Source of the DNA: Candidatus Binatia bacterium
Lineage (GTDB): Bacteria > Desulfobacterota > Binatia > UBA9968
Reading direction: 5' to 3'
NCBI GenBank assembly: GCA_036522615.1
Contig: DATDFN010000168.1
Coordinates: 1 to 48,936 of the forward strand
DNA length: 48,936 nucleotides
Each line of letters opens with the position of its first letter. Position 1 is the stretch's first letter. The translations under genes and the position numbers were made by a program. The notes beneath the pieces are model-generated. The model searched no databases and was not told the DNA's origin. It worked only from the letters and a program-made list of their open reading frames with translations. This document shows, in pieces, positions 1 through 48,936 of the stretch.

Positions 1-24
1 GGCCGCGGCTACGTCCCGCAGGCG

Positions 25-387
25 ATGTCGCACGGGACGCTCCAGTGCGACAACAAAGAGGCGAGCGACCGCTTCTATAAGGAAGTTCTCGGCCTCGACA
101 TCGTCGGCGGCGGGCGCCACTCGACGTACATCAAGCATCCCTCGACGCCGTGGTACATCGTTGTGCTCCCCATGCCGCACCGCGATTATCTCGCGCCGGT
201 CAACCGCTTCACGCTGAAGCTCGGCGCGCCCGAAGACGTCGAGAAGGCGCATCACGCCTTTTCGCAGCAGTCCAATCCATACGGCATAACGGAAACGTGG
301 GATCTGGAGCGGAAGAACGGGCAGACTTCGTTTGTCTTCAGCGACCTCGACAAAAACTGGTGGGAGCTGGCGGCTTCGAACTCTTAA
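25..387 (+). CDS. VOC (glyoxalase/bleomycin-resistance/extradiol-dioxygenase) superfamily protein
   Basis: ORF 25..387. The N-terminus SHGTLQCDNKEASDRFYKEVLGLDIV fits the H-x-x-L...FY..VLGL start of a VOC module. The frame stays open back to base 1, so the gene may begin upstream of the window. Confidence 0.55.
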   Translation: MSHGTLQCDNKEASDRFYKEVLGLDIVGGGRHSTYIKHPSTPWYIVVLPMPHRDYLAPVNRFTLKLGAPEDVEKAHHAFSQQSNPYGITETWDLERKNGQTSFVFSDLDKNWWELAASNS

Positions 388-397
388 AGCGAGTTCG

Positions 398-1462
398 CTA
401 GGTCGAGATATCCTGCAAAAACCATTCGGTGGGCAATTCGCGGCCTAAACCGCGTTCGCGCGCGCGCTTGAGCACGAACGCGCCGGCGGCCGAGAACTGC
501 ACGCCATGCCCCTCGTTGTTCGCGAAATAAGTTTTCTGCCGTGGATCGCTTCTGCCGCGCGCCGCTCCCGCGCATAACTCGCCGAGCGTGATCGCGCTCG
601 GGAGATCGCGCTCGTCCTTGCCGCCGAGCGCCTGCGGCGCCGTGGAAAATTCCTCGGCGGCTTTTTCCGCGCGAAAGCGCGGGCCGAAGCCGCGCTCGTG
701 CACGACGGCGACATCGAACGCGCCGAGCGGCGCTCTTCCGACCTCGCCGAACGGCCGCGCGCTTGAAAGAAACATTCCGGGCTCGATCCATTCCGAGCGG
801 ACGAACGGCTTCGACGCGTCCGTGCAGCAGCAGACGATGTCGCTCGACGCGAACGCCGCTTCGATGCTTTTAACCGGGCTCGTCTCGACGCCGAGCTTCT
901 TTTCCGTCTCTCCCGCGAAGGCCTCGCGGCTCTCCGCGCGCAGGCTGTAAACTTTGATTTTCGTGATCGGCCGCACGGCGCACATCGCCTCGGCGTGGCT
1001 GCGCGCCTGGTTGCCCGCGCCGATGACGGCGAGCGTCGCCGCGTTCTCGCGGCTGAGATATTTCGCCGCGACGCCGCTCGTCGCGCCGACGCGCATGACT
1101 TGCAGAAAGCCGTCGTTGAGAATGCCGTCGAGCTCGCCGGTGTGGATGTTGTAGAGCAGCGCGAGTCCGCAATAGAGTCCCGGACGCGACGCCCACTTGG
1201 TCGTGCGGCCGCTTTTCTCGTCGAGCCACTCATTCACGTCCGAGCGCAGCCGGATCGCGTGGTAGCCGCTCTTGATGACCGTTCCCTCGAAGTTGGCGAA
1301 AACGTAGGTCCTGCCTTCGCCGGTCGGCACCATGATATTGCTGCGCCGGCGGTGCGCGGCGCGTCCGAGGCCGTGCTCGCGATACGCCTCGTCCAGGATT
1401 TCGACGCACTCGCGCATCGAAATCAGCCGCGAGATCTCCTCGTTGTTCAGCAGCAAAGTCAT
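398..1462 (-). CDS. ornithine cyclodeaminase / mu-crystallin family NAD(P)-dependent enzyme
   Basis: Track ORF 398..1522 trimmed to the internal ATG at 1462 (MTLLLNNEEISRL...). It has the Rossmann motif VIGAGNQARSHAEA and an overall OCD/mu-crystallin-like sequence. Confidence 0.75.
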   Translation of the reverse strand: MTLLLNNEEISRLISMRECVEILDEAYREHGLGRAAHRRRSNIMVPTGEGRTYVFANFEGTVIKSGYHAIRLRSDVNEWLDEKSGRTTKWASRPGLYCGLALLYNIHTGELDGILNDGFLQVMRVGATSGVAAKYLSRENAATLAVIGAGNQARSHAEAMCAVRPITKIKVYSLRAESREAFAGETEKKLGVETSPVKSIEAAFASSDIVCCCTDASKPFVRSEWIEPGMFLSSARPFGEVGRAPLGAFDVAVVHERGFGPRFRAEKAAEEFSTAPQALGGKDERDLPSAITLGELCAGAARGRSDPRQKTYFANNEGHGVQFSAAGAFVLKRARERGLGRELPTEWFLQDIST

Positions 1463-1530
1463 TTTTTTTCGGCTCGGCTCAAGCGTTGCGCAAACCTTAG
1501 CCGCCGCGCCGCTGCATTGCAATCTTCCCC

Positions 1531-1558
1531 TTTACAAAAGGATTTTTTCCTGTATAGA
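1531..1558 (+). promoter_or_regulatory. candidate sigma70-type promoter for folD-gcv operon
   Basis: TTTACA (1531-1536), 16 nt spacer, TATAGA (1553-1558) with TG directly upstream. A GGGGAA Shine-Dalgarno sits at 1573-1578 before the folD ATG at 1582. Confidence 0.4.
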
Positions 1559-1581
1559 GTTTGAATTCAATCGGGGAAATT

Positions 1582-2442
1582 ATGGCCACAATTATCGACG
1601 GCAAGGCGGTTGCGCGCGCGCTGCAAGCAGAAATCAAAGACGAAGTCGAAGGATTGAAACGCAGATGGGGGATGTCGCCCGGCCTCGGCGTGGTGCTTGT
1701 CGGCGACGACCCAGCTTCTCACCTCTACGTCAAGAATAAAGAGAAAGCGTGCAAAGAAGTCGGCATTCGCTCTGAGGAGCACCTGCTTTCGGCGTCGGTC
1801 TCCGAGCGCGAATTGCTGGCGCTCATCAACAAGCTCAACCGCGACCGCGATATCCACGGCATTCTCGTCCAGCTGCCGCTGCCGGCGCACATCAGCCCGG
1901 AGAAGGTTTTGATGGCCGTATCGCCGCAGAAAGACATCGACGGCTTTCATCCGGTCAACCAGGGTCTACTTTTGTCCAGCGGCGAGGGCTTCAGACCGTG
2001 CACGCCGATGGGCATCATGAAGCTCCTCGATTCCGTCCAGTGCGATCCCAAAGGGAAGAACGCGACGGTGATCGGCCGCAGCAACATCGTCGGCAAACCG
2101 GTTGCGCTGATGCTGCTGGAGCGCCACGCGACTGTTACGATCTGCCATTCGCGCACGGCCCATCTGAAAGACGAAGTCGGCCGCGCCGACATCGTCGTCG
2201 CCGCCATCGGCAAGGCGGCGCTCGTCCGCGGCGACTGGATCAAGCCCGATGCGGTCGTGATCGACGTCGGCGTCAATCGTCTCCCCACCGGGAAGCTCTC
2301 CGGCGACGTGGAATTTGAAGCCGCGAAGGAGCGCGCCTCCTATATCACGCCGGTGCCCGGCGGCGTCGGCCCGATGACGATCGCCATGCTTTTGTTCAAC
2401 ACGCTGCGCGCGGCGAAAGAATCGCTTCAGCGGGAAGGCTAG
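1582..2442 (+). CDS. folD: bifunctional 5,10-methylene-tetrahydrofolate dehydrogenase / 5,10-methenyl-tetrahydrofolate cyclohydrolase
   Basis: [11 protein letters not shown]... N-terminus with motifs [30 protein letters not shown] and [11 protein letters not shown]. Start taken at ATG 1582 rather than the track's TTG at 1561. Confidence 0.95.
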
Positions 2443-2451
2443 ATCAATCGT

Positions 2452-3570
2452 GTGAGCGCGCCAGCCACAGCCCAGGCCCCGAAACTCAAAAGAACCCCGC
2501 TCTATCACGTCCACCGGCACCTGGGGGCGAAGATGGTCGAGTTCGCCGGCTGGGAAATGCCCGTACAATACAGCGGCGTTATCGACGAGCATCTGGCGGT
2601 GCGGTCGCGCGCCGGGCTTTTCGACGTGAGCCACATGGGCGAGGTCGAAGTCCTCGGCAGCGGCGCTTTCGACTTGTGCCAGAAACTCACGCCGAACGAC
2701 CTCGCGCGCGCGAAGCCGGGTCAGGCGCAATATAATTTATTACTGAATGATAACGGCGGGGCGGTCGACGACATCGTCATCTATCCGCTCAAGCCCGGCG
2801 CCATTTTTATTTGCGTCAACGCGTCGAACACGGACAAAGACTTCGATTGGATTCGCGGCCACGCGCCCGCCGATGTGCCGGTCGAGAATACCAGCGCGCG
2901 CTACGCGCAGCTCGCGCTGCAGGGGCCGGCGGCGCAAAAAATTCTTCAGGCGCTGACCCCCACGCCGCTCAAAGACGTCAAGTCGTTCTATTTCTTCTTC
3001 GGCGACGTCGCCGGGGTGCGCTCGCTGGTCGCGCGCACGGGATATACCGGCGAAGACGGCTTCGAGCTGTTTTGCGAGGCCGAAGACGCGGAGAAGTTGT
3101 GGAACGCGCTGCTCGACGCAGGCGCCGCCGACGGCCTCAAGCCCGCGGGCCTCGGCGCGCGCGACACGCTCAGGCTCGAGCGGGCTTTGCCGCTTTACGG
3201 CCACGAGCTCGACGACAAGACGACGCCGCTCGAGGCGGGACTCGATTGGGTCGTGAAATTCGCCAAGGCGGAATTTCTCGGGCGCGACGTGCTGCTGGGG
3301 CAAAAAGCCACGGGCGTCGCGCGAAAGCTCGTCGGCCTCGAGATGGTCGATCCCGGCATCGCCCGCGGCCATTATCCCGTCTTCGCGGGTGGAAAGCGCA
3401 CCGGCGAGGTGACGAGCGGCACCAAATCGCCGACGCTCGGCAAGGCGATCGCCATGGCCTACGTGCAGAGCGAGCATGCGGCCCCCGGCACGGAAGTCGA
3501 GGTCGAGATCCGCGAGCGGCGCGCCCGGGGTCGCGTCGTGCCGCTGCCGTTCTATCGCCGGCCGCAATAA
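2452..3570 (+). CDS. gcvT: glycine cleavage system T protein (aminomethyltransferase)
   Basis: LKRTPLY...GAKMVEFAGWEMPVQY, LFDVSHMG and TGYTGEDGFE motifs. GTG start lies 9 nt after the folD stop. Confidence 0.95.
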   Translation: MSAPATAQAPKLKRTPLYHVHRHLGAKMVEFAGWEMPVQYSGVIDEHLAVRSRAGLFDVSHMGEVEVLGSGAFDLCQKLTPNDLARAKPGQAQYNLLLNDNGGAVDDIVIYPLKPGAIFICVNASNTDKDFDWIRGHAPADVPVENTSARYAQLALQGPAAQKILQALTPTPLKDVKSFYFFFGDVAGVRSLVARTGYTGEDGFELFCEAEDAEKLWNALLDAGAADGLKPAGLGARDTLRLERALPLYGHELDDKTTPLEAGLDWVVKFAKAEFLGRDVLLGQKATGVARKLVGLEMVDPGIARGHYPVFAGGKRTGEVTSGTKSPTLGKAIAMAYVQSEHAAPGTEVEVEIRERRARGRVVPLPFYRRPQ

Positions 3571-3593
3571 AAAGTTTCGGAGTCAAGTTTTCC

Positions 3594-3628
3594 GTCAAGA
3601 AAACCCGAAAAGGGCTTGACTTATTTTT
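3594..3628 (+). terminator. candidate weak intrinsic terminator/attenuator hairpin in the gcvT-gcvH spacer
   Basis: GTCAAG(3594-3599) pairs with CTTGAC(3615-3620) and CCC with GGG inside, around a GAAAA loop and an AAAA bulge. TTATTTTT follows at 3621-3628. The same TTGACT could instead be a -35 element. Confidence 0.25.
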
Positions 3629-3694
3629 ACCTGAATCATACTTGAAACCAGAAACCGGTAACTAGACCGTAACAAATCCATCCAGGAGGGTCAG

Positions 3695-4153
3695 ATGGAG
3701 TTCCCCGACGGACTGAAATATTCGAAAGAGCACGAATGGGTGCTGGTCGAGGACAAGGTCGCGATCATCGGCATCACCGAATTCGCGCAGCACGAGCTGG
3801 GCGACGTGGTCTATGTCGAGCTGCCGGAAGTCGGCGAGAAAATCGTCAAGGACGATCCGTTCGGCGCCGTCGAATCGGTGAAAGCCGTATCCGACGTGTT
3901 CGCGCCGGTGTCGGGCGCCGTGCTCGAGGTCAACGACGTGCTGCCGGAAAACCCGGAGACGATCAACGACGACCCTTACGGCGACGGCTGGATGATCAAG
4001 GTCCAGATGACCGATATGGACGACCTCAAGGATCTCATGAACGCCGAGGAATACGCGGAGTACATCGAGCAGCAGAAAGAAGAAGACGAAGAGGACGAGG
4101 ACGAAAACGGAGACGAGGAAGAAGAAGATGACGAAGACGAGGACGAGAAATAG
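3695..4153 (+). CDS. gcvH: glycine cleavage system H protein (lipoyl carrier) with poly-acidic C-terminal extension
   Basis: YSKEHEWV, lipoyl-lysine motif ESVKAVSD and [13 protein letters not shown] sits 6 nt upstream of the ATG. The last ~30 residues are almost entirely D/E. Confidence 0.93.
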
Positions 4154-4162
4154 GTCCTCTGC

Positions 4163-5509
4163 ATGCGCTACACCCCGCACACCCCCGCGGACAAAGAGCG
4201 GATGCTCCGGACCATCGGCGTCTCCGCGTTCGAGGATCTGATCCGGCACATTCCCGCCGAGCTTAGACAAAACGCCAAAATCTCACTGCCGCCGGGCCTG
4301 ACCGAAGTCGCCGTCAAGCGCCGCATGGCGGCGCTCGCCCGACAAAACGCCTCGGCGCAGGACTGGAGCTTCTTCCTCGGCGGCGGCATCTATCATCACG
4401 CCATACCGAGCGCGGTCGACGCGATCATATCGCGCGCCGAGTTCGCCACGTCGTACACGCCGTACCAGCCCGAAGTCAGCCAGGGCACGCTGCAGGCGAT
4501 GTACGAGTTCCAGACGCTCATCTGCCAGCTGACCGGCATGGAAGTCGCGAACGCCGGCGTCTACGACGGGGCGTCGGCGACGGCCGAGGCGGTGCTGATG
4601 GCGCGCCGGATTCAGGACGAGCGGCATCGCGTGCTCGTCTCTTGCGCGCTGCACCCCCAATACCGGCAGGTCATCGCCACCTTCGTGCGCAACCTGGTCG
4701 ACGTCGAGCTGGTCGAGATTCCGTTCACGGAGAGCGGCGCGACCGACGCGGAAGCGCTCGCGCGCGCCCTCGACGACCGGACGATGTGCGTCGTCGTCGG
4801 ATATCCCAACTTTTTCGGGGTCGTCGAGGAACTTGCGCCGCTGCGGAGCGCCTGCGACCGCCACGGCGCGCTGCTCGCGACGGTGACCACCGAGCCGCTG
4901 TCGCTCGCGCTGTTGCAGCCGCCGGGCGCCTGGGGCGCCGACATCGCCGTCGGCGAGGGGCAGAGCCTCGGCGTGCCGATGTCGCTGGGCGGTCCGGGAT
5001 ACGGCTTTTTCGCCACGCAAAAGAAATTCGTGCGCAGCCTGCCGGGGCGGCTCGTCGGCGAAACCGTGGACGGCGAGGGGCGGCGCGGCTTCGTGCTCAC
5101 GCTCTCCACGCGGGAGCAGCACATCCGCCGCGAGAAAGCGACGTCGAACATCTGCACGAGCCAGAGCCTTTGCGTCCTTGCCTCGACGGTTTTCATGTCG
5201 CTGCTCGGCAAGCAGGGCATGCGGCACTTGGCCGAGGTGAACGCGCGCCGCGCGCACCGCGTGCGCGAGCGGCTGGTCAAAGAAGCCGGTCTCGCGCCCG
5301 CGTTCACGGGGCCGTTCTTCAACGAGTTCGCGGTGAACGCCGGCGGCCTCGCTGAACGGCGCGGCCGTTTCTTTGAGAAGCGCATCGTCCCGGGCATCGA
5401 GCTGTCGCGGTGGTATCCCGAGATGCGCGACGCTTTGCTCGTGTGCGTCACCGAGATGAACGAAGAAGAGGAGATCGACGAGCTTGTCGGAACCTTCGCA
5501 GCGCGGTAA
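4163..5509 (+). CDS. gcvPA: glycine dehydrogenase (decarboxylating) subunit 1
   Basis: MRYTPHTPADKERML, SYTPYQPEVSQGTLQ and REQHIRREKATSNICT motifs, typical of the split P-protein alpha chain. Confidence 0.95.
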   Translation: MRYTPHTPADKERMLRTIGVSAFEDLIRHIPAELRQNAKISLPPGLTEVAVKRRMAALARQNASAQDWSFFLGGGIYHHAIPSAVDAIISRAEFATSYTPYQPEVSQGTLQAMYEFQTLICQLTGMEVANAGVYDGASATAEAVLMARRIQDERHRVLVSCALHPQYRQVIATFVRNLVDVELVEIPFTESGATDAEALARALDDRTMCVVVGYPNFFGVVEELAPLRSACDRHGALLATVTTEPLSLALLQPPGAWGADIAVGEGQSLGVPMSLGGPGYGFFATQKKFVRSLPGRLVGETVDGEGRRGFVLTLSTREQHIRREKATSNICTSQSLCVLASTVFMSLLGKQGMRHLAEVNARRAHRVRERLVKEAGLAPAFTGPFFNEFAVNAGGLAERRGRFFEKRIVPGIELSRWYPEMRDALLVCVTEMNEEEEIDELVGTFAAR

Positions 5510-6959
5510 CGGCCGCGGTCCACAAGCGCTGATTTTCGAGAGCGGCTCGCCCGGCCGCAGCGCATTCTTTTGGCCCGAGGAAAAAGGGTCGAGCGAAATT
5601 CCCCAAGCGCTGTTGCGCCCAGAGATCGCCGGCTTTCCCGAGATGGGCGAGCTGGAGGTGCTGCGCCATTTCACGCGTCTTTCGAACCTCAATTTCTCGA
5701 TCGAGAGCCAGTTTTATCCGCTCGGCTCGTGCACGATGAAGTACAATCCCAAGGTCAACGAGGTCGCCGCCCGGCTGCCGGGCTTCGCGCTGCTCCATCC
5801 GCTGCTTCCGCCGGAATTGATTCCCGGGGCGCTCGAGCTGCTCGCCGAGCTCGAAACGATGCTCGCCGAGATCGCCGGAATGGACGCGGTGACGCTCCAG
5901 CCCGCGGCCGGCGCGCAGGGCGAGCTCACCGGACTGATGGTCATCCGCGCGTTTCTCACCGAGCGGGGAAATCCGCGGAAAAAGATTCTGGTCCCCGATA
6001 CCGCGCACGGCACCAACCCGGCGAGCTCCACGCTCTGCGGCTACGGCGTCGTGCAGATCCCGTCGAACAAGCAGGGCATCATCGAGCCCGAGGCGGTCGA
6101 GCGCGCGATGTCGGAAGACGTCGCCGCGCTGATGATCACCAACCCGAACACGCTGGGCGTCTTCGAGCGCCACATCCAGGCGATCGCCGACGCGGTGCAC
6201 CGCCGCGGCGGGCTCGTGTATCTCGACGGCGCGAATTTGAACGCGCTCATGGGCATCGCCAAGCCCGGCCATATGGGCGTGGACGTGCTCCACATCAACC
6301 TGCACAAGACGTTCTCGACGCCGCACGGCGGCGGCGGCCCGGGCGCCGGACCGGTCGGCGTCAAAGCGCATCTGAAGGATTACCTGCCAACGCCGCGCAT
6401 CGTTAAGAACGGCGCGCGCTGCGAGGTGCGCGAGGATTTCCCGAAGTCCGTCGGGCGCGTGCGCTCGTTCTTCGGCAACTTCGGCATCCTCGTGCGCGCC
6501 TACACGTACATGATTTCGCTCGGCTCGGACGGCCTCGAAGAGGCGAGCCGCATGGCGGTGCTGAACGCGAACTACCTGCGCAAGCGGCTCGAGAATACGT
6601 ACTTCCTGCCTTCCCCCGAGCCGTCGATGCACGAATGCGTCTTTACGGACAAGAACCAGCAGAAGGGCGGCGTCACGACGCTCGACATCGCCAAGCGCCT
6701 GCTGGACTACGGGTTTCACCCGCCGACGATTTATTTCCCTCTCGTCGTCTCCGGCGCGCTTATGATCGAGCCGACCGAGACCGAGACGCGCGAGACGCTC
6801 GACGGCTTCGCGGAGGCGATGCTCGCCATCGCGCGCGAGGCGAAGGAAGAGCCCGCCGTCGTCAAGTCCGCTCCGCACACGACGCCCGTCGGCCGCCTCG
6901 ATGAGGCGCGCGCCGCCCGCCGCCCGGTGCTCCGCTGGGAACCGGGCGGAACCGATTGA
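5484..6959 (+). CDS. gcvPB: glycine dehydrogenase (decarboxylating) subunit 2
   Basis: ALIFE, YPLGSCTMKYNPK and the PLP-lysine motif NLHKTFSTPHGGGGPG. TTG 5484 is the only ATG/GTG/TTG start codon in frame upstream of the conserved ALIFE N-terminus, so the gene overlaps gcvPA by 26 nt. Confidence 0.93.
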   Translation: MSEPSQRGNGRGPQALIFESGSPGRSAFFWPEEKGSSEIPQALLRPEIAGFPEMGELEVLRHFTRLSNLNFSIESQFYPLGSCTMKYNPKVNEVAARLPGFALLHPLLPPELIPGALELLAELETMLAEIAGMDAVTLQPAAGAQGELTGLMVIRAFLTERGNPRKKILVPDTAHGTNPASSTLCGYGVVQIPSNKQGIIEPEAVERAMSEDVAALMITNPNTLGVFERHIQAIADAVHRRGGLVYLDGANLNALMGIAKPGHMGVDVLHINLHKTFSTPHGGGGPGAGPVGVKAHLKDYLPTPRIVKNGARCEVREDFPKSVGRVRSFFGNFGILVRAYTYMISLGSDGLEEASRMAVLNANYLRKRLENTYFLPSPEPSMHECVFTDKNQQKGGVTTLDIAKRLLDYGFHPPTIYFPLVVSGALMIEPTETETRETLDGFAEAMLAIAREAKEEPAVVKSAPHTTPVGRLDEARAARRPVLRWEPGGTD

Positions 6960-6962
6960 GAT

Positions 6963-6991
6963 TTGACGTTATTTTTTGTTGATGCTATAGA
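6963..6991 (+). promoter_or_regulatory. candidate sigma70-type promoter for the LysR regulator gene
   Basis: TTGACG (6963-6968), 17 nt spacer, TATAGA (6986-6991). The palindrome CAATG-N7-CATTG (6999-7015) and an AAAGGAG SD follow before ATG 7036. Confidence 0.45.
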
Positions 6992-7035
6992 CTCCTTGCA
7001 ATGATTATCGCATTGAAAGGAGAAACCTGATTTCC

Positions 7036-7947
7036 ATGACTCTCCATCAACTGAAAGTTTTTACGACCGTCGCCAAGATCAAGAGCTTCACGCAGGCCGC
7101 CGAGCGCCTGGGCGTGCGCCAGCCGTCCGTTTCGCTCGTGATCAAGGACCTCGAGCAGGACCTCGAGGTGCGGCTCTTCGAAAAATTGGGACACAAGATC
7201 AACCTGACCGCGGCGGGCGAAATACTGCTGCAGGACGCCGAAGACATTCTCGCCAAGGCCGAGGGCCTGAAAGAGAGAATGGACGAGCTGAAGGGCCTCA
7301 AAAGGGGCCGCCTCGCCGTCGGCGGCGCGCCGGTTCCAGCCTCTTCGTTTTTTCCTTTCGTCGCCGAGCAGTTCAAGCGGGAGTTCTCCTGGGTCGAGAC
7401 GACGCTGCGCATCGACACGAGCCTCAGCCTCGAGAAGAGCCTCCTCGACGGCGAGCTCGATCTCGCGATCCTCGGCCGCGCTCCGAGATCGCCGCTCATC
7501 GTCGGCGAGATCTGCCATCAGGAGGACGTCGTCGCGATCGCCTCGCCGCGCCATCCGCTGGCGAACAAGGGGCCGGTGCCGCTCGCGCGCATCGCGCGCG
7601 AGTCGATCATCACCGAGGAAAAAGGGGGCATTCTCCGCGACATGCTCGACGAGCGCTTCGCTAAGCTGGGCGTGCCTTTTACGCCGCACATGGAGCTGAG
7701 TCCGCGCATCGGCTCGCGCGACGCGATCCGCAGCGCCGTAGCCGGCGGCCTCGGCATCGGCTTTACGACCAGATGCCACGTCGTCTCGGACATCGCGGCG
7801 GGGCACCTAAAGATTCTCAAGGTGCCGGATTTGAAGCTCCGGCGCAGCAGCTACATCGCCGTGCACAAGAGCCGGCAAAAGACGCCGCTCGTTCAGGCGT
7901 TCGTGAGGGTGCTGAAAAAATACAAGGGCAAAAACGCGGCGAACTGA
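7036..7947 (+). CDS. LysR-family transcriptional regulator
   Basis: N-terminal wHTH LHQLKVFTTVAKIKSFTQAAERLGVRQPSVSLVIKDLE, followed by a LysR substrate-binding-type C-terminal domain. Confidence 0.9.
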   Translation: MTLHQLKVFTTVAKIKSFTQAAERLGVRQPSVSLVIKDLEQDLEVRLFEKLGHKINLTAAGEILLQDAEDILAKAEGLKERMDELKGLKRGRLAVGGAPVPASSFFPFVAEQFKREFSWVETTLRIDTSLSLEKSLLDGELDLAILGRAPRSPLIVGEICHQEDVVAIASPRHPLANKGPVPLARIARESIITEEKGGILRDMLDERFAKLGVPFTPHMELSPRIGSRDAIRSAVAGGLGIGFTTRCHVVSDIAAGHLKILKVPDLKLRRSSYIAVHKSRQKTPLVQAFVRVLKKYKGKNAAN

Positions 7948-7959
7948 GAGCGCCTCGAA

Positions 7960-8796
7960 TTACCGCGGCGCGAAGCTGAAAGAAAGGGTATTTTTCTCGT
8001 AAATGAAGGTAACGTCGATCGGCCGCTTGCCGAACGTTCGCGGCGCGCGGCCGAAGTTCGGCGCCGCCGCGGCGACGACGCGCAGCGCTTCCTGATCCAG
8101 CATGTCGTAGCCTGACGTCCGCGTGATGTAAAGCTCGTCGAGCTCGCCGCTGTCGGTCTGCGTAAACCGCACGACGAGCTTCCCGTCGATTCCGAAAGGC
8201 CTCACAGCGGATCTTGCGATCGTCGGATCCGCCCAAGCCAGATCCAAGGCGTGCTTGACGCGCTTTAAATAATCCGAATAACGCGGGTCGCGGCTGTCGA
8301 GGCGTATCGGCGCCTGTTCCTCCGCGGCTTTGCCCTGAATTCTGAAGCCGGGTGGCAGAAGCTCATTGAGCGTGGGCATCTGCTCGATGACGGCTCGACC
8401 GTTCTGAGCGGTCTCCACGCGGGGACTTTTTGTTTCCTCCTCGTCGCGATTTGTCTCACTCAGAGGCGGCTCGGTCTTTGTGATTTTTTTAGGCGCCGCT
8501 TCGATACCCGAACGATCGACTTTCGCCGACTTTCCCGGAGGCAATTCCGCCCGCTCGATTTTTTCGTTACGCGTGGTTTCCCGCGGCGCTTTCGCCGCCG
8601 GCGGTGCGCTGCGCGCCGGGGCGGATTTCTGTACGGCCGGCGGCGGGGCTTTCTCCGGCGCGGCGAAAATCTCGATGGGAATCTGTTCGATCGCGGGCGG
8701 CCGGAGCGCGCGCCCGTACCACGAGAACATCAGCAGCAGATGCAGAGCGGTCGAGACTAAAAGGAACGGAAAGAGCGTATTTCGCACAGCGCTCAC
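7960..8796 (-). CDS. TonB-family energy-transducer-like protein (N-terminal TM anchor, Pro/Lys-rich spacer, TonB C-terminal domain)
   Basis: TM segment LFPFLLVSTALHLLLMFSWYG and a Pro-rich region (PEKAPPPAVQKSAPARSAPPAAKAP). C-terminal GKLVVRFTQTDSGELDELYITRTSGYDMLDQEALRVV resembles the TonB_C fold. GTG start has a weak SD, so the start is uncertain. Confidence 0.7.
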   Translation of the reverse strand: MSAVRNTLFPFLLVSTALHLLLMFSWYGRALRPPAIEQIPIEIFAAPEKAPPPAVQKSAPARSAPPAAKAPRETTRNEKIERAELPPGKSAKVDRSGIEAAPKKITKTEPPLSETNRDEEETKSPRVETAQNGRAVIEQMPTLNELLPPGFRIQGKAAEEQAPIRLDSRDPRYSDYLKRVKHALDLAWADPTIARSAVRPFGIDGKLVVRFTQTDSGELDELYITRTSGYDMLDQEALRVVAAAAPNFGRAPRTFGKRPIDVTFIYEKNTLSFSFAPR

Positions 8797-8851
8797 CTGG
8801 TTATTTTAACCCGGAGCGGGAGGACAGGGCAAACGGCGGCCGCCGCTTTGT

Positions 8852-9493
8852 CTATGCGTTCGCGGCGCTCGCCGGCAGCGCGTCGACAACGCCGATCATG
8901 CTGTCGCGCGTGACGAGCCTTGCGAGCTGCGCCTCGCTCATGCCTTCGGTGCCGCGCGGGCGCAGCGGCAGCACGAGATAGCGTATATCGGCGGTGCTGT
9001 CGTGCACGCGGACTTCGACGTCGGGTCCCACGGCCTGGCCGAACTCGCGCATCACGCCGCGCGGGTCGTTGACCGCGCGCGAGCGGTAGTTGAGGCTCTT
9101 GTACCAGTCCGGCGGCCGGCCGAGGATCGGCCGCGGATAACAGGAGCAGAGCGTGCACACGACCATGTGGCGGAGTTTTTCGGTGTTCTCCAGAACGACG
9201 AATTCGTTCAGGCTGGTTGCGTCGATGCCCAGCTCGGCGCACGCGGCTTTGGGATCTTCGATGAGCCGCGCCTTGAACGCGGGATCGACCCACGCGCGCG
9301 CGACGATGCGCGCGCCGTTCGCGGGCGAGCGCTGCTCCTGATAATCGATCTGCTCCTGGATGTCTTTCTGCGTGAGGACCTTTTTCTCCAGCAGCAGGTC
9401 GCGGATGGCATAGATGCGCCGCGCGTAGTGGCCGAGCTCGTGGCGCGGGTGTTCGTGGCCGTGCTCCTGAGATTTGTCGTGCGTATCGCTCAT
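8852..9493 (-). CDS. nitrile hydratase family alpha subunit, cobalt-type active site
   Basis: Track ORF 8852..9811 trimmed to ATG 9493 (MSDTHDK...), preceded by an AAAGGAAAA SD. It carries the metal-claw motif VVCTLCSCYPRPILGRPPDWYKSLNYRSR, where Thr in C-T-L-C-S-C marks the Co-type. Confidence 0.9.
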   Translation of the reverse strand: MSDTHDKSQEHGHEHPRHELGHYARRIYAIRDLLLEKKVLTQKDIQEQIDYQEQRSPANGARIVARAWVDPAFKARLIEDPKAACAELGIDATSLNEFVVLENTEKLRHMVVCTLCSCYPRPILGRPPDWYKSLNYRSRAVNDPRGVMREFGQAVGPDVEVRVHDSTADIRYLVLPLRPRGTEGMSEAQLARLVTRDSMIGVVDALPASAANA

Positions 9494-9507
9494 GTCCGGT
9501 TTTCCTT

Positions 9508-9801
9508 TCACGCGGGCTCGAGCCAGTGCTCGTAAATATCGATGAAGAGCTTGTCTTTCGCGGCTTCGTATCGGTCCCACACCTGCGACTGCTCGAAGCC
9601 GACGAGGTAGAGCGGCCGCTTCGGCAGGCCGTCGCCGCCGTAGGCGAGCGACTCGGGGTTGCGGAATTCGCCGTAGACCCGCTCGATCCAGCCGCGCTTG
9701 CCGCGCACGTACCACGGCGTGCGGATGTGGCCGGGCCGGTCTTCCATCTTGACCAGCACGCGGTCGCCCGGCTTGAACCTCGCGCTCACGGCTCGCCCCA
9801 T
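9508..9801 (-). CDS. nitrile hydratase family beta subunit, C-terminal (SH3-like) half as a separate ORF
   Basis: FKPGDRVLV...RPGHIRTPWYVRGKRGWIERV...PLYLVGFE...IDIYEHWLE matches the C-terminal domain of NHase beta. The ATG overlaps the preceding ORF by 16 nt and there is no SD. Confidence 0.8.
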   Translation of the reverse strand: MGRAVSARFKPGDRVLVKMEDRPGHIRTPWYVRGKRGWIERVYGEFRNPESLAYGGDGLPKRPLYLVGFEQSQVWDRYEAAKDKLFIDIYEHWLEPA

Positions 9802-10100
9802 TTTTTGGCAAACTCGTCGACCTTCCGGTCGATCTCTTCCTTGGTGAGAATTTTTTTCTCGATCAGGATCGACTCCATGCTCGCGATCCAGCGCTCGTAA
9901 TACTTGAGCGAGCGGTAGAGCTCCGAATCCATCTCCTCGCGCGCGCGACGGAGCTCGTCGGTGCGCTTGACGCCGACGGCGCCGAGCGCCTGATTGACCG
10001 CGTCGGCGAGGATCTCCCAGTCTTCGAGCGCATGGTCTTTCCGCTCGATCGGTCCCGAGTCGCGCTCGGTGCCGCCGATATCGTGATGTCCTCTGGGCAT
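9786..10100 (-). CDS. nitrile hydratase family beta subunit, N-terminal half as a separate ORF
   Basis: MPRGHHDIGG start and the YYERWIASME motif match the N-terminal helical domain of NHase beta. A GGAAAGGAAA SD lies upstream and the stop falls 13 nt after the next ORF's ATG. Confidence 0.8.
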   Translation of the reverse strand: MPRGHHDIGGTERDSGPIERKDHALEDWEILADAVNQALGAVGVKRTDELRRAREEMDSELYRSLKYYERWIASMESILIEKKILTKEEIDRKVDEFAKKWGEP

Positions 10101-10113
10101 TTCGTTTCCTTTC

Positions 10114-11031
10114 CTAGCCGCTCAGCCCCAAGAGCTTCGCCGCGTTGCCGCCGAGAATCTTCTTTTTATCTTCCTCCGGCAGCGCCAGATCGTTGACGAC
10201 CTTAACCGAGCGCTTGAGCGGCATTGGCACCGGCGGGAAGTCGCTGCCGAAGACGACGTGGTCGACGCCGACGGTCTCGACCGTGCAGAACACCGCGGGC
10301 GTATGCAGGCTCACCGTGTCCATGTAGAGCTGCTTAATGTATTCCGCCGGGTGCTTGGTGAGCGCGTCGGACTCCCACGGGCCGAAGCTCATGTCCTTGC
10401 GCATCTCGTAGCCCATGCCGATGCGCCCCGGCAGCAGCGGCAACGCGCCGCCCACGTGCGCGGCGACGATCTTCAAATTGGGAAATTTTTCCAGCCCGCC
10501 GGTGAGAATGAAACGCGTGAGCGAGAGCGTCGTGTCGAAGGGGCGCCCGAGCAGCTCGGGCAGGCGGAAGATTTCCATCTTTTCGTTGCCGATCGTGACG
10601 CGCGGCGGGTGGACGAAGAGCGGCACGTCCAGCTCCGTCACCAGCTCGAAAAACGGCGTCGCGCGCGGCGAATCGAGGTATTCGCCTTCGACGCTGGAGT
10701 TCACCATGATGCCCTTGAGGCCGTACTCGCGCACCGCGCGCTCGGTCTCCTTCAGCATGCGCTCGTCGCCGAACGCCACGGAAGAGGCGAGGCCGAGCAG
10801 CCGGCCGGGATGTTTGTTGGTCGCCTCCGCGGCGAATTCGTTGAACTGCTTGACGACTTCGAGCGCGTTCGCGCGCTCGGGCGTGCGGATCCAGTTGTTG
10901 CCGAACACCGTGAGATTGACGCCGGCCTCGTCCTGCTCGTTCAGCAGGCGCGGGATGTCGAAGATCGCGGGCGGCGATTTCGCGTTGTGCCAGCTCTGCG
11001 GGACGAGATGGGAATGGCAGTCGATGATCAT
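10114..11031 (-). CDS. amidohydrolase-2 (PF04909, ACMSD/LigW-like) metal-dependent hydrolase/decarboxylase
   Basis: MIIDCHSHLVP (HxH), LFVHPP, AAHVGGALP and VVFGSDFPP motifs. AAGGAAG SD is present. The stop lies 13 nt before the NHase beta-N start. Confidence 0.8.
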   Translation of the reverse strand: MIIDCHSHLVPQSWHNAKSPPAIFDIPRLLNEQDEAGVNLTVFGNNWIRTPERANALEVVKQFNEFAAEATNKHPGRLLGLASSVAFGDERMLKETERAVREYGLKGIMVNSSVEGEYLDSPRATPFFELVTELDVPLFVHPPRVTIGNEKMEIFRLPELLGRPFDTTLSLTRFILTGGLEKFPNLKIVAAHVGGALPLLPGRIGMGYEMRKDMSFGPWESDALTKHPAEYIKQLYMDTVSLHTPAVFCTVETVGVDHVVFGSDFPPVPMPLKRSVKVVNDLALPEEDKKKILGGNAAKLLGLSG

Positions 11032-11055
11032 GAATGAATGCTTCCTTCTTCGCTA

Positions 11056-11085
11056 AAAATATGCGCTTGGGTACACTAATGTCAA
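11056..11085 (-). promoter_or_regulatory. candidate sigma70-type promoter for the amidohydrolase-NHase operon
   Basis: The minus strand reads TTGACA, 18 nt spacer, TATTTT. It ends about 25 nt upstream of ATG 11031, with the SD in between. Confidence 0.45.
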
Positions 11086-11133
11086 TTGTCCGCGTGCGTG
11101 TAAAGTGGGTGCGCCTATGCTAGAGATTTTTTC

Positions 11134-12897
11134 ATGCCGCTCTCCGCAATGGAAATCCAGCGCCTGATGCGCGGCGCGCTGGGCGAGATCAATGCCGATC
11201 TCATCGTCACCGGCGGCAAGCTCGTCAACGTCTACTCGGGCGAGATTCTCGACGGCATGGAAATCGCCGTGCTCGACGGGCGCGTGGTGCACGTCGGGCC
11301 GAGCGCGGCGCACGCGCGCGGCGACAATACGGAAATTCTTGATGCCTCGGGCTTATATATCTCGCCCGGCTTCATCGACGGGCACACGCACATCGGCCAC
11401 TACTGCCGGCCTTTCGAATATCTCCAGGCGTATCTGCCGCACGGCACGACCGGGCTCGTCGCGTCCTGCGACGAGCAGGCGACCGTCTTCGGCTTCCGCG
11501 GCGTAAAACTTTTTCTCGACGAAGTCGCGGCGCATCCGCTGCGCGTCTACACGGTGCTGTCGATGGTCGCGCCGCAGGACCCGCTCCTTTGCAGCACGAA
11601 ATCGCTCACGCAGGCCGAAGTCGCCGAAGCGCTCGACGATCCGCGCGTCATCGGCCTCGGCGAGATCGTCTCGTGGCTGCGGCTGCTCCAGGGCGACGGC
11701 GAGCTGCTCGAGCGCATCGCGCTGGCGCGGCGGCGCGGGAAAATCATCCACGGCCACACCGCCGGCGCGCGCGACCAGAAGCTCTCGGCGCTCGCCGCGG
11801 CCGGCGTCTCGTCGTGCCACGAGCCGATCAACGAGGCCGAGGCGCTCCAGCGGCTGCGCTCGGGCTACTGGACGATGCTGCGCGAAGGCTCGTTCCGGCG
11901 CGACCTCGAAGCGACGCTCAGGCCGATCGTCGCGCGCGGTCTCAGCACGCAGCGGCTCATCCTTGTGACCGACGGCATGTCGCCCGACGACGTGCTCACG
12001 GACGGCCACATGGATTTCGTCGTGCGCCGCGCGATCGAGATCGGCCTGCCGCCGCTGCAGGCGATTCGAGCCGCGACGTTGAATCCAGCGGTGTATTCGG
12101 GACTGGAGATGGAGATCGGCGGCATCGCGCCCGGCCGGCGCGCGGATTTCGCGCTGCTCGAAGATTTACAGAGCGTGCGCGTCCGCGCGACGCTTGTCGA
12201 TGGCAAAGTCGTGGCGCAGGACGGCGCGTCGCTCGTCGACGCGAAGCCGATCGCCTGGCCAAAAGATACGTTTCACTCGCTCAGCATCGCGCCGGGCGTG
12301 CAGCCCGCCGCGTTCCGCATTGCTTGCTCGTCCGGGCGCGCGAAGGCGCGCGTCATGCAGCTCGTCGGCCAGACGATCACGGCCGAGGGCGTCGTCGAGT
12401 TCGGCGCGCGCGACGGCGCGCTGCAAGCAAATGCCGCCGAAGACATCATGAAGATCGCCGTTTTCGAGCGGCACAAGCCGGGCGGCGGCGTGGCGCTCGG
12501 TTTCCTCCAGGGCTTCGGCGCGCGCGTCGGCGCCGTCGGCGCGACGACGAATCTCGACGAGAATACGCTGATGGTGGCGGGCTACAGCGACGAAGATATG
12601 GCGCGCTGCGCCAATTCGCTGATCGAATCCGGGGGAGGGATCGCCGTCGTGGACCGCAGCGAGATTTTGGAGAAGATGGAGTTTCCCGTCGGAGGGATTT
12701 TTTCGCCCGGGCCGTGGAGCGAGATCGGGCGAAGGCTCGACCGCGTTCACCGCCGGCTGCGCGAGCGCGGCTCGCCTTTTCCGAAGCCGCTTTATGCGCT
12801 CGCTTTTCTAACCTTTGTGACGCTGCCCGCGCTGAGGATCACCGCGCGCGGCTTGGTGAACGCGAAGGAGAGGAAGATCGTTCCCTTACTGATCTAG
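11134..12897 (+). CDS. adenine deaminase family (Ade-like) amidohydrolase, divergent member
   Basis: 587 aa. PGFIDGHTHI, IIHGHTAG, SSCHEP and MLREGSF motifs, plus an adenine-deaminase-type C-terminal domain (AVFERHKPGGGVALGFLQGFG...). Several motifs differ from canonical Ade as I remember it. Confidence 0.75.
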   Translation: MPLSAMEIQRLMRGALGEINADLIVTGGKLVNVYSGEILDGMEIAVLDGRVVHVGPSAAHARGDNTEILDASGLYISPGFIDGHTHIGHYCRPFEYLQAYLPHGTTGLVASCDEQATVFGFRGVKLFLDEVAAHPLRVYTVLSMVAPQDPLLCSTKSLTQAEVAEALDDPRVIGLGEIVSWLRLLQGDGELLERIALARRRGKIIHGHTAGARDQKLSALAAAGVSSCHEPINEAEALQRLRSGYWTMLREGSFRRDLEATLRPIVARGLSTQRLILVTDGMSPDDVLTDGHMDFVVRRAIEIGLPPLQAIRAATLNPAVYSGLEMEIGGIAPGRRADFALLEDLQSVRVRATLVDGKVVAQDGASLVDAKPIAWPKDTFHSLSIAPGVQPAAFRIACSSGRAKARVMQLVGQTITAEGVVEFGARDGALQANAAEDIMKIAVFERHKPGGGVALGFLQGFGARVGAVGATTNLDENTLMVAGYSDEDMARCANSLIESGGGIAVVDRSEILEKMEFPVGGIFSPGPWSEIGRRLDRVHRRLRERGSPFPKPLYALAFLTFVTLPALRITARGLVNAKERKIVPLLI

Positions 12898-13317
12898 CGC
12901 CGTCTCGTCGACTTTCCGCGCGGCCGGCTCCTGCCGGAGCAGCGGCAGGACCTTGCCTTCTTTTTCTTTTCGCATCGCGCAGTGGCCTTCGAGAATCGCG
13001 CCGTCGCCGATGACGAGCGCCTGCGTCGTGACGTCGCCGACGACGACGGCCGGCGGCTGCAGATCGATTTTCTTGTCGGCCTGGATATCGGCGGTGACCT
13101 TGCCGCGGACGACAACGGAGGTGGCGTTGATCTTTCCCTTGATGATCGCGTTCTCGCCTATCGTGAGCGTGCCGTGGACCGAAATTTCGCCGTCGATTTC
13201 ACCTTCGATGGTAGTCGGCCCCTCGAAGACCAGCCGGCCGCTCGCCTTGCTGCCCGGTCCGAGATATGCGCCCGAATCGGCCCCGCGCGCGGCGGCCGCT
13301 CTGCTGTTTTCCGACAT
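12886..13317 (-). CDS. bactofilin-family polymer-forming cytoskeletal protein
   Basis: Track ORF trimmed to ATG 13317 (MSENSR...). Repetitive beta-helix pattern: GRLVFEGPTTIEGEIDGEISVHGTLTIGENAIIKGKINATSVVVRGKVTADIQA... Convergent 12-nt overlap with the Ade-like gene. Confidence 0.7.
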   Translation of the reverse strand: MSENSRAAAARGADSGAYLGPGSKASGRLVFEGPTTIEGEIDGEISVHGTLTIGENAIIKGKINATSVVVRGKVTADIQADKKIDLQPPAVVVGDVTTQALVIGDGAILEGHCAMRKEKEGKVLPLLRQEPAARKVDETALDQ

Positions 13318-13482
13318 AAGGCACCCCCTGCGATTTCGCCCCGTATAATCCAGGTCGAGCCGATTGTCCAGAGGCGCGAAATGGGCCGTTTTCGGCCCGC
13401 GCGTGCGTCGCGTTCGACGCCGGCGGTTCACAGGGCCTGCTTTCGTTGACAAGGTAGGGCGCTTCTGTCACAAGATTCCGAT

Positions 13483-14991
13483 ATGGCGCTGAAAGATTTG
13501 CGGGATTTTATTCGCGTCCTTGAATCGCACGGCGAGCTCCAGCGCGTCCGCGAAGAGGTCGACTGGAATCTCGAGATGGGCGCGATCATCCGGCATTGCT
13601 ACGACATCGGCGCGCCGGCGGCGCTGTTCGAGAAGATCAAAGATCATCCGAAGGGCTTCCGCGCGCTCGGCGCATCGCTCGGACCGAGCCGCCAGCCCGG
13701 CCATTCCCTGTACGCGCGGATCGCGCTCGCGTTCGGCCTCGCGCCGGACGCCGCGCCGCAGGCAATCATGAATTATTATCTCGAGCACAAGGAAAAGCCG
13801 ATCAAGCCCGTGACGGTGAAGACCGGCCCGTGCAAAGAAAATATTCGATTAGGAATGGACGTCGATCTGTTGAACTTTCCCGCGCCGCTCATCCACGGCG
13901 GCGACGGCGGTCGCTACGTCGGCACCTGGCACACGGTCGTCACGAAAGATCCCGAAAGCTCGTGGGTCAACTGGGGCATGTACCGTCTGATGATCCACGA
14001 CCGCAATACGATGGGCTGTCTTTTCCCGCTCCAGCAGCACATCGGCCAGATGTATCAGAAGTACGAGGCGATGAATAAGCCGATGCCGGCCGCCGTCGCG
14101 ATCGGCGCGCAGCCGCTTGCGCCGATCGTGAGCTGCGTTCAGCTTCCGCCCTACGTCAACGAAGTCGACATCGCCGGCGGTCTCGCGCGCGCGCCGATCG
14201 AGCTCGTGAAATGCGAGACGCTCGATCTCGAAGTCCCGGCGGGCGCCGAGATCATCCTCGAAGGCGAGGTGCTGCCGCACGAGCGGAAGAACGAGGGGCC
14301 TTTCGGCGAATATATGGGCTACGAGGCGGGAAAATCCTCGCCCAAGCCGATCTTCAAGGTCAATGCGATCACGCACCGGAACGATCCGATTCTCACGTTC
14401 TCCAACATGGGCATGCCCGTCCACGAATCGCAGATCGTCACCGCGTTCATCAAAGGCGCGGAAGTTTATTCGGAGCTAAAGAGGCTCGGCCTCCCCGTCA
14501 AGGGCGTTTACTACCCGCCGTTCGCCGTCGGCCATCTCGCGGTCGTGTCGACCGAGGTGCCGTTCATCAATTTCGCGCGCCGCGTCGCGCACGCCGTGTG
14601 GGCGACCAAGCCGGGGCTTTTCACCTATTACATCGTGATTGTGGACAGCGACGTCGATCCGACGAATACCGACGAGGTGCTGCACGCGATCGCGACCAAA
14701 TGCCATCCGGTGAACGGCATTCACCCCGTCGATCATATTCCCGGCTTTCCCGTGCTGCTGCCGTTCCTGCCCCCGAAGGAGCGCCTGCTCGGCGACGCGG
14801 CGGGAGTGATTTTCGACTGCACCTGGCCGAAGGACTGGCCCGCGGAGTCGATACCGATCAAAGCGAGCTTTGAAAATCTCTGGCCGGAAGATGTGCGCGC
14901 GCGCGTGCTGAGCAAGTGGGAAGCGTACGGCTTCAAATCGACGGACGCCGCGCCGAGCGATCGCGCCAAAGCGCGCGCCGGGCGAAAATAG
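13483..14991 (+). CDS. UbiD-family (prenylated-FMN-dependent) decarboxylase
   Basis: 502 aa. The N-terminus DLRDFIRVLESHGELQRVREEVDWNLEMGAI...PAALFEKIKDHP and the overall length are typical of UbiD/Fdc-type enzymes. Confidence 0.85.
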   Translation: MALKDLRDFIRVLESHGELQRVREEVDWNLEMGAIIRHCYDIGAPAALFEKIKDHPKGFRALGASLGPSRQPGHSLYARIALAFGLAPDAAPQAIMNYYLEHKEKPIKPVTVKTGPCKENIRLGMDVDLLNFPAPLIHGGDGGRYVGTWHTVVTKDPESSWVNWGMYRLMIHDRNTMGCLFPLQQHIGQMYQKYEAMNKPMPAAVAIGAQPLAPIVSCVQLPPYVNEVDIAGGLARAPIELVKCETLDLEVPAGAEIILEGEVLPHERKNEGPFGEYMGYEAGKSSPKPIFKVNAITHRNDPILTFSNMGMPVHESQIVTAFIKGAEVYSELKRLGLPVKGVYYPPFAVGHLAVVSTEVPFINFARRVAHAVWATKPGLFTYYIVIVDSDVDPTNTDEVLHAIATKCHPVNGIHPVDHIPGFPVLLPFLPPKERLLGDAAGVIFDCTWPKDWPAESIPIKASFENLWPEDVRARVLSKWEAYGFKSTDAAPSDRAKARAGRK

Positions 14992-15008
14992 CGCCGCCGC
15001 AGCGCGTC

Positions 15009-16163
15009 CTAAGCTTCTTTAGACGACGCCTGAGTGTAAAGTTTTTGGAGTTTTTCGAGCATCGCGGCCTGGGAAAATTCCCGCTCGACGCGCTCGCGCG
15101 CGGCGCTCCCCATCGCGGTCCTGGCGTCCGCATCATCTAAGAGTCTTTCCAGCGCCCGAGTCAGCGCATCGACATCCCCGCACGGAAATAGGAGTCCTGT
15201 CTCGCCGTCGGCCATAGTTGCGGGAATCCCGCCGACAGCGGCGGCGGCGACGGGCTTCCGCGCCGCCATCGCCTCGAGCACCGTGAACGGCTGCGCCTCG
15301 TAACGCGAAGGCATCGCAATGACATCGATCGCGTGCATCAGCCGTCGCGCGTCGGCGCGGTAGCCGACGAAGCGGACGACATCGCCCACGCCTTCGTTTT
15401 CGGCGAGTTCTTTGAGCTCGCGTTCATGCGGTCCGGAGCCGATGAGCACGACGCGAAGCGCCGGCCAGCGCGGGCGCAGGTGCGCCGCCGCGCGAATCAA
15501 TAAGTCTGTGCCCTTCTCGTACTCCAGCCTGCCGACGGCGCCGATCACGAGGGCCGCTTCCCCGACGCCGAGCTCGCGTCGGATACCGGCTGCATCGCCG
15601 GCCGCGTCGAACTCGGCCGCGTCGACGCCGTTCGCGATCACGGCGATTTTCTCCGGCGCGACATTCTTCTTCTCGACAAGATCGTCCTTGACCGTACCGC
15701 ACACCGCGATGATGCGATCGAGCGTGTCGAGGACGAGCGCCTCGAAAAACCTTTGCAGCGCAGGGCGGCCGAAGATCGCGTTGTGCACCGTCAAAATTCT
15801 TGTTGGAACTCCCGCCGCACGGCTGGCGAGAATCGCGGGGTAAACCGCGCTGAGTCTCCCGGCATGGAAGTGAACGATGTCCGGATGCTCCGCGCGCAGC
15901 GCCGCGCGCGCGGCCAGGAACGGCCGCCAGCTGCCCATCGCGGGCCGCACGAAGCCGGGGTCTTTTCTCGGATAGGCCAAAATCTCCCGCGGCGAGATCC
16001 CTCGCTCCCGGAGCGCCGCGCAAAATGTCTTGCTGCGGGGGTCGCAGAAAACGGCGAGTTCATGCCGCTCGCGCATGTAATCGATAAGCGCGAGCGCATG
16101 GCGCGCCATGCCGCCTTCGGAATTCGGCGCCATGTAATAAGCGATGCGCAGACGACGCGCCAT
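15009..16163 (-). CDS. glycosyltransferase family 4 (GT-B, GT1-type)
   Basis: E-x7-E region PSRYEAQPFTVLEAMAARKPV and GGIPATMADGETG. It is a paralog of the GT4 at 24385..25563. Confidence 0.88.
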   Translation of the reverse strand: MARRLRIAYYMAPNSEGGMARHALALIDYMRERHELAVFCDPRSKTFCAALRERGISPREILAYPRKDPGFVRPAMGSWRPFLAARAALRAEHPDIVHFHAGRLSAVYPAILASRAAGVPTRILTVHNAIFGRPALQRFFEALVLDTLDRIIAVCGTVKDDLVEKKNVAPEKIAVIANGVDAAEFDAAGDAAGIRRELGVGEAALVIGAVGRLEYEKGTDLLIRAAAHLRPRWPALRVVLIGSGPHERELKELAENEGVGDVVRFVGYRADARRLMHAIDVIAMPSRYEAQPFTVLEAMAARKPVAAAAVGGIPATMADGETGLLFPCGDVDALTRALERLLDDADARTAMGSAARERVEREFSQAAMLEKLQKLYTQASSKEA

Positions 16164-16164
16164 C

Positions 16165-17214
16165 TTAGGCGAACCAGCGCGAGAGCTTGAACGCGAAGAT
16201 CGCGGGCGGATCGTCGAACACGCCGAGGCGCTTGACGGCGAAACGATCGGTGCCGCCCACGTTGACCCCTCGAATCGTGCTCACCGCGGCGTCGTAGCCG
16301 GCGGCCTGGGTGAGTTCTTCGGTCGCGTGGTTGAAATGCTGCGGTCCGCCGAACGGATAAGCCAGAAATCTGACTCGCCGGTTCAGTATCGATTCGAGCG
16401 TCTTTTTGGAGGCGGTCAGCTCTTCGGCGGCATCCGTGGGGCTTACCGACGAAAGGGCGGGGTGCGTCACGGTGTGGCTGCCGATCTCTATGCCGGCGTC
16501 GGACATTTTTTTAAGCTGCTCCGTCGTCAATGTCGGCGCCTCCTCCGCCGGATCGCTATCGGCTTCAACCCCGAGGTCGTGCGCGATCCCGGCGAGCATG
16601 CGCTCGCGCTCGCTCGGCGCTGCGGCGATCAGCGCCGGTTCGAGCGCATCGACGGCGCGGCGACGGTTTCGTTTGCTCGTGAGATTGAACGCGGCCCGGC
16701 CTAGCGGCGAGTCAGTCCAGTTGAGCCGAAGCTCGCGGGCTTGGGTCTGTTTGAACAAGAAGCGGAGTCGGTACGGCCACAGCGAGATTCCGTCCGTCAG
16801 CGGCTGCGTTGCGACGAACACCGCGGCGGGCGCGCCGTATTTTTTCAGCAGCGGAAAGGCGGCCTCGTAGTTGTCGCGGAAGCCGTCGTCGAAAGTTATC
16901 GCGATCGTATTATTCGGGATCGGCGCGCCGCCGCGCAGCTTGGCGACGGCGTCGTCCAGCGATATTAGGTTGAAATTGCGCGCGAGGTATTCAAGCTGCC
17001 GGGCGAAATTTTTCTCCGACACGGCGATGCCGGGGCCGAGAAAATCCGATCCGCCGATGCTGTGATACATCAAAATCGCGATGCCGGGAATTTCTCCGCG
17101 CTTTGCAACGCCGTACGCATGCAGAGCGCCGGTGTAATACGCCGCCTTGAGCGCGAGGCGCCGCGCCGCCATGCCCCCTCGCGTTTTTGCCGGCACGAGG
17201 AATTTTTTCATCAT
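16165..17214 (-). CDS. polysaccharide deacetylase (NodB homology domain)
   Basis: ILMYHSI, the ITFDDGFRDNY motif and GSHTVTHPAL. Start taken at ATG 17214, which forms an ATGA overlap with the upstream stop. Confidence 0.85.
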   Translation of the reverse strand: MMKKFLVPAKTRGGMAARRLALKAAYYTGALHAYGVAKRGEIPGIAILMYHSIGGSDFLGPGIAVSEKNFARQLEYLARNFNLISLDDAVAKLRGGAPIPNNTIAITFDDGFRDNYEAAFPLLKKYGAPAAVFVATQPLTDGISLWPYRLRFLFKQTQARELRLNWTDSPLGRAAFNLTSKRNRRRAVDALEPALIAAAPSERERMLAGIAHDLGVEADSDPAEEAPTLTTEQLKKMSDAGIEIGSHTVTHPALSSVSPTDAAEELTASKKTLESILNRRVRFLAYPFGGPQHFNHATEELTQAAGYDAAVSTIRGVNVGGTDRFAVKRLGVFDDPPAIFAFKLSRWFA

Positions 17215-18017
17215 GAATGCCGCCCGCGCCGCAGCAGCTCGAAGAAGAATATTTTCATGACGAACCACGGCTCCACCAGATAGCGCCGCCATAAACGCAC
17301 AGGGTCCGAGGACAGGCGAAAAAGCCACTCGATGCCGACGCGCCCCATCCAGCGCGGCGGCGTCGGCGTTTCACCGGCGACGTAATCCATCAACCCGCCG
17401 ACATTGAAAATCGCGCTCGCGTCGAGAGCCCCGCGATTTTCGTAGATCCAGCGCTCCTGCCGCGGCATGCCCATGCCGACGAGAAGCAAATCCGGTGCGA
17501 AGCGGTTGATCGTCTCTACGACGGCGCGGTTCTCCGCGCTTTCACGCTGCGCGTCGAAATAGCCGTGCGCCGTTTCCAGAGAAAGTCCCGGGAATTCCGT
17601 CTTCAAAATCGCCGCGCCTTTTTCCGCGACGCCGGGGCGCGACCCGAGGAAGAAAACACGCCAGCTCTTCTGTTGCGCGTGCGCCAGCAGCGGCCGGATC
17701 CAATCCAAATGCGTGAGCCGCTGAGCGCGATCGATCTTTAATCCGAGGAGCTTCCCGAAAAAAACCAGACTCATGCCGTCGACATGCGTCCACGTGGAAC
17801 GCCCATAGAATTCGCGCACAGCGGCGTCGCGATGAAACATATAAATGCTGTGGAGATTATGATTCGAAATTACCGAGCACCGCTTCTGTTCGACCGCTTC
17901 GATAATGACCTCTCTCAAATCGTCCCACGTGAGCGGATGAACCGTCACGCCAAGGAGACGGAGCGGCGCGACCGCCGGCGTGGAATCGCTCGCGCGCATA
18001 GGTAAGCCGCCCGGCAT
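17211..18017 (-). CDS. WecB/TagA/CpsF-family (GT26) glycosyltransferase
   Basis: Track ORF trimmed to ATG 18017 (TGATG junction with the upstream gene). VHPLTWDDL...ISNHNLHSIY...VFFLGSRPGVAEKGA...GMPRQERWI is typical of GT26. Confidence 0.85.
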   Translation of the reverse strand: MPGGLPMRASDSTPAVAPLRLLGVTVHPLTWDDLREVIIEAVEQKRCSVISNHNLHSIYMFHRDAAVREFYGRSTWTHVDGMSLVFFGKLLGLKIDRAQRLTHLDWIRPLLAHAQQKSWRVFFLGSRPGVAEKGAAILKTEFPGLSLETAHGYFDAQRESAENRAVVETINRFAPDLLLVGMGMPRQERWIYENRGALDASAIFNVGGLMDYVAGETPTPPRWMGRVGIEWLFRLSSDPVRLWRRYLVEPWFVMKIFFFELLRRGRHS

Positions 18018-18949
18018 CAGCGGCGACCTTTCAAAGATGCTTTGTCCCCGTCTTTGACGGTGCATGCCTGTCGCCCCCGCGCGCGCCAGAAAGCTGGAAG
18101 CAAAGTAAATAGGGCGGCCCGCTCGCGAAGAAGCAATCCCAAAAAGCGAAAATACAGCCTTGGATCGCGCAGCATCCAGGGGCTTAGCACGAGCGCTTGC
18201 TTCGCCGTCGAGCCGATCCCCAAGCGCCAAGCGACCGCCGTAGGGAAGCTGCGGCCCCAGTGGCGCCGAAAGAACTCCGGCTGTCGACGGTAGAGACGAA
18301 ATAGCCCTTCGAGCTGCTCTTCCCACAAATATCCGTCTGAAAAGATTCGCGGACGCGGGGGATGAACGATGGTCGCCTGCGGCCAGAACACGATGGGTCC
18401 TTGCTGCAGGACGGCGGCGGCTAATTGGGTGTCCTCGCCATAGGCGGATTGTTCGTCGAAGCCGTTTGCCGCGACGAGCGCCTGCCTGCGATACGCTATG
18501 TTACAGGCGCGGTAATTGGAATTTCGCCGAACCGCCGTGATTTGATGGGTCAAAGGTGTGACTCGATCACGCTCGGTAACGGTTTTTCCGTACAATCCGA
18601 GCGCGCCGGGCCGTTCGCCGAATCCGCGCGCCAGTTCCGATATCCAATCGTGATCGGCTATACAATCGTCGTCGGTGAACGCGATGATCTCGCCTGTGCC
18701 GTGGCGCCAGCCGCGATTACGAGCGGCGCTGGCGCCGGCATGCGATATTTGAAGCGGCTCGATTCGACGATCGCGAAGGGCCCATTCGCCGAGCGCCGCC
18801 CACGTTGCGTCGGACGACCCGTCGTCGACGACGATGATGCGGTAGCGATCGGCAGCGTAGCTCTGGTGGACAAGCGATGCGATCAATCGATCGAGCATCG
18901 CGTGGCGATTATAGGTCGGCACAACGACATCGATCAACGGCACGGTCAT
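18017..18949 (-). CDS. glycosyltransferase family 2
   Basis: Track ORF trimmed to ATG 18949 (ATGA overlap). DVVVPTYNR, VVDDGSSD and AFTDDDC (DxD) motifs. Confidence 0.88.
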   Translation of the reverse strand: MTVPLIDVVVPTYNRHAMLDRLIASLVHQSYAADRYRIIVVDDGSSDATWAALGEWALRDRRIEPLQISHAGASAARNRGWRHGTGEIIAFTDDDCIADHDWISELARGFGERPGALGLYGKTVTERDRVTPLTHQITAVRRNSNYRACNIAYRRQALVAANGFDEQSAYGEDTQLAAAVLQQGPIVFWPQATIVHPPRPRIFSDGYLWEEQLEGLFRLYRRQPEFFRRHWGRSFPTAVAWRLGIGSTAKQALVLSPWMLRDPRLYFRFLGLLLRERAALFTLLPAFWRARGRQACTVKDGDKASLKGRR

Positions 18950-19800
18950 ACAATCGGCCTGCAAGGGGCTTCCTCGCCGACTTCGATGCCGTCGTGAAAG
19001 GATGCCATCGCCATTTTTATGAGCTTCTCCTGATTCGCGAAATCCAGCGTCTGTTTCAGAAAATTCCGTTTCGCGAGAAAGATGCCGATCGCGTGCGCCG
19101 AGCATGGATAGGCGAGCAAAACGACGCCGGGAAGGCCGGCGAGGCGCCGCGCGTGCTCGGCGTCCCGTTTGAACCCGGCGCAATAGTGAAGATAATATTT
19201 CGTTTTTCCATTGGACGTTTCCAAACGCGGGACGACATCCAAAGCTTCTGCCTTTGCGCGGCGCGAAAAGAGCAGGCGCAGATGCGAGCGCTTGTAGCGG
19301 CTCTTGCGAATGGCGGCGAGGCTTGTGTCGACGAACGTCTGGGGCGCGAACGCATGGACGTAGTCCGCGGCGAGCGCGTGGCCGGCGGCAATAGCCACCA
19401 AGCCGCCGCTGGAGGTGCCAACGCACATGACTTTTTGCGGCCGCAGCGCGGCGATTGCGTTTTCGAGATAGGCGATCAAAGCGGGAAAATCGGGCCGCTG
19501 CGCGTCGATGCCGTGCTGGTACCAGAGACGGTACTTGTCGCGCAGCAGAATCCGGCTGTATCCCAGCGATTTCGTCGTGTCGAAGAATTCATAGACCCGG
19601 AGGAAGAGCCGGTCGTCGAGGCCGGTAAACGCGATGATCAATCCTTCGTCGTTTTTCCCGCGCTCGACGAGCGCCGGCTCGCGCGCAACTCTAAGATCGT
19701 CGATGGTGAGTCTATGTCCCGCGAGAGATCGAAAAATCGCTATACCGCGGTCTCGGTAGAAGCTTAGCTTCGCTCGCAGACGGCTCGAGGAAAGCTCCAT
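18946..19800 (-). CDS. hypothetical alpha/beta-hydrolase-fold protein (GxSxG nucleophile elbow)
   Basis: VMCVGTSSGGLVAIAAGH is a nucleophile-elbow-like motif. I recognise no closer family. First gene of the minus-strand operon; start ATG 19800, alternative ATG 19821. Confidence 0.5.
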   Translation of the reverse strand: MELSSSRLRAKLSFYRDRGIAIFRSLAGHRLTIDDLRVAREPALVERGKNDEGLIIAFTGLDDRLFLRVYEFFDTTKSLGYSRILLRDKYRLWYQHGIDAQRPDFPALIAYLENAIAALRPQKVMCVGTSSGGLVAIAAGHALAADYVHAFAPQTFVDTSLAAIRKSRYKRSHLRLLFSRRAKAEALDVVPRLETSNGKTKYYLHYCAGFKRDAEHARRLAGLPGVVLLAYPCSAHAIGIFLAKRNFLKQTLDFANQEKLIKMAMASFHDGIEVGEEAPCRPIV

Positions 19801-19889
19801 GAATTCACCAGCCGTTATCAAGCGTCGCGTTAATTTGCAAATCGGCGCGATTCTTGTAACGTTGTCTGAAATTCTCGCAGCGCGATCTC

Positions 19890-21350
19890 ATGAACGTCTA
19901 TTCCGTCGTCGTCGAAGCCGCGACGCAATGGCCTGAAACAATCGTCATCGCCGACGGCGATCGCAGCCTCCGCTACGGCGAGCTCCACGCGGCCGTCGAA
20001 GCCGTCGCGGCCGAATTTCAGTCGGCCGGCGTGAAGCCCGGGGATAAACTGGGCCTACTTTTTCCCAACTGCGCGGAATTCGTCGTCGCTTTTTTCGCCG
20101 CGCATCGATTGCGGGCGATCGCCGTGCCCATGCCGGCGGCGCTCAGCGGCGCCGAGGTTGCGCGCTTGGCCGAGGACATCGAGGTCGATGCCTTCTGCTT
20201 CGATGCGAGACTCGAAACGTCGCTGCCGTTGGGCTACGACCGGCGGTCCTTGAGCGCCATCGGCCGCTCCGGCTTGGGCGTTTGCGCTCATCCGGCGACT
20301 TCGGCCGCCGAGCGGGAGCGACTGCTGAAGCTCGACCCGGCGATCATTCGCTTCAGCTCCGGCACGACGGCGACGGCGAAAGGCATCGTCATATCCCATC
20401 GCACGCTCTTGCAGCGCGTGCGCGCACAGCGCTCCGATCTGCCGATCGCGGATCGCGAGACCGTATTGTGGCTGCAGCCGCTCACGATGAATTTTGTCAG
20501 CCCGGTGCTTTTTGTCTCCATGGGGTCGTGCATGATCCTCGCGGGAGCCACCGATACATACTTGTTGGCCGACCTCTTGCGCCGGCACCGCATCGCGCAG
20601 GTTTACGCCGCGCCGCTCACATATCGCATGATGGTCACGGAAGAATCGCTGTCCGCGGGCGATTTGCGCGATGTGAAGCATTTCGTCAGCACGAGCGCCG
20701 CGCTGCCGCCGTCGACCGCCGAGGCGTTTCGCCGCCGCTTCGGGAGAGAGATCGTTCAATACTACGGCTCCGGCGAATGCGCGCGCGCGAGCTCGAATTG
20801 GAACGAGGACATCTCCAAGCGCGGCTCGGTCGGCCGGCCTACGGGCGGCTACGAGTTCAAGCTCGAAGGAGTGCCGGATGAGGCCAGCGGCCCCGAGTCC
20901 GTAGGAGAACTCCTGGTGCGCGGGCCGGGGCTTTTCGACGCGTATTATAAGCCGTGGCGGCTGAAGGACGAGGTCCTGGAAAAAGGATGGTTCAGGACCG
21001 GCGACCTCGCGCGACGCGACGCCGACGGCTACTACTGGATCGTCGGCCGCACGACGGACATCATCAATGTCGCGGGCGTAAAGGTCCATCCCCAGCGCCT
21101 CGAAGAAATTCTCCTTCGACACCCGGCGGTGGAGGAGGCGGTTGTCTACGGCGCGCCTGACGCGCGCTTCGGCGAATCGCCGCGCGCGAAAGTAAAGGTG
21201 CGGAGCGGCATGAAAGCGACCGAAAAAGAGATTCTCGACTTCGCCAACGACCGGCTGTCCGTCTTTTTCATGCTGCGCGGCGTCTCGTTCGTGAGCGATA
21301 TTCCGAAGACGGCGACCGGCAAACCTCGCCGCGGCCGCGTGGAGAATTGA
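19890..21350 (+). CDS. adenylate-forming enzyme (acyl-CoA synthetase / acyl- or aminoacyl-carrier-protein ligase, ANL superfamily)
   Basis: AMP-binding motifs FSSGTTATAKGI, YYGSGE, TGDLARRDADGYYWIVGR and PKTATGKPRR. Confidence 0.88.
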   Translation: MNVYSVVVEAATQWPETIVIADGDRSLRYGELHAAVEAVAAEFQSAGVKPGDKLGLLFPNCAEFVVAFFAAHRLRAIAVPMPAALSGAEVARLAEDIEVDAFCFDARLETSLPLGYDRRSLSAIGRSGLGVCAHPATSAAERERLLKLDPAIIRFSSGTTATAKGIVISHRTLLQRVRAQRSDLPIADRETVLWLQPLTMNFVSPVLFVSMGSCMILAGATDTYLLADLLRRHRIAQVYAAPLTYRMMVTEESLSAGDLRDVKHFVSTSAALPPSTAEAFRRRFGREIVQYYGSGECARASSNWNEDISKRGSVGRPTGGYEFKLEGVPDEASGPESVGELLVRGPGLFDAYYKPWRLKDEVLEKGWFRTGDLARRDADGYYWIVGRTTDIINVAGVKVHPQRLEEILLRHPAVEEAVVYGAPDARFGESPRAKVKVRSGMKATEKEILDFANDRLSVFFMLRGVSFVSDIPKTATGKPRRGRVEN

Positions 21351-21584
21351 ATGGCGGCCTCGACGAGAGATCGGGTCGTGCAAATTCTCCGGCGCATGCT
21401 CGGACCCGGCGCGGACCTCGATCGCACGCGTTTGAATCTCGAGTCGCTCAAAATGCTCGAGGTCGTCGTGGCGCTGGAGAACGAGTTTCGGATCGCGATT
21501 CCCGAGGACGCGCCGCTGGCGCGCATCACCGCGTCGGTCGACAATATCGTCGGCTATTTGGAAAAACTCGCCCCGCGCGCCTAA
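21351..21584 (+). CDS. acyl/peptidyl carrier protein (phosphopantetheine attachment)
   Basis: 77 aa with a 4-helix ACP-like pattern and a candidate Ppant serine in LNLESLKMLEVVVALENEF. The ATG directly abuts the ligase TGA. Confidence 0.75.
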   Translation: MAASTRDRVVQILRRMLGPGADLDRTRLNLESLKMLEVVVALENEFRIAIPEDAPLARITASVDNIVGYLEKLAPRA

Positions 21585-23002
21585 TGCGCGCCTTTGCCTG
21601 ACAGCACGGCGACGACGGTGCGCAGCAAAATCTGCGCGTCCAGACGCAGCGACCAATTATCCACGTAGTCGAGGTCGAGGCGCATCCACTCCTCGAAGTC
21701 GACGCTGCTTCTGCCGCTCGCCTGCCACAGTCCCGTCATGCCCGGCTTCATCGAGAAGCGGCGCCTGAGCGGCCCTTGAATCGCGGCGCTTTCCGCCAGG
21801 GGAAGCGGCCTCGGACCGACCAGGCTCATGTCGCCTTTAAGCACATTGATGAGCTGCGGCAGCTCGTCGAGGCTCGTGCGCCGGAGCCATTTGCCGATCG
21901 GCGTGACGCGCGGGTCTTGCGCCAGCTTGAAGACGGGCCCCGACATCTGATTCCGCTCGGTCAACCCCGCCTTGAGGTTCTCCGCGCCGGCGACCATGGT
22001 GCGGAATTTATTCATGCAGAAGCGACGGCCGTGCAAGCCGCCGCGCTCCTGCCGGAAAAGCACCGGCCCGCGCGAAGAGAGCTTGACGACCGTCGCGATG
22101 AGCATCATCGGTACGGCGAACACGGCGAGCAGGGCCAGCGCGCCGAAAAAGTCGAGCACCGATTTCGCGTAGCGCTGGCCGACGTAGAGCGGCGTCGGCG
22201 CGAAGGAAAAGAACGGCATGTCGTAGGAGACTTCCAGGTACGGGCGCGCGAGCGCGGGCCGGTAGAGCTGGGCCAGCACTTTGCCCTCCACGCCCATCTC
22301 CTCGCACAATTTCAAATAGTCGCTCACCTCCTCGAGCATCGCCGGCGGCACGACGAAATAAACTTCGTCGACAACCTGCTGATGGAGCAGGTCGGCCAGA
22401 TTCTCCACACTTCCGTGAATCGGCAGACCGCCGAGCTCTCTTTCGGCCGGCTTGCCGAACGTCAAAACGCCGATGGGCGCGACGCCGTCGCTCGGGTTCT
22501 GGCGCATGCGCTCGAGTAGACGCGTGGTCTCCCGGCGCGAGTCCGCTCCGTCTGCGGTTACGACGAGCGCGCGTTGCCCGGTTCTTCCCGTGCGGCGGGA
22601 GAGCGCGAGCCAAGCGGTGAAGGCGATGCGTGTAACGGCGAGCATCGCCGTCTCGACGCCGACGAAGAGCACCAGCAGACTGCGGTTGAACGTTTCGAAT
22701 TTTATGAGAAACAAGAGCAGTGCGAGCGCCAGAAGACCGCCGAGGCCCACGGCCAGTGAAACGCGAATGATCCGCAGCGGGCTTTCCACCTTCGCCTGGT
22801 AGGCGCCGTTGATAAAAAGCAGGAACCACCAGATCGGAATCGTCGCGAGAAGGATCCAGAGATAGTGATCGATGGGCCCGAGCGGCCGGAATCCCATGTG
22901 AGGAATCAGCCGCCGGAGATAATACGATGCGACGAAGGCGGCGGTCACCGTCAGCGCGTCGATGACAATCAATAGCCGTGGAAAAAGCGCCCGTCGATGC
23001 AT
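21581..23002 (-). CDS. exopolysaccharide-type polyprenyl-phosphate glycosyl-1-phosphate transferase (bacterial sugar transferase, WbaP/EpsB-like)
   Basis: N-terminal TM helices, then a C-terminal catalytic domain with [32 protein letters not shown] and [14 protein letters not shown]. Confidence 0.9.
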
Positions 23003-23044
23003 CTTAGCCGGCGATTACCGTCACAGCGGGCATGCGGTTGTCAA

Positions 23045-24388
23045 TCACGCGGAGGCCGATTTGTGCCGCGATTTACGGTGGACAAACGTCCATGGAATCC
23101 GGCTGTAATGACCGGCTGCGCCTGCGCACCGTCGCGCTGCGCGGAGAAAGGATCGGATACGATCGCGGCCGAAGGTCTCGACCGCCAGCGTTTCGACGGT
23201 CTTCAGCGCGGACGGACGGAAATCGTCCCATGCGAAGAAGCAGTGGGTTTTTTCGCCTTTGAGTGAGGCAAGCCAAGCTATAAGGCTTAAGTCACCGCGC
23301 CTGCGATAGCGCCGAAACGCTGCCACATCGTCCCACAACGAAAGCCAGCGGACATTCCGCCGCGAAGGAGAGGCCGCCGGGGGTCGTATCCCGGCCGCGT
23401 CCAGGTAAGCCATGTACGAGAAATCCACTCCGCAATATTCGGCGAGGCTGTGGTGCAGCGCGAGCCTGGCGTTCACCTCGATCAGATAAAACCGGCCGCT
23501 CCGTGCGCAGCGCTTGAAACAGACCGCAGAATTTCCGCGATAGCCGATGGCCTTCAAAAAACGCAAGGCGCTTTGAGCCAGCGCGTCGTCCCAGACGGTT
23601 TTTACACACGTCCCGATGCCGTCGCCGTCGATCGGCAACGTACGGATCTTCTGCAGCATCAAGCAGCCGAGCGGCTCAGAGTTTTCGTCCAGATAAGAGT
23701 AGAAGTCGTACAGCGCGTCGTCGCCGCCCTCGATGTATTCCTGCACGATCAATCTCCGCTCGAAGGCCGTGACTTGAGGGTACAATGTCAGGAAATCTTC
23801 GCGCGAGCCGACGACGAGGCGCTTGATCCAACCGCCTCGATTTTTTCCGAAGCGGCTCTGAAATTCGGCATTGGCCCACGCGTGGGAGCGCGCCGGCTTG
23901 ATCACGCACGGGTAAACGATCTCGCCGGCCGCTGCCGCGACATCATCGTCGCTCTCAATTTCATAGGACCGCGGTACCAGGAACCCGTGGCGCTCTGCCA
24001 GTTTGGAGAAAAGCCGTTTGTCGATGAGCGCCTCGATGACATCGTGCGATGGCATGACGTAGCGATATCGCGTGAGTAGCCGCTCGCGATAGCGCGACGT
24101 AACGAACACTTCCGCGTCGCCTGTCGCAATCAGTGCCGGCCTGGATGAGGACGGGAGGCTGAGCAAAAAATCGGCGTACCGTTCTGATTCGTCGCGCGGA
24201 TCACACGGAGCGATAAGCGCCGTGCAAAATTTCGACCTCAACGCGACATCTCTTTTGTTCGTGTGGATGGCTGTGACTTGGATGCCCTTCCGACCGAGAC
24301 TTCTGAAGACTCCGAGGGCGTTGTGGCCGCCGCCGAGGACGACGGCGGGGATGCTATTGTGCCCGTGGGCGTAGCCGTGCAGGTTCAT
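23045..24388 (-). CDS. ATP-grasp superfamily carboxylate-amine/thiol ligase
   Basis: Track ORF trimmed to ATG 24388 (ATGA overlap with the upstream GT4). YPCVIKPARS, LIVQEYIEG and FYLIEVNARL are ATP-grasp hallmarks. Confidence 0.75.
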   Translation of the reverse strand: MNLHGYAHGHNSIPAVVLGGGHNALGVFRSLGRKGIQVTAIHTNKRDVALRSKFCTALIAPCDPRDESERYADFLLSLPSSSRPALIATGDAEVFVTSRYRERLLTRYRYVMPSHDVIEALIDKRLFSKLAERHGFLVPRSYEIESDDDVAAAAGEIVYPCVIKPARSHAWANAEFQSRFGKNRGGWIKRLVVGSREDFLTLYPQVTAFERRLIVQEYIEGGDDALYDFYSYLDENSEPLGCLMLQKIRTLPIDGDGIGTCVKTVWDDALAQSALRFLKAIGYRGNSAVCFKRCARSGRFYLIEVNARLALHHSLAEYCGVDFSYMAYLDAAGIRPPAASPSRRNVRWLSLWDDVAAFRRYRRRGDLSLIAWLASLKGEKTHCFFAWDDFRPSALKTVETLAVETFGRDRIRSFLRAARRCAGAAGHYSRIPWTFVHRKSRHKSASA

Positions 24389-25563
24389 GCGTCGGTTCCC
24401 GAGATTGCCTCGAGCGCGGTCGGGCGAGCGGGGGCTTCGTAAAGCGCGGCGGTTTCGCGCAGCATCGCTTGCCGTGAAAACCGTTCGGCCACCCGCTGCC
24501 GTCCGGCTGCGCCCATCGCTTCTCTTCTCGCGTCGTCGTCTAACAGTGCCAGCAGAGCTGCGGCGAGCGCATCGACATTCCCTCCCGGATAGAGCAAGCC
24601 TGTGACGCCGTCGGCGACGACTTCCGGTACGCCGCCCACGTCTGCGGCGACGACCGGCTTGCGGCAAGCCATCGCCTCCAGCAGGCTGATCGATTGCGCC
24701 TCGTCCCGCGACGGCAGAACGACGACGTCGAACGCGGGCATCAGCCGGCGCGCATCGCGGCGGTATCCGGCGAAACGGACCGCGCTCGACACGCGTCTTT
24801 TTTCGGCGAGCTCCCGCAGCGACTGCTCTTCGGGCCCGACGCCGATCAAGATGAATTTTACGTCGGGCTTGGCGGCGAGGACGCGAGGAATCGCGTCGAT
24901 TAAAAGATCCGCGCCTTTAAGGTAGTGTAAGCGGCCGACGAGGCCGACGGCCGTCGTGCTCTCCGGAAAGCCGAGTTCCGCAAGCGCTTGACGCCGGGTT
25001 AAAAGGGATTCGAACTCTCCAGGTTCGATGCCGTTGGGAATGACGGAGATTCGCTCCGGCGAGACGCCTTTTTTCTGCATCAGCTCTCGCTTCATGTAGC
25101 CGGAAACCGTGACGATCCGGCTGAAGCGCCGGAGCATCCAGGCGTCGACGCGCCGGCGGAACCCGGAATGGCGGAAGATCGGATTGTGCAGCGTCAAAAT
25201 CCGCGTAGCAATGCCTGCGGCGCAAGCCGCTACGACCGGCGCGTACATGAGTCCAAGCTGGCCGGCATGAAAATGGATGAGATCGAGGCGCGCAGCCTTC
25301 AAAGCGTTCCGAGTCGCAAGCGCAACGGGTAGGCCCGCCATCATCGGCCCGACGACTCCGCGCGTCGATCCCGTGTGCGCGCGCATCAGCCGCGGCGCAA
25401 TATCGATGGCGGCGAGGTCTTCGCGGAAGGATTCGACGCCGGGAACGTCGTCGCAGAAGACTTCGATGTGGTGAACGCCGCGGAGCCGCTCGATCAAGGT
25501 GAGCACGTGACGCTCGAGGCCGCCGATAGCGTTGGAGTTTAGATAATATCCGACCCTGAGCAT
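24385..25563 (-). CDS. glycosyltransferase family 4 (GT-B, GT1-type)
   Basis: PSRDEAQSISLLEAMACRKPV (E-x7-E) and GGVPEVVADGVTG. Clearly alignable by eye along its length with the GT4 at 15009..16163. Confidence 0.88.
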   Translation of the reverse strand: MLRVGYYLNSNAIGGLERHVLTLIERLRGVHHIEVFCDDVPGVESFREDLAAIDIAPRLMRAHTGSTRGVVGPMMAGLPVALATRNALKAARLDLIHFHAGQLGLMYAPVVAACAAGIATRILTLHNPIFRHSGFRRRVDAWMLRRFSRIVTVSGYMKRELMQKKGVSPERISVIPNGIEPGEFESLLTRRQALAELGFPESTTAVGLVGRLHYLKGADLLIDAIPRVLAAKPDVKFILIGVGPEEQSLRELAEKRRVSSAVRFAGYRRDARRLMPAFDVVVLPSRDEAQSISLLEAMACRKPVVAADVGGVPEVVADGVTGLLYPGGNVDALAAALLALLDDDARREAMGAAGRQRVAERFSRQAMLRETAALYEAPARPTALEAISGTDA

Positions 25564-25650
25564 GGCGTGTGCGCGCCAATTCTACCGATACACACGTCGC
25601 CGTTCAAATGAAACTTTCCGGCGAGCAGGCTTTCCAGGAAGAAATAAGAA

Positions 25651-25737
25651 TGGTGCGAGGAAGGGGATTTGAACCCCTACGCCATTTCTGGCACTAGCCC
25701 CTCAAACTAGCGCGTCTACCAATTCCGCCATCCTCGC
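25651..25737 (-). tRNA. tRNA-Leu (anticodon GAG), class II with long variable arm, CCA encoded
   Basis: The reverse complement reads GCGAGGATGGCGGAATTGGTAGACGCGCTAGTTTGAGGGGCTAGTGCCAGAAATGGCGTAGGGGTTCAAATCCCCTTCCTCGCACCA. Acceptor stem is 7 bp (GCGAGGA/TCCTCGC). Anticodon stem is CTAGT/GCTAG with loop TTGAGGG. The T-arm is GGGGTTCAAATCCCC. Confidence 0.93.
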
Positions 25738-25757
25738 GATGGAAGGCATGAAAATCT

Positions 25758-26132
25758 CTACTTCTGCGGTGCCGGCGTCGGTGTCTGCTGAGCGGGCGCG
25801 GGAGCCGAAGGAGAGGGAAGCGTTTGCGGCGCCGCACCGGGCGCCGGCTGCGCCGGTCGGGCCGGCGCGGACTCGCTCCGCGTATCGAAGACGCTCGTGG
25901 ACGAGTGCCGGCCGGAAAAATATCCAAGCGTCAGCGAGGTGATCATGAAGACGATCGCCATTCCGGTCGTGAGCCGCGTGAGAAAATTTCCCGCGCCGCT
26001 GCTGCCGAAGATCGTCGAGCTGGAGCCGCCGAAGACGGCGCCCATCTCCGCGCCTTTGCCTGTTTGCAACAGCACGACCAGGATGAGGCCGATGCTGACG
26101 ATTACGTGAAGAATGGTTACTGCTAGTATCAT
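25758..26132 (-). CDS. secG: preprotein translocase subunit SecG
   Basis: LILVVLLQTGKGAEMGAVFGGSSSTIFGSSGAGNFLTR motif, with a Pro/Ala-rich C-terminal tail. The start lies 1 nt after the tpiA stop. Confidence 0.9.
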   Translation of the reverse strand: MILAVTILHVIVSIGLILVVLLQTGKGAEMGAVFGGSSSTIFGSSGAGNFLTRLTTGMAIVFMITSLTLGYFSGRHSSTSVFDTRSESAPARPAQPAPGAAPQTLPSPSAPAPAQQTPTPAPQK

Positions 26133-26133
26133 A

Positions 26134-26889
26134 TCACTCTCGAAATGCCCGCGCGATTTTCAAAAAACCGTCGGCGTTCAGGCTCGCGCCGCCGACAAGG
26201 AATCCGTTGACCTCCGCGACCGCCGCAAGCGCGCGCGCGTTCTCTGCTTTGACGCTCCCGCCGTAGAGAATGCGGCAGTTTCCGGCGTGATCGCGGTTCC
26301 AGAGCTGAGCCAGCAGCCGTCGCAAGCCGCGATGCACGTCTTCGATTTGCCGCGGCGTGGCGTTATGGCCGGTGCCGATCGCCCACACGGGCTCGTACGC
26401 GACTGAGACGGTTTTTATAACATCTTTGTCCAGGGCCTTCAATGCGGATGTGAGCTGCCGCGAGACCACCGCATCGGTCTTGTCCGCCTGCCGCTCGTCC
26501 AGCGTCTCGCCGACGCAGAGGATCGGCTGCAAGCCGGCCGTGGTCGCCGCGGCGACCTTCTTCGCGATCATGTCGTCGTTTTCCATGAAGATATGGCGGC
26601 GCTCGGAATGGCCGAGGATGACGTAACGGCAGCCGAGCTCGCGGACCATTTCCGGGCTGACCTCGCCGGTAAAGGCGCCGCGCATCTCCCAGTGGACGTT
26701 CTGCGCCGAAAGCGCGACCGCGCTGTCGCGCGTGATCGCGGCGACCGTCGGAAGCGCCGTGAACGGCGGCGCGAGCGCGAGTTCGACGTCCGAAATGTTC
26801 CGCGCGCCGTTTACCACCCCGCGCGCCAGCTTGGAGGCCTCGGCGAGGGTGCCGTGCATCTTCCAGTTGCCGACGACGAGCGGCGTCAT
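26134..26889 (-). CDS. tpiA: triosephosphate isomerase
   Basis: VVGNWKMHG, ILGHSERR and AYEPVWAIGTG motifs. ATGA overlap with the pgk stop. Confidence 0.96.
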   Translation of the reverse strand: MTPLVVGNWKMHGTLAEASKLARGVVNGARNISDVELALAPPFTALPTVAAITRDSAVALSAQNVHWEMRGAFTGEVSPEMVRELGCRYVILGHSERRHIFMENDDMIAKKVAAATTAGLQPILCVGETLDERQADKTDAVVSRQLTSALKALDKDVIKTVSVAYEPVWAIGTGHNATPRQIEDVHRGLRRLLAQLWNRDHAGNCRILYGGSVKAENARALAAVAEVNGFLVGGASLNADGFLKIARAFRE

Positions 26890-28058
26890 CCCGCAGCCTC
26901 GAGCGCTTCGATGCCCGGGAGTTTTTTACCTTCCAGGAATTCAAGGGTCGCGCCGCCGCCGGTCGAGAGATGCGTAATGCGCTCGCCCACTCCGGCTTGC
27001 TCGACCGCCGCGACGGTGTCGCCCCCGGCGACGACGGTGACCGCGCCGCTGTCCGCCGCGGCGCGCGCGACGGCCTTCGTTCCGGCGCTGAATTTCTCCA
27101 CTTCGAAGAGCCCGACGGGGCCGTTCCAGAGGATCATCTTGGCTTTCTTGATCGCGCCGCTGAACAGCTGAATCGTCTTCGGACCGATGTCGAGGCCCAT
27201 GAGGTTCGGCGGGATGTTCTCGCCGATCGTGATGGGGTCCTTATCGCGCCCTTCCGCGGCGACATGATCGATCGGAAGCAGCAGCGCGATGTTCGATTGT
27301 TTCGCTTTGGCGATGAGGTCGCGCGCAAGCTCGACCCGGTCTTCTTCAACGAGCGAGCGGCCGATCGACACGCCTTTGGCTTTCAAGAACGTATAAGCCA
27401 TGCCGCCGCCGATCAGCAAGCTGTCGATCTTGGGCATGAGATTGTTGATCACGCCGATCTTATCGGAAACCTTCGCCCCGCCGAGGATCGCCGCGAACGG
27501 CCGCTCGGGCTTGCCGAGCAGCCGTCCCAAATAGTCGAGCTCTTTCTTAAGCAGCAGCCCGGCGCCTTTCTCGGTAAAAAACTTCGCCATGCCGGCGGTC
27601 GAAGCGTGGGCGCGATGCGCCGCCCCGAAGGCGTCGTTGACGTACACGTCGGCGAGCGCCGCGAGCCGCTTCGCGAACTCGGGGTCGTTTTTCTCCTCCT
27701 CTTTGTGGAAGCGGAGATTCTCCAGCATCACGACCTTGGAACCGGCTTCGCGAACCAGCGCCTCGACCTCCGGCCCGATGCAGTCCGGGGCGAGGACGAC
27801 GGGACTTCCGAGCAGCTTCTCCAGCGCCGCACGCACCGGGGCGAGGCTCCACTCGGGACTTTTTTTCCCGCCCGGACGGCCGAGGTGGGAGGCGACGATC
27901 AACTTTTTGGCTTTGGACAAAATATAGCGCAGCGTCGGCAGCGTGCTCTCGATCCGATGCATCTCGGTGATCGCGCCGTTTTCAATCGGCACGTTGAAAT
28001 CGGCGCGCACGAAAACGCGCTTGCCGTCGATATCGAGCTGTTTGACGTCGCGGATCAT
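26886..28058 (-). CDS. pgk: phosphoglycerate kinase
   Basis: VFVRADFNVP, ASHLGRP, NDAFGAAHRAHAS and HLSTGGGATLEFLEG motifs. Confidence 0.96.
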   Translation of the reverse strand: MIRDVKQLDIDGKRVFVRADFNVPIENGAITEMHRIESTLPTLRYILSKAKKLIVASHLGRPGGKKSPEWSLAPVRAALEKLLGSPVVLAPDCIGPEVEALVREAGSKVVMLENLRFHKEEEKNDPEFAKRLAALADVYVNDAFGAAHRAHASTAGMAKFFTEKGAGLLLKKELDYLGRLLGKPERPFAAILGGAKVSDKIGVINNLMPKIDSLLIGGGMAYTFLKAKGVSIGRSLVEEDRVELARDLIAKAKQSNIALLLPIDHVAAEGRDKDPITIGENIPPNLMGLDIGPKTIQLFSGAIKKAKMILWNGPVGLFEVEKFSAGTKAVARAAADSGAVTVVAGGDTVAAVEQAGVGERITHLSTGGGATLEFLEGKKLPGIEALEAAG

Positions 28059-28138
28059 ATCATCTCGCGCCCGCGCTAGAAAAACGACGCCGGGACTTTA
28101 TTTGATTCATTACAGCGGTTATAATCCTTTTTCAACGA

Positions 28139-28900
28139 ATGTCTGGACACGTGATATCCCACCTCTCACTTCTCCAGCTCATGGCCCAGAGCGACATCAC
28201 GGTGCCTCAACAGCACGGCATTTTGGATCTCGTTCAAGGGTCCAGTCCGCTCGTTCAGGGCGTGCTCTACCTGCTCATTCTTTTTTCGGTGCTGAGCTGG
28301 GGCATCATCTTCTACAAATCGAACCAGGTGCGGCGCGCCAAGCGCGAATCGGAGAAATTCATCGAGATTTTTTGGGACAGCCGCAATCTCGCCTCGATTC
28401 ACGATGCGAGCCGCGATTTGAAAGCGGGGCCGGTCGCGCAGGTTTTTCGCGCGGGCTACGAAGAGCTGCTGCGCGTTCCGCGCGGCAAAAAGGAAATCCT
28501 CGCGGCCGCCGGCGAGCCGCTCTCGACGGAGCTCGGCGGCGTCGACAACGTGACGCGCGCCATGAAGCGCGCGACCAGCGTCGAAATTACGAAGCTGGAA
28601 AAGTCGCTCACCTTCCTCGGCACGACCGCCAGCGCGACGCCTTTCATCGGGCTTTTCGGCACGGTGTGGGGTATCATGAACGCGTTTCGCGGGCTGAGCG
28701 CGACGCACTCTTCCAGCATCCAGGCCGTCGCCCCCGGCATCGCGGAGGCGTTGATCGCCACGGCCGCCGGCCTCGCGGCGGCGATACCGGCGCTCATGGC
28801 GTATAATTTCTTTGTCCAGCGCATCAAAGAGCTGGCAGCCGACATGGACAACTTTTCGCATGAATTTTTGAATATCGCCGAGCGTCACTTTCTAAAATGA
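28139..28900 (+). CDS. tolQ: Tol-Pal system protein TolQ (MotA/TolQ/ExbB proton channel)
   Basis: ILDLVQGSSPLVQGVLYLLILFSVLSWGIIFYK and LGTTASATPFIGLFGTVWGIMNAF motifs, in tol-pal context. An alternative start is ATG 28181. A perfect TATAAT at 28120-28125 with a poor -35 lies upstream. Confidence 0.88.
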   Translation: MSGHVISHLSLLQLMAQSDITVPQQHGILDLVQGSSPLVQGVLYLLILFSVLSWGIIFYKSNQVRRAKRESEKFIEIFWDSRNLASIHDASRDLKAGPVAQVFRAGYEELLRVPRGKKEILAAAGEPLSTELGGVDNVTRAMKRATSVEITKLEKSLTFLGTTASATPFIGLFGTVWGIMNAFRGLSATHSSSIQAVAPGIAEALIATAAGLAAAIPALMAYNFFVQRIKELAADMDNFSHEFLNIAERHFLK

Positions 28901-28983
28901 AGCGATAGAGGCGAGGTGCGTCAAAAGATTGTAAGAAACACTTCCCGCCGCGCGATCTAATCGCTAGTCTTTAGGAGTATAAA

Positions 28984-29409
28984 ATGGCTGTCGATACCTC
29001 GTCACAACAAAGCGGAACGACGATCTCGCAGATCAACGTGACGCCGCTCGTCGACGTTATGCTGGTGCTGCTGGTGATCTTCATGGTCACCGCGCCGATC
29101 ATCCAGCAGGGCGTGCAGGTCAATCTGCCGCAGGCTCGCGCCGGGGCGATCGCCGGCAAAGAGGAGCAGCTCGTCGTCTCCGTCAACAAGAACGGACGCA
29201 TCTACCTGAACGATACGCAAATGTCGCCGACGGAGTTGGGGCAGAAGCTGCGCGCGATCCGCAAGCTCGAGCCGGACAAAGAAGTCATTTTGCGCGCGGA
29301 CCAGGACGTCCGCTACGGCATCGTCATGCGCGCGATCGCGGAAATCAAGGAAGCGGGGATTCAAAAGGTGGGTATGGTGACGCGCCCACCGCAGCAAGAG
29401 GAAGGCTGA
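28984..29409 (+). CDS. tolR: Tol-Pal system protein TolR (ExbD/TolR family)
   Basis: ISQINVTPLVDVMLVLLVIFMVTAP and the ExbD-type periplasmic domain, in tol-pal context. Confidence 0.9.
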   Translation: MAVDTSSQQSGTTISQINVTPLVDVMLVLLVIFMVTAPIIQQGVQVNLPQARAGAIAGKEEQLVVSVNKNGRIYLNDTQMSPTELGQKLRAIRKLEPDKEVILRADQDVRYGIVMRAIAEIKEAGIQKVGMVTRPPQQEEG

Positions 29410-30431
29410 TGGCGAAAAGCCAGCTTAAACCTTTGCCGTATCTCGGACGCCCGGAGGGTCCGTCCGAGGGCCTGCCGCGGGCATGGAAGTGGATCATCCT
29501 CTCCGGCATCGCGCACGTCGTCGTTGTCACCGTGCTTCTGATCGCTCCGATATTCGGTCCTAAAGACGCACCGCCGCCGCCCGTATATACGGTCGACCTG
29601 ATGGGGGGCGAGAAACTCGGCGCCGGCGCCGGCACGTCGCTTAAACCCATGCCGGCGCCGAAGCCGGAGCCGATGGCGCCGGAAGAAAAGAGCGCGCCGC
29701 CGGTGCAAGAAACGAAAAAAGCCAAAGAGCCGCCGAAGCCCACGGCGCAGGAGATAAAAGAAGCGAAGGCCAAGGCCGCGGCCGATGCGCGCGCCGAGAT
29801 GGTCGAAAAAGTCAAAGCGAAAAAAGAGGCGGAGGAAAAGCGCAGGAAAGAAGCGGATGAGAAACGGCTCGCCGACGAAAAGGCGGTGGCCGAGCGACGC
29901 GCGAGGCTAGAAGATCTGAACAAAAAGCGCAAAGAGGCGGCGCTGGCCGATCTTCGCGCGAAGCTCGAAGAGCGTCAGCGGCAGCAGGCGCTCGAAGAAA
30001 AGATGCAGCAGCAGAAGTTGCAGGAACAACAAAGGGCGGAACAACAGCGCGCGCAGCAGCAGGCGACGAGCACGATCTCGGGGAATAATCCTGGCGCCGC
30101 GACTTCCGGGCCCGGCGTAGGAATGGGAGGGGGAATTCAAAAAAGCCCAGAATACATCCGCTACCGCAATGAAATGGAGCACCGCATTCAGGATAGTTTT
30201 ACGTGGCCGGGTTTGAGAAACGATCTTACGGTTCTGGTTCGATACAGCATTCAGGACAGCGGAGAAATAACGTCTGTCAGAATCACGAAATCGTCGGGCG
30301 ATCGTTCCTTTGACGATGCGGTTATTCGCGCCATCAAGAAGGCGAGCCCGTTGCCTCCACTGCCGGACAATTTGAAGAATGAACTTCGAGAATGGGAGTA
30401 CGGCTTTAACGCTGCGAAGCTGAGAGGATGA
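29409..30431 (+). CDS. tolA: cell envelope integrity protein TolA (TM anchor, Lys/Glu/Ala/Gln coiled coil, TonB/TolA C-terminal domain)
   Basis: Lies between tolR and tolB. Has the TM segment WIILSGIAHVVVVTVLLIAP, a long charged helical region and the C-terminal VLVRYSIQDSGEITSVRITKSSGDRSFDDAVIRAIKKASPLPPLP. Confidence 0.78.
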   Translation: MAKSQLKPLPYLGRPEGPSEGLPRAWKWIILSGIAHVVVVTVLLIAPIFGPKDAPPPPVYTVDLMGGEKLGAGAGTSLKPMPAPKPEPMAPEEKSAPPVQETKKAKEPPKPTAQEIKEAKAKAAADARAEMVEKVKAKKEAEEKRRKEADEKRLADEKAVAERRARLEDLNKKRKEAALADLRAKLEERQRQQALEEKMQQQKLQEQQRAEQQRAQQQATSTISGNNPGAATSGPGVGMGGGIQKSPEYIRYRNEMEHRIQDSFTWPGLRNDLTVLVRYSIQDSGEITSVRITKSSGDRSFDDAVIRAIKKASPLPPLPDNLKNELREWEYGFNAAKLRG

Positions 30432-31759
30432 AGCCGCTGTTGAAAAAAATCGTTTTGACCGGACTGCTGACCTTTGCGTTCGTGACCTTGATCAGAGGCC
30501 ATTTCTACGCTCAGGTCAACACCGGGACGATCGACCTGACCGGCGGCCGCCGCGTGCCGATCGCCATCGCGCCGCTCAGAAACTTGGGTTCCGTTGATGA
30601 TTCGCGCGGGGTGGGCGAAGGCGTCGCCGACGCGATCGCCAACGACATGCGACTGTCCGGCTGGTTTCGCGTCCTCGATCGCTCGGCTTACATCGAAGGT
30701 TCGCAAAGCGGCATCACCGCCGATACTATTAATTTCAAAAACTGGACGACCATCAACGCCGAGAGTCTCGTGAAGGGCGGCTTCAGCTTGCAAGGGGACG
30801 ATCTCACTGTCGAGCTGCGCCTGTTCGACGTTTATCAGGGGAAGCAGCTCGTCGGAAAAAGATACAGCGGCAAGGTGCGCGATTTCCGCCGCATCGCGCA
30901 CCGCTTCTCCGACGAGATCATCAATCAATTCACCGGCACGCCGGGTCCGTTCAACACCCGCATCGCCTACGTATCGAACGGCGGCGGCGGGCTCAAAGAA
31001 GTCTACTTTTCGCATTTGGACGGCACGGACAAATTCCAGGTGACGACCAACAAGTCGATCAATCTCTCTCCGGCCTGGAGCCCCGACGGCAGGATGCTGC
31101 TTTATACTTCCTACGGCGCAGGACAGCGGAGCCTTTACTTGTACGATTTGACGACCGGACGCCATACTCCCATCGGCGAGCAGAACGGCTCGAGCATCGG
31201 CGGCAGGTGGTCGCCCGACGGCCAGCGCGTCGCGGTGTCGTTCGAGCGCGGCGGAAATACCGATGTCTACATTCTCGACCGCGGCGGCAGAACGATACGG
31301 CGTCTGACGGAGGACCGCGGCATCGACGTTTCGCCTTCGTGGTCGCCGGACGGTAACCGTCTCGCATTCGTATCCAATCGCAGCGGCAACCCGCAGATCT
31401 ATCTTCTCGATGTCGCGACCGGCAACGCGCGCCGGCTCACTTTTTCCGGATCCTACAACACCTCACCAGATTGGTCGCCTAAGGGGGATAAGATCGCTTA
31501 CACCGGCCGCGTCTCCGGCCGCTTCCAGATATTCACCATTCCGGCCCAAGGTGGCGAGCCCCAGCAGCTCACCTCCGGGTCCGGCGACAATGAAGACCCG
31601 TCGTGGGCGCCGGATAGCCGGTTTATCGCGTTTTCGTCCAATCGAGGCGGAGGCCGCTACCACCTTTACATGATGCGTGATACCGGAGAAAATCAGCAAA
31701 GATTGACAGCTTCTGGGGGAGATGATACTAATCCATCATGGTCCCCGCGCCTGGAATAA
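30428..31759 (+). CDS. tolB: Tol-Pal system beta-propeller protein TolB
   Basis: Signal peptide, then repeated WSPDG / SPDWSP propeller motifs, in tol-pal context. Confidence 0.93.
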   Translation: MKPLLKKIVLTGLLTFAFVTLIRGHFYAQVNTGTIDLTGGRRVPIAIAPLRNLGSVDDSRGVGEGVADAIANDMRLSGWFRVLDRSAYIEGSQSGITADTINFKNWTTINAESLVKGGFSLQGDDLTVELRLFDVYQGKQLVGKRYSGKVRDFRRIAHRFSDEIINQFTGTPGPFNTRIAYVSNGGGGLKEVYFSHLDGTDKFQVTTNKSINLSPAWSPDGRMLLYTSYGAGQRSLYLYDLTTGRHTPIGEQNGSSIGGRWSPDGQRVAVSFERGGNTDVYILDRGGRTIRRLTEDRGIDVSPSWSPDGNRLAFVSNRSGNPQIYLLDVATGNARRLTFSGSYNTSPDWSPKGDKIAYTGRVSGRFQIFTIPAQGGEPQQLTSGSGDNEDPSWAPDSRFIAFSSNRGGGRYHLYMMRDTGENQQRLTASGGDDTNPSWSPRLE

Positions 31760-31768
31760 CTTAGGAAA

Positions 31769-32359
31769 ATGGGGAGAAAAATGGCTAAGTTAAACGATTT
31801 TTGGTACGCGGTTATCATCGTTATCGCACTCAGTTTCGTAGCCTGCTCCAAAACGGCAACACCCAATGGTCCTGGTGCAGGAACGGGTCCGGGCGGTCGG
31901 CCGGGCGGGCAAACTAGCCCGAATGATAAGACCGGCTCAAACGACCTGGGTACAGGGGGCGGTAGCCTGAGCGAGGCGGGCAAAGGTCAGAGTACAGAGA
32001 CCCCGCGTTCCAGCCCGCTTCAAGAAGTCTACTTCGGTTTCGATAGCTTCGATCTCTCCAACGACGCGCGCGCCACGCTCAAAAGAAACGCCGATTGGCT
32101 GAAGGCCAATCAATCCGTGCGCGTCGAGATCGAAGGGCACTGCGACGACCGCGGCACGAACGAATACAATCTCGCGCTCGGCGCAAAACGCGCGCAGGCG
32201 TCGAAAGATTATCTCGTCAGCCTCGGCATATCCGCCGATCGGCTGTCGACCATCAGCTACGGCGAAGAGCTGCCGGTCTGCCGCGAGCAGACGGAGGATT
32301 GCTGGCAGAAGAACCGCCGCGATCGCTTTGTCGTTGCGACCGGCCGACCCTCTTCTTAA
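31769..32359 (+). CDS. pal: peptidoglycan-associated lipoprotein Pal (OmpA family)
   Basis: Lipobox LSFVAC and the OmpA-like motif IEGHCDDRGTNEYNLALGAKRA. An alternative start is ATG 31781. Confidence 0.92.
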   Translation: MGRKMAKLNDFWYAVIIVIALSFVACSKTATPNGPGAGTGPGGRPGGQTSPNDKTGSNDLGTGGGSLSEAGKGQSTETPRSSPLQEVYFGFDSFDLSNDARATLKRNADWLKANQSVRVEIEGHCDDRGTNEYNLALGAKRAQASKDYLVSLGISADRLSTISYGEELPVCREQTEDCWQKNRRDRFVVATGRPSS

Positions 32360-32416
32360 GTCGGCAACGAATCCCGATGAGACACTCGGGGATCGAGACT
32401 TCGCTTTCCTAGTTTC

Positions 32417-33283
32417 ATGAAGCGATTCTACGCTGCGATCGTCTCGGCCGCGCTGCTTTTGCCGGCTTGCTCGATTCCCGAACAAATCAGCAGCATCGAG
32501 CGTGAGCAGAGGACGCTCAAGAGCCAAACGCTTGCGAGCCGGAGCGACGTCGACGCGGTCCGCGCGAATCTCGCCGATACGCGCGCGAATCTCGACCAGC
32601 TGCATCGCGAAGTGAACGCGCTGAAGGAGAAGGTCGAGGAGGTCCGGTACCAGTTCGACCGGCGCCTCGGCCAAGTCGGGCAATCGAGCCGCGACGGCGA
32701 TCAGCGTCTGAAAGACCTCGAAACTCGTCTCGCCAAAGTAACCGAAGAGCTCAAATCGCAGGCCGCCCAGCTAAAGGCCCGCGACGAAGAACTGCGGAAA
32801 ATGCGCGAATCGATGGCCGCCGAGACGGCTTCCGTCCGCGCGGCGAACGAAGCGCGCGAAAAAGCGGCCGCCGAGAGCGCGTCCGCGCGCAGAGACTACG
32901 ACGACGCGCTGAGGCTGGTGGACCGCAAAGACTACGCCGGGGCGATTCCGAAGTTTAGGGAATTCCTGAAAAAAAATCCTAACGGCGAACTGTCCGACAA
33001 CGCGCAATACTGGCTCGGCGAGTGCTACTACGCGATCAAGGACTACGAGCAGGCGATTCTCGCGTTCGACGACGTCAGCCGGAAATGGCCCAAGGGTGAT
33101 AAGGTTCCCGCAGCGCTGCTGAAGCAGGGCTTCGCCTTCGCCGAGTTGGGCGATAAGGCGCAGGCGCGATTGATGCTGCAAGACCTGGTCACCCGCTTTC
33201 CGCAGTCCGACGAAGCGGCAAAAGCGAAACAGAGACTCAAAACGCTGGAAAGCCCGCCGCCGCGGCCGGCTGCCGGTAGATGA
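32417..33283 (+). CDS. cpoB: Tol-Pal system protein CpoB/YbgF (coiled coil + TPR)
   Basis: Signal/lipobox-like N-terminus, a coiled-coil segment and the C-terminal TPR region YDDALRLVDRKDYAGAIPKFREFLKKNP...AQYWLGECYY. It sits directly after pal. Confidence 0.85.
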   Translation: MKRFYAAIVSAALLLPACSIPEQISSIEREQRTLKSQTLASRSDVDAVRANLADTRANLDQLHREVNALKEKVEEVRYQFDRRLGQVGQSSRDGDQRLKDLETRLAKVTEELKSQAAQLKARDEELRKMRESMAAETASVRAANEAREKAAAESASARRDYDDALRLVDRKDYAGAIPKFREFLKKNPNGELSDNAQYWLGECYYAIKDYEQAILAFDDVSRKWPKGDKVPAALLKQGFAFAELGDKAQARLMLQDLVTRFPQSDEAAKAKQRLKTLESPPPRPAAGR

Positions 33284-33387
33284 TCGCGCGCGATCGACGG
33301 TCGCGTACGAACCACCGTATTGCGTTCGCATCGGCATTCAAAAACGTCAGCCGCAATTCCGCGACCGCCGTTCCACATCAATAAAAT

Positions 33388-34350
33388 ATGGAGATTCTCA
33401 GACACCTCGACAGACCGCTCTCGATCCCGCAGCCGGTCTTGATGCTTGGAAACTTCGACGGCGTTCACCTGGGCCATCAGGCGTTGATCGGGAGCGCCGT
33501 TGCCGACGCGAAAGAGTCCGGCGGACGCGCCGTGGTCTTTACTTTCGAGCCGCATCCTTTGAAGGTGCTCGCGCCGGAGCGCGCACCGCGGCTGATTCTC
33601 ACGCACGCCGACAAGATGGCGCTGCTCGAATTCTACGGCGCGGAAACCGTCATCATCCAAAAATTCGACATGGACTTCGCACACATCGAGGCGGAAAAAT
33701 TCGTCGACGAGTATCTCGTCCGGCGCATCGGGGTGCGCAAGGTGTGGGTGGGTAAGGATCTTCGCTTCGGCAAGGGGAGAAAGGGGCGGGTCGAGGACCT
33801 GATTCGCGGGGGCCAGCAGCGTGGCTTCGGCGTCGGCGTCGTCGGTCCGATCGAAATCGACGGCCACCGCGTGAGCAGCAGCCGGATACGCACACTGATC
33901 GAGCGTGGGCAGGTGAGGCAGGCCGGGCAATATCTCGGACGCTTTCATTTCATTTCCGGGCGTGTCGTCCCGGGACACGGCCGCGGTCGCGACATGGGCT
34001 TCCCGACCGCGAACATCGAATCCGCGACGGAGGCGGTGCCGCTCGATGGAATTTACGCGACGATGCTGGATGTCGGCGGCCGCCGCCTGCAATCGGCCAC
34101 CAGTATCGGCGTCAATCCGACGTTCGGCGCGGGTCCGCGCACAATTGAAAGCTATGTCTTCGACTTTGACGGCGATCTCTACGGCCGCGACGTGAAGCTT
34201 TATTTTATCGAGCGGATTCGCGAGGAAAAAAAGTTCTCTTCTTCGGAATCTCTGGCGGAGCAGATCGAGCAGGACGTCGCCAATGTGCGCGAGATCCTCA
34301 GCGGCACCAATTTTGCCGCGATCCCGCCGAATTCCGGATCCACAGCATAG
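33388..34350 (+). CDS. ribF: bifunctional riboflavin kinase / FMN adenylyltransferase
   Basis: GNFDGVHLGHQ, SSSRIR and GRVVPGHGRGRDMGFPTAN motifs. Confidence 0.94.
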   Translation: MEILRHLDRPLSIPQPVLMLGNFDGVHLGHQALIGSAVADAKESGGRAVVFTFEPHPLKVLAPERAPRLILTHADKMALLEFYGAETVIIQKFDMDFAHIEAEKFVDEYLVRRIGVRKVWVGKDLRFGKGRKGRVEDLIRGGQQRGFGVGVVGPIEIDGHRVSSSRIRTLIERGQVRQAGQYLGRFHFISGRVVPGHGRGRDMGFPTANIESATEAVPLDGIYATMLDVGGRRLQSATSIGVNPTFGAGPRTIESYVFDFDGDLYGRDVKLYFIERIREEKKFSSSESLAEQIEQDVANVREILSGTNFAAIPPNSGSTA

Positions 34351-34390
34351 AGCGGCTGCGCTGCGCAGCGGCGGCTGGAACAGGCAAGCG

Positions 34391-35437
34391 ATGCATGAAA
34401 CGCCGGCGCCGGGGACGGGCACCCATCAGGCGCTGATCGAGGCGTCGGACGCCGGTATGCGTCTCGATCTCTTTCTGACGCGCCGGTTTGCGCCCGCGGC
34501 AGCCTGGACGCGCTCCGCCGTTCAGAAAATGATCGCCGAAGGCGCCGTCACGCTGAACGGCCGAAGGACCAAGCCCGGCGCGAGGCTAAAAGTGGGCGAT
34601 CGAATTGACCTGACGGCGCCGACGGTCGCGGAGACCGCGCTTGTGGCCGAGCCGCTTGCGCTGGATATCCTCTACGAAGACGCCGACTGCATCGTGGTCA
34701 ATAAAGCTCCGGGGATGGTGGTCCATCCCGCGGCGGGATGGAGAGCGGGAACGCTCGTAAACGCGCTGTTGCATCACTGCCCCGATCTTCCTGGCATCGG
34801 CGGCGAGCGCCGGCCAGGCATCGTTCACCGGCTCGACAAAGATACGTCGGGCGTCATGGTCGTCGCTAAACATGATGCCGCGTTTCAGCGGCTCGCTGCC
34901 GACTTCAAGGCGCGGCGCGTCGAGAAGGAATACGTCGCGCTCGCGTGGGGCATCATGGCGAAGTCCGACGGCGCGATCGATCGGTCGATCGGCCGCCATC
35001 GCAGCCAGCGAAAAAAAATGTCGAGCGTGCACGCGCTCGCGCGCGTCCGCGAGGCTTTGACGAACTGGCATGTCGAGAAAATGTTTCCTTCCGGCGCGAA
35101 AGCCGGTCGCTTCGCCCACGTGAGCTTGCTGCGGCTGAGGCCGCAGAGCGGGAGGACGCATCAGCTGCGCGTCCATTTGGCGGACGACGGACACCCGATC
35201 GTCGGCGATCAAGTTTACGGGCCGGCGCCGGCGACGATCGCTCAGCACGGCGCCGATCCGGCGCTCAGCGGTTTTCCGCGCCAGGCGCTGCACGCCGCCA
35301 GCCTGCGCTTCGCCCATCCCATGACCGGAGCGGTTATGGAATTTTCCGCGCAGCCGCCGCCGGACATGCAGGGCCTTTTGCTCCGGCTGCGCGCGCTCCG
35401 CGCGGCTGCCGACGGGTCCGAAAAGAAAAGGGGTTGA
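34391..35437 (+). CDS. rluD: RluA-family 23S rRNA pseudouridine synthase (RluD-like, S4 domain + catalytic domain)
   Basis: Track ORF trimmed to ATG 34391. Has the S4-like RLDLFL...SRSAVQKMI segment and the catalytic motif GIVHRLDKDTSGVMVVAK. Confidence 0.85.
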   Translation: MHETPAPGTGTHQALIEASDAGMRLDLFLTRRFAPAAAWTRSAVQKMIAEGAVTLNGRRTKPGARLKVGDRIDLTAPTVAETALVAEPLALDILYEDADCIVVNKAPGMVVHPAAGWRAGTLVNALLHHCPDLPGIGGERRPGIVHRLDKDTSGVMVVAKHDAAFQRLAADFKARRVEKEYVALAWGIMAKSDGAIDRSIGRHRSQRKKMSSVHALARVREALTNWHVEKMFPSGAKAGRFAHVSLLRLRPQSGRTHQLRVHLADDGHPIVGDQVYGPAPATIAQHGADPALSGFPRQALHAASLRFAHPMTGAVMEFSAQPPPDMQGLLLRLRALRAAADGSEKKRG

Positions 35438-35462
35438 CAAGGTGGCGGGGGTTCCCTATTAT
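35434..35462 (+). promoter_or_regulatory. near-consensus sigma70-type promoter upstream of rho
   Basis: TTGACA (35434-35439, overlapping the rluD TGA), exactly 17 nt spacer, TATTAT (35457-35462). This implies a ~360-nt rho leader. Confidence 0.5.
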
Positions 35463-35831
35463 AAAGGGTACCTGAGGCTTCATCACGAAGTTATTCATTA
35501 AACCAAATCCCACATTTTTATACGTTAAGGTTCACTGAGTCCCGGCCAAGTTGATTTTGGATCGCGAGCGAAATATTCACGTTCGTATCGAAAAGCCTGA
35601 TTGCCCTGCCGGCACCGCGACATGATGGCGGACTGTATGGCCAGCCTAAATTGCGTCGTCGATCGCGTCTCGAATCGCTTGGGCACGAAGTTCGCCGAAC
35701 GCTGCGCCGTTGCGCGTTGAAAACGACGGGCGAGGCGTTCACGCCGGACCCCACGAGTGGGAAACGAAGTTTAGTATTCCGTCGGCGGAAGCCGGTTCAC
35801 TTTAGCGCACACGAAAGGAGAGGAAAGTTTT

Positions 35832-37139
35832 ATGGTCCGAGGCAGTCCCCGGGCCGAGAGAACTGAGCCCGAGGCCGTGGAAGACGGCAAGCTCAATCTC
35901 AAGGCTCTCAAAGAAAAGAAGATCAGCGACCTCGCGCTGATCGGCAAAAATTTCAACATCGAAGGCGCCGCCAATATGCGCAAGCAGGAGTTGATTTTCG
36001 CGATCCTGCAGGCGCAGACCGAGCAGAACGGCTTCATTTACGGTGAAGGCGTTTTGGAGACACTGCCCGACGGCTTCGGCTTTCTGCGCGCCCCGGACTA
36101 CAACTACCTTCCCGGACCGGACGACATCTACGTCTCGCCGAGCCAGATCCGCCGCTTCAACCTACGTACCGGCGATGTCATTTCGGGTCAGATTCGCCCG
36201 CCGAAAGAGGGCGAGCGCTACTTCGCGCTGCTCAAGGTGGAGACGATCAACTACGAAGACCCGGAAAAGGCCCGCGACAAGATTCTCTTCGACAACCTGA
36301 CCCCGCTCTATCCGAACGAGCGCCTGCGGCTGGAATACCAGCCCGAGGACTACACGACGCGCATCGTCGACCTGATGACGCCGATCGGCAAGGGGCAGCG
36401 CGGGCTGATCGTCGCCGCGCCGCGCACCGGCAAGACCATGATGCTGCAGCACATCGCCAAGGCGATCGCGCAGAACCACAAGGAGACCGTGCTGATCGTG
36501 CTCCTGATCGACGAGCGGCCGGAAGAGGTCACCGATATGCAGCGCTCGGTCGACGGCGAGGTCGTGAGCTCGACGTTTGACGAGCCTGCGACGCGCCACG
36601 TTCAGGTAGCGGAGATGGTGATCGAGAAAGCCAAGCGTCTGGTAGAGCACGGCAAAGACGTCGTCATCCTGCTCGACAGCATTACGCGGCTCGCGCGCGC
36701 GTACAACACCGTCGTTCCGCCGAGCGGCAAGATACTATCCGGAGGCGTCGACTCCAACGCGCTGCACAAGCCGAAGAAGTTCTTCGGCGCGGCGCGCAAT
36801 ATCGAGGACGGCGGCAGCTTGACGATCATCGCCACCGCGCTGATCGATACCGGCAGCCGCATGGACGAAGTCATCTTCGAAGAGTTCAAGGGAACCGGCA
36901 ACATGGAGGTGCACCTGGATAGGCGCCTGATGGACAAGCGCGTCTTCCCGGCCATCGACATGAACAAGTCGGGCACGCGCAAAGAGGAGCTCCTGATCCC
37001 CAAGGAAGACCTGAACCGCATCTGGATCCTGCGCAAAGTGCTCTCCCAGCTGAACGCGGTCGAGGCGATGGAATTTCTGCTCGACAAGATGCGCGGGACC
37101 AAGGGCAACAAAGAGTTCCTGGACTCGATGAACGCCTGA
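35832..37139 (+). CDS. rho: transcription termination factor Rho
   Basis: N-terminal [17 protein letters not shown]-binding domain FGFLR, Walker [13 protein letters not shown] and [22 protein letters not shown] is present. Confidence 0.96.
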
Positions 37140-37356
37140 TCCGCCCCGGCTTGCGCAGGCGGTTGATCTCTGTTAAAAATCGTAAGTTACCGCTTGAGCG
37201 GTAGTCGTGCGTCCGCGCGGTCCTTCGGCGATTTGGACGGCGCGCGTATTGTAGATTTTTCCAAAAATTACACACCTTTTCCGATGCTCCCCCGGGTGCC
37301 TTCGCGGGTCGGGCGGGCAGATGAGGAAAGGGGAGGAGAAAACCAAAGGACGATTT

Positions 37357-38136
37357 ATGACCGAAATTTCGATGAAGCAGCTTTTAGAAGCGGGGGTCCA
37401 CTTCGGCCACCAGACGAGCCGCTGGAACCCCAAGATGCGCGCCTATATTTTCGGCGCGCGCAACGGCATTCACATCATCGATCTCCAGCAGACCGTGACG
37501 ATGTTCAAGACGGCGGCCGGGTACGTCCGCGACCTCGCGGCCGGCGGCGGGAATCTGCTCTTTGTCGGCACGAAAAAACAAGCGCAGGAAGCCATCAAGG
37601 AAGAGGCCGAGCGCTGCGGCATGTTCCACGTTCAGAACCGCTGGCTCGGCGGCACGCTCACGAACTTCGCGACGATCCGCCAGAGCATCGAGAGGCTGCG
37701 CAAGCTCGAGGAGATGGAAAACGATCCCAAGATCGTCGACGCGCTCACCAAGAAAGAAATGCTCGGCCTCAAGCGCGAGAAAGATAAGCTCGAGCAGTCG
37801 CTCGGCGGCATCAAGGGCATGCGCAAACTTCCGGACGCCATCTTCGTCATCGATCCCAAGCAGGAAGAGATCGCGGTCAAGGAAGCGCGCAAGCTGGGCA
37901 TTCCGGTCGTAGCCGTCGTCGACACCAACTGCGATCCCGACATGGTCGATCACAAAATCCCCGGCAATGACGACGCGATCCGCGCGATCCGTCTTTTCTG
38001 CGCCGCGGTCGCCGACGCCATCATCGAGGGAAAAACCCTCCACGAGCAGGCGCTGACTCGGCCCGCCGGCGACACCGCTTCGGAGGCGCCGCTCCCGATC
38101 GAGGAGGCGCCGACCTCCGTCGCCGCCGGGTCCTAA
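37357..38136 (+). CDS. rpsB: 30S ribosomal protein S2
   Basis: Track ORF trimmed to ATG 37357. [19 protein letters not shown] motif with a strong GGGGAGGAG SD upstream. Confidence 0.96.
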
Positions 38137-38157
38137 ATTTCGGAGAAGTACACATCC

Positions 38158-38763
38158 ATGGAAGTCAACGCATCCACGGTTAAAGAACTAAGGGAAAAGA
38201 CCGGCGCTGGCGTGATGGACTGTAAGAAGGCGCTCGCCGAGTGTGCCGGCAATCTTGAAAAAGCCGTCGATTATCTGCGTCAGAAGGGCCTTGCGGCAGC
38301 GGCGAAAAAAATGAGCCGCGTCGCCGCCGAGGGCCTCGTCGGAGCCTATATTCACGCCGGCGGCAAGATCGGCGTCATGGTCGAGCTCAATTGCGAGACC
38401 GATTTCGTCGCGCGCACGCCGGAATACCAGGCGCTGCTGAAAGACATCGCCATGCAGGTCGCGGCGGCGAGCCCGCGCTATGTTCGGCGCGAAGACGTGC
38501 CGCCCGAAGAGATCGAGCGCGAGCGCGCCATCTATCGCACTCAGGTGTTGGAGCAGGGCAAGCCGGAAAAGATCATCGATAAGATCGTCGAGGGCAAATT
38601 GGACCGCTTCTATTCGGAAATCTGTCTGATCGAGCAGGCCTTCATCAAGGACCCCGACCGCAAGGTCGGCGACCTGCTGCGGGACGCGGTCGCGCGCATG
38701 GGAGAGAACATCCAGGTCCGGCGCTTCATGCGGTACCAGGTTGGCGAAGGGGTCGAAAAGTAG
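38158..38763 (+). CDS. tsf: translation elongation factor Ts (short form)
   Basis: [19 protein letters not shown] and [11 protein letters not shown] motifs; 201 aa. Confidence 0.95.
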
Positions 38764-38776
38764 TGGACGACGGCCG

Positions 38777-39496
38777 GTGAACAACGTCCTCAAGTACAAG
38801 CGGGTCATCCTCAAAGTCACCGGCGAAGCCCTCGGCGGCGAAGAAAAATACGGCATCGACAGCGCGACCGTCCGGTCGTTCGCTGAAGAAATCAAAGAAG
38901 TCAAAGCTCTCGGCTGCGAGATGGCGATCGTCATCGGCGGCGGAAACATCTTTCGCGGCGCGCAGCTGAGCGAGGGCGGCATGGAGCGCGCCACGGCCGA
39001 TTATATGGGCATGCTGGCGACGGTGATCAATAGCCTCGCGCTGCAGGACGCGCTGGAAAAGATCGGCGTTTCGACACGGGTCATGTCGGCGATCGAGATG
39101 CGCCAGGTGGCCGAACCCTACATCCGGCGGCGCGCCACGCGCCATCTGGAGAAAGGGCGCGTCGTCATCTTCGCCGGCGGCACCGGCAACCCCTATTTCA
39201 CCACAGACACGACCGCGAGCCTCCGCGCGATGGAGATCGGCGCCGAGGTGATCCTCAAGGCGACCAAAGTCTCGGGCGTCTTCGACTCCGACCCGATGAA
39301 AAACAGCGAAGCGAAGAAATACGGCCGCTTGAGCTACATCGAAGTTCTCAATAAAGAACTCAAGGTGATGGACTCGACGGCGATCTCGCTCTGCATGGAC
39401 AACCATCTTCCGATCGTCGTCTTCAATCTCATGGAGAAAGGCAACATCAAGCGGGTGGTGTGCGGGGAGGAGATCGGGACGCTGGTTGCGCGGTGA
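38777..39496 (+). CDS. pyrH: UMP kinase
   Basis: [25 protein letters not shown] and [14 protein letters not shown] motifs. GTG 38777 is preferred because it follows the tsf stop; the track start TTG 38741 is an alternative. Confidence 0.94.
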
Positions 39497-39500
39497 ACCT

Positions 39501-40058
39501 ATGAATGAAGGCTTTTATTCCGAGCTGCAGAAGGAAATGGACCGGGTGATCGTGGCCTTCCGCAAGGAGCTTTCGAAGCTCCGCACCGGCAGGGCATCGA
39601 CCGCGCTCCTCGAAGGCATCATGGTCGACTACTACGGCACACAGACGCCGCTCAACCAGGTGGCGACGCTGAACGCGCCCGAGCCGCGCCTGCTGGTGAT
39701 CCAGCCGTACGACCGCTCGGCGATGGCGAACATCGAGAAGGCGATCCAGAAGTCCGACCTCGGGCTCACGCCGAACAACGACGGCAAGGTCATCCGTATT
39801 CCGATCCCCGCGCTCACGCAGGAGCGGCGGCAGGAACTCGTCAAGCACGTGAAGAAAATCGCCGAAGAGTTCCGCGTCTCCGTCCGCAACCACCGCCACG
39901 CGGCGCTCGAAAAAATGAAGGAAGCCGAAAAGAAAAAAGAGATCACCGAAGACGTGCATAAGCACGGCAAGGACCGGGTCGAGAAGATCACCAAGGACTT
40001 TATCGACAAGGTCGACCAGGTGCTCAAGGTCAAAGAAAACGAGATCATGGAAGTCTGA
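39501..40058 (+). CDS. frr: ribosome recycling factor
   Basis: Trimmed to ATG 39501. LSKLRTGRAS, the YG..TPLNQVA consensus (here YYGTQTPLNQVA) and LTQERRQELVK motifs. Confidence 0.95.
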   Translation: MNEGFYSELQKEMDRVIVAFRKELSKLRTGRASTALLEGIMVDYYGTQTPLNQVATLNAPEPRLLVIQPYDRSAMANIEKAIQKSDLGLTPNNDGKVIRIPIPALTQERRQELVKHVKKIAEEFRVSVRNHRHAALEKMKEAEKKKEITEDVHKHGKDRVEKITKDFIDKVDQVLKVKENEIMEV

Positions 40059-40109
40059 TCGAACTCCCTCCTACCGTGAACCGTCGACCGGCATAACATC
40101 CCCGAAAAG

Positions 40110-40886
40110 ATGAACCTGAGCGGCCTCGACAAGAGCCGGCTGCCCCGCCATGTGGCCGTTATTATGGACGGCAACGGGCGTTGGGCGAAGCTCCGCGGCA
40201 AGAGCCGCACCGAGGGGCACCGACGCGGCACGGCGTCGGTGCGCGCGGTCGTCGAGATGAGCCGCAAACTGGGCATCCCGTATCTCTCGCTCTACGCCTT
40301 CTCGACGGAGAACTGGTTCCGGCCGCAGGATGAAGTGAGCGCGCTGATGGGCATGCTCGAGCATTACCTCGTGGCCGAGCAGCCCAAGATGATGCGCCAC
40401 GGCATCCGCCTGAAGGCGATCGGCGACCGCCGGCGGTTGCCGCCGAGCGTGCGCCGCATTCTCGCGCGCGTCGAATGCCTGACGCGCAAGAACCAGGGCA
40501 TGACCGTGCTGCTCGCGCTCAGCTACAGCGGACGCGACGACATCGTGTCGATGGTGCGCCAGGTCGCCCGCGAGGTGAAGGACGGCAAATACTCCGTCGC
40601 CGATATCGACGAGCGGCTGGTCGCGCGCCGCGTGGCGACCGGGGCCGTGCCCGATCCCGATCTTCTCATCCGGACCAGCGGCGAGATGCGCGTGAGCAAT
40701 TTTTTCCTCTGGCAGATCGCCTACACGGAGCTCTACGTAACGCCTACGCTGTGGCCGGATTTTCGCGAGCCGCAGTATCTTCAGGCGCTGCTCGACTTTC
40801 AGCGGCGGCAAAGGCGCTTCGGCCGCACCGACGAACAGATAGGCAACGGCAACGGCTCCGACGGCCTAGAGGCGGACGCCGGGTGA
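40110..40886 (+). CDS. uppS: isoprenyl transferase (undecaprenyl-diphosphate synthase)
   Basis: PRHVAVIMDGNGRWA, LYAFSTENW and LLIRTSGEMRVSNFFLWQIAYTELY motifs. Confidence 0.95.
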   Translation: MNLSGLDKSRLPRHVAVIMDGNGRWAKLRGKSRTEGHRRGTASVRAVVEMSRKLGIPYLSLYAFSTENWFRPQDEVSALMGMLEHYLVAEQPKMMRHGIRLKAIGDRRRLPPSVRRILARVECLTRKNQGMTVLLALSYSGRDDIVSMVRQVAREVKDGKYSVADIDERLVARRVATGAVPDPDLLIRTSGEMRVSNFFLWQIAYTELYVTPTLWPDFREPQYLQALLDFQRRQRRFGRTDEQIGNGNGSDGLEADAG

Positions 40887-41677
40887 GTTCGCAACTGGGC
40901 GCCAGGCTCGTGACGGCGGTTATCGCCGTGCCGGCGCTCATCTGGGCGATCGGCTGGGGCGGCCCGCGCCTGTTCTCGTGGCTCGTCCTCCTCGCCGCCG
41001 CCGTTTCGTTCTGGGAATATTATCGGATGATCTTTGCTTCGCCGTGGCAGCGGGGCGCGGCGACCGTCGTCGGTCTGGCGGTCGCGGCCGGCGTGATCCA
41101 GGACCACGCGATGCCGACGCTGGCGCTCGCCGTTCTCTTTCTCTTTCTTGTTTCCGTCTTCGGCGCGGGGCCGCTTCCGGACCGCTTCCATCGCCTCGGC
41201 TGGATCGTCGTCGGAACGCTGTATATCGGCTTTCTCCTGCCGCACGCCGCGCTCGTCTATCGCTTGGGCGACGGACCTCAATGGATTTTTTTCACGCTCA
41301 TCGTCGTTATGCTCGGCGACACCGCCGCCTACGTCGTCGGCAAGGGGATCGGGAAGATCAAGCTCTATCCCGAAGTGAGCCCGAACAAGACGGTCGAAGG
41401 CGCCGTCGCCTCGACCGTCGCTAGTCTCACGGCGGGCGTCGTTACGGGATATTTTCTACTGCCGGCGTATTCACGGTTCGAGCTCGCCGGCATCGCGTTG
41501 GTCATGAGCGTGCTCGGTCAGGTCGGCGATCTCTTCGAGTCGTGGATCAAGCGCGTTTTCACCGTAAAGGATTCCGGCTCGATCCTGCCGGGCCACGGTG
41601 GGTTGCTCGACCGTCTCGATAGTCTTATATTTCCTCTGGTGTTTATTACCTATTACGCGAGGTTCCTTCCCCGATGA
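40883..41677 (+). CDS. cdsA: phosphatidate cytidylyltransferase
   Basis: Track ORF 40475..41677 trimmed to GTG 40883 (GTGA overlap with the uppS stop). Multi-TM, with GDTAAYVVGK, PNKTVEG and GHGGLLDRLDS motifs. Confidence 0.9.
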   Translation: MSSQLGARLVTAVIAVPALIWAIGWGGPRLFSWLVLLAAAVSFWEYYRMIFASPWQRGAATVVGLAVAAGVIQDHAMPTLALAVLFLFLVSVFGAGPLPDRFHRLGWIVVGTLYIGFLLPHAALVYRLGDGPQWIFFTLIVVMLGDTAAYVVGKGIGKIKLYPEVSPNKTVEGAVASTVASLTAGVVTGYFLLPAYSRFELAGIALVMSVLGQVGDLFESWIKRVFTVKDSGSILPGHGGLLDRLDSLIFPLVFITYYARFLPR

Positions 41678-42885
41678 GGCGGGTCGCCATCCTGGGCTCC
41701 ACCGGATCGGTCGGCGTGAGCACGCTCGATATCGCGCGGAGCTTTCCGGATGACTTCCGCGTGAGCGGCCTCGCCGCGGGGAGGAACGTCAAGCTCCTGG
41801 CGGCGCAGATCAAACAGTTCGCCCCGCCGTGCGCCAGCGTGGCCGATGAAGTCTCCGCGCTCGAGCTGAAAAAGCTCGTCGGAAAAACGACGACCGAAAT
41901 TCTCTGGGGCGAGCACGGCGCGTCCGCGGTGGCAGCTTCCAGCGGCGCGGACGTCGTTCTCGCGGCCATCGTCGGCGGCGCGGGCCTCGTGCCGACGCTT
42001 GCCGGCCTCCGCGCCGGCAAAGAGCTCGCGCTCGCGAACAAAGAATCCCTTGTGATGGCCGGCGAGATCTTCATCCGCGAGGCGCACGAGCGCGGCGTGC
42101 GGCTTCTTCCAGTAGACAGCGAGCACAGCGCGATCTTTCAGTGCCTGCAGGGCAACCGGACCGAAGACGTCGAGCAGATCATCCTCACCGCCTCGGGCGG
42201 GCCGTTCCTGCGAGCATCGCTCAAAAGCCTCGACCGGGTCACGGTCAAGCAGGCGCTCAAACACCCGAACTGGAAAATGGGGCCGAAGATCACCGTCGAT
42301 TCGGCGACCATGATGAACAAAGGGCTCGAAGTCGTCGAGGCGCGCTGGCTTTTCGGCCTCGAACCGCCGCGGGTCGACGTCGTTATTCATCCGCAAAGCG
42401 TCGTCCATTCGATGGTCCGTTACCGCGACGGATCGGTGATCGCGCAACTCGGCATTCCCGATATGCGGATCCCGATCGCTTACGCGCTCGCGTATCCGCG
42501 CCGGCTCCAGGCGACTTGGCCGCGCCTCGAGTTGACCGAGCTGAGCGAGCTCAATTTTCTGCCGGTCGAGAAAAAGCGCTACCCCGCGCTCGCGCTCGCC
42601 TTCGAGGCGCTCGCGGCGGGCGGCACGATGCCGGCCGTGCTGAACGCCGCCAACGAGGTCGCGGTCGCCGCTTTCCTGGACAAGCGCATCGGCTTCCGCG
42701 ACATCCACCGCGTGATCGCCGCGACGATGGAGGCGCACGCGCCTTTCCACGCCGCAGACGTGCGGGAGATCCTCGAGACCGACCGGTGGGCGCGCGAGCG
42801 GGCGGGGCGGCTCGTCGCTCGCAACACCCGCAGCCGGTATGGTAAACTACGGGGTGCGCCGCGGCTCGACCGCGGGGTCGCGTAG
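41674..42885 (+). CDS. dxr: 1-deoxy-D-xylulose-5-phosphate reductoisomerase
   Basis: VAILGSTGSVG, LANKESLV, HPNWKMG and DSEHSAIFQCL motifs. ATGA overlap with cdsA. Confidence 0.96.
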   Translation: MRRVAILGSTGSVGVSTLDIARSFPDDFRVSGLAAGRNVKLLAAQIKQFAPPCASVADEVSALELKKLVGKTTTEILWGEHGASAVAASSGADVVLAAIVGGAGLVPTLAGLRAGKELALANKESLVMAGEIFIREAHERGVRLLPVDSEHSAIFQCLQGNRTEDVEQIILTASGGPFLRASLKSLDRVTVKQALKHPNWKMGPKITVDSATMMNKGLEVVEARWLFGLEPPRVDVVIHPQSVVHSMVRYRDGSVIAQLGIPDMRIPIAYALAYPRRLQATWPRLELTELSELNFLPVEKKRYPALALAFEALAAGGTMPAVLNAANEVAVAAFLDKRIGFRDIHRVIAATMEAHAPFHAADVREILETDRWARERAGRLVARNTRSRYGKLRGAPRLDRGVA

Positions 42886-42901
42886 AATAGGAGAGCGCTG
42901 C

Positions 42902-43972
42902 ATGTTGAATGTCATCCAATCGGTCCTCTCGGCGGTCGTCGGGCTGGGCATTCTCATCGTCATCCACGAACTGGGCCATTTTCTGGTCGCGAAAAAGAGC
43001 GGCGTCGGCGTGCTCACGTTTTCGATCGGTTTCGGACCGAAGATTTTGCGCAGAAAGGTAGGCGAGACGGAATACGCGCTCAGCGCCATTCCTTTCGGCG
43101 GCTACGTCAAGATGGTGGGCGAGGATCCCGCCGAAGAGGTGAGCCCCGCGGAGCGTGAAACAGCCTTCTCGCACCAGCCGCTGTGGAAGCGCGCGGCGAT
43201 CGTCGCTGCCGGCCCAGTTTCCAATCTTTTGCTCGCGTTCTTCATTTTCGCCTGCGTCATGGTGTTTTCGGGCGTACGCACCGCGACCACCACGATCGCC
43301 GACGTGGTGGCGAATAACCCGGCGGCGCAAGCCGGCATCCAGAAGGGCGACAGGATCACGGCCATCAACGGGCGTTCGGTCGAGGGCTGGACCGACTTCG
43401 CGCGCCGTATCAAGGACAGCGACGGCGGCCCCCTTCACATCACGCTGGTGCGGGACAACAAAACCGTCGAAGTCACCGTCAATCCCGTCAAGAAGGAGGA
43501 GCGCGACGCCTTCGGCGATAAGCGCGAGGTCTGGTTCATCGGTATCCAGCCGCAAGACTCGGTGACAAAGGTGACGCCGGTCGCCGCGATCGGCCAGGCG
43601 TTCGTTCAGACGCGCGACCTCTCGCTCTTCACACTTGTAGCGCTCTATAAAATGGTCAAGGGCGATATCTCGCCTAAGACGCTCGGCGGTCCGCTCCTGA
43701 TCGCCCAGGTGGCCGGCCAGCAGGCGCGCGAAGGCGTCGTCACGTTTTTTCTTTTCGTCGCGCTTCTCAGCATCAATCTCGGCGTATTGAACCTGCTGCC
43801 GATTCCGGTCCTCGACGGCGGGCATCTCTTTTTCTTCCTGATCGAGGGTGTTCTCGGCCGGCCGGTGGGTGAGAAGCAGCGCGAGCGCGCGCAGCAGGTC
43901 GGCGTCGTGCTGCTGATCCTCGTCATGGCCTACGCGTTCTACAACGACATCGCCAGATTCTTCGAAGGCTAG
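42902..43972 (+). CDS. rseP: RIP metalloprotease RseP (site-2 protease, M50)
   Basis: Trimmed to ATG 42902. HELGHFLVAK (HExxH), one PDZ-like segment (AAQAGIQKGDRITAING) and NLLPIPVLDGGH. Confidence 0.93.
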   Translation: MLNVIQSVLSAVVGLGILIVIHELGHFLVAKKSGVGVLTFSIGFGPKILRRKVGETEYALSAIPFGGYVKMVGEDPAEEVSPAERETAFSHQPLWKRAAIVAAGPVSNLLLAFFIFACVMVFSGVRTATTTIADVVANNPAAQAGIQKGDRITAINGRSVEGWTDFARRIKDSDGGPLHITLVRDNKTVEVTVNPVKKEERDAFGDKREVWFIGIQPQDSVTKVTPVAAIGQAFVQTRDLSLFTLVALYKMVKGDISPKTLGGPLLIAQVAGQQAREGVVTFFLFVALLSINLGVLNLLPIPVLDGGHLFFFLIEGVLGRPVGEKQRERAQQVGVVLLILVMAYAFYNDIARFFEG

Positions 43973-44036
43973 CAGGCGTCGGCGTCATGTAGTGGGCGGT
44001 AGAACGCGCTAACGCCTTCCGCTATCGCCTTTCTTT

Positions 44037-44759
44037 ATGCTTATTCTCGGTATCGACACGGCGACCACCGCCGCGAGCGCCGCGCTCGTTGAAGAGAGTA
44101 GGATCGTGCGCGAGGCCACGGGCGGCGCCGGCGGCAACGGCGCCGGCGCCGCGCGCGGCAATCACGCCGCGATCCTGCTGCCGCTGATCGACGATTTGCT
44201 GCGCGAAGCGAATATCGCCCTGTCCGACGTCGGCGCTTTCGCGGTCGCGCTCGGACCGGGCTCCTTCACCGGGCTTCGCATCGGGCTCGCGACCGTCAAG
44301 GGGCTCGTCTACGGATCGAACGCGCCGGTCATCGGCGTGCCGACGCTCCACGCCGTCGCGGCGCGCGTCGACGACCACGAGGGCTTCGTCTGCCCGTTTC
44401 TCGACGCGCGGAAGAAAGAGGTCTACGCCGCGTTGTTTCGCCGCGAGGGATCTCGCCTCGAGCGCGTGAGCGACGATGTCGTCGCGGCGCCTGTGGCGGT
44501 TCTCGACGCCGCGCGGCGTCGGATCGGCTCCGCGCGCTGCCTCTTCATCGGCGACGCGATCGTAACCTATGAAGCTATCGTGAAGCAGGCGCTGGGAGCG
44601 CAGGCGCTTTCGACGCTCGGCGCCGGTTATCCGTCGACGGCGGCCGCCGTCGCCCGCATCGCCGAGGAGAAGCTCAGGCGCGGCGACTACGATGCGGTCG
44701 GTCCGCTCGCGCCGATCTATCTTCGGCCTTCGGAAGCGGAGCTGAAAAAGCCGCTCTAG
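44037..44759 (+). CDS. tsaB: tRNA N6-threonylcarbamoyladenosine biosynthesis protein TsaB
   Basis: MLILGIDTATT and VALGPGSFTGLRIGLATVKGL motifs, at a typical ~230-aa length. Confidence 0.85.
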   Translation: MLILGIDTATTAASAALVEESRIVREATGGAGGNGAGAARGNHAAILLPLIDDLLREANIALSDVGAFAVALGPGSFTGLRIGLATVKGLVYGSNAPVIGVPTLHAVAARVDDHEGFVCPFLDARKKEVYAALFRREGSRLERVSDDVVAAPVAVLDAARRRIGSARCLFIGDAIVTYEAIVKQALGAQALSTLGAGYPSTAAAVARIAEEKLRRGDYDAVGPLAPIYLRPSEAELKKPL

Positions 44760-44829
44760 CGCGAAATGCTTTACACTTCTCTTTGTGCAGTAATGACAAG
44801 TGACGGGCTTGCTGATACTGTCTTTCACC

Positions 44830-46341
44830 ATGTTGTCTGACGCGAGAGCTTTTGTCTTCGCGGCGCTCATGGCGCTGCTGTTTATTGCCACGGCGGCGGA
44901 GGCGCAGGATTCCGTCCGCGATCTCGTCGTGAAGATTCACACGACGCGCCGCGAGCCCGATCTCGTGCGGCCGTGGACGAGGCAGAATCCCGTCAATGTC
45001 AGCGGTTCGGGCATCGTCATCGACGGCAAGCGCATTCTCACCAACGCCCACATGGTGCAGAACGCAAGCCAGATTTACGTGCAGCCGAACCAGTCGGCGG
45101 AGAAGTACCTCGCGCGCGTCGTCGCCATCGCCGAGCCGGTCGATCTCGCCATCCTCAGCGTCGACGACGAGGCTTTTTTCGACAAGCGCGCGTTCCTCGA
45201 ATTCGGCGACGACCTGCCGCGCGTGAAGGACGCGGTCAGCGTCTACGGCTTTCCGACCGGCGGCACCGAGCTGTCGGTGACCGAAGGCATCGTCTCGCGC
45301 ATCGAGTTCACCGGCTTCTATCAGTTCACGCAGGGGCTCCGCATCCAGGTGGACGCGGCGCTCAACCCCGGCAACAGCGGCGGCCCTGTGGTCTCGCGCG
45401 GCAAGCTCGTCGGCATCGTCTTCAGCAATATTCCGAATGCGCAGAGCATCGGCTACGTCATCCCGATCGAGGAGGTCCGGCTTTTTCTCGACGACATCGC
45501 CGACGGCTCGTACGACGGCAAGCCGCAGCTTCACGACCGCTTCCAGACCGTCGAAAACGACGCGCTGAGAAAACGGCTCGGGCTGCCGAAGGGCGTCGGC
45601 GGCCTGATGGTGGCCGAGCCGTACCGCAGCGATCCCAACTACGCGTTGAAGGAATGGGACGTGATCACGGCGATCGGCGGCAAGACGATCGACAGCGACG
45701 GCAAGGTGAGCGTGCGCTACGATCTGCGCCTGTCGGCGCTCTACTTAGTGCAGAAATACGCGAAGGACGGCATGCTCGACGTCACGATCGAGCGTGGCGG
45801 CGCGCCGCTTCAGATACGCATTCCCGTCGCGCGCCAGCGCGAGCTCGTCGTGCCGTATCTCAGGAACAAGAGCCCGCGCTATTTCATCTACGGCCCGCTG
45901 GTCTTCTGCCCCGCGACGCAGGAATACATCGAGAAGCTCGGGAGCCAGTGGGAGCTGTTTCACACGCGCGCGGGCAACCCGCTGATCCTGAGGCGATTCG
46001 ACAAGCCCGCGTTTCCCGGCGAGGAGATGGTGATCGTGTGTTCGCCCATGCTGCCGCACCCGATCACGAAGGGCTACGACGACCCCAATAACTACGTCGT
46101 GAGCGAAGTGGACGGCGTGCAGATCAAGAATCTAAAGCAAATGGTCGAGGTGCTGCGCGACGGGAAGAGCCCTGAGGTCACGTTCAAGTTCGCCAGGATG
46201 ACGAACCGCAACCGCGAAAACATGGTCTTCAACCGCCGCGCGACGATCGCGGCGACCGAAGACCTGCTGAAAGATTTCGGAATACGATATCAGTTCTCGG
46301 AAGATTTAAGGCCCGTCTGGGAAGTGGCGCAGAAGCACTAG
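44830..46341 (+). CDS. secreted trypsin-fold serine protease (S1C/DegP-like) with long C-terminal PDZ-like region
   Basis: Signal peptide MLSDARAFVFAALMALLFIATAAEA. Catalytic triad contexts are TNAHMV (His), DLAILSV (Asp) and GNSGGPV (Ser). ATG 44830 is preferred to the track's GTG 44800. Confidence 0.85.
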   Translation: MLSDARAFVFAALMALLFIATAAEAQDSVRDLVVKIHTTRREPDLVRPWTRQNPVNVSGSGIVIDGKRILTNAHMVQNASQIYVQPNQSAEKYLARVVAIAEPVDLAILSVDDEAFFDKRAFLEFGDDLPRVKDAVSVYGFPTGGTELSVTEGIVSRIEFTGFYQFTQGLRIQVDAALNPGNSGGPVVSRGKLVGIVFSNIPNAQSIGYVIPIEEVRLFLDDIADGSYDGKPQLHDRFQTVENDALRKRLGLPKGVGGLMVAEPYRSDPNYALKEWDVITAIGGKTIDSDGKVSVRYDLRLSALYLVQKYAKDGMLDVTIERGGAPLQIRIPVARQRELVVPYLRNKSPRYFIYGPLVFCPATQEYIEKLGSQWELFHTRAGNPLILRRFDKPAFPGEEMVIVCSPMLPHPITKGYDDPNNYVVSEVDGVQIKNLKQMVEVLRDGKSPEVTFKFARMTNRNRENMVFNRRATIAATEDLLKDFGIRYQFSEDLRPVWEVAQKH

Positions 46342-46342
46342 C

Positions 46343-46396
46343 AGTGCTGAGTTCTGGGTGCTGAGAGCCAGTGCTCTCAGCACTCAATCCTCAGCA

Positions 46397-46405
<9 letters not shown>
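46343..46405. terminator. nested-hairpin intrinsic terminator between the convergent protease and acnA genes
   Basis: Inner perfect 11-bp stem GTGCTGAGAGC(46358-46368)/GCTCTCAGCAC(46373-46383) with loop CAGT. Outer 9-bp stem AGTGCTGAG(46343-46351)/CTCAGCACT(46390-46398). ATTTTT follows on the plus strand. Confidence 0.6.

Positions 46406-48936
<2,531 letters not shown>

What the first reader, a model, noticed from the sequence alone, without database searches (positions are those of the whole stretch)
8852..10100. Cobalt-type nitrile-hydratase-family enzyme encoded as three ORFs (beta-N, beta-C, alpha), resembling toyocamycin NHase and thiocyanate hydrolase
The 214-aa ORF carries the NHase metal-claw motif VCTLCSCYP, where Thr marks the Co-type. 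Two small ORFs precede it. The 104-aa ORF (HDIGG, YYERW) matches the N-terminal half of a canonical ~200-230-aa NHase beta. The 97-aa ORF (FKPGDRV, GHIRTPWYVRGKRG, YEHWLE) matches the C-terminal half. The only characterised NHase-superfamily enzymes I know with a split beta are thiocyanate hydrolase of Thiobacillus thioparus (gene order scnB-scnA-scnC, the same as here) and toyocamycin nitrile hydratase ToyJKL. As I recall it, the ToyJKL subunits are about 21/10/11 kDa, closer to the sizes here than to the larger SCNase subunits. No NHase activator or metallochaperone-type ORF lies in the operon. The substrate cannot be read from the sequence.
Basis: partly seen in the sequence, partly recalled or inferred. 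Interest (0 to 1): 0.7.

Follow-up and report, generated by a model that had tools for sequence, protein, structure and literature searches.

The report
Three-gene cobalt nitrile hydratase, split beta
A soil bacterium (probably Candidatus Binatia) encodes a cobalt-type nitrile hydratase whose beta subunit is made from two separate small genes and which has no helper (activator) gene; this layout has already been characterised in Streptomyces and is common in uncultured bacteria, so it is a new member of a known kind, with unknown substrate.

Summary
On the minus strand lie beta-N (9786-10100, 104 aa), beta-C (9508-9801, 97 aa; likely real start GTG at 9789) and alpha (8852-9493, 213 aa, not 214). 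They match PF21006, PF02211 and PF02979. The metal claw VCTLCSC and the second-shell Arg and Tyr residues are intact.

The split is real:
- The same three ORFs occur in 57 related genomic loci and 12 independent soil contigs.
- dN/dS is 0.04-0.21.
- One Binatia subclade has an SDR gene inserted between the two halves.

It has the same gene order, is Co-type and has no activator, and its beta-N doubles as chaperone. The window is not a thiocyanate hydrolase orthologue and shows no toyocamycin context.

New here: every sampled split-beta enzyme of this kind carries CSCYP-Arg where canonical enzymes have Trp. This is the position of SCNase gamma-Arg136. They also carry an Arg-Arg pair in beta-N and lack an accessory gene. 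Canonical fused-beta relatives have Trp and usually an accessory gene.

The substrate is unknown. Verdict: new member of a known kind, moderate interest.

The parts
9786..10100 (-). beta-N subunit gene (104 aa, 12.2 kDa). It is the N-terminal half of an NHase beta. It carries Leu50-Arg51-Arg52, Glu55, Tyr67 and Trp71. It is also the likely self-subunit-swapping chaperone, by analogy with AnhD.
   Evidence: PF21006 at 9.7e-20, covering TIGR03888 positions 2-98. PDB matches to NHase beta N-halves and to SCNase beta 45-140. Weak hit to the accessory-protein model TIGR03889 (4e-4). dN/dS 0.11-0.18.
9508..9801 (-). beta-C subunit gene (97 aa from the ATG at 9801). The conserved start is probably the GTG at 9789, which overlaps the beta-N stop codon (GTGA) and gives 93 aa. 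It is the SH3-like C-terminal half of an NHase beta, with the motif GH-I-R (Arg27, or Arg23 counted from the GTG).
   Evidence: PF02211 at 1e-21, covering TIGR03888 positions 134-226. PDB matches to NHase beta residues about 127-226 and to SCNase alpha 30-126. Junction comparison across loci shows ATGA/GTGA overlaps. dN/dS 0.04-0.21.
8852..9493 (-). alpha subunit gene (213 aa, 24.0 kDa). It is the catalytic, metal-binding subunit, with a His-rich N-terminus.
   Evidence: PF02979 at 2.3e-80; TIGR01323 at 259 bits, above its cut-off. About 48% identical to the Co-type alphas 1V29 and 1IRE, 43% to SCNase gamma and 49% to the Fe-type alpha.
9140..9157 (-). Codons for the metal claw Cys113-Thr-Leu-Cys116-Ser-Cys118. 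Thr at position 2, followed by Tyr-Pro, is the Co-type pattern.
   Evidence: Read directly from the sequence. The Fe-type reference reads VCSLCSCTAWP; Co-type references read VCTLCSCYPWP.
9131..9133 (-). Codon for alpha Arg121 (claw Cys118 + 3). It is equivalent to SCNase gamma-Arg136 and to Trp116 of Pseudonocardia Co-NHase.
   Evidence: The window 15-mer VVCTLCSCYPRPILG is identical to SCNase gamma 126-140. PDB entries 3VYG (R136W) and 3VYH (W116R) are mutants at this position. Arg is present in all 57 beta-N/beta-C/alpha loci and absent from all fused-beta loci.
10114..11031 (-). Upstream co-oriented Amidohydro_2 gene (305 aa). It ends 13 nt before beta-N and is probably co-transcribed. It belongs to the ACMSD/LigW-type non-oxidative decarboxylase family and is not an amidase.
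   Evidence: PF04909 at 1.9e-38. Best PDB matches are ACMSD (3.7e-34), 5-carboxyvanillate decarboxylase and 2,3-dihydroxybenzoate decarboxylase. It is adjacent only in the closest relatives, L001-L009 and L013.
11058..11085 (-). Sigma-70-like promoter candidate (TTGACA-16-CATATT) upstream of the Amidohydro_2 gene. It is a possible operon promoter.
   Evidence: Consensus scan found 3 sites against 0.6 expected. This is a pattern match only.

Best explanation
The three ORFs encode a functional, cobalt-type, three-subunit nitrile hydratase of the activator-less AnhD-AnhE-AnhA kind.

Shown:
- Alpha carries the Cys113/Cys116/Cys118 claw.
- Beta-N supplies Arg51 (equivalent to beta-Arg52 of Pseudonocardia NHase, by my alignment), Glu55, Tyr67 and Trp71.
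- Beta-C supplies Arg27 (equivalent to beta-Arg157).
- The genes are tightly packed. The beta-N stop overlaps the beta-C start, and 14 nt with an AAGGA ribosome-binding site precede alpha.
- All three genes are under purifying selection.

Inferred by homology:
- Two claw cysteines are oxidised to Cys-SO2H and Cys-SOH around a non-corrin Co(III).
- The subunits assemble as (alpha/beta-N/beta-C)2.
- The enzyme adds water to a C-N triple bond to give an amide.
- Maturation needs no separate activator. Beta-N, which resembles accessory proteins, acts as metal and self-subunit-swapping chaperone, as shown for AnhD of Streptomyces canus.

The pocket differs from canonical NHases. Alpha Arg121 replaces the pocket Trp, and beta-N has Arg51-Arg52. 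A polar, N-cyano-type or anionic nitrile is therefore more likely than a plain hydrophobic one. The substrate is not determined.
For: - Family HMMs and PDB matches support the assignment.
- Catalytic and second-shell residues are conserved.
- The split and the gene order are conserved in 57 loci from Binatia, Rokubacteria/Methylomirabilota, Chloroflexota and other lineages, and on 12 independent soil contigs.
- An SDR gene is inserted between beta-N and beta-C in about 20 Binatia genomes, which shows the halves are independent genes.
- dN/dS is 0.04-0.21.
- ScNHase has the same order, is Co-type, has no activator and uses AnhD as chaperone (PMC7329996).
- A Streptomyces plasmid cassette, beta-N/beta-C/alpha followed by a HoxN cobalt transporter, is 54%, 52% and 35% identical to the window alpha, beta-C and beta-N.
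- Accessory-protein genes were found next to 10 of 16 Trp/His-type loci. None was found next to any Arg-type locus or in the window.
- Cultured Arg-type loci sit beside HoxN or CbtAB cobalt transporters.
Against: - There are no biochemical data for this clade.
- No cobalt transporter, amidase or aldoxime dehydratase was found among the window ORFs scanned, so metal type and physiological role rest on motifs alone.
- Sequence relationship to the actual S. canus AnhDEA and S. rimosus ToyJKL proteins could not be tested because their sequences were not obtainable.
- The alpha NJ tree leaves deep relationships unresolved. The bipartition of Arg-type versus the rest has bootstrap 0.405.
- The chaperone role of beta-N is transferred from a single study of a homologue that is 35% identical to the window beta-N at most.
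Confidence: 0.8

Rival explanations
1. It is a thiocyanate hydrolase (SCNase-type) that converts SCN- to COS and NH3 rather than hydrating nitriles.
For: - It shares the three-subunit layout with SCNase. SCNase beta matches beta-N, SCNase alpha matches beta-C and SCNase gamma matches alpha.
- The claw region VVCTLCSCYPRPILG is an identical 15-mer, and it includes the substrate-selectivity residue gamma-Arg136.
- Beta-N Arg51 and Arg52 align with SCNase beta Arg91 and Arg92.
Against: - The SCNase-gamma equivalog TIGR03887 scores 208.6, below its cut-off of 291.45, while the NHase-alpha equivalog TIGR01323 passes.
- SCNase beta-Arg90 is Leu50 here.
- The window proteins lack the SCNase N-terminal extensions and the gamma insertion: 104, 97 and 213 aa against 157, 126 and 243 aa.
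- Overall alpha identity to SCNase gamma is 43%, lower than to Co-NHases at 48%.
- No sulfur-oxidation or COS-related genes are in the window.
- The same Arg is present in Streptomyces-type enzymes, and the characterised member of that type hydrates nitriles.
Confidence: 0.06
2. It is a toyocamycin-type (ToyJKL) hydratase that acts on 7-cyano-7-deazapurines such as preQ0 or toyocamycin.
For: - Subunit masses are similar: TNHase 21.2, 10 and 11.4 kDa (PMC8574189) against 24.0, 12.2 and 11.4 kDa here.
- An adenine-deaminase-like gene is transcribed divergently nearby, at 11134-12897.
Against: - No 7-deazapurine biosynthesis or salvage genes (GTP cyclohydrolase I, QueC/D/E-like) were found among the window ORFs scanned.
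- The neighbourhood is housekeeping.
- The cassette sits in unrelated contexts in other clades, such as truB/rbfA or SDR/luciferase-like oxidoreductase.
- The toy gene names imply alpha first (toyJ), which is a different order. This is from my own knowledge and was not verified here.
Confidence: 0.03
3. The split is a frameshift, pseudogene or assembly error in an ordinary two-subunit NHase, or the two halves are rejoined by programmed -1 frameshifting at the AAAAAA run before the beta-C ATG.
For: - The beta-N and beta-C ORFs overlap by 16 nt, and beta-C is in the -1 frame relative to beta-N.
- An A6 run lies just upstream.
- Canonical Trp-type operons with an interrupted beta do exist, namely L057 and Aminobacter sp. 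MSH1 pUSP2.
Against: - The same split is found in 57 loci and 12 independent contigs.
- The A-run is not conserved: AACAAA, AAAAAG, GCTAAG and AAGCGT occur in relatives.
- Junctions vary: 4-nt ATGA/GTGA overlaps, gaps of 27-220 nt, or a whole SDR gene between the halves.
- About 35 linker residues of a fused beta are absent.
- Both halves are under purifying selection.
Confidence: 0.02
4. It works together with the upstream ACMSD-type Amidohydro_2 decarboxylase in a dedicated pathway. The pathway would act on a carboxylated or otherwise anionic nitrile, for example a cyano-aromatic acid. The cationic pocket residues (alpha Arg121, beta-N Arg52) would bind the carboxylate.
For: - Amidohydro_2 ends 13 nt before beta-N, with a shared promoter candidate.
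- The pairing is conserved in L001-L009, L013 and the soil contigs.
- A UbiD-family decarboxylase lies nearby.
- Arg occupies the SCNase anion-binding position.
Against: - The Amidohydro_2 link is seen only among close relatives (alpha at least 80% identical), so it may be inherited synteny.
- Other members of the same alpha subclade lack it (L010-L012, L014-L020).
- The Arg signature is shared by enzymes in many unrelated contexts.
Confidence: 0.09

Closest known systems
Streptomyces canus CGMCC 13662 nitrile hydratase ScNHase (AnhD-AnhE-AnhA); Guo et al. 2019 and 2020 (PMC7329996)
   Same: - Three subunits, with the beta split into an N-half (AnhD) and a C-half (AnhE).
- Gene order beta-N, beta-C, alpha.
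- Co-type claw.
- No activator gene.
- A related Streptomyces plasmid cassette (L075) shares CSCYP-Arg, the Arg-Arg pair in beta-N and His21 in beta-C.
   Different: - Only about 54%, 52% and 35% identity (alpha, beta-C, beta-N) to the Streptomyces sp. NBC_01176 cassette. The true S. canus sequences were not compared.
- Streptomyces beta-N has Lys-Arg-Arg where the window has Leu-Arg-Arg.
- The Streptomyces cassette is followed by aquaporin and a HoxN cobalt transporter. The window cassette is preceded by an ACMSD-type decarboxylase and has no transporter.
- In the alpha tree the window clade (0.88) is separate from the Streptomyces/Rhizobium group (0.81).
Thiocyanate hydrolase of Thiobacillus thioparus (ScnB/ScnA/ScnC; PDB 2DD4)
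   Same: - Three subunits that correspond to beta-N, beta-C and alpha.
- Same gene order; the SCNase order is my recollection of Katayama 1998 and was not verified here.
- Co-type claw with an identical 15-residue segment that includes gamma-Arg136.
- The Arg91-Arg92 equivalents are present.
   Different: - Below the SCNase equivalog cut-off.
- Beta-Arg90 is Leu here.
- No N-terminal extensions on the small subunits and no gamma insertion.
- No sulfur-metabolism context.
Toyocamycin nitrile hydratase ToyJKL of Streptomyces rimosus
   Same: A three-subunit (alpha-beta-gamma)2 Co-NHase with small subunits of about 10-11 kDa (PMC8574189, PMC12648386).
   Different: - ToyJKL is encoded inside the toyA-M deazapurine cluster, and no such genes are here.
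- The gene order appears to be alpha first.
- The alpha subunit alone is reported to be active (cited in PMC7329996).
Canonical two-subunit Co-type NHases (Pseudonocardia thermophila 1IRE, Bacillus smithii 1V29, Pseudomonas putida 3QXE)
   Same: - Alpha is about 48% identical, with the same claw.
- The same second-shell Arg, Tyr and Trp residues come from beta.
   Different: - They have a single beta of 219-233 aa, with a linker of about 35 residues.
- They have a pocket Trp (CSCYPWP) where the window has Arg.
- They have a dedicated accessory or activator gene.
Planktothrix agardhii PCC 7805 plasmid p1 cassette (uncharacterised; annotated as SH3-like / SH3-like / nthA)
   Same: It is the nearest example from a cultured organism with the same order beta-N, beta-C, alpha. 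It has Leu-Arg-Arg in beta-N and CSCYP-Arg in alpha.
   Different: About 41% (beta-N) and 52% (alpha) identity. The neighbours differ (asnB, GST). It has not been characterised.

Membership tests
Nitrile hydratase, Co-type (EC 4.2.1.84) | Alpha subunit with the C-(T)-L-C-S-C metal claw, scoring above the curated alpha model | tested here: met
   VCTLCSC at residues 112-118. TIGR01323 scores 259 against a cut-off of 249.85. PF02979 at 2.3e-80.
Nitrile hydratase, Co-type (EC 4.2.1.84) | A single beta subunit of about 220 aa that passes the curated beta model | tested here: not met
   Each half scores below the TIGR03888 cut-off (75.3 and 65.4 against 152.2). Together they cover positions 2-98 and 134-226, with the linker absent.
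Nitrile hydratase, Co-type (EC 4.2.1.84) | Second-shell beta residues that hold the oxidised cysteines (beta-Arg52, beta-Arg157) and the catalytic beta-Tyr68 | tested here: met
   Beta-N Arg51 and Tyr67 and beta-C Arg27 align to these residues. The numbering against Pseudonocardia NHase is my own alignment.
Nitrile hydratase, Co-type (EC 4.2.1.84) | Adjacent accessory or activator gene | tested here: not met
   None in the operon and none among the window ORFs scanned. A tblastn with two accessory proteins found nothing in the window or in any Arg-type locus.
Nitrile hydratase, Co-type (EC 4.2.1.84) | Cobalt content, Cys-SO2H/Cys-SOH modification and nitrile hydration activity | not testable with these tools
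   Requires expression and biochemistry.
Three-subunit activator-less NHase (ScNHase AnhD-AnhE-AnhA type) | Beta encoded as separate N-half and C-half genes, in the order beta-N, beta-C, alpha | tested here: met
   the ScNHase order is given in PMC7329996.
Three-subunit activator-less NHase (ScNHase AnhD-AnhE-AnhA type) | No activator gene; beta-N acts as the chaperone | tested here: inconclusive
   Absence is shown for the 48.9-kb window and for the flanks of related loci, but not genome-wide. Beta-N has weak similarity to the accessory model TIGR03889 (4e-4). The chaperone function itself is not testable here.
Three-subunit activator-less NHase (ScNHase AnhD-AnhE-AnhA type) | Sequence orthology to S. 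canus AnhD/E/A | not tested
   The S. canus sequences were not obtainable. The proxy cassette from Streptomyces sp. NBC_01176 is 54%, 52% and 35% identical (alpha, beta-C, beta-N). The tree places the two in different subclades.
Thiocyanate hydrolase (ScnABC) | Gamma subunit that passes the curated SCNase model | tested here: not met
   TIGR03887 scores 208.6 against a cut-off of 291.45.
Thiocyanate hydrolase (ScnABC) | Two pocket arginines, beta-Arg90 and gamma-Arg136. That these control substrate selectivity is my recollection of Yamanaka et al. 2013; PDB entry 3VYG (with the reciprocal NHase mutant 3VYH) confirms mutants at the gamma-Arg136 position only. | tested here: not met
   The gamma-Arg136 equivalent is present (Arg121), but the beta-Arg90 equivalent is Leu50.
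Thiocyanate hydrolase (ScnABC) | Extended small subunits (157 and 126 aa) and a 243-aa gamma with an insertion | tested here: not met
   The window proteins are 104, 97 and 213 aa. The alignments start at SCNase beta residue 45 and SCNase alpha residue 30.
Toyocamycin nitrile hydratase (ToyJKL) | Encoded within a 7-deazapurine (toyA-M) biosynthetic cluster | tested here: not met
   The window genes scanned are gcvTHP, folD, LysR, TonB, Amidohydro_2, an adenine-deaminase-like gene, UbiD, EPS glycosyltransferases, tpi, pgk, tol-pal, ribF, rho, rpsB and tsf.
Toyocamycin nitrile hydratase (ToyJKL) | Sequence relationship to ToyJ/K/L and activity on toyocamycin | not tested
   The sequences are not in any collection I could reach. 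McCarty and Bandarian 2008 is not held.

The most novel reading that the evidence does not exclude
Split-beta NHases may form one large and essentially unstudied functional subfamily. This would include the Binatia clade of the window, the Streptomyces AnhDEA type, the rhizobial beta-C/alpha/beta-N type and SCNase. Four traits would define it together:
- loss of the beta linker;
- replacement of the pocket Trp by Arg at the SCNase gamma-Arg136 position;
- an Arg-Arg pair in beta-N;
- loss of the accessory protein.

On this reading SCNase is only its most derived branch. The abundant soil Binatia enzymes would act on a polar or anionic C-N triple-bond substrate (a pseudohalide, an N-cyano compound or a cyano-carboxylate) that canonical NHases do not take. 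In the window this could be coupled to the adjacent ACMSD-type decarboxylase.
Probability: 0.15. Interest if true: 0.6.

Novelty: new member of a known kind. Interest (0 to 1): 0.35.

Why it matters
Three-subunit, activator-less cobalt NHases are attractive biocatalysts. They mature without a helper gene, and one of them degrades neonicotinoids. So far they are known from only a few characterised enzymes.

This locus shows the architecture is common and under strong selection in uncultured soil lineages such as Binatia, Rokubacteria and Chloroflexota.

The comparison also yields a simple sequence signature that separates the sampled activator-less split enzymes from canonical ones: CSCYP-Arg in alpha, an Arg-Arg pair in beta-N, and no accessory gene. 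This gives three practical leads:
- a rule for mining such enzymes;
- a mutational hypothesis (R121W, L50R) about substrate selectivity;
- a lead on how thiocyanate hydrolase arose.

It does not by itself open a new kind of biology.

Tried and rejected
1. Programmed -1 frameshifting at the A6 run to fuse beta-N and beta-C. Rejected, because neither the A-run nor the junction geometry is conserved.

2. Inferring the substrate from conserved neighbours. Neighbour clustering across 73 loci shows only clade-specific synteny. The patterns are Amidohydro_2/TonB/LysR/gcvP in close relatives, truB/rbfA in another subclade, and SDR plus a luciferase-like oxidoreductase in a Binatia subclade. There is no universal partner.

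3. Obtaining the ToyJKL and S. canus AnhDEA sequences.
- The papers were not held, and the supplement has no sequences.
- Looking up ten actinobacterial-looking beta-N representatives gave no Streptomyces names.
- A search with the Streptomyces sp. NBC_01176 alpha found many Streptomyces homologues, but none named S. canus or S. rimosus.

4. Alpha phylogeny to test a single origin of the split. The window clade is supported, but deep nodes are not. SCNase gamma is drawn to the Fe-type outgroup (0.56), and the bipartition of Arg-type versus the rest has bootstrap 0.405. A first attempt with Biopython timed out.

5. Riboswitch or other RNA upstream of the operon. Rfam finds only one tRNA in the window.

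6. Literature search for the SCNase Arg136 work and for NHase in Binatia. Nothing was found in the held library.

7. Multimer structure modelling. Not attempted, because the tool folds single chains only and refuses sequences that are not in the window.
Full report
**What is in the sequence**

Three tightly packed ORFs lie on the minus strand.
- Beta-N is at 9786-10100 (104 aa).
- Beta-C is at 9508-9801 (97 aa).

Pfam gives NHase_beta_N at 9.7e-20, NHase_beta_C at 1e-21 and NHase_alpha at 2.3e-80. In NCBIfam the alpha passes the nitrile hydratase alpha equivalog (TIGR01323, 259 bits against a cut-off of 249.85). It fails the thiocyanate hydrolase gamma equivalog (TIGR03887, 208.6 against 291.45). 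The two small ORFs cover positions 2-98 and 134-226 of the 226-position beta model. About 35 linker residues of an ordinary beta are therefore absent.

Against solved structures the alpha is closest to Co-type alphas (1V29 at 1e-62). SCNase gamma scores 3.8e-49 and Fe-type alphas about 1e-47. Beta-C matches the C-terminal halves of NHase betas and SCNase alpha. Beta-N matches the N-terminal halves of NHase betas and SCNase beta.

**Gene organisation**

An Amidohydro_2 gene (10114-11031) ends 13 nt before beta-N, with a GGAAAGGA ribosome-binding site between them. Beta-N and beta-C overlap. Fourteen nucleotides containing AAGGA separate beta-C from alpha. A sigma-70-like promoter candidate lies just upstream of the Amidohydro_2 gene, at 11085-11058.

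Comparison of the beta-N/beta-C junction in relatives shows that the conserved beta-C start is an ATG or GTG overlapping the beta-N stop codon (ATGA or GTGA). In the window this is the GTG at 9789, which gives a 93-aa beta-C.

**Is the split real?**

Yes, on several independent lines.
- The exact alpha protein occurs on 12 contigs from independent soil metagenomes, each with the same 104/97/213-aa gene calls.
- A scan of one genome per species returned 73 related loci. In 57 of them (alpha identity 54-96%) beta-N and beta-C are separate ORFs in the order beta-N, beta-C, alpha. A fused beta appears only among more distant relatives with alpha identity of 54% or less.
- The best 120 of 511 beta-N homologues are all 102-109 aa and carry only the N-domain.
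- Among representatives of 50%-identity clusters, 909 match beta-N at E <= 1e-3, and most of the best 150 are stand-alone proteins of 95-130 aa. Accessory proteins are also beta-N-like, so this count is not clean.
- In about 20 complete or near-complete Binatia genomes a short-chain dehydrogenase gene sits between beta-N and beta-C. That is only possible if the halves are independent genes.
- dN/dS against six relatives is 0.04-0.21 for each of the three genes.
- A -1 frameshift at the A6 run before the beta-C ATG would fuse the halves, but neither the run nor the junction geometry is conserved. I reject that idea.

**Catalytic competence**

The alpha carries the claw Cys113-Thr-Leu-Cys116-Ser-Cys118 followed by Tyr-Pro, which is the Co-type pattern. 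The Fe-type reference reads CSLCSCTAWP.

Beta-N carries Arg51, Glu55, Tyr67 and Trp71. By my alignment to the Pseudonocardia enzyme these correspond to beta-Arg52, Glu56, Tyr68 and Trp72. Beta-C carries the GH-I-R motif, whose Arg corresponds to beta-Arg157. These are the second-shell residues that hold the oxidised cysteines. I therefore expect an active enzyme.

The held literature contains a characterised enzyme with exactly this layout: the nitrile hydratase of Streptomyces canus CGMCC 13662.
- Its genes run anhD (beta N-half), anhE (beta C-half), anhA (alpha).
- It is cobalt-dependent, and no activator gene exists in the genome.
- AnhD acts as metal and self-subunit-swapping chaperone.
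- It hydrates acetamiprid, thiacloprid and benzonitrile but not indole-3-acetonitrile (PMC7329996; PMC13243292).

The claim that SCNase and ToyJKL are the only characterised split-beta enzymes is therefore incomplete. The window proteins are 24.0, 12.2 and 11.4 kDa.

I could not obtain the S. canus or S. rimosus sequences. A Streptomyces sp. NBC_01176 plasmid carries the same cassette: beta-N, beta-C, alpha, then aquaporin, a hypothetical gene and a HoxN cobalt transporter. It is 54%, 52% and 35% identical to the window alpha, beta-C and beta-N. Its alpha family is widespread in Streptomyces.

**A signature that separates split from canonical enzymes**

The window alpha reads VVCTLCSCYPRPILG. 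This is identical over 15 residues to SCNase gamma 126-140 and includes gamma-Arg136. Canonical Co-NHases have Trp at this position (CSCYPWP). PDB entries 3VYG (SCNase R136W) and 3VYH (Pseudonocardia NHase W116R) are mutants at exactly this position. I recall them as part of a study showing that two pocket arginines control SCNase selectivity.

The second of those arginines, SCNase beta-Arg90, aligns with Leu50 in the window. SCNase Arg91 and Arg92 align with window Arg51 and Arg52.

Across the fetched loci the pattern is complete.
- All 57 beta-N/beta-C/alpha loci have CSCYP-Arg and an x-Arg-Arg motif in beta-N.
- All fused-beta loci have Trp (one has His), and Arg followed by His, Tyr, Phe or another non-Arg residue.
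- The same holds in cultured organisms. Streptomyces and Planktothrix agardhii have the order beta-N, beta-C, alpha. Rhizobium leguminosarum, Polymorphobacter, Microvirga terrae and Burkholderia sp. PAMC 26561 have the order beta-C, alpha, beta-N and sit next to HoxN or CbtAB cobalt transporters. All have Arg.
- All 120 best homologues of the Streptomyces alpha have Arg.
- Accessory-protein genes were found beside 10 of 16 Trp/His-type loci. None was found beside any Arg-type locus or in the window.
- Two Trp-type operons with an accessory gene also have an interrupted beta: L057 and Aminobacter sp. MSH1 pUSP2. These look like separate, recent splits or frameshifts of the canonical type.

**Phylogeny**

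I built a neighbour-joining tree of 42 alpha sequences over 202 columns with 200 bootstraps. It included the SCNase gamma and Fe-type alpha sequences, which I had recalled and then verified as 100% identical to PDB chains.
- The window falls in a subclade with support 0.97.
- That subclade lies within a clade made only of metagenome-derived beta-N/beta-C/alpha loci, with support 0.88.
- Streptomyces, Rhizobium and Polymorphobacter group together at 0.81.
- Deep nodes are unresolved. The bipartition of Arg-type versus the rest has only 0.405, and SCNase gamma is drawn to the Fe-type branch.

That condition is not met. A single origin of all split enzymes is not shown either.

**Context and substrate**

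The upstream Amidohydro_2 protein belongs to the ACMSD, LigW and dihydroxybenzoate-decarboxylase branch. It is not an amidase. It is adjacent only in close relatives.

The rest of the window was scanned as follows.
- Flanking genes are an adenine-deaminase-like gene, a bactofilin, a UbiD-family decarboxylase, a TonB-like gene and a LysR regulator.
- Beyond these the genes scanned are housekeeping: the glycine cleavage system, folD, EPS glycosyltransferases, tpi, pgk, tol-pal, ribF, rho, rpsB and tsf.
- No cobalt transporter, amidase, aldoxime dehydratase, deazapurine gene or sulfur-oxidation gene was found.
- The last batch of ORFs, roughly 38.7-48.9 kb, was not scanned because one search failed.

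Other subclades place the cassette next to truB/rbfA, or next to SDR and luciferase-like oxidoreductase genes. The substrate therefore cannot be inferred from context. The Arg-rich pocket suggests something more polar than the classic hydrophobic nitriles.

**Verdict**

This is a three-subunit, activator-less, Co-type NHase-family enzyme. It is the same kind of thing as Streptomyces canus AnhDEA. It is related in architecture, and in one pocket residue, to thiocyanate hydrolase. It is not an orthologue of SCNase and shows no link to toyocamycin chemistry. It belongs to a large clade of uncharacterised enzymes from soil bacteria; the closest contigs are labelled Candidatus Binatia.

I rate it a new member of a known kind. 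The comparative signature is a useful by-product rather than a new kind of system: split beta, pocket Arg, an Arg-Arg pair in beta-N, and no accessory gene.

Noticed in passing
L033 and L036-L056 (for example L037: beta-N about 6548-6883, SDR about 6900-7682, beta-C 7692-7988, alpha 7992-8621): In about 20 Binatia genomes a short-chain dehydrogenase gene (adh_short_C2, 1.9e-56) lies between the beta-N and beta-C genes. A luciferase-like oxidoreductase lies next to alpha. This may be a clade-specific pathway.
   Followed up: partly
P0163 and P0285 (307-311 aa); P0123, P0125, P0162, P0198 and P0250 (186-212 aa): Other domain arrangements exist in metagenomes. One is a single chain of beta-N, a His/Asp-rich linker and alpha, with the motif CSCYPIF; it recalls the fused eukaryotic NHase. 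Others carry two tandem beta-N domains.
   Followed up: no
L074, L076, L077, L078, L079 and L080 (RefSeq plasmid records): In these records the stand-alone beta-N genes are annotated as 'SH3-like domain-containing protein', a name that fits only the beta-C half. As a result, three-gene NHases are hard to see in annotation.
   Followed up: partly
L079 (Aminobacter sp. MSH1 pUSP2: 2959-4635) and L057 (612-2240): These are canonical Trp-type NHase operons, with an accessory protein and (in Aminobacter) an amidase and CbtAB. Their beta is also interrupted into two ORFs, in the order alpha, beta-N, beta-C. They are independent recent splits, frameshifts or sequencing errors.
   Followed up: partly
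window 10114-14991: Several metal-dependent hydrolase and decarboxylase genes cluster around the NHase genes. They are an ACMSD-type Amidohydro_2, an adenine-deaminase-like protein (TIGR01178 at 374 bits, below its cut-off of 472.5) and a UbiD-family enzyme. The UbiD enzyme is closest to phenylphosphate carboxylase alpha (390 bits, below the cut-off of 564.6). A bactofilin gene lies between them.
   Followed up: partly
window alpha residues 1-22 (about 9428-9493); also SCNase gamma and the Streptomyces, Rhizobium and Polymorphobacter alphas: The N-termini of the alpha subunits are rich in His and Asp (SQEHGHEHPRHELGH here). Canonical Co-type alphas (1V29, 3QXE) have them too, so this is not specific to the split clade. 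They could help capture cobalt.
   Followed up: no
window alpha residues 57-112: This stretch gives hits to NHLP leader peptide and Frankia_peptide RiPP precursor models (TIGR03793 at 2.9e-18). This is the known homology between NHase alpha and 'nitrile hydratase leader peptides', not a RiPP gene.
   Followed up: yes
L076 (Rhizobium leguminosarum pRL3b4, 2959-7197): A cassette in the order beta-C, alpha, beta-N is flanked by CbtA/CbtB cobalt transporter genes. It is followed by genes for cytochrome P460 and sulfite oxidase. The sulfur/nitrogen-oxidation flavour of this context was not explored.
   Followed up: no
window 25654-25737 (minus strand): This is the only Rfam match in the window: a tRNA gene (54.1 bits).
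   Followed up: no
L002, L004, L026, L027, L044 and L052 record titles: Contigs with near-identical synteny carry very different labels, including Proteobacteria, Verrucomicrobiia, Klebsiella pneumoniae and Enterobacteriaceae MAGs. Mis-binning or mislabelling of Binatia-like contigs is likely.
   Followed up: no
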